NCBI GenBank assembly: GCA_000934665.2
Contig: JYFJ02002748.1
Location: 1-64,000 of the forward strand
DNA: 64,000 nucleotides
Reading direction: 5' to 3'
DNA from: Catajapyx aquilonaris
Lineage: Eukaryota
Shown one piece after another: positions 1 to 64,000 of the stretch (positions within the stretch are counted from its first letter, which is position 1; each line of letters opens with the position of its first letter). The notes beneath the pieces were generated by a model. It had not been told where the DNA came from and did no database searches. It was given only the letters and a program-made list of their open reading frames with translations. The position numbers and the translations under genes were made by a program.

Positions 1-634
1 ACCCTATTTATGTGCAATTAATTTATATTTCGTCATTTCCATATTCTCAACTGGGAAATATCAGGGTGAGCGAAATATTCTGGGTTTGGGCAAGTAGTTC
101 GTGCGCTGCCGCTGCGAAAATTCTTATTGGACTGATAGTACAGTGGCTAAACGCTAAAGGAAAGCATTTTGGTTCTTTTTATAGGCACATTTCTTGCATG
201 ATTTTTCATCAAAACATCCCTCTCATTTTTGGCATTTCAGCTCATTTTCTAAAAATAATTCTCATTAATTCCCCTGTCACGAACACCCCTGTAATTGCGA
301 ATTAAGAAGGAAATCATTGCACTAAGTAAGCAAAACACCTCATATATTGTAGCATACGATTTTGGGGACTATGGCTTCAATATAAAAATTATTTCCATAA
401 CATGAGATAGCACTTGGATTGCAGTAACAGTAACAATATAAAATGTGACCATAAATGCCTCACTAGGAATGAGGCCTTGTTTGGCATCACGTATGGTGAG
501 ATAGTCCTTTTGACTAGCTGTGGGGGGAAAAAAGTCAATCAATGTCAGAATTTTCAAGTTGCATTTCGATTTTATGTGGCAAGACTCACCATGGAATGAT
601 CATTGTGGAGGAGATGCATATGCTCTACATCCTT

Positions 635-2603
635 TCAAGCTTTAGAATGTAGCAGGGGGGAGTTTTCCTGCAGCTCATCAGAAGCTCGAGAGCAATACAC
701 TTTACTACAAATAATCAGTGTGAATCCCCAGAGAGCTGTCAAGAAAGCCCATATCGCTGTGAAGTATGCACTTTTTTCCACTGGCAACAACGCTGAAAGA
801 GTCACAGTCAGTTTGTGGTATACATCTCTAAACTGCAGGATATACAGGGTTATGCCAAAGGTGGCACACTTCATCCTGGATGTACTGTGGATTCCTTGTT
901 ATTCTAAAGCAAAATTATCCTTGTTAATTTTGGCGATTTCAGTGTCATTGTGGAGAAAATAGCTTGTAAAATTTAGAATCAGGGCAAAAGCTGTAGATAG
1001 GGCTCATCTTGCGTGCAATGAAACCCATACATCAGGAGCACTTGGTGAATTTCCTGCCAAGCAGTACAACTCATATCACCAATGTCTCTTCCTATTCTGA
1101 ACCTACCAAGCATTCTTTCTGTCACAAAGCGGGAAATACCAAATCTCACCACAATAACCTCATCTTAGAAAGCCACCACATATCTTAAATCCAAGAGGAA
1201 GTGGGCACTTTGTCTTCATCCTGCACAGACCAGAAAGTACATACGTATCTTCTCATATGTGGCATAAAAGGTGTACCAAGCAAGTCCACCCAATCCAATT
1301 AATAGAGCAATGACTCCAAGGAGCGACGTCTCACTTAAGGTTTCAGCAGAGTACCACTGGTGCAGTTTGTTCCGTACACACAACACATTCAAGTGAAGAC
1401 AAGTGGCAGCAAAAGTGCCTGCAACGAATGAAAAGCACACATTATCTTTTTCATTCTTACTCTTACTAATACGCATAAAGGTTTAACCAGGTTCATGAAA
1501 GAGGTACCCCATTATGTCTCTCTTCCTTTTAATTCATGCAACAACTGTGACAAACCATGGCCCAATCCTAAATTTATTAGTCCTTCACATCACAACCGGC
1601 TGTGACCTTTACCCTGCTAAACCCTGTGGCTTGCAGGCCCATGTGTGATAACCCAAATGTACTATCTGATCACCTGATTATGCCGGAATGCAGTGGCGGA
1701 CTGGCCATATGGGCATATAGGCAATACCCGGAAGCTGGAGAAAAGAAGAAAAAAAAAACTCCCACCCACCTACAAATTTGAAAGAAATTTGGCTCATGTG
1801 GCATGAAATGTTTGAAATTACTAATTCATGATTGTTTGGAAAAAGTGCTACCAATTTCATGAAATACACACCCATTCAAATCTACATTCACCTAAGCTCG
1901 TGTGACCTTGAACCCCCCCAAAAAATTTGCGCCTGCGGCGGGCTCGCTCCCCGTCCTTTACGGCTTCTTCACCTAGTGCTCATGGAATCTTCTCCGCGAA
2001 TGTTTTCTGCCTACTACCTGCTACTACCCTGATTGAACTATTGATAAACAATGAGCCGGTCTGATAGGTGACATGCCGGGGCCGGTTTTAAGACCCGGTC
2101 TGCTCCTGATGGTACCAACATAATTCCTTTATGCCAGTCTCAACCCGGGTTCTGCAAGCAATTGTTAGGGGTTCTACAAGAAATAGTTATGAATAGGATA
2201 ATCATATGTAAATTGAGTCTTTATAATATAATAATTTTTATGCAGGGGTTCCCTGTGACATGAGTATTATTTTCAAGGGTTACGCAAGGCTAAAGAAAAG
2301 GTTGATAAACGCTGCTCCATACAGTATTCATGAAGTGCTCAGTCAAATCGATGGCAATACACATGACAACTCGACCTTCGAACACATAAGTTCATCTGGT
2401 AGTATGAACCCCAGTCAATGATGTTAATCCATGAGTGTTCCCTCAGCCTCACCTGAGATCAAGGCCCACACGGCCGCGTGCGTGTTCCCGTAGTGCCAGA
2501 GACACACGGCGAACGCTGTCACCCCTGCCAGGACCCCAGCCAGGCTCCAAACCAGGTTGAGAACCAGACACAGCTGACAACCGAACCCATCGGGTCGCGC
2601 CAT
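635..2603 (-). CDS. SLC48A1: Heme transporter HRG-1 / SLC48A1 homolog, 3 exons, about 160 aa, 4 hydrophobic segments
   Basis: Exons 2603-2453, 1418-1245 and 792-635, all GT-AG with matching phases (483 nt). Protein MARPDGFGCQLCLVLNLVWSLAGVLAGVTAFAVCLWHYGNTHAAVWALISGTFAATCLHLNVLCVRNKLHQWYSAETLSETSLLGVIALLIGLGGLAWYTFYATYEKIPLLPVEKSAYFTAIWAFLTALWGFTLIICSKVY...; size, 4-TM layout, TM2 His and the Y..AxWAF...WG motif match the HRG family. Confidence 0.88.
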
Positions 2604-2830
2604 TTTTCATCTAGTATTCGTCTGTGGGTGGGTGGTGCCAGGGTGGGAGGGGGTGGCATGGAGTGGGCGGGGATTAAATAAAGTCAGGCGCATTCCCGCC
2701 AAATGCGTTGGCAACACCGCCTTATGACGTCATTCCATCTTTGAACCACATGGGGATTTTATCGGACTCTCTATTACATACTAGAGCAGGTTGTTTTTTT
2801 TCCCCCATACACTCATATAGTGTTGGTGCA
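2604..2830. promoter_or_regulatory. Probable bidirectional promoter between HRG-1 and caspase A
   Basis: GC/CpG-rich stretch next to the HRG-1 ATG, with a GGGCGG box (about 2665) and a perfect CRE palindrome TGACGTCA (2725-2732). A GC-rich putative leader exon follows on the + strand with a candidate donor GCAGC|GTGGGT at about 2964. TSS positions are inferred. Confidence 0.55.
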
Positions 2831-4330
2831 GCGAATGGCGAGCAGCGCAGCAATCTTCCCAGCCGCCCACTAGCCTTGACCTTGACCCGGACGAGTGCAG
2901 CGTCCTCTCTCTCCCTGTCTGAAGCAGCCTGGGGGGAATTTTGTGCAAGTTGGATCAGGCAGCGTGGGTAGAGAGAGGTGGGAAGTCCGGTGTCGTGAGC
3001 CTTCCTTTGTGTGTGTTGTGTCTGCACGTATATAACAGTCTGGGAGCTGGCTGGGTGCGGACGAGCAGATCACAGCGTTACAGGTAATTGGAAGGGGGCA
3101 CCTGTTACGTAAAAAGGATCGATCGGTTGGCTGGCTCTATACTGGAGGCTGCTGAAAATATTGGCGCATTGTGCTGCACTGTGATAGACAAAACAAAAAG
3201 AAACCAGATTTATTCGCATGGAAAATACTGTAACTGCAGGTGGCATTGTGAACATTTGTACTGACTGTATACATTCACGCATTACACTACCCTACAAAAT
3301 GTCATTTTTTTGTTGTTTTTGTGCAAATAATGCCAAGTTTATTGGGTCATAGTCTGGCTGCTGGTTTTTAGTACATTTCACATGATAATGAGGGGTATTA
3401 TCATTTTTGACCTAGAAACTATGTAAAAGATAGACAAACAGTTTGGTCTACTCCCAAGTTCACGTATCATGTGCGAGACGACAACACGGACTAGATCAAA
3501 ACCCGCAATCCTGATGATTTGTGAAGAGAAGGCAAACTTAAATTCGCTCTCCTGAAAAATTACGCTTTTGTGAATTGTCATGTTTTCCCACCACACCCAT
3601 CAAATGTTCACAAGCTTCCGTAAAGCTATGGAAGTGTTGAAAAGTTGTTTCCATGAACCCCAAGTTAGTGGTTGGAGTTGGGAATGTCCAGGCCCTGTAA
3701 ATAAGTTAGCTGGAATACTTCGAAGCTGGTTTTCTTCAATACACAGTTATACTTCCAACTCCAACTACTGACTTCGGGTTCCTAGAAGTGTAGTTAACAT
3801 TTCCTTGCCAGGATCTTGTGCATTAGAAGGTACCTTTTTTACTTGGTTACCAAAGTGGACCAGAGTAACCTAGAGAGCCTCAAGTCCTAGAGATCGAGGA
3901 GTCTAGAGTAACCTGCGCCGTTCATTACTTTCTGTTCAACATGTTATCATTAAGTCCATTTCCACACAGTTCACGTGGAGCTTAATTTTGATAATGGTAC
4001 TGACCTGACTAACAAAGTACTGGCCATACAGTTGGCATGTCCAAAGAAAACTTTGATGTAATAGAAAGAGTGACGATTCTCAGTTGGCAAAATGTCAGTT
4101 TTGAACCTATTTCTGGGCACTATGTCTGGTTCATGCACCCTTTCAGTTGGTCCTTTTCTAACCGTATGTGTGCATCAGCATATCTACTGTTCATGCCAAC
4201 TGGTGCAGGTCAAGCCAAAACTCAAGTAATGAACTACCAAAGTGATGTGCTGTCTGCTTATTGCTGTGCCAAGAATGATGTAATCTTATTGTATTTACTT
4301 ATTTCTCCTCAGTTACCAACTGAAGACATC

Positions 4331-7300
4331 ATGGAGGAGAGGGACAGACGTACCATCATGAGCAACCTACAGGCACTGGTGGAACAAACCCACCTAGATG
4401 TGCTGGGTCCTCTGGCGGTGACGAAGAAGATTTTCCGGCAGGACGACATTGATGGATTTCAAGTAAGATTTTAGGAGCTTCTTATGAAATACTGAAATGA
4501 CTTTACCAGTTGCCAGGTACAGGAATACCAATCACAATATTCAGATTGACCACCAGATTGTGTAGTATGGTCATGGAGAAACACTGTAGAACCAGAAAAA
4601 GCCTAATGCAGAATATCTGCTTATTGATACAGAGGGAGGAGGGATGACTACTTAGAGTGTACACTGTTGCACCTGCCAATAAGAAAGTTATATCAGTTTT
4701 AGTACAGATGCTTGCATTGCAATGACTTCATCCTGTATCACCATTTTTTGTGATGCCTAATTAATCTGGGGGGGGNGGGGGGAAAGCCATGACGTGATAA
4801 GAAGAAAACTTTATACCATTACATAATCGAACTTATGGGTGAACAGGTTTTAAAATACATGATTAGAATCCTTGTTCTCCTCTCTTCCCATTGGTATTAA
4901 AAATAAAATTACGAAACGTGCCAATTGAGTTTCTCCTGCCTTCAAGGTACACTAATCCTTGAACAAGTTGGGCTGTAGAAATAGGGCAAAAGAAAATTAG
5001 TTTAAGAGTATTCCTTTTTCTCAAAACTGAAAGGTAGCTCCAGGGACATTTAAATGGAAAGACATCATATGCCACACAGGAATTGGCAGGAAAACAGCAA
5101 CAGGAACTTTTAAAAATCACATTGCAATCCACCTCCAGGGAAAGTTTGCCAGCCCACACATTCAGGTCAATTCCCTTTAGTTCACAGCATTCATTTGCCT
5201 GATGAACCCACTGTAACAGACGATTCACGTTTCCTGTCTGTGACCTTGATGAATTTTTCAGTTCTGAGAAAAATGTGTTTCACCCTTGGAATCACTTTTT
5301 TTTCTTGCTGCCTGATTTTCAGAGCTCAAATTGTCCAAGGCATGATGTGTCCTTTTAATATTATAATATCAGTACATTGCACCTGATTGCAGTTTTACTT
5401 TGTGCTATTGACGCCTGATTTACCTGCAATGTGTTGGAGCAAATCTATGACATAGGAGAATTTATTATCCCCTGCCTTGGTTATTTGTATGACCATATTC
5501 TAAGCCTGCAGTTGTTACCAGTGATAACAACTTTGTGTGCGTAATTGACCTTCACTATAGGCATGGGCATGATAAAAGAATAGATGTAGTCTCTGTCATG
5601 TATTTGAATGTGAGGGCATTGCCCTGAGTGAGTCACCTTTCCTTGAAATGTTCAAGGTCATTATAAATTAAACCACATGGTTGCATCATGAAGTGCAACA
5701 CATTGACATACTAACACAATGGTTTATGGCTACCTCCTGGTGCCATAATTGGGCTGGCAATATGCCGCAATATGTCCATTAGTGGGGGGGGGGGGGGGGG
5801 GGGNTTTCTTGCATTTCTTCTTTTACAGGAACCATTTCCAGAATTGGGGAAATCAGTGAGTCGAATACATCTAAGCAAATAGTAATGACTTGTTACAAGT
5901 GATGACATCAATGATTTTTTATTATGATGTACATTTTTGTACCTGTTACTCCGATTAAAGTTGAAATTATGGTCTCTTCCATTTATGGTGGCCCTGGTGT
6001 TGAAATTCAGTGTGTCAATAACTCTAGTAGTATTGATAAATTTTTAAACTTACAATGTGTTCCAATTATTTTGGTCCTTTCAGTTATTGCAAATTTTCTG
6101 AATCGGTTATTTTTGCGTATTGTTTGTGCCCGGATCAAGGTTTCCAATTACACAGCTGCTGCTGTATTTGACCAACCTGAGAATACTTATTACTAAGCAC
6201 TGCAATTGGGGTACAAAAAAACCTACACAAAAATTGCAACTTCGGGCAAAATTTACGATAACTAACAGGACTCGAATTCATGGAACACACTGAAATGTAC
6301 TGTACGTATTATCTGGCCCTTCCAACTTTCCAGTCACAACCCTCTACACGAGAACGGAATCGAGAATTCTACTTGGCTGTCCAGAAGAGAGGCCCCGTGG
6401 CTTTCCGATCCCTAGTACATATTCTGGCTGAGAGCGGCCACTTTGACCTTGCGAAATTGCTGAACCCAGTGTTTGACGTGGAGAGACATTTTCTCGAGTT
6501 GAAGGTGGATGAAGAGTCTGGACCAGCACAAATAGTTCTTGGACCTCACACAGGAGGGTGAGTATTGATGTATTGTACTGTGACATTGCTGTCAGTGTGC
6601 CATACATTTGCATTGGTCTATTGCAGAACGGTGCCAAATGGCATTCCAGCGTATGAAAATGAACATCTTAACAGCGTAGATGCAATTCCAGTTAATGTCA
6701 AACGGAAGCCTATCACAGTGAAAGTCAAGAAAGCCACACGCTACTTTGGGGAACCTGAATACAGGGTAGGTATTGCTGTCAAAATACCTGCAGTTTTCAC
6801 AAGGAGGCATGTCACAGTTGTTTTTTTCTCACTGTAGGCCTACAAAATGACGTCAAATCCTAAAGGATACTGTTTTATCGTTAATAATGTGGAATTCATT
6901 AACGGCTGCCATGAACTCAGAGAAGGGGCTGAAGTGGATGGGAAAAATATGATCGATTTATGGCATGGGTTGGGATACAAAGTGGAATACAAAGAAAACT
7001 GCGGACAAATGGTAAGAGTAAAACATTCTTAAGAACTTTCGTGATACCTTTCTCCCCCCCCCCCCCACCCACCCACCCAACATGCCATTTCTCTCCTTAT
7101 CCATGAGAAGTGTTGAAATGTTTTTAAAATTTTTATATTATTCTTTGCACTTATGGCTGGTTTTATGTAAGCAAATAGGAGAAATCTCCAATTGTGTACA
7201 CAGTATTCATAATACTACAGTTGAATTGGGGATTTCCTCCTTAATTTGTGTTGCTACAACCCAATATGTGACACTCTTAGTTCCAATTACTATTGTAATA

Positions 7301-9097
7301 ACCTCCTAATTGCAGGATTTTAGGAATGCTCTGGTCGCTTTTGCTGAGAAGGTTGAGCATGCTGATGTTGACTCATGTGCTGTGGTCATTATGAGCCACG
7401 GCAGCACTGCTGGTATAACAATGTGTGACAGCAAGACCATTGAGTACGAATGGATTTTTCGCCAGTTCAACAACTTATACTGCCCACGGCTTCAAGGGAA
7501 ACCAAAGATGTTTTTCTTTCAGGCTTGCCGGTACTAAAAACTTCATTTATGCAAGCCCTTTGCTGCAACTAATGTGTTGTGCTTGTTTGCAGGGGTGACA
7601 CAGTGGACTATGGTGCAACTAGGAGATCTAGCACCTCTACAGATGGAAAGCCTGTGCTGGGGGAAATGGTATCACCTCGTACTCCTGACTCTTCGAAACT
7701 AACTACCTTTTCTGACATGTACTTGGCAAGATCATCATATCCTGGTGAGATATTTACTGGAAATTGCAAATCACAATTGCCACCAGTACACGAAAGGGGA
7801 GACCTTGAGAGGATATCTTCAAGTCAAGTTGTATAATATTGATTCAGATATTCTTGTGCCCATTTCCCCCTTACTTTTCTGGTCTTCTTATTGGTTCCGA
7901 GTCAGATATGGCATTGCAATAAGTTAGTGCCAATTAAATTAATTTAGGGCAGAGGGTTATGCCTATTGTCCACATAAAGCAACTGCGGTTTCCAATAATT
8001 GGTTTTTAGTTGGGCTCCACTATGCCCGGGCCGGCAACCTTGACCATGGTTTTCTGTGGTTTTCCACGGTCTTTCTAGGGTAATTCCAGGGTCGCTTCCG
8101 TATAATAGGCCACAGCCGCTTCCTTCCTTCCCTATCCTTGGAGGTTGAAAGGCAATGCTGGGCCAACCTCCTTAAATATCAATTATAAAGTGTATAGGTC
8201 CCCTTCACCCTGTATAGGTGGGGAGATGAGTAGCCAACCTACTGGTATTGTCTTTAGCGTCTATAAAAAGTACAGTAATAGGATTCCCATTTCTTCCTGC
8301 AGGTTATGCATCGATTCGAGATCATGACACGGGAAGCTGGTTTGTGGAGGCCATTTGTACAGTCTTCATGGAAATGGCACATAACACAAACTTGGAGGAT
8401 ATGATGAAATTGGTAAGTAGTAATAATAACACTGTCCCACAAAATGTTTAAAAAAAATTTGGCACGAGATTTTATTGATGCCTAAACCTAACTCAAGGTA
8501 CTGATTTCAGATCTGCTTCCTGTTTGTCTGTATCTCATAAAGGCAATTTCACAAACTCGGGGTTGTGAGAGTGGGGCATGTGGGCTTTTCGCTTCGCACT
8601 CATAGAAAGTCCACCCAGTTGGATGCCAGCGCAACACTAGCCATTGCATGCAACATTTGTGAATAGCCCCTCTCAAGTTTGCCATGCTTCATGTGCCCTG
8701 CTCTCACAAAGTGAAACGGCCGTAAGGTTTTCTTGCAATGATGATGTGATAATTTGATTACATATACAATTACTTACAATGAAACAGGTGGCATGGTGGT
8801 GTAGTAGTGGCTAATGAAAAAATAGAAACAGATCTGAAATCACTGCACTCAAGTTATGTTTAGTCACCCATAAAACCCAGAAAAATCATTGCAGGGTAGT
8901 GTAACTTCTGATATTGTCAGTTGCAGTACTTACATGTCAAACTACTTTTTTAACAGGTTGGAGTAAAGGTTGCAGCCCTAGAGGATGATTTGGGAAGGAA
9001 ACAAACAGTTGTGACAGAAAGCCACTTATTCACAAAGAATTTATATTTCAACCCAGGATTATTCGCCAATCCCAGTCTTACCTATCCCAGTAGTTAA
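4331..9097 (+). CDS. Dronc: Caspase A: CARD-containing initiator caspase (Dronc / caspase-2/9-like), 8 coding exons, about 428 aa
   Basis: Exons 4331-4462, 6334-6557, 6627-6765, 6838-7011, 7316-7530, 7593-7744, 8303-8412 and 8957-9097; all GT-AG, total 1287 nt in frame. CARD-like N-terminus (KRGPVAFRSLVHILAESG), p20 motifs REGAEVD, IMSHG and KPKMFFFQACRG, p10 motifs GYASIRD..GSWFV and LYFNPG. Confidence 0.93.
8010..8240 (+). mobile_element. SINE-like insertion in a caspase A intron
   Basis: Contains GGTTTTCTGTGGTTTTCC...GGCCACAGCCGCTTCCTTCCTTCCC, resembling the body of tRNA-derived SINEs common in hemimetabolous insects. Boundaries are approximate. Confidence 0.45.
8482..8863. mobile_element. 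MITE-like element with about 42-bp imperfect terminal inverted repeats
   Basis: Left end CTAAACCTAACTCAAGGTACTGATTTCAGATCTGCTTCC versus reverse complement of the right end CTAAACATAACTTGAGTGCAGTGATTTCAGATCTGTTTC. Confidence 0.6.
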
Positions 9098-9349
9098 TAT
9101 GTGTGAACTTGTATCAACTGCCGGGGGAATGGATCCTCATACAGGTGCAAGCAAGATGGACAATGCAAGTCATTTTCACTTTGTTGCCTTTGCCATGACA
9201 TTTGCACAGTAATTTCCATGGTTGTGCTTAGTTGTAGCCAACTCAGAGTTGTGTCATCAGCTGCATCTGATCTGGAGGGGTTGCAAGCTTGAATGTTGCA
9301 TTCAAAAATTGGCTATGTTTTCTCCTAGTAAAACTAGCACCACTAGTGC

Positions 9350-9470
9350 TTGATTGCACCAACTGAATTACCGATCCGATATCTCCTAACAGACTGTTAG
9401 GTAGACCTTTTAACATGTGCTAACGATCCGTTAGGAGCTTTCGAATTGGTAATTTCGTTGGTGCAATCGG
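9350..9470. mobile_element. Short fold-back MITE in the putative caspase A 3' UTR
   Basis: GATTGCACCAACTGAATTACCGAT...TCCTAAC pairs with GTTAGGA...ATTGGTAATTTCGTTGGTGCAATC. The same end sequence TGATTGCACCAACT recurs at about 45631. Confidence 0.6.
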
Positions 9471-10210
9471 CATAGGTCACATTGGTCAAATACACCATGA
9501 AAGTGAGTTGCAACTTGTTTATGTGGACTGTGCCATGCAAATTTGACATGCATGATGCATCTTGCAGCCATGAGTAATCCACCCCTGAGAATTTTGTTGC
9601 AAGCTTTGCTCAAGGTATTTTGAGATACAGTGGAGACGACTTGGGCTGCAGGACCTTGATGGTTGGGTCAGCCTCTATGCTCTCTTATTATTAGTGTTTG
9701 AAGATGGATACTTCATGTCTATTTCTTGTCACAAGTCAGATCAAGTCACAGATTTGAATGGTGTAACCACTATTCTTTAGTGGTTTAATGTGAGAAATTA
9801 TAATTTTGCACAATTGTGCCTGGAATTATTGTCATGTTAAAGTGCTCCTCTGGCTGGCACCATATGAACTGATGGTGAATCAGCAGATTGCATTGAAAAT
9901 ATCTGAACTGAAATGTAACATGTAGTTTTGTTTAGAAGTCATTTTGCTATGGTTTATTTTCTGCTGTGTGGTTGTGCTTAATATCAGGCCAAGCTTCCTT
10001 GACATAATGTGGAACAGGATCTCATCAAGGAAAGCAAGGTATCAGTTATTTAACAACAACAGAGAATGAACCCCAATTATTGATAATGAGAGAAATGCCT
10101 GCAGTACAGAGATATCTTACAATGATGGAGTGTGAAAGGAACATTATTGCCAACAAGATGATATGGCTGGTCACAGAAAGTGCAAGTGTTCTGTGGGATG
10201 ACGGGAGATA

Positions 10211-10380
10211 CAGTGAAACTTGTCCATAATGGACCTTGAGTATAGCAGAAACTTGTCCATTGTGAAGTAATTTCTGGGAACGGGCAAAGGACATGCGATG
10301 TATTTTTTGACGGATATAGCCAAAACCTCTCCATCATGGATTGGGGTCCCATGCAATTCTGCTATACACAGGTTTCACTG
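10211..10380. mobile_element. Tc1/mariner (pogo/Tigger-type) MITE
   Basis: TIR CAGTGAAACTTGT ... ACAGGTTTCACTG, preceded by TA; internal duplication of GAAACTTGTCCAT. Confidence 0.6.
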
Positions 10381-10628
10381 CATCAATACCCAATGTCATA
10401 CGTGAATCATGTCATGTATCATAACCTCAGTTAGTTTCCTCAGCTCCTTCAGTGAATGTAATTAAAAGTTGTAACCAGTCCTCTCTGTCTTTGTGCTGTG
10501 ATGGTACAAGTGTTTCTGTGGTTCGCTGCGCCAATTATTATTTGTACTTTTATAGAAATGATGATGTGAAGATAAGTAGAGTGTCAGTATGTGAAAATAT
10601 TGTGCCTTATAATATGTTAAGAAATGGG

Positions 10629-10634
10629 AATAAA
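10629..10634 (+). terminator. Candidate polyadenylation signal of caspase A
   Basis: AATAAA followed by T-rich sequence, about 1.5 kb after the stop codon. Confidence 0.45.
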
Positions 10635-11436
10635 GCATTATTTATTTGGATTTAATTTACTCTCTTTCCTTGGTTTTGATCACTTGCTTCTGATGCCCAT
10701 ATCACAAATCGCTCCTTTTCATCTTTACAGTTACCGTCGTGTTTCACCATTGTTGGTGTGTGTGCCATTTTTTCCTGAGGCCCAGTAATGAGAGGCCTCC
10801 AAAGATACAGTCACATGCCAGCAAAGCCACATTGTGATAGTGTCTACAGGATATTACTTTGTGTCTGGGATTTATAGTCCCAGCATTGGGCAAGTTAGAG
10901 TCATCTTCACACACACTGCAACACTTATAGCATGTAATACAAAATGATCCCAAATTCCCAATGACCAATCAGGATACAGCAGAAAATGCCAAACAGGTAT
11001 CTCTTGGAATAGTTGCAATAGTGTGGACTTCATGATGTAGTTTTAGGATGCAACACCTCAATTATTGCATATTGTGAATCATAAGGCTCGAGTCTTATGT
11101 GGTGAAAATCTGGTATCTGGGAAATGGCTGTGCAGGGAAACACCTATCGCTGACATTTACACATCTGATGGGGCACTCAATGCACAAGAGAGCCAAAGTG
11201 TGATATGCTGTACTCACTTTTGCACCAGATGGCAAGAGGTCAAGCTTATCTCTTTATACCACAAGTTCCGCTGGTGTTTTCAGTGAAGGTCAGTGTGATA
11301 GTGCAGAACACATGTGCAGAATTTTCCTTGCTGCAGACAGCTGCAACTGGAAGAGGAAGGAAGTTAGTATAGCTTAGATTAGTTTTAATCCAATCTCATT
11401 TCAAGCATTTGCTAAGACAATTCCATTTCAGCCAAA

Positions 11437-14400
11437 ATGGAAGAAGTTCACAAGCAAATGATACGGAAGAATCTGTCTACTTTGGTGGAACACACAGATC
11501 TGGATTCCTTGTGGGAAAAGTTAACAGGCAGAGCCATTATATCTGAAAGTAAAATGACATCAATCAAGGTAGGAATTACATGCAGCTAAAAAGCTGCCTA
11601 GTTTTTAGATATAATTATCCATTTATTGTTCTCTCTTTTTGTTCGGGGTGAGGGGAGGTTGGGTTTTCTATACTGTATACCAATATCCAGAAACTCATAT
11701 CTGCGTTTTTTTTATTCGCCCTAACTCAAGTTCTGCTGTAGGTAGAGCTTCCATAATTTGAACACAGATCCCCACCCTCGTGAAGTACATTCCTACCATT
11801 TATGGCTAAACTCAATTCCTCTTCAAAACTCCACAAAAAATTTAAACCCCCTAAAAAATACGTTTTCATTTTTTGCTCAATAACTATTCGGAATTTGGTT
11901 TCTTCATCAAAGAGCTGAATGCGCAGTAGGATGGTGCGGATCTACGTTCAAAACCTCACAGTTCCACCTGCTACAGGATGGGAGTTATGATTTTTTTTCC
12001 CCCAATTTTTTCCGCCAAATACTTCATTTGTTCATGAATCCATCACCTAGCAATGTTAATTCTTATTTTACCGACTTGCCATATTATTACCGAAATGTTA
12101 CCCCGCTGCTCTAGGGTGAACGCATTGTACTTGTTACATTTGAATCTGGATCGGGGAGGTGTGGTGGCCGAGATGGTAACGTCTCGGCTTGCTGAGTGAA
12201 AGGTCCCAGGTGGATCCCCGCCTGGGGAACTTTCCTTTCACCTGCGTCAGGAGGGTCTCTGGCCTGCACCAAGGAGGTGTCTGGCAACCTAACCTCCTGG
12301 GGAACAGCACATGACCCGTAGCTACGACATTGCACCTTGCACCCATGTTCGCTCCCCAAAAATCCCTATCCTTTCCCATTGTCCCTGTTTCCTTGCACCG
12401 GAGAATGAAGTGAAAATATACTGTATACAGAAAACTGAGGGTGGTAAGCCACCCCCCTATAGCTCACGTAAGGGACATCACGGGGTAAAATAAAATTAAT
12501 AATAATAATAATAATAATAATTGAATCCGGATATAACAGCCTCGGCTATAACAGACTTTTGGTTGTAAATGCCGGTTCCGGCATGCTTCATCCATAAGGC
12601 CCTGTGTATTTGACTGCTGATTTAACAGACTCATTTAAACCTCACCTAGGGTATAACAGACCATTTCTTGGCCCCTTGGTGGGAAAATATACCATAGTTT
12701 TCCAGGCAAATAAAATTTGCAGAAGCAAATTTTGGATCTTTTGGTCCTGCATTATTTTCGGGTGAGCTAATATTGCATTTTTGACAGATTTCATTAATAG
12801 GTATGTAGTCTAATAGTGCGTATTACAGCCATATTGTAAGCAGAAATCTCTGTTTTCGTTGCGTGACGATTCGGCCATAACAGACGTCTTGGTTATAACA
12901 TACTTTTTCCGCGGTCTCTTGAAGTTTGTTTTATCCGGATTCAACTGTAGGCTACTATTAACCCATTCGCTACCTGCTATATCACCATCGCCAGGTATTA
13001 CCAGCCAACTGTTAACCTGATTTAATTATGAAATTATGTTACACTGTGCAGAATATCTACCTTGAAAAACATGCCAGACGAATTTGCTGAAATCGTCGCA
13101 TTTCGCGAAAATTAAATCAGTTTGGGAGTTTTCAGATGTGACGGAGGAAAGTCGCAGATAAGTATTGATTTAATTATTGCAAAGTACCACCATTTCAGAA
13201 AATTCGTCTGGTACAGTTCTCAATGTATATATTCCGTATATTTTAACGTACACGCTATTTCATAATTAAATCAGACTAACAGTTGGCTGGTAGCACTCGA
13301 ATCCCGTTTTATAACGACTATCTCTGAGAAAATCATTTTAGGAACTTCCAAGCGACGAAAATTGTCTCCAACACATTCTTGGTGCAGACTGTAGTGTAGA
13401 GCATAAACGTGTTAGTATAATATGATACGTATAGCACTATAACTGTTATTATTTGTAAAATATATTGTCCTTATCTTCAGTACGTGTATGAGAAAATCTA
13501 GGCGATGGCGGTATAGCTGGTAGCGAAGGGGTTTAAAAAAAAGAACTGAAATAAGAGCAAAAACATTCCCTCTAGCGAAAAAAAAGGGTAGTAAGACCTC
13601 CGTGGCAGAATGAAAGTACTGAAACAAGGCAGGCGCACGTAAGACCTTCACCACAGGTCTTACTCAAGCAATTCTCAAGTACCGTACTGTATGGAACGGC
13701 TCGTAAAAATTACTGAGCATGCAAACTACTCAGAGCAGTAGGCAGGGTTTTATTTTGAAAGGGAAAAAATGAAGAAGAAAAAACCCTCATCCTCACAGAC
13801 TTGAAAATTTTCGCCGGCTTCAGAAAATGCAGAATCAAATGGAAAAAAAACCTCTAAAATTCACCAATTATTTACGTTTACATTGTGAAAAATAAAACAT
13901 TAAGAGTTAAAATCAGCATCTAAAAGAGGTGACGATTCTGCACGAATGTTTCATGGCAATAAATTTGCACCAATCGTATAGTCGGCTAATTAAATGTGCT
14001 CAATATTGAAGTTCCTCATTTCAGAAAACACTTACATGGAGTGGCTCATGGAAAATTAATGGGTGGAATTTTCGTCGTACTACTAGTAACAATAGTTACT
14101 GCTAACTTAGCAGTACCATTGCACTACACTGGTACTGCTAAGATAGAAGTAACTAGTAGTAAGTTACACCAAAAATTCCACAAATTGTTTTCAGAAAGGA
14201 GACTTCATGAGCAGTAAATTGGAAATTGCTTGAGTAAGACCTATGGTACAGCTTAAATCAGTTGGTGAAGGTCTTACGTGCGCCTGCCTTGTTTCAGTAC
14301 CTTCATTCCGCCGCGGAGGTCACTGAAGGGAATGTTTTTGCTATTATTAGAGAAAATGTTACTGCAAGAAGATGATGTAAGTCACTAAAATGCTAAGCAG

Positions 14401-16526
14401 AGCAGAAAGAGTGGAGAGTGTGGAGCTCCCCTCGTGCCTGCCATCTGTTTCTTGGAGTTGTCTCAATTAACAGCCTCGGCTTTTCTATGTATTGATCTTT
14501 TACTCTGCAATTACCTCAATGCTTATTTTATACTTTGCAATGGATTACTTCAGTCCTGCACTTTCAGGCAATAGAGGATGCTGAGATGCAGAAGACAACT
14601 TTCTATCGTGAGGTGATGAAACGTGGTCCATCAGCTTTTTCAGCCTTGGTTGACTCTCTAGCAGAGAGCAACCAAATTGATCTTGCAAAATGTTTGAATC
14701 CAACATTTGAGAGGCAGTCTCAAATGGATCTCTGTATAGATGGGTTAGTACTGCATTAGTCTTACATTGTTGGCATGCAAGTGAAATTCACAAAATCCAA
14801 AAAACCAATTTCAAGATAATCGAATGCAAAGATTTGACCTTGTTCTGGATGCTAGTGACGACAGAAAATCCTGGATTGGTGGTTCCTTACGAATATTTAG
14901 AACTAAATGGACTTGACCAGGTGATATGGCAAAAAAAAGCTAATTGGTAGTGTGATTAAACAAAATAATCAATATTGTGTCAGACTTGGAATAGCAGATG
15001 AAACCTCCTTTACCCCAATTGCAATGCACTCAACTTGATGTTGCGCAGTTTCAGTTCAGTCCTTTATTATACCACATGTGACCTTTTTTTAAAAATAAAT
15101 ATTTTCTCGTATTACAGCCGACTGAGTATAAAAATCAAGACATCTTCCCAGCACTACTTGGAGTTATTACCTCAAGGAAGTGAGGTAATGCAGTTTTACT
15201 AGTTTAATGCACACTACTGCACATGCAACTTTTTAGACATGAAAACATGAAATGTTATTCCAATTTTCAATATTTTCATGATGCTTCACTTAATAAATAT
15301 CCATGTCACTACAGGCATATGAAATAGACTCAACCCCAAGAGGATATGCACTCATCATCAACAATATACACAATGGTAGAGCAGCCTGCAAGACAGCAGC
15401 AGAGATTGATGGTGAAAATATGAGGGATTTGTGGACAGAATTGGGATACACTACACAATACCACAGCAACTGCTGCAAAGACGTAATACTGATCATACTT
15501 TATTTGATGAATCATGAAACATTTTAATTTACTGCAATGGCGCCTCATGTTGTCTCTAGGAATTTGTGACAGTGATCACTGAGTTTGCAAGGGCAGATCA
15601 TTGGAAAAAAGTGAGCTCATGCATTGTTGTGATCATGGGCCATGGTGATGAAGAAGGGATTGAAACTTATAATCCGGATTACGATAGTGTCTCATACAGA
15701 TGGATTTTGGAGCAATTCAACAATAAGAATTGTTTGAAGCTGCATGAAAAACCCAGGGTGGTGTTCTTCAATAGCTGCAGGTGACGTATTAGCGCTTAAT
15801 GAACTGTACTTTTATGTTAACTATGTAAAAACTATGTAAATCTATGTAAAGAGCACTTCAATAATCATGTTAAATTTTCAGGGGTAGCGTAAGAGACAGA
15901 GGAGTTTCCAGACTCTATGCAGATCAAGACCAAGATCTGTCTTCTGACTACAGTTTGGATAGAATCAGTACCCACTCAGACATGTTCATTTATTCAGCCA
16001 CAATTCCAGGTAAGCTCATAAGTTATATTTACCCTACTGTAATTAGGAAGTCATCTGATGACAATAATAATAATAGGCCTACATATGCATAGAAATTATT
16101 ATGGCAGATGTTGCTAAATCAATTATTTTCATTATAACACATTGTACTTTTCTTGTTGCTTCTACCATTTTTCTTGCTACACAAAATTATCCAAAATTAA
16201 GAATTGGCATAAACAATAAGTACAAAATTATGGTTTTTCACAGGATACAAAGCATTTACAACTACCCAAGGAAGCTACTTTGTGCACGCCATTTGTTCCA
16301 TTTTTATGGAATATGCATGCACAATGGATTTGGCATCTATGATGGAAAGGGTAAGTGAAATACACTGGTGTAACTGTAGGATGGTCATTGAATAACTATG
16401 GCCTAATCCATTCAGGTAACAAAGGAAGTCCATGACACACGCAAGAATCACCTCTATCAACAGACTGTACAGGTTGAATTACAAGGTGTTGCAAAAAAAT
16501 TGTACTTTAACCCAATGCATCAGTAG
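11437..16526 (+). CDS. Caspase B: CARD-containing Dronc-like paralog with a non-canonical active site (NSCRG), 8 coding exons, about 369 aa
   Basis: Exons 11437-11568, 14568-14743, 15118-15184, 15315-15482, 15560-15780, 15882-16009, 16244-16350 and 16416-16526; all GT-AG, 1110 nt in frame with no internal stop, same intron positions and phases as caspase A. Motifs KRGPSAFSALV, IMGHG, KPRVVFFNSCRG, GYKAFTTTQGSYFV and KKLYFNP. Confidence 0.9.
12110..12520 (+). mobile_element. Possible 3' fragment of a non-LTR retroelement ending in an (AAT)n tail
   Basis: GC-richer block inside an AT-rich intron, ending in AAAATAAAATT(AAT)7-8 that directly abuts and truncates the left TIR of the next MITE. No RT motif was recognised. 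Confidence 0.35.
12521..12947. mobile_element. Tigger/pogo-type MITE with truncated left end
   Basis: TTGAATCCGGATATAACA ... TGTTTTATCCGGATTCAACTG followed by TA; several internal (T)ATAACAGAC subterminal repeats. Confidence 0.7.
12958..13536. mobile_element. piggyBac-type MITE with an internal second inverted-repeat pair
   Basis: TTAA-CCCATTCGCTACCTGCTATATCACCATCGCC ... GGCGATGGCGGTATAGCTGGTAGCGAAGGGGT-TTAA; internal inverted repeats at 12999-13034 and 13257-13292. Confidence 0.7.
13554..14343. mobile_element. Non-autonomous DNA element with long (about 120 bp) terminal inverted repeats
   Basis: AGCAAAAACATTCCC...GTACTGAAACAAGGCAGGCGCACGTAAGACCTTCACCA..GGTCTTACTCAAGCAATT is mirrored at 14224-14343. 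Confidence 0.7.
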
Positions 16527-17602
16527 ACTATTCTTGCTGATTACATTGAACAACTCATGTTCAGACAGTGTCTGACAACGTACATAATATTAAATTTTTT
16601 TGGCACGCATATGCAACAGTTAATCTGCCTATGGTTCTTTGGAGGAGGGATGATTATTATTTTGTTTTGTATGCATAATCTTATTAAAACAATTAAACTG
16701 CTGCATGTAATAAATTTTTACACCGACATTTGTTTACTCCTGTCACATTTGCATGTTATTTCAGTTTCTGAAAGCGTCGAACTAGCAACATTCTGTCAAT
16801 GGTTTCTGATAATGTGCGACCCTTGAACTGCCTATGCCTGTGGCCTGGATTGGGATGCAACAAGCTACACAAAAATAACAGCTTCTAGCAATATTTCCTG
16901 TAACTAAAAGTGCTTGTATACTTGGAACACCCTGTATTTTAATATTCCTTGTTTTGGGTGCAAAATGGTACCGCCTGATCTTTCTGTATCCAAAATTAAA
17001 CACTGATTAAGTGCACGTCCAAGCTGAAAATACTGTAGATGTTAACTCCAGATAAATATTATTACAGATGTGACAAATTATGTGAACTTAAACTTTATCT
17101 AATCACATGTATCACTTACATTTGATGTAATGTTCCCATGTGCAAAAATAGTACAGTATACTTTACATGATAAAATGTGCTACTCCACTTCAGATTATTA
17201 TTTAAGGAACCTTCCTAGGAATCGTCAATGGCAGGTACTGCAAATGTACTGTACAAGACTTCTCAATTGAATGTTACCTTAGATGCTTAGAGAAATTTAT
17301 AGTATACAGTATATTGCAATTTTCTTGCAAGAATCATTCAAGTACATTGTATCAAAAGATCATCCATATTTATATTGTAACGGAACTGCTCCAAAATTAT
17401 GCTCCTCTCTCATCTGGGTTGATAGGATTACTTCTTATCTGAATGCAAGCAGGGAGCAAGGTTAAGTGTCTTGGGATTGAAATGTATTCCTAATCTTATC
17501 AGGCAGGGAGGGGTGCACACTTGCTGCAAGAGCAGCGTAAGAGTTACAGGGATATTGGAAGCTCTTATTTCTCAGTTTCATCTCCCCAGTGGCACAATCA
17601 TA

Positions 17603-19483
17603 ATGGAAGCACAGCATAAGCAGGCAATAAAGAAAAACTACTCATTATTGGCAGGAAACACTAATTTGGATACATTGCTGCAGAAGCTTGAAGGAATAGG
17701 TCTCTTATCTGATAAGTGTATAGCTACCATTAAGGTAAGAATATATAAATGATTAATTTTTTGTTTCATAAAACACTTTTTAAAATAGTAACATTGCTCT
17801 TCTTAATTAACTAAAGTAAAACTGCTCTTATCATTTTTCATATTTAGAGTAAACCTGCACATGAACAAAATGCAGTCTTCTACCAAGAGATTACGAAACG
17901 AGGTTCATCTGCCTTTGAAGCATTGATTCATGCTCTAGCTGAAAGTGGTCAGAGTCAGATTGCCACAGTTCTAGACCCAAAATTTGATGCTGAAAGTTAT
18001 CTGAAAGGACTAGCCACTGGCACACCCGAATTCATTTTCAGTGCAGATGGGTTTGTACACCACCGTCACTATTGCCAGCAAGAAAAACTTGTAAATAACT
18101 GGTACTGTATGTTAATTTTTTCAGAACAGAAAAAGTACGTGCAGGCATGTTGCCTATGAGCATCAGAACATCAGATGATCATTACACAAAATTTTTGCCA
18201 AAGCATTGTGAGGTAAGGTGTATTTTTCCATGCCTTGAATTCAATATTTAGCGATCTCTTGCTTTTACAGGCATACACCATGGAGTCAAACCCAAGAGGT
18301 TATGCTCTCATCATTAACATCATATTCAGAGGTACACCATCCTTCAGGGAAGGTGCTGATATTGACGGAGAAAACATGAAAAATTTGTGGTTAGGAATGG
18401 GTTACGAAGTTGAGTACTATGAGGATTTAAAGAAACAGGTGTGATCTTTTAATTATTATTATTTTTATGCTATAATGTAATTACCTATTTATTTATTCTG
18501 TAAACTTTTTAGAGTGCTGAAGATAAGATGGAAAAATTTTCCAAGAAAAACTTCAGTAAAGTAGATTCATGTGTTGTTGTGATGATGAGTCATGGATTAT
18601 TGGAAGGAATTCAGACTGCAGATGGCTGCCTTCTCGAGTACATTTGGATTATGGACAAATTCAATAACAGAAATTGTCCATCTTTGCAAGAAAAACCAAG
18701 AATATTTTTCTTCCAAGCCTGCAGGTATAATAGATGTCTACATGCCATTCTCGTAAATACCGGTATATAATTTTATTTCTAATCCATCACTTTTTCGCTT
18801 CATCACTGATATTTGGTAACTGGTGTACCCTGCACCTTTCACTGGGTGCAACTCTGAATTATGAAGCACTGCTGTATATATGCAGCCTACACTAAAGTTT
18901 TAACTTAAATTTTGATTACAGAGGCAATACACAGGATACTGGAGTACCTGTAGCAGGGCTACAGATGCATGCTGATCGCCTTCCTGAACCAATGGGACCT
19001 GTAACAATCACTAACACTTATCTGGACACATTTTATTACAATGCTACAATTCCAGGTGAGGTGTCGCTGTCATGGAGCCTAATATTGAGCTAATTATTAA
19101 TACTTTTGATTTCTTGTAATACTCGTACATCTGCAGTTCTGCCCTTGCGACTGTGATGTTGCAATATTCGCTTCTACTCTACAGGTTACGCAGCATTTCG
19201 CTGCTGTCTAGGAAGCCTCTTTCTTCTCTCCATTTGTGATGTCTTTATGGACTTTGCATATGAACTGGATTTGGCATCTATGATGGAGAAAGTAATAATA
19301 CTTCAGGTGGTCACTTAGGTTTAAAATGACTGATACATTCACTTCTCATCATTACAGGTCACAGTGAAAGTTAACAAACTGTGCCAACTGGGGGATTATA
19401 GGCAAACAGTGAATGCAGATCTTCGAGGTGTCCAGAAGAAATTGTACTTCAACCCTCCAAAGCTACCAGGAACACTTGTGTAG
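17603..19483 (+). CDS. Caspase C: CARD-containing Dronc-like paralog, 8 coding exons, about 389 aa
   Basis: Exons 17603-17734, 17848-18050, 18125-18212, 18271-18438, 18513-18724, 18922-19055, 19185-19291 and 19358-19483; all GT-AG, 1170 nt in frame. Motifs KRGSSAFEALI, REGADID, MMSHG, KPRIFFFQACRG, GYAAFR...GSLF and KKLYFNP. Confidence 0.92.
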
Positions 19484-19527
19484 AATGCATACCAAACATG
19501 TACTTCAAATATGTTCAGATAAATGAC

Positions 19528-19597
19528 GGGCTCGGGAGTAAACAATGGTAAGGGTATGGGTGTTACATATCCCTTACCATTGTTTACTACTGAGCCC
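19528..19597. repeat. 70-nt near-perfect inverted repeat (hairpin) just after the caspase C stop codon
   Basis: GGGCTCGGGAGTAAACAATGGTAAGGG (19528-19554) pairs with CCCTTACCATTGTTTACTACTGAGCCC (19571-19597) at 25/27 Watson-Crick positions. Confidence 0.85.
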
Positions 19598-20519
19598 TTC
19601 AAATGTAAAAATGACGTCATAAGCGCATTTTAATAGATGGATATCATTATGAGTCTTATTGTGTTATACCAACATTCTTTATAAATCCGTACACCTCTTC
19701 ATTCCTCCACCGCCGGTATCCATTTCCTCATATCCGCCCTCATTACCCTAGGCAAGAGTTATTAGCTCTTGCCCTAGGCTACAGTCCCTCACAATGTGCC
19801 CCATATTCTCCTCCCCCTCCCCACACAATAAACAGTTCCTATCCTTTTCTGTTTTTTTTTTAGATGTCTTGAATTATTGTACTGCACTTTGAACAAGCAG
19901 GAATCAGGTGAAGTATCACAGAATTAAGCTGGAACATGTAGCCTATTCCAGCCTGTCTATAGGATAATAATAGGCCATCATTACAGAAGTTACTGAAGAT
20001 TGAAAATGGGAAAATATGAGTGAGTGTTGAATCCATAACTGGCTATAGGAGGCAGCCTATACATAGGCTTACGTAAAATTCTATCAGTACCCTGCAGGGA
20101 AGGATGGCATGGGGACATCCAACCATCCAACCCTGCCATCCATCCAACCCTGATCCAGCCATCCAACCCTGAAGTCTTACTAACTTGGACAATCCCTTCC
20201 ACAGATTGGTTTCTCTTGTTGCAATGGTTTTGATAGATTCTGCTGGTTTCGGCTGGTTTCTTGGGTTATACTGCTTCCTCCCCGTCTCAAAATCCATCAC
20301 CTTTGTAGTCAATAATAATAATAAACTATGAAACAGGTTCGTTGTTTGTCGTTCTTTTGATCCCAAACACCCGCCATTTTCCCCAGCCAGTACCCAGGAT
20401 GCCAATGCCCTTTTAACTGTATACACCGTATACGCATTAATTTTTATCCCACATTAATGACATGAAGTTTTATGTATTTCGTATGTTCCGGTTATTGGTT
20501 GTAGTTCTCTTTTTAATTC

Positions 20520-20643
20520 CCAATTTTAAAGTGGCGACCTTCTGCGTTGGCTCCACTGCGCTCCAAGATGGCCGCTCCCTGGTAGTCGACTGCTGCTCTC
20601 GTCTCATCCGCCCAGATTTTCTTTCCTCCCTTGGAAAGTGCAG
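20520..20643 (+). promoter_or_regulatory. Probable promoter and non-coding first exon of the USF3-like gene
   Basis: CpG-rich patch with a YY1-type motif CAAGATGGCCGC, ending at a donor CAG|GTAACT at 20643/20644. The next acceptor TTCTTCTCAG (21520) precedes the ATG. Confidence 0.5.
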
Positions 20644-21563
20644 GTAACTAGCCCATCCTGTTGACGAGTGACCTTGTTGGAACCTCTTCTCAGCAACATC
20701 CAAGACGATTTTTTGAGCACAGTTTGGCACAGCCTGTGTCAAAACATGTAACATGGACATGGAAACCTTACTTTCCTCCTCGGGATTGTTACGTATTCTT
20801 CGCCACGCTTTGGGAGCAGGAAGAACTCGAAATTTTATGGGCATGACAGGCTATAAAATTATCCAATATGATGTGAAATTCGGTTGAATCATGGCAACAA
20901 TATTTCATTTAGAGAAATTCGCTGCATCTGGAGGTTTAGCGTCAGACTGAGAACTGACGTGTAATTTTTTGAGACACAGTTTGCCATGTATGTGCAGCAG
21001 GTTTCAATAGGTTAGCTTATTTAGAAACAACACAGTGGGCTGTGAAGTTGGACATTGGAATGGTGGCAGCTTGAAAATGTCATTTTTCGTACACCCCAGA
21101 TGATTGCATGCTCCAGATTGGTGCAATTTACAGTTTCTCACAATAGGAAGATTTTGTCTTAAATGCAGTAAGAGTTAAATGAGTTTAAACTATTTGTAGG
21201 CACTACATCACGTGACAACAGCAAAAATGAGGAAGATGGGAATAAAAAGCATGGGAATGAAAATAAACTTGAATTAATCCATTTGTAACAAAAATTATGT
21301 CAAACATGATTTTACCTCATCAAGCGGCCACAAGCTATCAGGAATTCTCTCGGTTACAAGACACCAACATTTTCCTAAACCTTACCATTCAGGAATTTCA
21401 TAGTGCAGCCACTTTTAAAATACGTAAAACCGCATGACACTTAAGAATATTAATGGAAAGTTTCGCCAATTATTTCTGCAATAGTGTTGAATAGTGAATG
21501 TAAATTTTTCTTCTTCTCAGTATTGCCTGCAGTGATGTGACACACTCAGCACAAGCCACAGAC

Positions 21564-24500
21564 ATGGGGAAGAAGGAGCCCAGGTGCAGTATGATTTGTG
21601 TCACGTACTGTATGAGAGAGTTGGGTCTTTAACCCCACCACTTGATCCACAGCAAGGGGAGAGTGTGGGAGCGGGACAGGAGAGACAGGCTCAACCACAG
21701 CTTCTCAAGCTTGGCCAAACTGCTGCCGGAATATGACCCTTCACTCGCCCTGAGCAAGATGAGCATCCTTGAGAAGGCTGTCAAATACATCAAGGAACTA
21801 AAGCATTCCAACAAGGAGCTGGTCATTGGAAACGGAGGAAGCGAGCAAGGCATGCTACAGTCAATGGCTACATTTTGAAATCCATTTGCATCGTAATTTC
21901 ATAGATTGTGTACTTTTACCCTCCTTGTATTGTTCAGTACCAAGCAAAAGTCCATGTGCGAATGTCGGAGGGAGGTCTCTCGAGTACAGTCATGCGTTTA
22001 ATCCAAATATGTTCTTCAGCTGAAATGGTGAAGAGCCTGGAAAAGAGAATGGAAGAGCTAGTGAATCGCAATCAACAACTGGCAAACCTTCTCAAGGTAG
22101 CAGGAATCACCCCTCCCAATGAATCTGGTTCAGGCCCTGCTCTGGGCAAGCGTCCAAGGAAGTGGACCAACCAGCTGTCTGCGGAGGACGTCGAAAATGC
22201 TGGTGGACTGGTCAGCAGAAGAAAAAAGAAAAGTAATGTCTTGGTAAATCACTTATTAGGTAGTTTGTGCAGAGAACACCTTTTGTTCAACATTCAATAT
22301 GAGATATGAAATGTTGTGTAGTCATGTTAAGAATTTTTTGTTAAATTTTTCGGACCTGACTGCATTATTATACTGACCAGCTTTTGTAATGAGTAAAACT
22401 GGGACATCGTACATAATAGTGTAGAAATATGACTATTACAAGAAATTTTCACAGGCCTGAGCAGTGTCACTGTATAAGTTACATACTGTTACTTACCATA
22501 TTTTAGCACCAAACTTACATTACCAGTACATGCAAATTGTCTCCTCTTTCCAGAAAAAGACAAAAGCAGCATCAACACAACAGAAGATACACCCTCAACC
22601 TCCCAGCCATTGTCCCACCTCCAGCCAAACAGCAAAGCAAAACCAAAGCAATCTGAGACATCAAAGACGTCAACAACAAAAGCAACAAGTAGCCCCAGCA
22701 AAAGCGCCCAGAATCCATCATCCAAGAAGGCACCTGTCAACACCACAACCACTGCTTCGCAGATTCTCTCACAGCAGATAATACTTATCCAACCACCAGC
22801 GACAACTACTATGCCGCCACCTCCAAGAATAATTCCCCCTGCGGTCTTCTCAAGTGGGAGTGGTCTCCAGCAGGGAATAGTGATGACCAAGTCACTTCTG
22901 ACCACTCCCATAATGGCCACTGGTCTGGTGCCGTTTGGCGGGTCAGCATTGATGCAGCCACCACAAACATTCATACTGACCAGTGGGCAGCTTCTACCAG
23001 TTCTGCCGTCAATCCCAGTCATAAGTCCGCCAAAAGTAAGGACAGGTGAAGTTAAGGCCATTGCACCAAAGATAGGTAAGGATAGGGTGGCTATACCAAT
23101 GCTGAAGAAGACTGTTACCAAGCAGACAAAGAGCTGTGAGAGAAAGAAGAAGGTCGGGAAGGAGAGTGACAAGGGGGGCCACAGTGAGAAAGCAGGTGAA
23201 GTGCCAGCCACCACTGAGGAGTCGGTTACAAGCAGTGCGGCTGCGCCAACAACCACAACCATGGCCAGCCAAGTTCCTAATATAATCACCAATGTAACTG
23301 ATTTTGAAACGACAAACATTGCCAATGTTGAACCATCTGGTGAGTCTACTACAAGTGAGACTGCTGTTTCACCTGTCAGCAGCGGAACATCCCTGAGGGA
23401 GAACTTTGCGGCACTTGGTGATCATGGCAATATTTCTACAGTTGATGTTTTAGCAAACAACAGAACTTCCATGATAGCAGTCAGCAGTGTTCCTGCCAGT
23501 GTCACCACTGCGATTGGTTCTATCCCAAGCTACAGTTTGACTGACGCTGCTATGATTAATGTTGCCCATAGTTCAAACAGCATTGCACCTGTTGCCGGTG
23601 TTGCAGATAACAGTAGTGTCAGCAACAATACTGTAAACAGTGTTTCTGGAAGCATGGGACCACTAGTTGGTGATATTCGAAGCTACAGTGTAAGTGGCAT
23701 TGGAATTAATCAGCCAATCAGCACTTCCAGTATTGCCCCGGTCGCAAGTGTTAGAAGCAGAGCTGTTCATAGTGTTTCTACAAGCATTGCCAGTGTTGGT
23801 GATGTTCCCAACTATAACATAAATGAATCAGCAATTGCAAAAGTGGCTAACAACATTACTAGTATCACACCAATTGGTAGCAACCCCAATAATGCAGATG
23901 CTAACAGCAACATTCCACAGTACAACATGGCTGGCAGTGCAATTACCAAAGGAACAGGTAATGTGGACAGGTGTAGCAGTAATAACACTGGTATGGTCAA
24001 CATGGGGACAAGCAGAAATGTGGCTGATATTGAGAGAGCAGTCAGCGACATACCAAGATATAATACAACTGTTGTTGGTATTGCTGATGTAGCCAACAGG
24101 GCATCCAGAAATTTATCGATTGCTGAGATCACCAACAGGAGCATAAGTAGTGTTGCCAGCAATGTGGCCAGCATTAGCAACATCTCGAGTTACAACACCT
24201 CCCAAGTTGCAGTGAGGAACCCTGTCAGTGGCATAACCAGTGTGGCGCCAGGTAGTGCACCCAACAGTATTGTCAACAATAATGTGGCTGAAATGTCCAC
24301 CAGCACTGGTATTGGTGAAATGATCAGCAATGCCATAGCCACTGTCACTAGTGAAGTGGCCGCTGTCTCCTACACTGACACGGACACCTCGGCTAATCAA
24401 AAGTCAACGTACAGCATAGCTGCCCTGTGCGAGATCACCCTTGGTGATAAGCAGACATCATGGTCAACAGACAAGAACAAGGATGCCGGCAAAACCAAGG

Positions 24501-27500
24501 ACTTTCCCCAAATGTTTGGAACAATGGTCCCCAAATCAAGGCCAGATCTGGATCCTCCTTCCTCCAAGATGACTGCAATGGAGGGCAGCCTCCCAATAGA
24601 CACCCCCTGCTTCTTGGACATGAATGACGACAGCCGCACCTCTGCAAATGCAGGCCTCAACCTCCCCCTGATCCTCTCAGTGGGTGCCTCCTTCGGAGAC
24701 GTCCTGCATCTCCCGTCACCCAAAAGTGTTGAAGCTGTGTCACCCACAGCCATATTTTTGTCCACCTTCCCAATAGTGAGCTCGTCACTGAGCAAAACCT
24801 CGGAAGTGGTGACTGATAGCGCAGGAGGCCTCCAGATTGAGCAGGAACATAACAAGGAGCAAGCGTATGTTGATCATGCTCTGTCAACAATGGAAAGTAT
24901 GTCCAATAAGGAAGCCGTGAGTTGGGAGCAGAGCTACCAGGTGAACCGGAAGCGAAACCAATGGAGTGTCGCACCTGGTCGGGACGTAGAGAAGCAAAGG
25001 TGAGAGCTGCATTCTTGTGTAATTCTTTCAATTCACTTTTCAGTAGCATGATAGGCTAAGGATATCACTACATAGTTTCAGTTCTGATGGAATATCTTGG
25101 AGACTAATGCATGATTTAGCCATTATTTTAACTTTTACAATGGCAGCTCATACGTTAATGTATACTTGATGTTCAATATTTCAAATGTCTCACATTTGCT
25201 TATCAGAAATGCCTGGTTTAGCATTAACAGCCTCAGATATTGATGCAACCAGAGAGTGATAGTGACGTCGCAAGCCTGTAATTACTAGTTTCATTGTTGC
25301 CCAATTATTCTCTGGTTGCATTAATAATAATAGCTTTTGTAGACTATTTTGTTACTTTGCCATGAATGACTATTAAAGTATGTGCACAATTTCAGAGGGA
25401 CGTATGTGCAAAACTTTGGTGAGAAGGGGAAGCCTGCCGAGGAACAGTTTCTGAACACTCCAGTTAAGAAGAATGTCCCCCAACCTGCCAACTCTTCTGC
25501 TTCCTCAGCATACAATTACTTTGGACCTAACAGTGGTGGCGTCCAGGAGGACCAGTTTTCGTATGCTGCACCTAGCAATAACATTGCCAGCTCAGGTGGT
25601 GCGAAGACTTCATTCACCATCCAGACTATGCTTCCAAACTCATCTGGCCCAACATTCTCTGCAGCCAGTAACGATGCTCAAGCATACTCCACCTCATATT
25701 CTGTGTCGTCCATTGCTGAGAGTGCACATGTAGCAAAAGATGTCAAGCACGTTTCATCCACACTTGCTCCAGCAACACATGCTTCAGTGAATTGCACCAT
25801 GTTCTCTGGGAATACTCCAACTTACTCCAGCTCATATAGTCTTGCCAACTCAAAGGAAAACCAGGTGAACTTCTCGCAGCCATGGACAGAGACACTCAAA
25901 CAGAACAAAATGGCATACCAGGATATGAGTGGTTCGCTGGACAACATGGAAGTGCCAAGTAAAACAGTGTATCAGCAGAAGCCGCAGCAGAAGGCGAAGT
26001 CGCCAGTGAACTGGATGACCAACCCAGTGACAACAGCATCGCAGTACCCATTCCACCTTCCTGCTATGAACTTCCAGTCACGCCAGATGGAATCGTCTGG
26101 ATATTCAGCCCAGTCGGATAACTTTGTCCTGGACACGTTTACATCTGGAACTGGATTCACCACCAACCAATTTCCTCCAAAATCAAAGACAGGCCAGCAG
26201 CAGTGGAGCAACTTCCTTAGCAAAGACAGCACCTATCCAGCCCACACATTTGTCCCACCTGTGGATGACTACATGGAGGGTCAAGCACTGGAACCGCAGT
26301 ATGCATCGAGGAAAAATGAATTTGGAAAAGCGAAAAAGGCAAAGGGTGGCTACGGCACCTTCTTGTCTGTCAGCCAGCTGGTGAGCATTATTTGTGTCAC
26401 TGGCCTTAGCAATAATTTTCAATTATTAAATTAGTTTTTTCTGCATGTTTGCTTATAAAATCACTTTCACAGCATGCCATATGATTTTGAAATGGTTTGA
26501 ATGATGTAACAAAGATTGCTTGCAAGGGTTGCAGGCCATGTTTACAGGTGTTCTGTTACATATTGACCAATGCTTCCCATCCTAGGTCAGCAACCCACAA
26601 GGAAATGCAGCGAGCAAGCGTAACAAGAGTGGACCTGACAAGAAGGCTGATAAGAACTATATGCACACAAAGACTGCAACATGGACAAACACTCGGTACA
26701 CAACAGAATCCATTGTCAAACCACCACCCCCACCACCTGTTGACAAAAGGATGCAGCGGGAGTGTCACTTCACTGACAAGACCTTGGACAACTTTGGGCC
26801 ACCCTGCCAGCAGACATCATACAACCCAAATTTCACTTACCTCCCTCAGGCAACTGCTTATGCTCCAATGCTTCCGAACATGTATCCATCCCAACCATCC
26901 ACGCAGAGCTTTTCTGGGTTGCCACCTTGGGAAAGGAAGCAAGACAATGACAACCAGGCACCAAAGCGCAAGGGGACCAATCTTTCAACTCTGAGTGATG
27001 CCAATTTGCTGCCGTACATGCCACCACCTCCACAGGCAGTGGAGGAGCCTACCCCATTTTTCCAGACTGGATTCTACCCATCCTATCCTCCTCCAGCACC
27101 TCGAGACATGATGCAGCAGCCGACACTTCCACTGGCTAATCACACATCAGCACCTAATGTGGTTCCACCACCAGTCACTAACACTGGATTTACTTCCAAC
27201 ACGCTCTTTCCGCCACCAATATCGCATCCCAATGCAAGTAGTGGAAACCAGTCGAATTCGCTGACCAGCTTCAACCTAAGTGCTATTTTTCCCGAGATTA
27301 ATGATAAGGTAAATAACACGTGATTCTTTCTCTTTAATTGCAGGTTTTAAATTTTGGCACGTTATACCATGAAACATAGTCATTGCCATTCTCTCAAAAA
27401 CATGTTTGATATTGTAATGTGAAAAATCTATGCTTATTCCTGCAGCAGAGCATGCCACCACCTCCGCCACTGGCACCGCCGCCTCCAAGCATGAACAGCA

Positions 27501-27938
27501 TTCACCACCACCACCACCACCACCACCACAAGAGCAGTGGCAGTCAACCTCCAGCCCCACTGGTGGGCAACGGGAACCTCTGTGCAGCACCCCCGTCACT
27601 CCTGAGGACCTCTGAGTACCGCCACATGCCATCTGCTTCCAGCAACTGCCTTCCAACCCACCATGGGAACATCAACGTCAACAACCTTAACAACCTTTTA
27701 AGCCATCCTCCAACTGAAGTAAGTTGGGAAATCAGTAAATACAGCGTAATGCTTCAGAGTGACTGTAGTAACAAATCACATTGCCCTGTAAATTTTTAGT
27801 TGTATGTAGCATTTTTAATGGCAGTCTGACGTTTAATTTTATGCCTTGCAGGTTGGACTTGGGCTGAACAGCACTTTTCCTGCCCCAAGTTTGAGCAGCG
27901 TGGTGCCCAACCTGTCATTCACTATGCATGAACACTAA
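21564..27938 (+). CDS. USF3: USF3 (KIAA2018)-like bHLH-leucine zipper transcription factor with a long low-complexity tail, about 1647 aa
   Basis: Exons 21564-21583, 21653-21849, 22020-22232, 22554-24999, 25396-26380, 26586-27308, 27446-27718 and 27852-27938 (4944 nt, in frame; intron 21850-22019 is GC-AG). The N-terminal bHLH ERDRRDRLNHSFSSLAKLLP...LSKMSILEKAVKYIKELK is followed by NKELVIGNGGSEQAEMVKSLEKRMEELVNRNQQLANLLK, which matches the USF3 post-HLH segment as I recall it. AATAAA at 28116. Confidence 0.82.
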
Positions 27939-28545
27939 AGTTCACTTTATTATCGTCTCGGTCTGGCATTTATTACTGTACCCTGCATAAGTAGAGGCTC
28001 TCTATATGCAATCATTGTCTTGTATCAAGACTGAAAGTGGGCGAGGTCTTTTTTTTTTTTTTTTGACAAGTAGTACCTGACTGTGTAACATTAACTGTAA
28101 AAATGTTGTATATTGAATAAATTTCTACACTGTGTAGTACCTTTAAATACTCTGTATCATTGCAACATCTTGTTGGAGATTATATTAGTGCAGATGGCAA
28201 CAGATCTGTAATGCTTTGAAACACATGAGAATTAGGATTAAGGATCTGTCGCATTTATCATATGTCCCAAGCGGCAGGTGGCAAGGATATTTGCTACTAT
28301 CTACGTTGCTGGTATGGTCACCTGCTGAATGTTCTGGGAAATATGTGTTATAGTATTATCTCAACTGTAATGGAACTGTAGATGGAAATGCCAGTGATGC
28401 TATAATTAATGATTTAATACTTCTGAAAGCCAGTCGCAATTACTGGCATATCATTTTCTGATGACGGTCATTTTTAAAATTACTTTCTAATGTATTAATT
28501 TAAATTTATGTTGGATTAATTACAATGTGACTCTGCCAATAGTTA

Positions 28546-28671
28546 GGGCCGGTTTCACCGAGCTCGGTACATGATAAAACCAGGCTTCCTTAGGAAAATC
28601 CATACAAATATGTAGGGATTTTCCGAAAGAACCCTGGTTTCATCATATACCGAGCTCGGTGAAACTGGCCC
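28546..28671. mobile_element. PIF/Harbinger-type palindromic MITE
   Basis: GGGCCGGTTTCACCGAGCTCGGTA ... TACCGAGCTCGGTGAAACTGGCCC; the whole element folds back and is preceded by TTA. Confidence 0.75.
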
Positions 28672-30847
28672 TTGTATTTTGTCTCATCTTTGGATGGGTT
28701 GCATTAGATGGCAACCCAGTATTGTGAGAGGGTTGTTGAACCACGGTCTGCAACATTACATCACTGAATTAATGGTCTATTGCAGCAGGGGGTCCAGCAA
28801 GACAAATTGGCTCAGACTATCACCTGCACATATCTATCCACAGAGACATTTTTTTCCACCTGCCCCCCCCCCCCNCCCCCCCCGACCTGCATTGTGCAAA
28901 AGCTTCTAGTTTTCCATCCTCCTTTGGAATTGCTAATGGCCTTGTCACCCTCAAGTAGGACGAGCAGGGTCAAAGTTCCTTAAACATTCTCTAATCCTCT
29001 TCAGGGGGTCGCAAAGCCAAGCTGACACCATCCAACCCCCCTTGAACCCACGAAGACTGTTTATCCAGACCGGAAATGCAAATCCTGCTCTTGGCAACAA
29101 GATTGTCACATGTCCTATACTTCAGATTGAGGATTATAATTATTGTGCCATTGGTAGCAGATTGTAAAATGACGCTAAAGGGCATGGTATGTAGTAATGG
29201 TATCCTCTGCAAGGCTTCCGGATTCTCCTTTCGCGATTTCTGGCTCTTTTCTCGCACCATTGGCGCAAAAACCTGAAAGGTTGTTTTGAAGGGGTGGTTT
29301 GCAGCCCCTGGGCCAATTTGGCCCCGAACCAAACGACAACCGATGCATTTTTATGCGGCGGGCATGTGGAGAGGGGGGAAAAAATATGCGTGTGTGTGTG
29401 TGTGTTGGGAAGGAAGAAGGTGGAGGGTGAGGAAAGGATGTGTCACCCCCAACTGGAAACTGATTCACTAATGGTCGTCTACAAGTTACGCAATGGATTA
29501 CGCAGCCTCAGTTTGCTTTACTAATTCGTATTGTACTTACAGCATAATATGCCTAACAACCAGGCATATCATGTAGTTAAAAATAGTAGCACACTATCGC
29601 ATAAATACTGAAACATCCGGAGACACTTCCTAGGGTGTATGCTGCGGCTACATTGTAACTCTGCAACGTGCAAAAAATTTAGCAATTATTACTCTTCAAA
29701 TATTGCAGTTTCAGGTTTTAAATAGCCGGGTTGACTTTGCCACCAGTGGCTAGATACTGCTAGGTTAGCAGTAACTAGTAGTAGGACGAAAATTCGACCC
29801 CTTGTCTGAATAGCCAATTTTTTAAATATTTTTGCTGCTAATTTACTACTGCTAGCTGCTACTGCTAACTTTGCAGTAACTAGCATCTGACTATCCAATT
29901 TTTTTAAAGAAATTTTGAAAGACAGTGCACTGTCCACTAATATAATATGTACTAATTAATTAATTAAGTTATTTAAAATTTCCCAATGTCAAAGGTGGCC
30001 ATAGCAGAATTTTTCTCCCAACTTTTTGTCCAAATCCCACCTAAAAATTCGAGTGTCCACATGCAAGGAAGGATCTCTATTGATTAGCAGCAGGTAGGAC
30101 ATGAAGCCAGCTGTGTGCATGTATATGCCACCCCAACCCTCTAAAAACTAGGAAGAAAAAAAAAACTCATGGCGTTGTTTTCGTGACACTAATCTCACAA
30201 TTTCTTCTCCCTTCTAGCATGCAATACCGTATCTGCCCCCTCCAAATACGATCCATGCTACAAACCCACCCTGCATTTTTGGGGTGCTGCTATACCTGTC
30301 TGGCTTCTCTTGAAAAGAAAAAAAAAGAAGGTGGGGAGGGGGAAGAGAAACTTATTATTCGTTCAAATCACGTAAGCAAAGGATGGCCAGAATGTAAACA
30401 ACATTGTCAATGGAGGGGAATGCTGTCTTGCCAGTTCAATTCCTTTTTTTCGATTTGGCAACGTGGCTTTTAGACATACCCCTGTTGAATGGCGACCAAG
30501 CACGCAGAATAAATTTTCAGAGTTCTGGGCGTGTCACTTTTTTTTCCGTCCTAAACTTGTCTCTTTAAAAAGTACGTATATACGCATACAACTCTCAGAA
30601 CTAACCTGTTTTGTTCGATGGATTCTTTTTTTTTAAAAAAAAAGGAGGTGCGAAAAGTATAGGTTCGTATGGCAAATTTGTATCAGAAATAGCTGGATTC
30701 CTGGAGCGAATGGTGTAAACAAATAATGGGAAACACGTGCCGACTATATTACCGATTTATTTTCAACCTGCATAATTTTTATTGCACTGTGTCACATAAA
30801 AACCAGTTTTATTTCGCCGCATGCGGATGGTACTGTTATAATGTGTC

Positions 30848-30910
30848 GAATTTTCGTCCCACTGCTAGATACTACTAAGTTAGCAGTAACTAGCAGTGGG
30901 GCGAAAATTC
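30848..30910. repeat. 63-bp imperfect palindrome, member of a dispersed family (related copies at about 14066-14179 and 29745-29885)
   Basis: GAATTTTCGTCCCACTGCTAGATACTACTAAGTTAGCAGTAACTAGCAGTGGGGCGAAAATTC; the copies share the core TACTGCTAA-TTAGCAGTAACTAG and GAATTTTCG/CGAAAATTC ends. Confidence 0.75.
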
Positions 30911-31582
30911 CAGCCAATATTATAATTAGGATAGTCACAAGCTCGTGGTTATTTGTATTTTCTGACAGTCATTGTGAGTGCTACAACAGGTACAGCCCAC
31001 TTGAAACATAATCCTGACACGTGGGTGGTGCAAAAAGGACCTGTCTGGCCCACGTGAGTCACTCGATGGGCCACCCAAAATTGGCTTATAACCTTTTTCT
31101 CATTTTTTTAAACGGAATAAAAAGATATATGATAAATAGGCCGGAGAAATCAAGGAGGCGATAAAAAAGTGATCCGTAAATCAACGCCATTTCCCGTGGC
31201 CTCCAAGATACACTCTGGCGATTCCAAACGCACTGCAATATCCTTTTATTATCGCAAAGATGACTATTGGTGCGACCTACATTTTAAAAGCAGCTATCAT
31301 ATCTTCAAAAAAAATAAATCCATTTATTCAATTTAAGCCGTGTTTTGCATGGGGGCGATAACAGGCGCTCGTAATTCCTAAATTCTGCTGTAAAATTGCT
31401 TCTAAAATCCATCATTTTGTGGGCAATAATTATTATTTCACACAACCCTTGCAAGGAATCATCACCTGACCAAAAAAAAACCTCACCACCTGCATAAGTA
31501 GCAGCCATAAAACCTAACAAGCCCATTTTATTGGAACCCAACTTTTTGCCCATTCCTCCTTAAAACAACCACACCTTTTCAC

Positions 31583-31634
<52 letters not shown>
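31583..31634. repeat. (TTA)n microsatellite
   Basis: About 17 perfect units. Confidence 0.95.
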
Positions 31635-31636
<2 letters not shown>

Positions 31637-34345
31637 GGCATATTGCTCAGGATTGCACCCAGGAACTTGCTGGAAAAAAAGGGGGAAATTCGAAAAAATG
31701 TTGTATTTTTCCCACGGGATATCCGAACGAAAATAGCCCAGAAAAGTGTGGGCAACTGGCTTGCCAGGCCGTTATCTCTAGGGCCCCCTTGGATTGAAGC
31801 AGGTGTGAGGGATAATGGGCTTCGAAAGGAAGTCCCAAATTGCTGCCCCCCTCCTGTTTGGCTAGGATGCATAAATCTAAACCAACTTCTCTCGCAGGGA
31901 AAGCTTCTTCTTCACAAGGTCCCTAAAGTCTTGCTAATAGAAGAAGAAAGGGAAAAAAACTGAACAAGAATAGTATTTTCTAGAATGCAGTAGCTTCAAT
32001 GGTTGTTGGAATGCATAATGCATAATATGTGAGGAGGATGTAAAGCTCAGGCCATGTTCAAGCAGCCTTGTCAACCAATAACCCAGGCACTGTGTGTCCT
32101 CAATAGACATCATCAGACAGGTCATCGTCAAGATTGGGAGGGCCAGGCCTAGATTTTGCATATGGACGCCATAGGGAGAGTTTAAATGAAGCGATCCTAC
32201 GCGAGATTTCCGCCATGAAAAATATTTTTACCAATTTTATAAGGCAAATATTTATTAAATAAGGCTCAGAATATGTTGCAAACCAATTTTACGCCGAAGT
32301 TCTCGCGTGAATATTTGTGCACGAATGTCGTGTAAGAGCATTTGAAAATTCACGTTCATTGCCGCTTTTTTTTTGTAGAACTGAAGCTGAGACATGCTAT
32401 GACAGTGTTAAAAAGAAGGGGAGATTGCATGGGTTTTTTAAGCTTAGTGGAAACATGGTCCAAAAATATACTACCCAAAGTCTGGGGGAGAACAGAATGG
32501 TTTCATGTGTAAGAAGGAAACAACTGGTTGATTAGGGTGTATACACCGGATTTATTGTTTTTGTGGATATGGATTATTTATGTGGGAGTTACCTGGACAG
32601 CAGTCTGGATTTATGAAGTTGTTTCCTCCTCCGTGTCATATTCATATACACCTGTGGAATGAAGATATGCATATCTAATAGGCTGCATTAATAACACCGT
32701 AAGGGACATATCATTCTGACTCATTCGCAGCAAGTGATGTGTGGTAATCACTAGATCGTATATTGGTTCGCAGCACATGAGATTTTTTTTCTTCCTTACA
32801 AGCCAGATAATTTTTCACACTCCAATTTTACTTAATATAGATCCTAATTCTGATTAGTGCCTTAAAAGGAGATATGCGGATTATAGGAAATTACATATGT
32901 TTTGCTCCTGAGCTCGCAGTAGATAATTTCGTATACTCAGTTCTTGCAATGGTCCAATTTCTTACTACAACTCACGCGAAGATTACAAGGTTTGCTCGCA
33001 TGGTTGCATTAAACCCAGTAATTTCAACAGCATGAAAAAAAGAAGGCGTTGCAATTTATTTCAAACAATGACCAATAGGCAAATTGCAAATTATATTATT
33101 TGGTTTACAGTAGCTTAATTTTGATATCTTACTAATGTCACTGTGAATTCATTGGTGTGTTAGACATTTGGCTGCAACAAAGTGACATGTAGTGTGACCT
33201 TGACATGAGAAGAGATAAATATATTACGCAAAGCACCCTTCCAATATTGTGACACTAGTGTGTCGCAAAGTACTGTTGTCCACTTATTAGAGCATGCCAC
33301 CGAACAGGGCGACATTATATGGAGATATTGAAGCGCGTGATGCAACCATATCATCTGGGTCACAGATTAAGTTCGTGTATTTATTAAGAACTCTCAATAT
33401 CACTGACTTTATTACAATTCGGCTTATCGAAGGCGACTCATTAAATCGGAACATGCGGCAATATAAGTCATACACCATGCCCTGTGAAAATGTCCGATAT
33501 GCTTTGTGCATCGCTGACCAAAGTGCACCATAAATGTGCACTAAAATCATTTTCGATTACCAGTTATGATCTGGAAGATTCAATGCACGTGAAGATTGTT
33601 TGCAGGTTAATGACTACTTGCACTAACAATGTACTGCATTTCATAGCCTCACTTCTCACTATTTCGGCAAAAAAAAATTTGATACGTTTATGACCACCCT
33701 TTTTGAAAAGAAAAAGATTTTCCGATCGTGGAATACCAAGCACCCTAATTACATTTTTAATGTTCAATTTTTCAAACCTGCCATAATTCGCAGCGCCTTT
33801 TACACACGAACACGTACACAATTAATTATCGTGACAGTATTTTTCCCCCCATTATTTATGGTTACATCATCAAGCCACATGCTCACTGAACATCATAATA
33901 GCATGGAGAATTAGACATCTCCAGAATTATATGGCTATTTATTAAACGACACCCTTTAATATCACCCAACCGTGAATTTTGATCAAATTTTGACAGTTCT
34001 TCCGTCTATATTTATTTTAAATTCTTGACACATTGGTTATAATTTCGACACCCTCCCACTGGATGTCTCTACTTTGCCTTGGGGCGGTGGGGTTTCTCCC
34101 GTGACCCCCAAGAGCTATTTTTCGAGCATTTCGAGCATTTTTTGAGTAAAATGTGAGTAAATTAAACTTTTGACAGCTGCATTGTCCACAGTACTCTCCA
34201 AAAAATTCAATGCAAAATGGGCCAGGTCGAGAGAGAGAGACAAAGGCCGATGGTGGGAGTTCTTCACCTTCCTTGGGGCACGACAAGTTCGTAAACGTAG
34301 GAGGAACCGGTCGCAGAAGGAAGGTTAGCAGACTACTCTCTCACA

Positions 34346-34348
<3 letters not shown>

Positions 34349-34378
<30 letters not shown>
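34349..34378. repeat. (AC)n microsatellite
   Basis: About 15 units. Confidence 0.95.
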
Positions 34379-34379
<1 letters not shown>

Positions 34380-37300
34380 AAACCATGCTACTTCCTGCTC
34401 CTTTCCAAGCCAGAGACCCACCGCCACCTGTCCTCTTTGTCAAATATCACCCCATCTGAGTTATGCCACCTTTGTTTCTTTTTTTTTTTGTATGATGGCT
34501 TGGAAGGGAGGGCTTCCTTCCCTTAACTACTTAACACTCCCGGAGGGCCTGAGTTTTTGGCATCATTTGTGCATGGAGGCCTCTTTTTCTCTGTAGCACG
34601 CGAGATGGGAACGGATCGGAATGTTTCGTGCCGGGAAGAACGAGACACACCGACAATAAACGCATAGGGAAGATACATAACTCATGTCCACACTGCATGC
34701 CTAGAGAGTCTTCCGGCTATCAGGATTATGCGTAATTAGGGAGGCCTCTTAGTTCAATATGAATTTGGGAGGTGGGCCATTGCTAAATGGTATTAAAGCA
34801 GGCGAAGGAGCCAAGTGATTTTTGATGGGAGAAAATAATTTTTCAGTGAGTAGGCTTAATCACTCCGTTCGTTCGACCCGATATGCAGGTCAGTTGTAAT
34901 CACATGAAAAGTCGTGTTTACGTGCATGTGCTCCACGTAGCATTTATTGGACTCGAATGTCTTCATCAACAATGTTTTAACTGCCGCCGACTTTGCAGAC
35001 ACTTTATGATAAGCCAGGCGACCAGTCCGCCCACTAATTCTATATGCGAGACAGAAAAGCAATATTTTATAGCAGCCAGAACACCCCCTTCTCCTGATAA
35101 TATTCGGATTGCGGTGTTTATGGTCTGCAACCCCATCAGTCGGGGTCACCCTTTCGCCTATCACCGCCTGAAAATTAACAGTGACCTCCCAGTATGACCT
35201 GGAGGGTTGGTAAGGATCACTGGGGAACCTCCAATATTAACTCACTATTTTTTTTCTGGAACAGTTTTTCCTTCCACACCCACACAACAAATCAACACTC
35301 CTTATCGCAACTTCTGAATGCCCTCTCCTTTTCCTTCTATCTGGAATCCGGTCAAATGTTCAACTCTGCAATCTTCGAGGGCAGACCAGATTGGACCTCA
35401 GAGCCTTGGCCCCACAGATACTAAACTCTGGAAAAAAGTTTTGAATGTCATGAGGTCGCAATGGATGGATGTTGCGGATCACCTAGATTAGTAATTAAGA
35501 AGCAGAGTAAGTATAAATAAGGAGTCTTGCTGGGGAGGTAATTCGCGATGCAAAAATGTGCGATGCTTATTCATGCCTAACGAACTTGGCAGCGAAATTT
35601 GACTCGGGACAGCTCATCCCATGCCAGGCATGTGGAGGTATCTCAAGTGACAACGAGTGACAATTAATTGCTTCCTGTAGAGTCCGTAGGAGGCTTCTTC
35701 AACCATTGGGATTCCTCAGGGCAGAGGACCGTGTGACAGCGTCTCAACAGCTACTACTGTGCAGATATGTTTGGGAAAACTTGGCAGGAATAAAAACGTG
35801 GATGAAATTTTAAGATAGTAAATTTTAATTTTTAAAAAATAAAAAAGTTAACATGCTTTGTGCTCAGAAAATTTGAACATTTTTTGTCATGCTAGAAAAA
35901 AATCAGTTTATTTATTGTACAGTCAACAATTCCTGACAATTGCATGTAAATATTTATGGATAATATGCAATATTGGAGTCACAGCTAGCAACAATTACTT
36001 GTTATGAGTTTGAAAAAAGCTGAATTTTTGCTTAAAATAAATTAGAGTGCAAGGCGACTGCAGAAATTCCTGTCAAAAAATGAGGTCCGCCATTCCTGTC
36101 TAACAGCCAACGGATGCCATTCCATTGTTCCCAGTACATTTCAAGAGCAGCCAGAGAGAAAATGCTGCACCTTGGCAACTTTGTGTCTCAGAAAATTTTG
36201 CCAACAATCGCTGTCTGTAAGAACCAAGCAAAACATCTGTCGCCATCGCTAGTAGGCTGTAACATGTTTTAGGCAGACCACATTAGCATAGATTGATGTC
36301 ACATATAAATATTTTGATCCCACTTTCTGGAGGTCCTGATCCTGGCGACGTCCATTTCCGGAGACCTAAGTGGATTATAACAAACCTCCCACTTAGCGCA
36401 TTACACGAGTGGTAGAAATCCCCCATCAGACCAACCTGCAGCTGTTTAGTAGATACGAAATCCTTTTTGAAACCAACCCTCCTTCTGGGGTACAAGAGAT
36501 ATGCCAAGCCAAGCCAGCAGGATGTCGTTTGGACTGTCTGGAACCACCCCAGAGAGGCCTAACTCCAGAGAATATGCACCATCAAAGAACATGTTGCCAA
36601 AAAAATTTTGCTGAAAAACATGTCGATTTGTTGCATGACTTGTGTAATATATTTTTTGGTCCCTCCACCTTTGTCCACAGGCGAAAAATGGCCACTCCCT
36701 AAGGCCAGAAACTCATTTCTGGGCGTGGGGTTTTATGTGGGGGTGTCATAAATTTGCGGCATTCCCCTTCCACCCACTTCCACACACTCGCAGTTGGCCA
36801 AAAACATAGCCCCAAACACTTGTTAGGGCGTGAAATTCGACGCATGGACAGGGTCAAATGTCATTTTTTTGGTGGGGTTGAAAAATATTGGAACTGAATT
36901 TTGGTTATCAGCATGATAGGATATTTCTAAGCTTGCTTTGTTGCATAAGGGAGATGTTTGTTATCTTGACAAATTCACTAGTTTTTTATATAGTTTTAGT
37001 GTCGCCAAGGAAAACTTCTATCTCGGCTTGTTATGTCATTTCAACACGTGGCGCAACAAACCTGAGGCGCCTATAGCGAGGTCTTTGTCGTGACTATAAA
37101 TCTTTTGCAGAACCGGTGCTATAATGCTACAAAAATGTAAGCCTTACACTCAACGGATCATTGCCACACGTTTCTGGTTGGAACACTATTTATCTGCAGA
37201 AATCTTGATAGTAAATATTTAAACTATTATTTATTATAAATTGAGAATTATTATCACTAGTGCCACAAAAATCAACATTATTGGTAACCACTTCTTGGCA

Positions 37301-40300
37301 CCTGTTCTGTTTGTCCAAATCCGGAGGTGTCTACTATAGAGTCTGGAAACCACGCATCTAAATTTAGGAAAATCATAAAAATATTTTAATACCCATCCCT
37401 TAGGAAACTTCTAAGCTTGACCGCAAAATTTTCTGGAGCCCCCAGATCACACTTCAGATGCAATCAATGCAATTTACAACCTCCCTTAATAGCACATGTC
37501 AGTGCAGCAATGAGCCTTCAAACCACCATAAAAATGCGGGGGAAAAAACCTACTAAAAATCTGCCATCAAGTGTTTCCTTCCGACTGCCTCCATGATAAG
37601 ACCCCTTAGTGTACCAACTAGCCTCTTCCTAACCCCCCAAAAAATCCTTGCAAAGCTTGGACCGGGGAAGGTTATTTGCACCCGCGGAATTTGTTGCTTT
37701 GGCATCACTTGCAACCCGGAGGATATAATTAGGGGTTCGGCCAAGTAATTTATATTCCCCCCGAGTTTGGCGGATTTTCTCAAGGTAACGGCATTGCACA
37801 TACGGGTTAATGAAGCAGTTACATATCTGGCAACCCCCTAACTTGATATGCTCGGCTGAAGGGTTACTCTACCTTGAAATAATCACCACGCTCATCCGAG
37901 AGGAGAGCTTCTAAATGGTCTAGAGTGGGTTGTTAAGCCACTAATAAGAGGTTTTTGTGACTAGGGGTAACTGCAACGTTTCCGATTCAATGAGAGTTTG
38001 AAAAAAAATATACCGTGACTTGATAGACAGGAACCCCTCTTATGTCGAATGGCTATATCACTCTTCTTATTCCAACATGGAGAGTATGGGAGGGGAGGAC
38101 CTTCCCACTTCTTTTGTATATATGCTGGGGCTGGCCAATTCTGGAGAAACAAGGTGATAAGTCTTGCCTGGAGAAGCATGGCGTCGTGGTTCGTTGCCCT
38201 GCTTTTTTTTCCAACCGGTTCTTGCTCGATGCAACAATGCCTATTTGATCTCCTGTAACACATTCATTTTAGAGAACTGTCCCCAGCAGGATTTCTTGCT
38301 GGAGAGTCGTTTACCATATGGCTTGCATTCTACGGTTGAGAATGAGGGAGGATAAGAAAAATACTGTACGCTACTAGTTCAAGATGCAAGGTGATTATTT
38401 TTGCAAGACTGACTGCCAGTTTGCTATTATATGCGCATATTTCATATTGCATGAGTAGTGACTACGCCACTCCTGCTCACGTGATCCGAATCACAAATAT
38501 TTTAATAATTTTGGACTATTATAGGAAAATTGTTATTTATTATTATTTTATTGCATGTTATAGCTGTTATTTTATTGCAGGTTATAGCTGTATTATTTTA
38601 TTGCACTTATATTTACGTATTTCCTCTCAAACAAGCCAACGGCTATAGGAGCACGGGGTATGGTAATTAAAATAATATATTGACGTATTTAATTATATTT
38701 TTATTGTACATTTTCTTTCGTTGCATGATGTATTTCGTAACGGTTTATTTTATTTTACTTGTTGTTCAAATCATTGGAACAACTATTAAGTAAATTTAAA
38801 ATGCAGTATCCTACATCATACTTCGAGCTTCCCTCTATAAGGAGCACTGGCCCGCCTGTTTTAGTAAGCAAATAAATTACAGCACACTAATAAATTAATA
38901 AATCAGCCACATCCTGGCCTGCTAACTGGCCATACGGGTAAGTCAAACATTCTGGAGGCAATAAAAATATATGGCCAGATTCCGTGCGGGTGTCAGTGAT
39001 CCAGTGCACTTGAAACGAATCTGTTGTCGTTGCCAATCGGCATGACTATAAAGGGCAAAAAAATCCCTTTCAGGATTTGTCACGTCCATGTCACTTACTT
39101 GGCGTGTCACATCAACGTTGGTAACTATTTCTCAACTGCATCCTCTGCTGTCCGTAAATTGCGGGGTTCAGTAACTAGTTGGTACGTGAGACATAGCCGC
39201 TCATTATGCAGTGCATGCTCGCCGCAATTAATCACACTTGCAGTCAGCAGAAAAGAAATGGAAAAAAACTCGACTGGAACTGATACTCCTTTTGCATTTA
39301 ATTCGATAAGGAACCAGTCCAAAAGTGCTGTTAGTTGCCCAGGCATGTGTGGGGCTATAGATTTTTATCTCGGTGCAATTGAACTTGTCTGTGTGCATAT
39401 CGGGCAGAGTAATTCAAAGGATACTCAAGTACCTCACTGCCCCAATTATCTCGTGGATAAGCACCTGTTGGTCAGCCTGAAGGAGTTTTACAGTTAGAGG
39501 CAGTTACTAAGTAATTTCATTAGTATGCCCACATGCCAATGAAGGTAACATGCCTGCAAAAATTCTGCTATCGGTTCTACATTTCAAAAATAAAACCTAA
39601 GTTGTAAAAGTATGTGGATAAGTATAGCTTATCTTGTGTTGAGATATTCTTACTGTTTGTAAATAGTTCAGGGTTATAGATGATATGATCACCTGGTACA
39701 TGTACTACATGCTTTACTTTGCAAGTCATTTTTTTGCATCATTTTTATGTACGTTTATTTGCCTTGGGAGATTTCTGATATGGCGCTGATAGTCTTGGCA
39801 GTGATAAAAATAATAGTGAGAGTCACGATGACTTGGCAAGCCCTACTTTCTGCCAACCCAGCACTGATGAACATTAATGACTGGACACTGATCACCGATA
39901 TCGAAAGGAATTATTCAGAGTCACATTGAAGAATTGACAGCCACATTACAATACTCAGGTATTACCGAGTTAGCAGCAAGACTATACACTGTGTGACATT
40001 TCTGCTGTCGAAAAATATGTGGTAGAAGCGTAGAACCTCTTTCCCTGTTGTAGAAGATGGTACAAACCAACAACCTCACGGATTTTTCGCTGAAAATAGG
40101 ATTTTGTTTCAGGTAAAAATGTGTCCGAAGTAAGATAAAACTGGGCCAGTTTAGGCCAAAAAGTATTTATTTCATCACACATTTACATACAATACCACAA
40201 ATCAGCGTATTTAAACCACAAAAAAGGCAAACACTCCTGATAAACCTGTGCAAAAATCCAATTGTTGCACCAACACTTTCGATATTAATTAGCAACACCC

Positions 40301-41397
40301 GCCACAATCCCCCCACTAATCCTAATCATCCTAAAAGTCCATTGTCAAATCACCCTCCCCCCAAAAAATCGAAAGAGGACCCTATTGTGTAAAAAGGGGC
40401 CCCATCACCAAAAAGGACCTTCCCTCCCGCTGTGCCTGTGAGTCCCAAAAGCAGAAAACAGGCTCCCCACATTCCTGAGCCGAAACGACACTTGTTTGAA
40501 TTCCTGCCAGGCTCGGACCAATCCTCAACCTCCCCTGCACATGTAACAACCTCTGGCGCCGGCGCCATTGGACAGCATAACCAGTTTCCTCCTTCACAGC
40601 GACGCAAACGCGACAAAAAGACACGCCCTTGCCACCCTTCTATATAATAAAATAATAAATAAAAATAATAAAATCATACATAATAAAACCGCATTTTGTA
40701 CGTTTGTAGTCCACGGTGGTTGTCTTTTTTTCTGGTAATTAATTTCCTGTATGAGACACACCCCTTCTGATTGATAATGTGATAGGGTGAGAAACGCAGG
40801 CGCATGGAGGGCCTCGGGGGTGGAAAGAATCCAGGGGCCAATCAGGGGCCGAGATCCCCAACATGGTGGGTTTGATGAGCAGTCTACCATGTCGCCTGCT
40901 GCTGTCTATACATTATTCGGCCATACCACTTTTTGCTACCTAAGATTGTAACCCTCCACACAAGGCATTGTTGTGGGTTCTATTTGCGATTTTTTAAAAA
41001 TAAATTTTGATATATTATGCGTTGAGCACTTTCCTAATTGTGGATAGCGGATCATAGTTCATTTTTATAGGAGTGATAGGATCACAGGTGATATGGTCGG
41101 ATTAAATTGGGTCCATGCACTGCTGCACAGTTCTCTGAGGTGTTTTAATAAATGAGTTCATAAATAAGGCCAATTAAACCGGGATGTATTAATTAAGTAT
41201 GACCGCTTGTAGGAAGGATACATCTGTATACAAAGGGGGTGCACAGACCACCCAATGATTGGCTCCAGCAGCCAGTTTTCCACAAAAAAAAGTAACCTGT
41301 TACCTGATGCAACATACCTGGTATGCTCTAGGTTCCATAATTATCAACTTCTGTGTAATTGGAATAACTTTTAAGCCGTGAAGTATTGAATGCCTAA

Positions 41398-41636
41398 AGG
41401 CCGCTTCACAAACTCGGCGTTGCGAAAGCGGGGCGAAATGCCCGTTTTACAAACCCGGATTTGCGCGAGCGGGGCGTACGGAGAGCGGAAAATTTGCGAA
41501 GGGCTATTCACAAATGCTGCGTGCGATGACCGAGCGCGGGCGTTGCGCTGGCGTCCAATCGGGTGGACTTTCTGCGTGCGATGAGCGTAAGGCCCACACG
41601 CCACGCTTTCGCAACGCCGAGTTTGTGAAGCGGCCT
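41398..41636. mobile_element. PIF/Harbinger (Tourist-like) MITE
   Basis: Perfect TIR of more than 30 bp, AGGCCGCTTCACAAACTCGGCGTTGCGAAAGCG, flanked by a TAA target-site duplication at 41395-41397 and 41637-41639; CpG-rich, so probably young. Confidence 0.85.
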
Positions 41637-42464
41637 TAATGAATAACAGCATTGCATGTCTACAGGTCTGTTATAAAATTTCATATTGGTCATGTGCTAC
41701 AAAGATGGCGTGAGTTGATCGTTTATTGCTGTTGAAAAATACCAGAAACAATATCATCATCTGCGGCCTTCATGAACATATTCAGATACTCCAACAGTCG
41801 GCAGTAACAATAGTGGCCTAAGTGCGAGGTGTAATAACAAAAATTACTTGTTTCGTATGCAGCAGCACTCACAATGTCTCATTTGACACCTTACGACTTT
41901 TAATACCTGGACCTGTCGATATCAAAGCCAATTTAAAAAAATTAAAACGCGAATTTTTGTAAACTAAAACTTTCACAGATGCACTGGAATTTGCGGCCTC
42001 ATGTGAAATTTCTAAACAATGTCGTATTCTGTCTTAATTCGCCTCGATTGCAAATAGATGCATGTGTTGACAAAAAAAAAATCACTCTGTGATCATGCCG
42101 AAAAATAGCGATCCTTGATTAATCCACGCGACAATTCAGAACTTCCATACCCTATCATAATTTTAAAATGAATAATTATTTAAAGCGTTGCAACCGCAAA
42201 TTTAGTATATGAGCACATTGCAATTTGCAAATACATTCATATATGCAACTCAAGAGTTATCCCAATATATATCGACAAATTCGGCCGTGAGCATGTGAAT
42301 TTTCCTGTAGCATACCTGTGCAACAATAATTATTAAGTTTGAATGCACAAGAGCAACAAATTGTCCGACGTGTATGAGGGTCCTCATAAAGAACGAAAGA
42401 TCAACATTCTTATAATTGCAAGGATATTCTTATAGCTGTCACCAAGATGAAGACGATTCAGGTC

Positions 42465-43182
42465 TCGAGTCCGGATTTTCAGGCACGAAAAAAACCGAAA
42501 TAGGAACGAAAAAAACCCTCAAATAGGCACTTGAACAGGCACGAAAAATTCTCAAGTAGGCACAAAAATTGTACTTTTTCGGGAGTACGGAGGATAATGT
42601 TGCAGAAAATACAAAGCTAGAATAATTTTATAGGCCTAAAGTACCGTATATAACAACGATCAACTGACAGGAAATCACGAAACTTGGGCAAAAGACACAA
42701 AGTGGAAGCAAGTATTACTTGTCCTGGACTCTACCGCTTATAGCCAGTTTCCACTTATGTTGCCAAATATTTGTCTAAATTTTTCTCTGTTTGGAACAGT
42801 CGGGAAAATTTAGAAAAATATTTGGCATACGCGTCACAGAAATAAGATTCAGTCGTAGTATTACTTCTTAACGATTTTGGTCCTTTCAGGAGCACAAAAA
42901 ATACTCCGCAAAACAAACCAAACATGCCTCTTTAGAAATAGGCCCCAAAAGGGCCGAAGTTGCTTCAAAAAGTTCAAAAACTATCCCAAAAAAAGGGATG
43001 AAAAGTCGCAAAAAGCCAGAATAGGCAAAATAGTTCTCAAATCCACGAAATAGGCCATTTTAGGCACTATAAACCTTACATTTTCCACATCCTGCACTTA
43101 TGAAAGGGATAGATCTCTTCACAAAACCATCGCAACTCAAAATGAACTCAAGAGGCATTTGCCTAAAAATCCTGACTTTCTA
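42465..43182. mobile_element. Non-autonomous DNA transposon (possibly hAT-like MITE)
   Basis: Left end TCGAGTCCGGATTTTCAGGCAC versus right end TGCCTAAAAATCCTGACTTTCTA; repeated subterminal (AT)AGGCAC motifs. Confidence 0.55.
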
Positions 43183-46100
43183 TGTCGCAAGGAATCCAAC
43201 GAGTAGCCTACAATGAAAAACCTGTATCATTTTGACCACGATAGTACCTACGCACAACAAACAGTGACTGTTCTGCAAGTTACACCTGTGCCGTGCTAGG
43301 CATTCGCAGTAGATTCGCTGGTCTCGTTGTGAGAGTTTCAAATAATGTAGGTGTGACACCAGTTGCTCTTTGTACATCTTCCATCACTGTCCACTGGAGA
43401 CTGGATACACGAAAATCACCCCCCTCATTTCTGTCACAATATACTTTCCCTAGGTAAACCAGAAACTTCGACACCAAGGGGGTTGCGCTGCTCATATCTG
43501 TCAAATTCCGTCACGATGGCCGTTTCATCACATGATGAAGAGCAGAAGGCGCCATGTATTGTTCTAAATTACTGGAAAGCTCCATCAACAGTTTCATCAT
43601 TATTTCTCCAAATAACACCCCTTTTTCTGTCCTCGCCGTCGTAGGCCTAGCAATAGGTACCGGTTTATGTTCTAGGTGCGCAGGGTCTTGTTCCAGTTAT
43701 ATCAACTACTGGTGTTTACTGAAAATACCAGAAACTTCTACGCCTCTTGCAGACCACTCACCCAGGCCAGTCTATAGCATCAGTTTACAGGCGCAGATTG
43801 TTTATACTAACATCGCGAAGGTCAAGTTAGTTCAGTTTTCTAAATGGCTTAGCCGGGCATGTTTAGCTGACCAAGCTAAATTGAATCCAGCTAATTAAAA
43901 TAAGCAAAGCCAGGTACACTTAAGGAAAAAACAGTTCTGTTTACAAAATTAATTCCCTAGATTCCAGTGTCGACTAATTTTTTATTGCGGCGATAAGTAG
44001 GCCTATACATATTTCTCAGATGACATGTGTCTAAAATGAATATATGATGTCACTAGCCATGCCCATAGTAAAAAATTATTGTCAAACTGGTCGTGCGAAC
44101 ACTTGACTATATTTACACTATTCATATACATAGCAATAAAACATTTGTACGCCAATTCTGCAGGTGCCATAAAATGCCATTGATGCTCCGACAAGCTTAG
44201 CCATGAATGTGAATATGTTGCAAAAGGTTGTTTCCAGTTCAGATACAGTGCCAATGCATTTACGAGACCATATACTTCAGCAACATATTTTTTACTCTTT
44301 CATATACTGTAAGATTTGGCGAATGGCCTGTTGTTCCGATCTTGCTAGAATGTAGGAACGATAAGTGACTCCCGTTGCTTGACATAAGCGCATGGGGTCA
44401 ATACACCGATAAAAGGACTCTGAGAATATTTGAATCGCAACTACTCCAATTTCCATACACGGGCATTTCCAATGTTACATAATTGTTTTCCAAGCAGGCC
44501 CATTCAGTGGGTTTATGACCCTCTAAAAAAGCCCGTAATGCGCTAATGCAATGTTTTAAAAAAAGTGATGCACCTGCACAAATGTTTACATTTTCGTCAT
44601 GACTGACTTTCTCGATCACATGTACCTCATGCTGAGTACAAACCTGGCTAAACCCCACATGCGCATCGTCCTTGGCAAACCCACCATACCATCGACAAAT
44701 GTCACTCCGCCTTCCATAATGTTAGTACCGCCTACATAGTCACTTGCTACACTGCATACTATTATCTCAAACCACCCAGTTCGCACCTCCCAGACCATTT
44801 TTTTAAACAAAGTTTGAGACACTTTTTAATCATCAGGCGTCGATCTTATTTTTGTGAATGGCAGTGTCGACAGTATCAATGACTTGTTTCCTACGCTCCC
44901 AAGTCGTAACTGATTTGGCACATCTGAACCATTGTTTCAAACGGCGTCCCGTCCTTCGGATTATTTTTGAATGAAGACAGAGCCATCAATTTGCATAATG
45001 GAATCCGTAATGACCCAAGACGGAAACGTCGGATTGAGTTGTAAACCGAAGGGGTGGTTCTAGACTTATGCCGAATTTAACATATCGATCTGTCTTAAGC
45101 AGCAGGGGGAGATTTTGAAAGGGTTAAGTGTCAGTAGAAGGACATATGCCACATGCATCCATCACATAAGAGCAAGAGGGGGGGAGGTGTGGCCCACATT
45201 GCAAATTCCTCAGTCGCGATCTCATTCGCCATTCCAAGGATGCCACGTCGGCTGTCGCAATGTGTGTGTACGGTTTCCCACCAAGTATACCGGAAAAAAT
45301 TACTGGGCAGGAAAATGAGTTTGATTTATATGGCACCTGCAGGGTTTTCTCACACCAAAATGGCCGTGAAGATTGAGGTTCAGCGTTGCATCACCACCGT
45401 TTTATATGCGCCTTAATCCAACATTTTTATCTAGCGCAATAATTTATGGCACTATTGCAACCAAAAAAAATGGTTCCATAACTTCACACGCTGCTGTATG
45501 TAAATGTACGTATTAATTTAATTATAAAAATTTGCACTCAACCCTCCAAAACTAATGAGCTCCAATTTCAGGAAAATTTCAAGTACACTCTGTATAGTAA
45601 TTGCAATGCAAAAAACTATTTGTCACACACTGATTGCACCAACTCAATTCCTGGTTGCAAAACACTGAACTTTTTCCTAAGGTCATATCATCAGGTCAAG
45701 TTCGGATAACCCTTGCCCACCCTCGGATAAGCCGCATCCTTGGATATGATGACACCCATATAAAACTGAACGTAGCAAAAAAAATTAAAAGGAGTGATGT
45801 TTCCGCAAGTTACCATGCTCCTTGCACCGGTGAGATTTGCAAGCGTATCAGATTCATATCGCTTCTTCTTCCAACACGGGGGGTTACATTCGTGCTTTCT
45901 GCTTGGCTCTCACACCGCCATGCACCCCCGATGTTAACAGATAGCAAAGCAACACAATGCTGCAAAGGACAAACGTTTCTCCTATTTCGAGAGCTGTTAG
46001 TCAGTATTCAGGCACACGGCGTGACGTCGACGGGTTCCAAAATCAGGATCAGAGGAATCCCACTTGGCTCCTCCAGACTATAGTGTTGGCGACAAATAAA

Positions 46101-49100
46101 TGTAGACATCCTATATGGCTTTCACAGGTAAATAGGCAACTGGCAGGAGGCCAGTATGGACCGACATTGATGCGAATATAGATTGATTGACAAATTGTTG
46201 TGTCGAGGACGCTGAGGTTCAAGGAGTTGCGAGTTATGCAACAATGTATGGTTCGTACAGGTTGTGTCGTAAATAATTTTCATGCCTGCAAGGGCGTCAT
46301 AAACTGTGGGGAGACAAGCAAAAAAATAAGTGCAAGCCTATAATTATAGCTGCCGACGGTTCAGCCCCAAATTAAAGGTTGACAAAAAAATTAATTACCA
46401 TTTTTGACACTTTATGAGATCATTGAGAAAAGTATGTAGATCAGCAATGCCAGAATATATATGGACATCATCCCCCTCCTTTTAAACCAATTGTATAGGT
46501 TGGTTTAGGATCAAGCTACACATGAATTTGACGCTAACCTATAGCTATTATAAAATTGCGCTATTTAAATGTAAATCTGCAAATTTTCCAATATGCGTAA
46601 CAATTACGCAAATAATGTCACAACACGATCAAATGACGGGAGAATTATATTTACACTTCAAAAATATGTACACAAAAATTCAGTGTGAATTTGATATCGC
46701 GTTTTGAAGGGATTATTATTTGGGTGGATGACTTTCGCTGCCTTTTTTCCACCTGCTTTTAATCGCATCCTAAGCGTGCATGAGATCGCTTTTAATTATT
46801 CCATGAGTACGGGAAGGAAAAGCCTTGATGGGGCTTGATAAGTACCTTTTTTGACGGATGCAAATCAAGCCGCTCATCCAAATAAGAACTTGTCAGTCCG
46901 CAGGTCTTGAGAGAGGGGTGGTTAAAAGTAGATGGGTTATAATACATTTAAAAAAAATTGGTTAGTGAGAAGAAAACATACAAACTTGTCTCGAAACAAT
47001 GCGTGCTTAGTTTCAGTACCATTATGTAAATAAGTCGCAATTATGCGTGTGAAAATGCTACTTTTCATTTGACGAGAAAATTACTTCCGATGCACAGTCA
47101 TATTTAGTAATTATGCAAAAACCGGTGTGAGCCTAGATCACATCAACACAAACGGATGACGTCACAATACCAAGTGCACACATAATTTACTGCGTTTGTT
47201 TATAACCACAGCTCTCACGTGTTGGGAGAGAAAAAAATCAACATGGATTAGGCGTAATAACAGCATTTGTGTATCTCATCGACTGTGGGCAACAACCTCG
47301 TCATTGTTATGGATTTTGGGGTGAGGTCCAGGGCACACGAGTCCTATTTCACTCAATGATCTTGACTCATCGGGAAGCCACACACAACACGCAGGTTGAG
47401 TCACTGAATACCACATTTGATCAAGTTTAGACTTCAGAGGCCTGACTGCTCGATGGAGAAAATTATACTTGCTACAAAATCAGGGGCAATAGCTAATCTT
47501 CTCAACAACAAAAAGCTAGTGTAATTTACCGACATTGTGTCAACCACGATTATTGACCTCAATGTAAATTCAGAGTCTTGGGTGTCTCACCAATTAGCAA
47601 AACCTGTGCAACCAGCAGTAAATAACGTTTTATTTTCTCGTCTAACCTCTCCAGATAACAAGCAGCAAGTATTACCTTCAACTACCTTCTACATAGAATT
47701 CATTCACTCTATACCTACATGAACTTGGGTACACACCTTCACTTCATTAGGCGTGAGACACGCTAGATCAATTTGCATGCCGCCAAGTTTACTTTAAAAA
47801 ATAATTCCACGATAAATTATTTGTCGCAGATATTTTGGGACACGGTACGGCCAAAGGCACAAACGCACAGAGAATTCGTAACACCCACGCTTGAAGCATA
47901 GGTATACCTTGAGGTTACACGAGTTTAGAACCTAGTTGCAGTTCGCAATAATTTATGTCACTGGGAGAAAAACAATGCCATTAAGCTGAAGGCCTGTCCT
48001 ACCTTGGAATCGTTTCTTCCGACGATGGCTTGTTTCCCAGAATCCTTTCCCTTTACTACACGCCGACCTCAGATAAATAGAAAACTAAACTCGTATACTT
48101 TTTATCATATGCCTGTGAGCCCTATTATGCATGATACATTAAGAAAAAAAAATCGGGTGGCTCAAATGTTTCAAGTTGTGTTACATTATTTTATAATCGT
48201 CATGAAATATTCAAGCACATTAATAATGTCACTGACTAATATTCCTAATCATTATTACTTCGTCAATTCTCGTAGCATTTCTATTTATTTTTATCTGCCC
48301 AGTTTTAAAGTTATCAAGTATACAACAATGTTCCTCATTTTCCGGAATACATGATTGCTAAAATTCCAGCAAAATTATAGTCTTCTGCACCAGTCAATCC
48401 GCCTTGAACATGCTAATCACATTTTAATCATAAATTCCGCACTAATGCTCTCTAGCAGTTGCTGCAGCCGGCATTTTAGAATATATTGAACAGCTGCGGG
48501 AACCACTGATAGGATTAGAATCGTTAATTCTGGAGAACGATAGGAAAAAAAAGTGACAGATCGAGGGCGTGTGTCAAGTTATTGGCGGCCAGAAGGAAAA
48601 GGGTTTGCTGTACCAAAAAATGCCATAAAAACGGAGCACGCCTACTTGAAAGACAAATATCTCGAAACGTTTAAATGACTAGTAATTACGACTCTAATTA
48701 ATTGTTAACAATTACGCTCACTGGTGGCAATAAACGCGTAAAATTTTTCGTGACAGAATCACAACCAGTTCTCGTACCATTAATTCTTCAATTACAGTGG
48801 GACATTTCGGCAGCAGGTGAGGATATCATTCATTCCCTTCATTCGTAAAGTAAAATATATCATTTGAGTGGCCCCAACAAGAGAGTAGGTGGATCCACGT
48901 CCACTGACCGATCGTCAAAATTACAGGTTTATTTCCTTCAAGGCCAACAACCAACACACACCATCTTTACCCACCGGGAAAGCCTGGGGTACCTCTCTAC
49001 ATAAAGGACAATTTTACCAACATATACCTGGCAATACAGTAACAAATTATAAAAATAAATACTATTAACATTTAACTACACATATCCAATGCTGCTGACG

Positions 49101-52100
49101 TATTCTTGGTTGCGCTGGATTGGGAGTCCGGACGACATCTTTACCTGACAGTATTAGAGATTTCAAAAGGAATCTAATGCTGCCCGGTAAGATGTGAACA
49201 GAAACTCCCTTCCTCAGGGGGTCCTCTTCTGAAACAACGGTGCATCCGACGCCGCTTGTCCTCCTCCGTGGAAAAGTCTTTGGAAATTCCACACGTTGTT
49301 TCCAAAAATAAAAGTACTCCACCACTACCCTTCCAGGCCATTAATTATCTTACGTAACATACCATAGCACCCAAAACTATATGGCATCGGATGAGCAACA
49401 ACACTACAATGTAACGCAACAATGTAATACTTCCAGCGGCGTCAAACATATTTACAACCAATTAAGTTTTGCATACAATCACATGGTACTGCAACATTTT
49501 TTCCGCGGTACTAACACATGCCCCATTGTAGCCCAAATATCGGCCACACCAGACAGCATCTTCCAGTGAAGAAGTTGCAAGGTAAACGAGGTTGCAGCAG
49601 TGAAAACGACTCTTCCCCCACCCCGTCAGGGTGGCCCCCATGCCGCCCTCACCCTATCGAACCCTCGGTAGAAAACTCGAAGAAAGTGTTGGGGGGGGAT
49701 GGTTGAGAAGGGAGAGGGTTTGTCTGGATGCAGGCCAAGAAGAGGCTGGGAATAGCCAAGTAGTCAGTCTGGGCTGTGGCATCCAGTTTGAAGCCAAGGC
49801 GCCGGAGGAGAGAAGAAACACGGGGGCCTCCAACACACATCTTGTTGCCAGCAAGGTCGCCATCGTGAGATGGTGAGATGGTCGCAAGGAGGCAGGGAGG
49901 GGAGAAGGAGCCGCATTCTTTCGCGATGATCCAAGTCCGTGGGTCGCCCTTGTCGCCTAGGAAGGGGAAATGCGCTGCTTTGGAACCACCGGAACTAAAT
50001 ATGGCTCCCATTGGTCCGAACCAAGATGGCCGATCGACCTAGGCCTAACACGTGGCTGGGACCCCTCCTGGCATTTCCGGATATTCCACGTGATGACTGC
50101 CCTTTGGAATGAACCCCGTTGAGGACAGGCTATCGGATCCATGGGGGGCATCCAGAGGAGTGACCTTCTGGTGCTAAGCAAATGGCTTCTTCTTGCCAAG
50201 AGCTTTTATCGAGACCTGCTCCTGACATGTGTCACTGCTACCACAGTGATATAAGCTGGGACACACTGATAAGCAGCACGGTAAACAGATAGGGAAGGTC
50301 ACGATCTCTAGTTTCTTGGGTTATTTTTTTCCCACATGTACATTTTTCACAACAGGCTGCATTTCGCACCCTGATGATAAATCTAACGGACGCCATGTGT
50401 CATCGCTTCTTTGGCAAGTCATTCCTAGAACTGCTAACTCGAATCGCCGCAAGACAATTAGCACAGACGAAATTACTATGAAAAAAGGCTCCATGCAGTT
50501 CTTATTATCACTCGCAGAATGTAGCAATTCGGCCATGACTTCTCTCCACGGCACGGTACTAAAACCCAACTTTCCGGAAATGCAGCAATATCTTTAGGCG
50601 CATTAAAAATAATTGGCAAAACACCTGGCTACACAATGTTACCTTCATTAAAAACACTGTCCTGTCTAATATCAGTCGCTGCAATTAAATTGATTCCCTG
50701 GCCGGGTGGGCGTGGTCCCTAGTAGGTCAAGATCATTTCCTTGCACGAGGATTAATCAATGGCATGCTACTTTTAATACACATTTTTTGTGTGTTAACTC
50801 TCCCAATCACATGTCCCGATAAACCGTATCCCATGACCATTGATTCATTACGTGACACTCACGACGCTCAGCCAGTACTCAACGTCGATTAAAATCCATC
50901 CTGATAAAACCCCCCTTCCCACATGAACCGTTATGTCACTGGTCCATTGAAGCAACTCCCCAGATGCAAATTGAATAATAGGCCAGAGTGGCCCACCAAC
51001 ACCTCCGTCCCCCTTAATTACCATGATTCACCGGATAAAATCACATAAGACCCAATTAAAAAACCGGCCCCTAATATGTCACTACGCCGCAACTATTCCA
51101 CTGGTCAATCCTACCAAAACTTACCGCAGGTCACACAGGTCACCCCAGACAGTAGCACCCCCGAAACTGCGTGGCCGGTCCACCTTCCGCAATTTGCTCT
51201 AATGAGTCCAGACTAGCTCCCAATCACGTGACGACTGCGGACTCCACCCATTGCGTTACTGTTTACGTACAGTCCTCCGCAAAATAAAAGGTCACCCTTA
51301 CTGTCCGACCCTTCCAGCTCAACAGTCACAGGATCGACAGGCATCGGGCTCTATATACTAAGCAGCCAACTGACCTCCCCCCCAGTCATCCGTGATGGGG
51401 CTTAATCGGTCTTTAAGCGGACCCCCCCCCCNCCCCCCCCCCCCCAAGTCTGGCGATGGTCCAGTCCCAGTCCCATTCGACATAGAACCAACAACCGGGC
51501 GACGATAAGAAGCTTATGCATCATGCGACCCCAGTATTTATCACAAGTAGGTAATGGGATCAAGGGTCTTGGCCTCTACAGAATGCCCTATCAGTAGCGG
51601 GTCCTTGAAGTCATATAGTATCAGCGGGTCCATTTTTCGGGTTATGACTGGGAAAAATAGCTGGCGAATCATACTGGGAATGACCCAACCAATAGTCATG
51701 CTTCTTGTGACCCGTTTGATTCATAATAATCATACTTTTTAGTGTAATAAAAATCCAGCCGTTAGATGGCGATGAGCTACGTCGCCATCTGTTGGTAGGT
51801 ATCGTCCTATGCCGCCTAGTTATGCCCACGTGCCACTGGGGGAGGTCCTACACGCGCAGACGTGACTACTTTTTTTTTTACACACGTGTGCACGGTACCC
51901 CCAGATTCACGACTCAGCATGGAAAAATACCCGCCTCTCATCTCGCCACAAACGGTGGTCATTACCGCAGCCTTGACCGCCCAGTCATCTACTTTTCGGA
52001 GGGTTGTCCGTGAGCCATCTGCAACAAGTGGCTGCCACTGCTTCCGTTTTCATTTGGGGAAGGGATTAGGAGAAAGGGGGAGACGGTGCATGGTTGTATA

Positions 52101-52880
52101 GAGGGGGGGAAAGCTTAATAGACAGGGTTGATGGACCTAATTGGCACAAATTTATGTTAAGTCATTCAGTGCAAACGTGCCCGTGCACGGCCACAGTATG
52201 TATTACATTTTTTAAATTTGACTACGGTCAGAAAAATAGTCAGCTTCGACTCTATTTCGGTACATCCGGACAAGATTACTAGCAAACGGTGTACTCACCC
52301 TGCACACACAAAGCAAACTTGATACCGCACATGATATCACACCAGATGTAACTCTGCTGGCCCAGCTCCCGAGGCCCTGAGGAAGTGATGGTGTTGCGAT
52401 GATATGTGAACAGGCGTCATTCAACCTCCCCCCCTTCAGCTTTGGTGGCCCTCAACCAACCAACCCTTGGCCCCTAGAGAACCCCCCCCCCTCCGTTTTT
52501 CCAACCCCCCCTTCCCGAAAGGAATAAAGGAAACCGTACATCACTCCATGGCGTAATGCAAGCCTGCAAGCACCCACAGCCGGATGGCCCCACTGCTTCT
52601 AAAAGGACCTGACTGACTAACTACCCTGACTCCAAGGAACTTAAAAAAAAAAAATGCCCACTTCTTTTATACGACTTTTTGACTCCTCCTTTCTTCAGGG
52701 GTAAGTTCTGGTTCCAACTGATGCCCTCCCTCACCCCTCAACCCGGGCTCTTTTCACCCTCCAGAGTTGATAAGTGCACGCGAGAGGGGAAATGCGGCTT
52801 GATACAGCAGGATTTCCTTTCCCGAAACAGACGTTTGGTTCATCACAATCATGTGGGAGGTAATTGGCTGGATTCGACCG

Positions 52881-52937
52881 TTTGTTCGGGAAAAAAGCCG
52901 TATCTGCTTGCAGATACGGCTTTTTTCCCGGAACAAA
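52881..52937. repeat. Perfect 21-bp-stem hairpin with a 2-nt loop
   Basis: CGGGAAAAAAGCCGTATCTGC-TT-GCAGATACGGCTTTTTTCCCG (52887-52930), extended by TTTGTT/AACAAA across a 1-nt bulge. Confidence 0.9.
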
Positions 52938-55900
52938 ACATCATAACTGTACTGAACCCACCTCGAAGGCCGGTCCAGGCTGTACTTTTTTCCAAAATTG
53001 AAGGGTGTGTAAGTGGTGCCAGAGAAACCGGATGGAATCCGATGATGATGATGATGGCCACAGTGGCGATGATGATGGCCGAGCACGCATTTTGGACACA
53101 TGTCTCTTTTAAAAACCTCGAAACTTCACCCCCCTCCGGATATTCAAAAGGGTCCTTTTTACAGGATCCGTTCAGATGACGCCCACCAACTTTGAGAGAT
53201 GAACCAGCTCAAGGGTTATCATCTGGCAGGGTTGCCAATGAGCCTTGAACCTCCCCCACATTTACAGCCACCTGCCCCCCCAGTTTTTTATGTATATATT
53301 TTTAAAAACAGGCGACTAATTCCACGCTTTCATTAGACTGAAGAGGCTTGAAATTCCCCGAATTAGTCCACCGGTCGTTAGACAAATAGGGGGCTTATTT
53401 TTAGACGCCTTGATTGACATCGGAGGCTGAGACAAAGGACAATAAATGCCTTTCTATTCGGTTATGGATCACACCCATACCATCAGAACAGGCGGGCAAT
53501 TATCATGCGCGATATTGTGGGTGGGACTAGGGCGGTGCACGTGCGCTCAACATGTGCCATACGTTGTGCCAGACAAGCCCAAACAACAACTAAATAAAAA
53601 TAAATGCCCTAAACTGTCATGGCGGCTCTCCAACGATACCATCAAACTATGGAGGTCGAATCTAACATCAGCGCTTCTTTCACTGAGTGACAACCGCACA
53701 CTAACCCCCATTGTGCACTACCAGTCTAAACTACACCTGGTAAATGGGATCCAAAATAAGGGGGGGACCCCTCACTTCACCTTGGGTTAGGGTTATGGGA
53801 TGACCACGAAACTCTTCCCTCTCAGGGGTATATTCTCCCTTTCTACTCTACACGTTTATCTTAAAATATGCAGCCTCGCCCTATCCCTCCCATATTTTTT
53901 TTCTTAGGTCTAATCTAACCCACCCCGGGGAAGAGTTGGTAAAAAATAACTCCCCAAAAATTTTGGCCCCATAGGAAAAACCTTCTCGTGCTATCCAACC
54001 AGCAGCAATTCCATTACGGTACCCGTAACGCTAATGCACCCACGACTAATTGGACACATGGTCGCCGCATGTCACTTTTCAACTCTAAAGTAAATCAACA
54101 TTTCAATGGTTGGCAGTTTTTTTCTGCCAGCTCACGACCTGCCTAATTGTATAATCACGAATTGGTGATATGTAATTTTTGATATGCAAACACGCGCCTG
54201 TATTTAATTTGGAGGGGGGAAAAAATTGTCACCTACATCATTCTAATGTACGTTCGAGGCCTAATGAACTCGGCGCAAATAATCACAAATCATGCATCAA
54301 AATTACCCACGCGATATGCTCATTTTTGTACCTTTCCTGCTCGTGTCCCAAACACATTCGCCATACTCTCCACACATTATTTACATCCCAAGTTCACCCC
54401 CATAAATCGCCTGTTTTAAAAATTGCAAAATATTGGCTTATTGTTAAATCCACCTTTTTTGTGGGAATAACTACCAGGATCATTTCATCACCTGTTCCGA
54501 GTGGCATGAATCCCTAAGCGGCAGCATATTATTCCGTCCTAATAGTCCAATCGTTACTTTTGCGATGGTGATACCTCCGTGTATCTGGTGGTCTTCTCTC
54601 AACACCTGCGCAAAACCTGCATGTGTCCAACACATCCCGGACTATAAATTCGTCCACACACCGCAATTTTCACCCGGTCCACACAACCGGCGTCGTTTAC
54701 TGCTCAAACCAGAAAGCGCCTTCCAGTTTGAGAAGCCCTCCCAGAGAGTCTACCTGTACCAAAAAGACCTTTAAGAAAAAAAAGCAAGGGACGCGCATTT
54801 AGGGGGGAAGGGGGGGGGGGGGGGAAATCATAATTTATTTCTTGTATGAAAATGGGGCGTCGTTCCGGCACCGCAACGCGTCTGGCAGGTTTTTCCCTTG
54901 GAGCTCTTTAGAAGGGGGGGATACCCAATGGTCCACCGGAGGAGCAAGGGTATAAATTCTTTCCGGGCTAGTTTCAACTCTCCCCCCACCCCCCTTCTCC
55001 TCTACCTTTTGGTCTGATCCGAAAACCCAAAGGCGGGCAAGCAGGTATCTCAAGATGCCAGCCAGCTTTCTTTGCCCACTGTCTTTCGGTGGTGCTGGGC
55101 ATCATTCACTTGACTGTTTGCCTCGCACCTGCTTCCGCTTCCCGGACAGAATCCATAGAATGCAGTTTATTTGCTGCTGCCACTCTTTGCTGGCAGACTA
55201 AACAAAAGGAAATGGTGGGGGTGAAATGGGCTGTGCCGGATTTAGGCGGCGGCCATTTTGGGACACTGGGACGCCCATTTTGTTTCGCACAGATATGGAG
55301 GCAGCCATTTTGTATGACGTCACCGAGCGGCCATTTTGAATAAAATCGGCCATTTTGTCACATGCAACTTGATAATTCCACATTGTCTTAGCCGGCCTAA
55401 TAATGCAAAGTGTACTTTAGTAAAACCCTAATGAAAGGCCACTTAGCTTGATAACACATTGCGACTATACGTATGCATGCTAATGACTCCGAAGTGCAAA
55501 TGCACGGCAGATGACATGCAGAAGCGTGATGCATTTACATCAAAATAGCTGGCTCAGTACACGCCTACTAACAATATTACATCAAAATATGACATCAAAT
55601 TATAATCAGGCATTTATGCCTATAATTGCTACGCTCTCGCCCTGTTGTTATTAGTTGCTAATGGTGCGACTAAAATTGCGCCGTTTGTACATTAATACAG
55701 CGCACTTCACACATACACATGCACACAAAAACAACGCATTCCTTAGTTGCGTAAGCCACTTCTTAGCAGTTACAAAGCTCTCGTTTAGTATCTTCGCACT
55801 TGCTCATGCCAGCCAGTGCATTTGTCATCATTTTCATCACTCCTAATACCAATTTGTAAGCAACTGTACATTCTGCAGCCCCAGTGACTGCATCAGTGCT

Positions 55901-57605
55901 GGTGACGACACACCGACTAATTCACCATCATTGCTACAACATTTCAATGTCCATCGGGCAGACGTTCCTCCACCGGCATATCAACGGTCCTATTAAACAT
56001 TAGTATTTCTAATCACGTCCGAACTTTCAACCCCCATCTATTAATATCTCCCGACTGAATATTTTTACCATTTTTTTTAAACATCACAATCTACAATGTC
56101 CGGACATCAGATTCGCCCAAATCGCACAAACACCACGATAAGCACCTCAAAAAACACTTGTTCGGGTACTGTCTGTAATCAGTCACTTGGTAGCTATCAC
56201 CACCATCACTTTTGCAGCTTGCCAGCACCCAACAGAACCGACTTTGCAAATTAACAGGCTGGATAGTCTCCAATATGGAATTTTCGCGCCTACTAACAAG
56301 TCACCGGTGCCGGTCACCGTGACCTCAGCTTGATATTACTAACAACAGGATTATTTGCTCCTAGCAACAGGTGCACTTACCGGTCGCGGTTGTAATATCC
56401 CAGCGGCCTACACATACGACACATACACACGCACAGGGCAAAGTGGGGAGTACTGAGGGACAGTAACGGAATCACGCTAGGTCATTGGCACCTACGTCAC
56501 GCTGACGTCACCCTGGTTGGAGCCAACCAAAGGTCGCAAGCCTCGAGGAACCACCGAGGTACAAACCCTTGTTGGGAGATGGTTGGCTGTGCCCAACAAG
56601 TGCCTTATTTAGCACACCACACAGTATGTACAAAAAAAAGGGGGGGAAGTGGTAATGGACTCATTCCTCCAGAGTCCCCTGCTCATTAGACCTTTCTTTT
56701 GGTGGCCCGTCACCTGCACGAGCAACGGATCAAAATGTCATTTATCAGAGGCCTCTTAATGAATAAAAGGGTGGGTGATCGGAGTGGAAAAACTGTTGAT
56801 TACCCGCAATCTGTGGCGGGCCCCCTTGTGATCGTGGGGCGGAGGCAAATAGACGGTGGAAAAACGGTGGGGTGGGTCCAGGCTGGCGTGACGACCGTGA
56901 CATGGTGGGGGGCGGATTGTGGTTAGGTCATGTCTGTATGACTATTGCAACAAAAGTCTGGACAAACAAACTGCCGCCTATAACAGGGATTTCCAACCAC
57001 CCTGTGTCTGAAAAATTGCATGACCTGAACAATGCAACAATGACCGGTTAATTATTCCCCTCATCCTCAATATTGTTGTCAGGCGCTGACAAGACGTCCA
57101 TCCAGCCTGGGTTGTAGGGGTCATCCATTGAGGCTCTCAACACTTCCCAGTCAGTGAACCCACGGTAATCTCCCAAAATAACCCCTCCCATCAATGTGTC
57201 TTCCTGCAAGAAGTCTTGGAGGGGGGGCTGCACTAGAGGGGTTATCGGCTGGCCTATTGATACCCTGCATAGAGACACTTCTATTCTTAGTCTGTCTCAC
57301 TCTGATCGGGATCGCCAGACACCAGGCATTGTCACCTATCGGACCCGGTCATCACCTCGAGGGTAGTGTCGCCTGTCAAAGAGTCAATTTCAGGCGCCTC
57401 CAAAGATGGAATCGCGGTCTTAAAATTAGAACTGGGCGGAACTTGGCCACTGGGCGAACTGCAACAATACCCCCAACAATGTCATTTACATTGTAGGCCA
57501 CGGCTCAACCCGCAACGTCTCATATGAATGCAAAATGGGCCACCAGTAATATGCAGTAATGTCAACTGCTGTTCCTCCAGCTCTATTAGGTACCCTATTG
57601 AAAGC

Positions 57606-57687
57606 GCAGATACGGCCTTTTTGCAAAGAGGTGCAGATACGGCTTTTTTGAACATCAGTGAAGATACGGCTTTTTTCTAAATCAGTG
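57606..57687 (+). repeat. 27-bp-period tandem repeat (3 units) with core GCAGATACGGCTTTTTT
   Basis: Cores start at 57606, 57633 and 57660; the 10-nt linkers differ between units. Confidence 0.85.
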
Positions 57688-58667
57688 CATAACATGCCCG
57701 TGATGGCAACAATAGTCCGCCACATTTTACGCCCGTGTGAACAACCCCAGTGTCAACTACACCTCCCCCCAACGACGACAACGCCCGTGTGAACCCACGC
57801 CCGCCTCCCGGTCCAAATCCGATAGAATAAAAAGTGTTTATACTCACCTCAGCCGGCGCAGGTCAGCAACAAGTGTACCGGAAAAAGGGCCCACACTCAC
57901 TACGCCCTTTTTCTTCCCTCCCCAATTATTTCCCCTCTCTCTCATGCCGGGCGTATATCCAGCCTAAAAAGAGGGGAGGTTGGCCCCTTCCACCGACCGC
58001 CACTCGCCTGCAAAACCCCATGGGGGAATGAGGGCCTCCGCCACGTGGTCCTCTAAAAAGAGTGCCCCCACTCCCACACAACCCCGCCTTTTCCTCCCAA
58101 ACTGTATAAAACACCCCCCAACCATTACAGGGCGGGCTACTAAAAAAGAAAGAAAAAAAAGACCCAGGGATTGAACCTCCCTCGCTGGGTCGGCCATCTT
58201 GGCGTTACAAAATCACGCGTGACACGGGGCCATTTGAGGGCCACAAGTATGGAGATGGGAGGCAAAAGGCGCGCGTACCTATAAGGGGAGTCGCCGGCCT
58301 TATAATTGCATGGTGGAGGAGGCGTACTCTGTATTATTTTTGGGGATGGTGGTGGGGTGGTCTTTTGGGAGGACCGCTGTTGAGGACGGCGGTGGTATCT
58401 GGCGGTTGGTGAGGGAATGAAGGAAAGATTGGGGAGTACTTGTGGCGACACCTAGTGGTCATTAAAAACCATTGTATGGTATTGTACACAACCAGTTAAT
58501 GGAGCTTTATTTATATCCAAAAATGAAAAGACAAATTATTTGTTTACTGTACTCGAGTCATCAGATGATGATGACAATAATCACCTTAAGGAGTACTCCT
58601 CATAGAGGAGCTCCGAATAATCATATATGAAAAATGAAAATCTCCTTCCCATTGCATTGCTTTAAAA

Positions 58668-59900
58668 TTACCACAACAAGGGCGGCAACAAATTGCATGG
58701 CGGCTTGGACTTATCACCATCTTCATGGACGAAAACTGTACGGTCGCCAACATTCTTGCTAAAACGACTCTTGCTGGTGTCGACAAATATCTCCCATCGC
58801 ATCCAACCACAAAAATGGATCCTTTTAGAGCACTTGGGAGAGTAAAAATCGCATATTTTTGCGACAGGCACAAGTTTGCCTGTGCACATGAAATCAAAAA
58901 GCGGGGACCAACAACAGTCACAGACCCCAGACACACCAAAGTAAGAAATGTGGTGGGTGAACAAATCCTTTTCTAGAAGATCTTCCACCACTTTGACAAA
59001 ACCAGGAACAGACACGGCCTTCACATATTCCAGTTTGGGAGAGGTGAGAAGCATCACAAGATCATGGACAGGTAGGGAGAGTTCATCACAATGATTCATT
59101 CCGGTCATTATTTTCAACTTAATTAGATGCTCAAATGGTTCATGGATGCTGTTGAATTGCATTTTATAAATATTATCCTTCAGAGTCAGCTCCTGCAAAT
59201 TTGGACATGCTGATCTGACATCAGCCAGGTACACAGAAGGCACCGACACCAGTTTGAGAACTGTCAGTCCCTTTCCACAATCCCTGGTGATGCCATACCA
59301 CTCCATCGCCTCCGTATTATCCTCTAAGATACGGTCAATCACTTTAAGCTTTTTCACGTTTCCCAGCACTTCTACATCATGACTGCAGCATCCATGATCA
59401 GTTAAGTCCTCAGTCAACTTGTGTATGCTAGGATACTGCCTGAGGCATGTATTCAGTACATCACAACTTTGGTGTGTTGAGTACATTTCCGTGAGCTTTA
59501 GATTCAAATGGCTACCTATTGAGTACAGGACCTGTGCAGTGGCTTCATGCTGAAGGCTCTTGAGTTCACGTAAGTTCATGAAAAGAGTGCGGATACCATC
59601 CTTTGTGACTTGGGTGTACCTGACATCTACAGCCGTCAGTTTCTTGCAGCATCCAGACTTTGTCTCCTGTGTTGTGTTTGGGACGCACAGGGACATCACA
59701 CCATCATCAGTTACATCTTTACATCTTGAAACATCCAACACTGACAGCATGGCAGCATGGGAACCCAACTTACATAATACACCATCATTGATGTGACATC
59801 CTCTTAGGTAAAGTTCTTCCAGATTCTTCAACAAATGACAGGTTTCTTGAAGAAGTTCACTTAGGTCACAGGTGTCAGATAAGTTCAGGATTCGCAGATT
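58668..59900 (-). CDS. Leucine-rich-repeat (F-box/LRR, RNI-like) protein, large terminal exon of 411 codons
   Basis: Acceptor TTTCTGTCTCTAG at 59901, then an open frame NLRILNLSDTC..NLEELYLRGCHINDGVL..LSVLDVSRCKDVTDDGVMSL..KLTAVDVRYTQVTKDGI..ACPNLQELTL (cysteine-containing LRRs). AATAAA on the minus strand at about 58506-58511. Confidence 0.8.
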   Translation of the reverse strand, partial: NLRILNLSDTCDLSELLQETCHLLKNLEELYLRGCHINDGVLCKLGSHAAMLSVLDVSRCKDVTDDGVMSLCVPNTTQETKSGCCKKLTAVDVRYTQVTKDGIRTLFMNLRELKSLQHEATAQVLYSIGSHLNLKLTEMYSTHQSCDVLNTCLRQYPSIHKLTEDLTDHGCCSHDVEVLGNVKKLKVIDRILEDNTEAMEWYGITRDCGKGLTVLKLVSVPSVYLADVRSACPNLQELTLKDNIYKMQFNSIHEPFEHLIKLKIMTGMNHCDELSLPVHDLVMLLTSPKLEYVKAVSVPGFVKVVEDLLEKDLFTHHISYFGVSGVCDCCWSPLFDFMCTGKLVPVAKICDFYSPKCSKRIHFCGWMRWEIFVDTSKSRFSKNVGDRTVFVHEDGDKSKPPCNLLPPLLW

Positions 59901-59959
59901 CTAGAGACAGAAACAAAAATGTGGGAATATTAGGTCACATCATCCACAGAATATATCCC

Positions 59960-60320
59960 TTTCAGTGGCAATGTTTTACAAGTAACAATAGATTCAAGTT
60001 GAAACTGGTGCTCTCGGACAACCAGTATTCTGTGTCCTGAGCCATTAATTGCGAGTTTGTTTGTTTGTTTGTTTGTTTGTTTTTGCTTTATTTATCCTTT
60101 GTCGGCCTGCAGTACATGCCGCTCAGCCGACCCTCCTCCTCCTTCACATGATGACATTTACATTTAATTAATTGCGAGTTTCAGTGTTGATTTGGTGAAG
60201 TCATTGTTGCCACGTGGCTCTGATCAGTAGCCTACTCAAGATTCAATATCCTACTGTGTCACTGGTCATTGTTCTAATTAATGGGAAACTTCCTACATGT
60301 GAAATCCTTCTCATCTGAGG
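59960..60320 (-). pseudogene. Possible decayed upstream exon of the LRR gene
   Basis: Fragments in shifting frames (MTSDTVGY*ILSRLLIR, TKSTLKLAING, NIATER) with stops, no good donor, and interrupted by a TSD-flanked insertion. Confidence 0.3.
60059..60166 (-). mobile_element. Short retroposed insertion with (AAAC)n tail and 15-bp target-site duplication
   Basis: ATTAATTGCGAGTTT occurs at 60044-60058 and 60167-60181, flanking 108 bp that begin with (GTTT)6 on the + strand. Confidence 0.8.
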
Positions 60321-60865
60321 CAGAGAATGAGGTGAGCCAGGGTGGCAGGCCTGGAACCTATTGTCTACATAGCACATACCCACAAGCAACTTTGCGATTC
60401 TTAACATTGAGATATAACTCTTTTGCAGTCATGAAACTCTGCTATATTGTAAACCATTTATGCTGCTGCAGATATTTTCAAAAGCATTCTAGATGCAAGT
60501 TAAATGCCATAATGCCCATAAATATTGGCGTCAACATGGTTTTTAAAACTAAGTAATATTTACGCATTCATATAGTTCCTGTACTATAAGAGGACTCCAA
60601 TAGTACACTGTATTACATGTCTGCATAATAAATATTAATTATTGAAGTACAAATTCATTTCAAATTTTTCACCAACATTTTCAACAAAACTGACATTTAC
60701 AGTGTGGCACACTAAACTACACTAAACCAGGAGCATCAGAACACTGATATAGTTCACTTTGATAACATAAACTCTCATACAAATTTTTGATTTCTAAAGA
60801 ACATGGGTTACTAAATTTTCAAAATTCAAGAACCTTAGGCCTGTGGAAATTGAAATTATTGAGTA

Positions 60866-62345
60866 GGGGAGACCAGGACTAGATGGCACACTTTTTACAT
60901 TTCATTTTGTTCTGAGGTCAGTAAAGACTTATTCACTGCAGTTTTTATACTGATAAATACTTTAGACATTTGAGAATATATGTGATATTTTCGCATGGTT
61001 GTATTTTAGATATGCTATCCACTAGAAATTACAGCAAAACTTCCATAAGTCGAACTTCCCTAAGTCGAAGTTCTCTATAAGTAGAAGAAAATGATGAGCT
61101 TGGTTGGTCACAATGTAAAATAATGGGAAATAAACTCCCCTAACTCGAAGTTCTCCATAACTCGAAGTGCAGGCAGGGCCTTACCATGGGATAGCAATGC
61201 ATTTTCAGTCTCCCTAAGTAGAAGTTCATGTTGGTGAGTACGGAAAATTTGCTCATTTCCCAGTCGAAGGGTCGAGAGTAGGCCACGTGTACAGAAAGGC
61301 TCAATTTCCTGATTCTCAATTTCTCCGTCTACCAGACGTACCGCACGAAGTGTTTGACTCGATTGTGGCAATGGAATCCTTGAATCTAAGAGTACACAAT
61401 GCACATAACTTTTTTTTGCAACAAAACAACGAGGAACATTGTAAAGGTGATAGTGACAGTTATTTTCCAGTTTTGAAAACCTTTCGTTGCTGGATATAAA
61501 GGTAGGCTTCCATATAAAGTTCTGTGCTTTAAAAAATCCAAACTTCTCTAACTCAAATCTTCTATAACTCGAAGTCTTTTCCAGTCCCATGGAGATTCGA
61601 CTTATGGAAGTTTTACTGCTATTTAAAAAGTCTCCCCACATGTGCCATCGTGACCCGTGGCCGCGGCATGATGGCACAAGGCATGTTGGCACAGTCATAT
61701 AAGGCTAAGGAAGGGCTTATGAAATAATATGAAAATCACATACATTATCGATTCATATCAATATAGTTGCAAGAGAATACAAAGATATTACAAAGATATT
61801 TAAAACTTTTTGCCTGCAGGATAACATAGCGTTTCCTCCAGCTAATAAGGAGCAAGTAGATGGCAATTGGGGAAGGTGCATGGGCCCGGCCTAATAAGTT
61901 ACAGGGGAGAGGCACTAGAGCCTGCCATGGTCCGCCAAAGTTGATAGGGACATGTGTCAACATGCCCCAAGCAAAATGTGCCAACATGCCTCATAGGGAT
62001 TTTTTTACCTTTCGAGTTCTCCTGCTCTTGAGTGACAAATATATTAAATGGACATATATGCTGTCATTTTGTAGGCAGATATTCTGCCTTGCAAACTCAT
62101 TGTGCTGGGTGATCTAGTTGGAAGAAGAAAAAAACCTACTGAAAATTGGAAATTTACTCAAATGGTCAAAAACCGACAAAATCGGTACTGCCGCCAGCAT
62201 CTTTTGCGATTGAATTGAAAATAGGATGTAATGTGGTATGTGGAGCATGTCTAACTGCACCTACCACATAAGCATCAGGTCCGTGAACCTAATGGCGAAT
62301 GGCCTATTCACAAATTTGACTGTGCCATTGTGCCCCGGTCTCCCC
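60866..62345. mobile_element. Tc1/mariner-superfamily (pogo-like) non-autonomous element, TA-flanked
   Basis: TA-GGGGAGACCAGGACTAGATGGCACA ... TGTGCCATTGTGCCCCGGTCTCCCC-TA. Confidence 0.7.
61032..61618. mobile_element. Tigger-type MITE nested in the previous element
   Basis: TA-CAGCAAAACTTCCATAAGTCGAA ... TTCGACTTATGGAAGTTTTACTG; internal TAA(C/G)TCGAAGTTCTC repeats. Confidence 0.8.
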
Positions 62346-62349
62346 TATA

Positions 62350-62494
62350 CAAGGGGGTAACAACTTCGTGGAACAGATGTACAGGGTCCCGCTGGAACCA
62401 GCTTGGAACTGGTCTGGAAGCAGGCTGGAACCAGGTGGAATCACCTGGTTCCAGGATCTGGTGTACCCTTTTTTGGGGAGTTGTTACCCCCTTG
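62350..62494. mobile_element. MITE with 16-bp perfect TIR and 8-bp TSD (hAT or P superfamily)
   Basis: CAAGGGGGTAACAACT ... AGTTGTTACCCCCTTG flanked by CCCCTATA at 62342-62349 and 62495-62502; internal TGGAAC(CAG) repeats. Confidence 0.85.
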
Positions 62495-63389
62495 CCCCTA
62501 TATCAATAATCTGGTGCTCAGAGAAGATGCTGGCACTTGAAAGATGATTTTTTTTTTACACATATTTTACCTTTGAACAATTGTATTTTTTGATTGAAGG
62601 GACTATTTCATCACAACTAATTATAATGCAACAATATTTCCACCTCTTGTAAAAAGCAAGAACTAACTGATATCTGGGAGAGATTAGTTTATGGGATAAA
62701 TCCTGCAACAGACGAATCACTAGAATTTTTTCTACTGACTCAAGGAGTCTTGTCCACTGTTAGGCTGGGTCATATGCACTGTCTGGCATTGCTCACTTTG
62801 ACAAATGTGTAACCAACTGCATACATCGACATAAAATATTTTGGAGAACCATGCACATTTCTTAGTTACGAAACTGGCATCTCAAATCTTTTGTGCTAAT
62901 CAATCGATTGAACATGGTGAGACAATTTTATTGCACACATTACACATTCTTGACAAAAGATATGGAAACTTATAAGCATAAAATGGATATGTGCAGGTAT
63001 CTCAGACCTTTCCACATGTGACAGTGCATTCACCATGCCCAATTACCCTTAAAATAGGTAACATTAATTTTTTACAGATTTGAACTACTTGACTCCCAGT
63101 CAACTCGTTTATCTTAGAGGTTTATACCAACTTACAAACAACAAACCATCAGACCCTGGTGAGATCTAAATAGCAAATGGTCATGTTTGTCAAAACATGA
63201 TTTCTTCAATATCTCACACATCACTGCAACAATTTATCAGTACATTATGCCTCTCTAAAATCAACATGTAGCTGAACATTATGTTCATTCCCTGTGCTCA
63301 TAATTGGAAAAATATTAACCATGACAATGAAGATGACCTTATTCTCCTTACTGTTATTAGTCATGATGCACTTCTATCACACAAGTATT

Positions 63390-64000
63390 TCACTTGAAGA
63401 AGTTGATGTGTTCGTCATTGGGAAGTGGATTTAGATTGATAACCTCACGATATATATCCCACCCCTGCTTCTCAATCACAATGGACACTTTATCCTGAGG
63501 CCTACGTCTAGGCCTTATTCTACTAGTTACAGTGGCAGGCTTGCCATAAGACATGATATCTGAAAGCTGCAAACAAATCTCTTTACCATCTCGCAACTCA
63601 TTTGCCTCAAAGTAACTAATATGGGAGCTGAGCATGTTCTTCTTCAAAAGATCTTTTATAATCACTGTAAGAATTGAAACACCTTTGACTTTCACATATT
63701 CCAGCTTGGGAGAGGTGAGAAGCATGTTTAGGTTATTGCACGTAACTTGACAGGTGCCTTCACTACACAGATCTTCAAGTTCAGTTATCTTCAACTTCCT
63801 CAAATGCTGAAATGGTTCACTGATTGTGTATGATGAATGTTGTGATGAATGTGTATGATGGAATGAACATAAGTAGGAGTTCGAAGTCAATGTCAGCTCC
63901 TGCAAATTTGGACATGCCAACCTAAAGTAATTCAAGGGCACTTTATATAGCCCATCAAGTTTGAGAACTGTCAATCCCTGCCCACAATCCCCTGCAAATT
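63390..64000 (-). CDS. Second LRR protein paralog, 3' part only (runs off the window)
   Basis: DCGQGLTVLKL...ACPNLQELTL...EPFQHLRKLKI...MLLTSPKLEYVKV aligns with DCGKGLTVLKL...ACPNLQELTL...EPFEHLIKLKI...MLLTSPKLEYVKA of the 58.7-59.9 kb gene. Confidence 0.82.
   Translation of the reverse strand, partial: FAGDCGQGLTVLKLDGLYKVPLNYFRLACPNLQELTLTSNSYLCSFHHTHSSQHSSYTISEPFQHLRKLKITELEDLCSEGTCQVTCNNLNMLLTSPKLEYVKVKGVSILTVIIKDLLKKNMLSSHISYFEANELRDGKEICLQLSDIMSYGKPATVTSRIRPRRRPQDKVSIVIEKQGWDIYREVINLNPLPNDEHINFFK

Follow-up and report, generated by a model that had tools for sequence, protein, structure and literature searches.

Gene organization and transcription of the caspase locus

Three CARD-caspase genes lie in tandem on the + strand of the window (the whole 64-kb stretch of DNA analysed): caspase A (4331..9097, 428 aa), caspase B (11437-16526, 369 aa) and caspase C (17603..19483, 389 aa), each with eight exons. 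A and C are canonical CARD-caspase paralogs, and B is situated between them. No adaptor gene of the Apaf-1/Dark-type apoptosome was found within the 64-kb window. A high-copy repeat is present in intron 6 of caspase A; a tRNA scan of this repeat found none.

Caspase B was rebuilt as an unbroken reading frame of 369 aa, as the first-pass annotation had claimed, and the region singled out there (15315-16350) corresponds to exons 4-7. All seven introns are of the GT..AG type, with none of the 14 splice-site dinucleotides disrupted. Exon 1 (11437..11568, with an ATG start codon and a GT donor) and exon 2 (14568..14743, in frame and with AG/GT borders) encode the first and second halves of the CARD, respectively, while exon 3 (15118..15184, AG/GT borders) encodes the linker between prodomain and protease and lines up with the third exon of both A and C. 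The protease domain starts in exon 4 (15315..15482), which carries Lys151 (codon AAG, 15390-15392) at the Arg179 position and Ala153 in a conserved Gly column. Exon 5 (15560..15780) contributes the catalytic His and Cys: Gly208-His209-Gly210 is encoded at 15638-15646, Asn252 (the Gln283 position) at 15770-15772 and Cys254 (the catalytic Cys) at 15776-15778. The intersubunit linker, with the motif LYADQDQD (15913-15936), is encoded by exon 6 (15882..16009), and the small subunit strand GYKAFT by exon 7 (16244..16350), where Thr303 (codon ACA, 16258-16260) stands at the Arg341 position. Exon 8 and the stop codon occupy 16416..16526, with a 3' UTR that reaches to at least 16776. All of these features are on the + strand.

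Transcript evidence came from X1, a public sequencing run whose kind is unrecorded and which was taken as RNA from its spliced contigs. Contig record 4 of this run (785 nt) matches 15592-15777, 15879-16006, 16241-16349 and 16415-16776 without a mismatch or gap, and thus spans exons 5-8 of caspase B in spliced form. Its joints are 15777>15879 and 16006>16241 (both GT..AG) and 16349>16415, and the codons for His209, Asn252, Cys254 and Thr303 are the same in the genome and in the spliced contig. Exons 1-4, introns 1-4 and the Lys151 codon are absent from the X1 records and joints listed. For the neighbouring genes, X1 contains one GT..AG joint in caspase A (7529>7592) and five in caspase C, the latter at the predicted borders. 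The first-pass annotation had proposed a check of expression and splicing, and the joining of exons 5-8 in a transcript-like contig answers it: caspase B is transcribed and its exons 5-8 are spliced, X1 being taken as RNA.

Family membership

Exon 5 of caspase B alone scored 40.4 bits with Pfam Peptidase_C14, above the cut-off of 21.4, while exons 4 and 7 scored 19.9 and 14.7 bits, below it. Exon 5 also matches solved chains of caspase-4, -2, -1 and -9. With a profile of 45 relatives, the scores were 390 bits for A, 325.6 for B and 308.8 for C. The CARD is divided between two exons: with Pfam, exon 1 alone gave 14.7 bits (E-value: 0.031), below the cut-off of 23.9, and exon 2 alone gave nothing. 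A CARD profile built from six relatives that carry the Pfam CARD matched residues 1-94, across the exon 1/2 junction, when exons 1 and 2 of caspase B were taken together (74.5 bits, E-value: 3e-22). The corresponding scores for A and C were 71.4 and 60.9 bits, and the best of 900 shuffles reached 10.8.

In a quick tree, the rows of which were picked by likeness to exon 5 of caspase B and the deeper forks of which are unsettled, A, B and C form one clade (SH-aLRT 97) among arthropod caspase-2/Dronc-like rows, with B as sister to C. Among the library clusters, those with a named organism (11/11) are all arthropod and are called caspase-2-like, Dronc, Nc-like or caspase-3. Judged by profile and tree, caspase B is a true caspase, and the three genes appear to encode CARD-bearing initiator-type caspases of the Dronc, caspase-2 or caspase-9 kind. 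Because they form a clade of their own, their likeness to Dronc is noted here without a claim of one-to-one orthology.

An exhaustive HMMER search with exon 5 against 1.84 billion representatives returned 153 matches at E≤0.001, none of them above about 50% identity and none an ortholog of caspase B. Word-indexed protein searches with exon 5 of caspase B, exon 5 of caspase C and an LRR ORF gave no match, and a full-text literature search for the pentapeptide NSCRG returned no caspase paper among the matches listed.

Catalytic and S1 pocket residues

The motifs read in the first-pass annotation were all recovered from the rebuilt sequences, which have KTAAEID, MGHG, NSCRG and GYKAFT in B, REGAEVD, SHG, QACRG and GYASIR in A, and REGADID, SHG, QACRG and GYAAFR in C. 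Both multiple and profile alignments support the two central claims made for caspase B. First, the catalytic dyad (His237/Cys285) is retained, with His209, the oxyanion Gly210 and Cys254-Arg-Gly all kept in their invariant columns. Second, the basic S1 pocket is altered at each of its three positions: Arg179, Gln283 and Arg341 (caspase-1 numbering), which are present in A, C and most relatives, are replaced in B by Lys151, Asn252 and Thr303 (R>K, Q>N and R>T). In clan CD proteases, three S1 residues are described as dictating P1 preference (PMC2064784), and Arg179 and Arg341 are identified as forming the pocket that binds Asp (PMC11121540, Fig. 1 legend; PMC2064784).

The equivalence of the pocket positions was checked with MAFFT (together with 47 library caspases), with a profile alignment covering 202 domain rows and with phmmer comparisons to solved chains of CED-3 and caspase-2. 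The phmmer alignments place Lys151 opposite the Arg of TRNG/FRSG in the CED-3 and caspase-2 chains. Since the phmmer alignment to caspase-2 p12 ends one residue before the Thr303 site, the assignment of Thr303 to Arg341 rests on the PGY anchor common to B and C, on MAFFT and on the profile. Pairwise local alignment was rejected for the Arg341 column in favour of the multiple and profile alignments because the column is displaced by a loop that differs in length by one residue.

From C to B, the codon changes are AGG>AAG (Arg179), CAA>AAT (Gln283) and CGC>ACA (Arg341), which amount to at least 5 base changes. Arg147 sits four residues upstream of Lys151. The Asp sites previously reported in the linker (LYAD/QDQD) are present, and YAD is aligned with HAD of caspase C.

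Rarity of the altered pocket

In the profile alignment, caspase B is the only one of 93 comparable caspase domains in which all three pocket residues are changed. Arg179 is kept in 91/93 of these domains and Arg341 in 83/93; B alone is missing both. The replacement of Gln283 by Asn says little in itself: many Dronc-like caspases have N, H, S, E, P, I or V here, and Dronc is described as having PFCRG (PMC2180229); Asn is found at this site in annotated Tribolium Dronc-like proteins in which both arginines are retained. Dronc and the arthropod caspase-2-like proteins combine a CARD and a caspase domain, as does B, and vary at the Gln283 position, while 83/93 comparable domains among these relatives have both of the arginines that B has lost.

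Partial precedents for the pocket change are known already: the Dronc-like Gln position, Thr in a stink bug, Lys in mouse caspase-12, and mussel caspase-2. The caspase-2/Dronc-like protein of the stink bug Halyomorpha halys (P0058, XP_014274621.1) keeps the dyad and has Arg341>Thr and Gln283>Glu (pattern R-H-E-C-T); unlike B, it keeps Arg179, and Pfam found no CARD in it. The quick tree does not place it as the sister of B, so that Thr at the Arg341 position arose independently in the two. Caspase-2 of Mytilus galloprovincialis, which is compared here by its description only, is an invertebrate CARD caspase like B in which Gln283 and Arg341 are reported as substituted; unlike B, it is reported to conserve Arg179 (PMC3037946).

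The first-pass annotation described a coordinated loss of the pocket. The replacement of the three residues stands, but the loss extends beyond the triad to further changes beside the active site (SHG>GHG, RxG>KxA) and at other conserved columns. A conservation threshold of 80% or more across 45 relatives defines 33 columns, of which B has lost 11, compared with 1 in A and 4 in C. All three pocket columns are among these 11, for which the hypergeometric probability, calculated post hoc, is 165/5456 = 0.03. The catalytic-centre columns (H, G, C, R and G) are kept in 5/5 cases, an outcome with a chance probability of ~0.085 at the loss rate of B elsewhere (11/28), and so a weak argument for continued catalysis. 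This pattern would fit relaxed constraint on catalysis as well as re-specification.

Rate of change and maintenance

In a relative rate comparison with A as outgroup, 38 changes were unique to B and 36 to C (chi2 0.05), and the end branches in the tree were 0.84 for B and 1.01 for C. The caspase B protein has changed no faster than that of caspase C. The paralogs are old, with pS values between them of 0.70-0.81, that is, saturated; because of this saturation, dN/dS between the paralogs is uninformative. There are 169 one-step changes that would create a stop in caspase B, and the probability of an open frame after only 0.05 neutral changes per site is 0.06. Caspase B is thus likely to be a real gene that is selectively maintained and not a dead copy.

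Proposed function of caspase B

Because all three of the residues that grip the aspartate are replaced, caspase B probably either cuts differently or regulates its neighbours. The first-pass annotation offered corresponding readings, a protease that does not cleave after Asp or a cFLIP-like decoy, and both are compatible with these results; the analogy with cFLIP is a poor one, as cFLIP has lost its catalytic residues.

The reading that we tentatively favour is that caspase B is still a catalytic enzyme, with P1 recognition that is weakened or shifted. It keeps a CARD, the caspase fold, the His-Cys pair, the oxyanion Gly, the Cys-Arg-Gly turn and an Asp-containing linker. The CARD would bring the protein to the adaptor platform used by A and C, and the linker (YAD/DQD) would be cut by its Asp-specific siblings or by effector caspases and not by caspase B itself. 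The S1 pocket is predicted to be roomier and to have a charge of +1 instead of +2; its affinity for Asp would be expected to be low, with Glu (as in Dronc) or else a small or neutral residue perhaps preferred at P1. Dronc, with its changed pocket residue (PFCRG), is described as cleaving after Glu as well as Asp (PMC2180229). An altered P1 preference could give caspase B its own, narrow range of substrates. What is said here of catalysis, altered P1 preference, processing in trans and shared recruitment is predicted from sequence.

It is also possible, if not quite probable, that caspase B is a regulator of the pseudocaspase type, similar to caspase-12 or cFLIP-L, that is itself inactive or nearly so as a protease. 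The CARD would take it to the adaptor platform, where its fold would pair with A or C and either block activation or change the output of the heterodimer. The breadth of the losses is consistent with such a role, as they comprise the three Asp-binding residues together with SHG>GHG and RxG>KxA and are far more numerous than those of the siblings; so are the CARD score, which is the best of the three, the tandem position beside two canonical partners and the alignment of the linker Asp site with that of C. There are also precedents. Mouse caspase-12, in which Arg341 is replaced by Lys and the dyad is kept, is described as a pseudocaspase, proposed as a modulator of caspase-1, and clustered with active paralogs (PMC11121540). 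Like rodent caspase-12, B is a CARD caspase with the dyad kept, a pocket arginine replaced (Arg341>Thr and also Arg179>Lys) and active paralogs nearby. The differences are that caspase-12 has one conservative change and B has three, including an uncharged Thr for Arg341, and that caspase-12 is a vertebrate inflammatory caspase and B a member of a protostome Dronc-like clade, the two lineages being unrelated. cFLIP-L, which forms a heterodimer with caspase-8 (PMC11121540), and Aedes CASPS18, a decoy that enhances CASPS19 (PMC4840389), are likewise caspase-fold paralogs that adjoin or partner active caspases. Against this, both are described as being without catalytic residues or a catalytic domain, and caspase B has not lost its catalytic Cys or His; cFLIP, moreover, uses DEDs where B uses a CARD. 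Caspase-12 is therefore a closer precedent than cFLIP, since it has kept the dyad that cFLIP has lost (PMC11121540). The retention of His209, Gly210 and Cys254-Arg-Gly across a long divergence also argues against a purely regulatory role.

An ordinary Asp-specific initiator caspase is unlikely. It would have Lys151 in place of Arg179, Arg147 (loop 1) or water in place of Arg341, and Asn in place of Gln. Lys does retain one positive charge, Arg147 lies close by in the sequence, and the Tribolium proteins show that Asn can occur at the Gln position, although these have both arginines. The Asp pocket is attributed to these two arginines (PMC11121540, Fig. 1 legend; PMC2064784), and their conservation (91/93 and 83/93 comparable domains), with B the only domain without either, is difficult to reconcile with unchanged specificity.

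We consider it still less probable that caspase B has left acidic P1 residues altogether and, once activated on the CARD platform, cuts after a neutral or even a basic residue. A single weak positive charge would be left in its S1 pocket, and Asp157, a conserved residue six positions beyond 179, may now be less shielded; in gingipain and the metacaspases, an Asp at the equivalent position is described as binding a basic P1 residue (PMC2064784). Metacaspases and paracaspases have the clan CD fold and dyad, as does B, and a different S1 triad that accepts Arg/Lys at P1 (PMC2064784), but their pocket is acidic (Asp/Glu), while that of B is Lys/Asn/Thr.

It is very doubtful that caspase B is a young pseudogene, still transcribed, with the pocket replacements as its earliest neutral mutations. 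The excess of change at conserved columns (11/33) would fit early decay, and there is neither an ortholog among the search results to show that K/N/T is conserved nor, with pS saturated, a usable rate between the paralogs. The spliced contig, the intact frame and splice sites, the overall rate equal to that of C, and CARD and fold scores as high as those of the siblings largely exclude it; furthermore, the pocket requires at least 5 base changes, and the frame would be expected to stay open through only about 0.05 neutral changes per site. Assembly or sequencing error, the other objection foreseen in the first-pass annotation, is hardly credible and is largely excluded by the Asn252 and Thr303 codons, which read the same in the X1 contig and each differ by two steps from those of the siblings, even though the Lys151 codon (AGG>AAG, a single base) lies outside the X1 records listed and X1 may derive from the same individual as the assembly.

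Significance

Caspases are defined by their strict cleavage after aspartate, for which three residues are responsible. It is rare for a natural caspase to have the catalytic machinery and lack this entire triad (1/93 comparable domains here). As A and C are canonical and adjoin caspase B, they provide matched controls with which its role is directly testable. If caspase B has a regulatory role, it would represent, in a protostome, a CARD-based equivalent of cFLIP or caspase-12, and an independent invention of the control of initiator caspases by a disabled paralog. If it is still an enzyme, as we tentatively favour, it would show the reach of P1 specificity within the caspase fold and may have substrates outside the Asp-cleaved set; should its P1 residue prove to be non-acidic, it would endow an apoptosome-type pathway with a second kind of proteolytic signal.

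Organization of the caspase genes

The window DNA is eukaryotic, with short GT..AG introns. Three CARD-caspase genes of identical eight-exon layout are arranged head to tail on the + strand: caspase A (4331-9097, 428 aa), caspase B (11437-16526, 369 aa) and caspase C (17603-19483, 389 aa). As the first-pass annotation had it, the frame of B is unbroken: the rebuilt gene is open throughout, and 7/7 introns carry GT and AG. Positions 15315-16350 correspond to exons 4-7 of B. By itself, exon 5 gives a Pfam caspase match (40.4 bits, cut-off 21.4) and matches the solved chains of caspase-4, -2, -1 and -9.

Downstream of C, very long + strand open frames at 22478-25003 (841 aa) and 25370-26434 (354 aa) have a high content of Ser, Thr, Asn and Pro, match no Pfam family and probably belong, as exons, to a single large gene for a low-complexity protein. 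A mir-8/mir-141/mir-200 family microRNA hairpin (Rfam RF00241) lies on the - strand at 49131-49199 and matches the full-length model with 69.5 bits (gathering score 47). Two single-exon - strand ORFs, at 58668-59900 (410 aa) and 63390-63998 (at least 202 aa, running past the window end), resemble tandem paralogs, with motifs in common; the first contains a Pfam LRR_6 match, and a word-indexed protein search returned no relatives of it.

Active site and substrate pocket

Arg179, Gln283 and Arg341 (caspase-1 numbering) form the Asp-binding pocket, as described in the Fig. 1 legend of PMC11121540 and in PMC2064784. The corresponding motifs are REGAEVD, SHG, QACRG and GYASIR in A, REGADID, SHG, QACRG and GYAAFR in C, and KTAAEID, MGHG, NSCRG and GYKAFT in B. 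Column equivalence was checked in a MAFFT alignment including 47 library caspases and in 202 domain rows aligned to a profile. In both, Lys151, Asn252 and Thr303 of B occupy the Arg179, Gln283 and Arg341 columns, while His209 and Cys254 occupy the invariant catalytic columns; Lys151 also aligns with the Arg of the R-x-G motif in solved CED-3 and caspase-2. A phmmer alignment to caspase-2 p12 ended one residue before Thr303. Because the B and C loop is one residue shorter, the Arg341 column is shifted in pairwise local alignment, and its position was therefore taken from the PGY anchor common to sister C and from the multiple alignments. The earlier observation that B keeps the catalytic dyad and has replaced all three pocket residues is confirmed. 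The B linker (YAD/DQD) aligns with HAD of C.

Of 33 columns with a conservation of at least 80% among 45 relatives, A retains 32, C 29 and B 22. The 11 losses of B comprise the three pocket residues, Gly153 (RxG>KxA), Ser208 (SHG>GHG), Asp200, Phe145, Phe249, Trp309 and two that are common to its siblings; all five columns of the catalytic centre (H, G, C, R, G) are retained. By post hoc arithmetic, the chance of all three pocket columns falling among 11 losses is 0.03, and that of retaining 5/5 catalytic columns at the loss rate of B elsewhere is about 0.085. This pattern suggests change concentrated on substrate binding and is no proof of retained catalysis.

Transcription

One public run, X1, matches the region; it is stored as contigs, its kind unrecorded. 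Record 4 (785 nt) joins 15592-15777, 15879-16006, 16241-16349 and 16415-16776 with 0 mismatches and 0 gaps, and its joints coincide exactly with predicted B introns 5-7 (GT..AG). Elsewhere in X1, GT..AG joints fall at predicted borders once in A and five times in C. We read the X1 contigs as cDNA, so that B is transcribed and spliced. The spliced transcript sought by the first-pass annotation is represented by exons 5-8; among the X1 matches listed, no record or joint covers exons 1-4.

X1 records 2 and 3 (304 and 1003 nt) lie at 9070-10630, downstream of the A stop at 9097, which suggests a long 3' UTR or another transcript. High-copy repeats occur in intron 6 of A (about 7848-8334, summed X1 contig depth 2496) and intron 1 of B (11744-12717 and 13205-14665, depth 23-245 per bin). 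X1 has many loose ends and non-canonical joints at these repeats, and ARAGORN found no tRNA at the one in intron 6 of A.

Pocket variants among caspase domains

The 202 domain rows are the best matches to B exon 5 and are not mutually independent; in 93, all five columns are filled and His and Cys are both present. The canonical R-H-Q-C-R is found in 66/93 rows, one pocket change in 21, two in five and three in one, which is B. The single changes affect the Gln position in 16 rows (N, H, S, I, P, V), Arg341 in four (L, K) and Arg179 in one (G). The 11 looked-up clusters naming an organism all come from arthropods: beetles, a bug, a cricket, horseshoe crabs, spiders, a mite and an ostracod.

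All five two-change rows (P0058 and P0152-P0155) are R-H-E-C-T (Gln>Glu, Arg341>Thr, dyad kept) and represent isoforms of a single Halyomorpha halys "caspase-2/Dronc-like" gene, in which Pfam finds no CARD. P0140/P0164 of Trichonephila spiders are R-H-Q-C-K, with the dyad kept. The stink-bug and spider proteins represent independent natural variants of the pocket. P0157, P0017, P0001, P0002 and P0003 (Tribolium madens, Notodromas, Medioppia) have two full caspase domains in tandem, with H, N or S at the Gln position; they are genuine double caspases or else the product of gene-model fusion.

Possible roles of caspase B

The first-pass annotation had read B as a non-Asp protease or a decoy; its observation stands, and this interpretation is supported in part only. 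We tentatively favour a B that would still be catalytic, with a weakened or shifted P1 preference, and processed in trans at the YAD/DQD linker. Dronc (PFCRG), according to PMC2180229, cuts after Glu as well as Asp, Gln belonging to the pocket; in metacaspases and paracaspases another triad accompanies Arg/Lys specificity (PMC2064784).

Somewhat less probably, B would be a regulator of A or C resembling caspase-12, whose mouse form (Arg341>Lys) is termed a pseudocaspase and possible caspase-1 modulator in PMC11121540. The same paper describes cFLIP-L as catalytically dead and as pairing with caspase-8 in a heterodimer, and PMC4840389 presents Aedes CASPS18 as a decoy that enhances CASPS19. An ordinary Asp-ase is unlikely.

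Early decay is very unlikely. A, B and C are old paralogs (amino-acid identity 37.6% for A-B, 38.1% for A-C, 44.6% for B-C); synonymous differences are saturated (pS 0.70-0.81), and dN/dS among them is therefore uninformative. In B, 169 single-base changes would create a stop, and the frame would stay open with P = 0.06 after just 0.05 neutral changes per site. A quick-method tree with 45 library caspases places A, B and C in one clade (SH-aLRT 97) with B and C as sisters (97) and end branches of 0.84 for B and 1.01 for C. With A as outgroup, unique changes number 38 in B and 36 in C (chi2 0.05), or 28 and 20 in the protease domain (chi2 1.33). Against a profile from the 45 relatives, the scores are 390 bits for A, 325.6 for B and 308.8 for C; a CARD profile from six relatives carrying Pfam CARD gives 74.5 bits for B residues 1-94, 71.4 for A and 60.9 for C (best of 900 shuffles, 10.8). 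By these stop-count, rate, tree and profile tests, overall decay in B does not exceed that in C, its canonical sister.

Sequencing or assembly error as the source of the substitutions can practically be dismissed: the pocket codons of B (AAG, AAT, ACA) differ from those of C (AGG, CAA, CGC) at five or more bases, and record 4 includes the codons of His209, Asn252, Cys254 and Thr303, with that of Lys151 outside it and an X1 source animal that may be the same as the assembly's.

Among the full-text matches listed for NSCRG there is no caspase paper, and searches of open-access literature for substituted pocket residues gave no description of a caspase with all three replaced; mussel caspase-2, according to PMC3037946, has Gln283 and Arg341 both substituted. 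B is a member of the caspase family whose pocket loss has partial precedents. It is a maintained, expressed CARD caspase that, judged from its sequence, would be unable to bind P1 Asp in the canonical manner.
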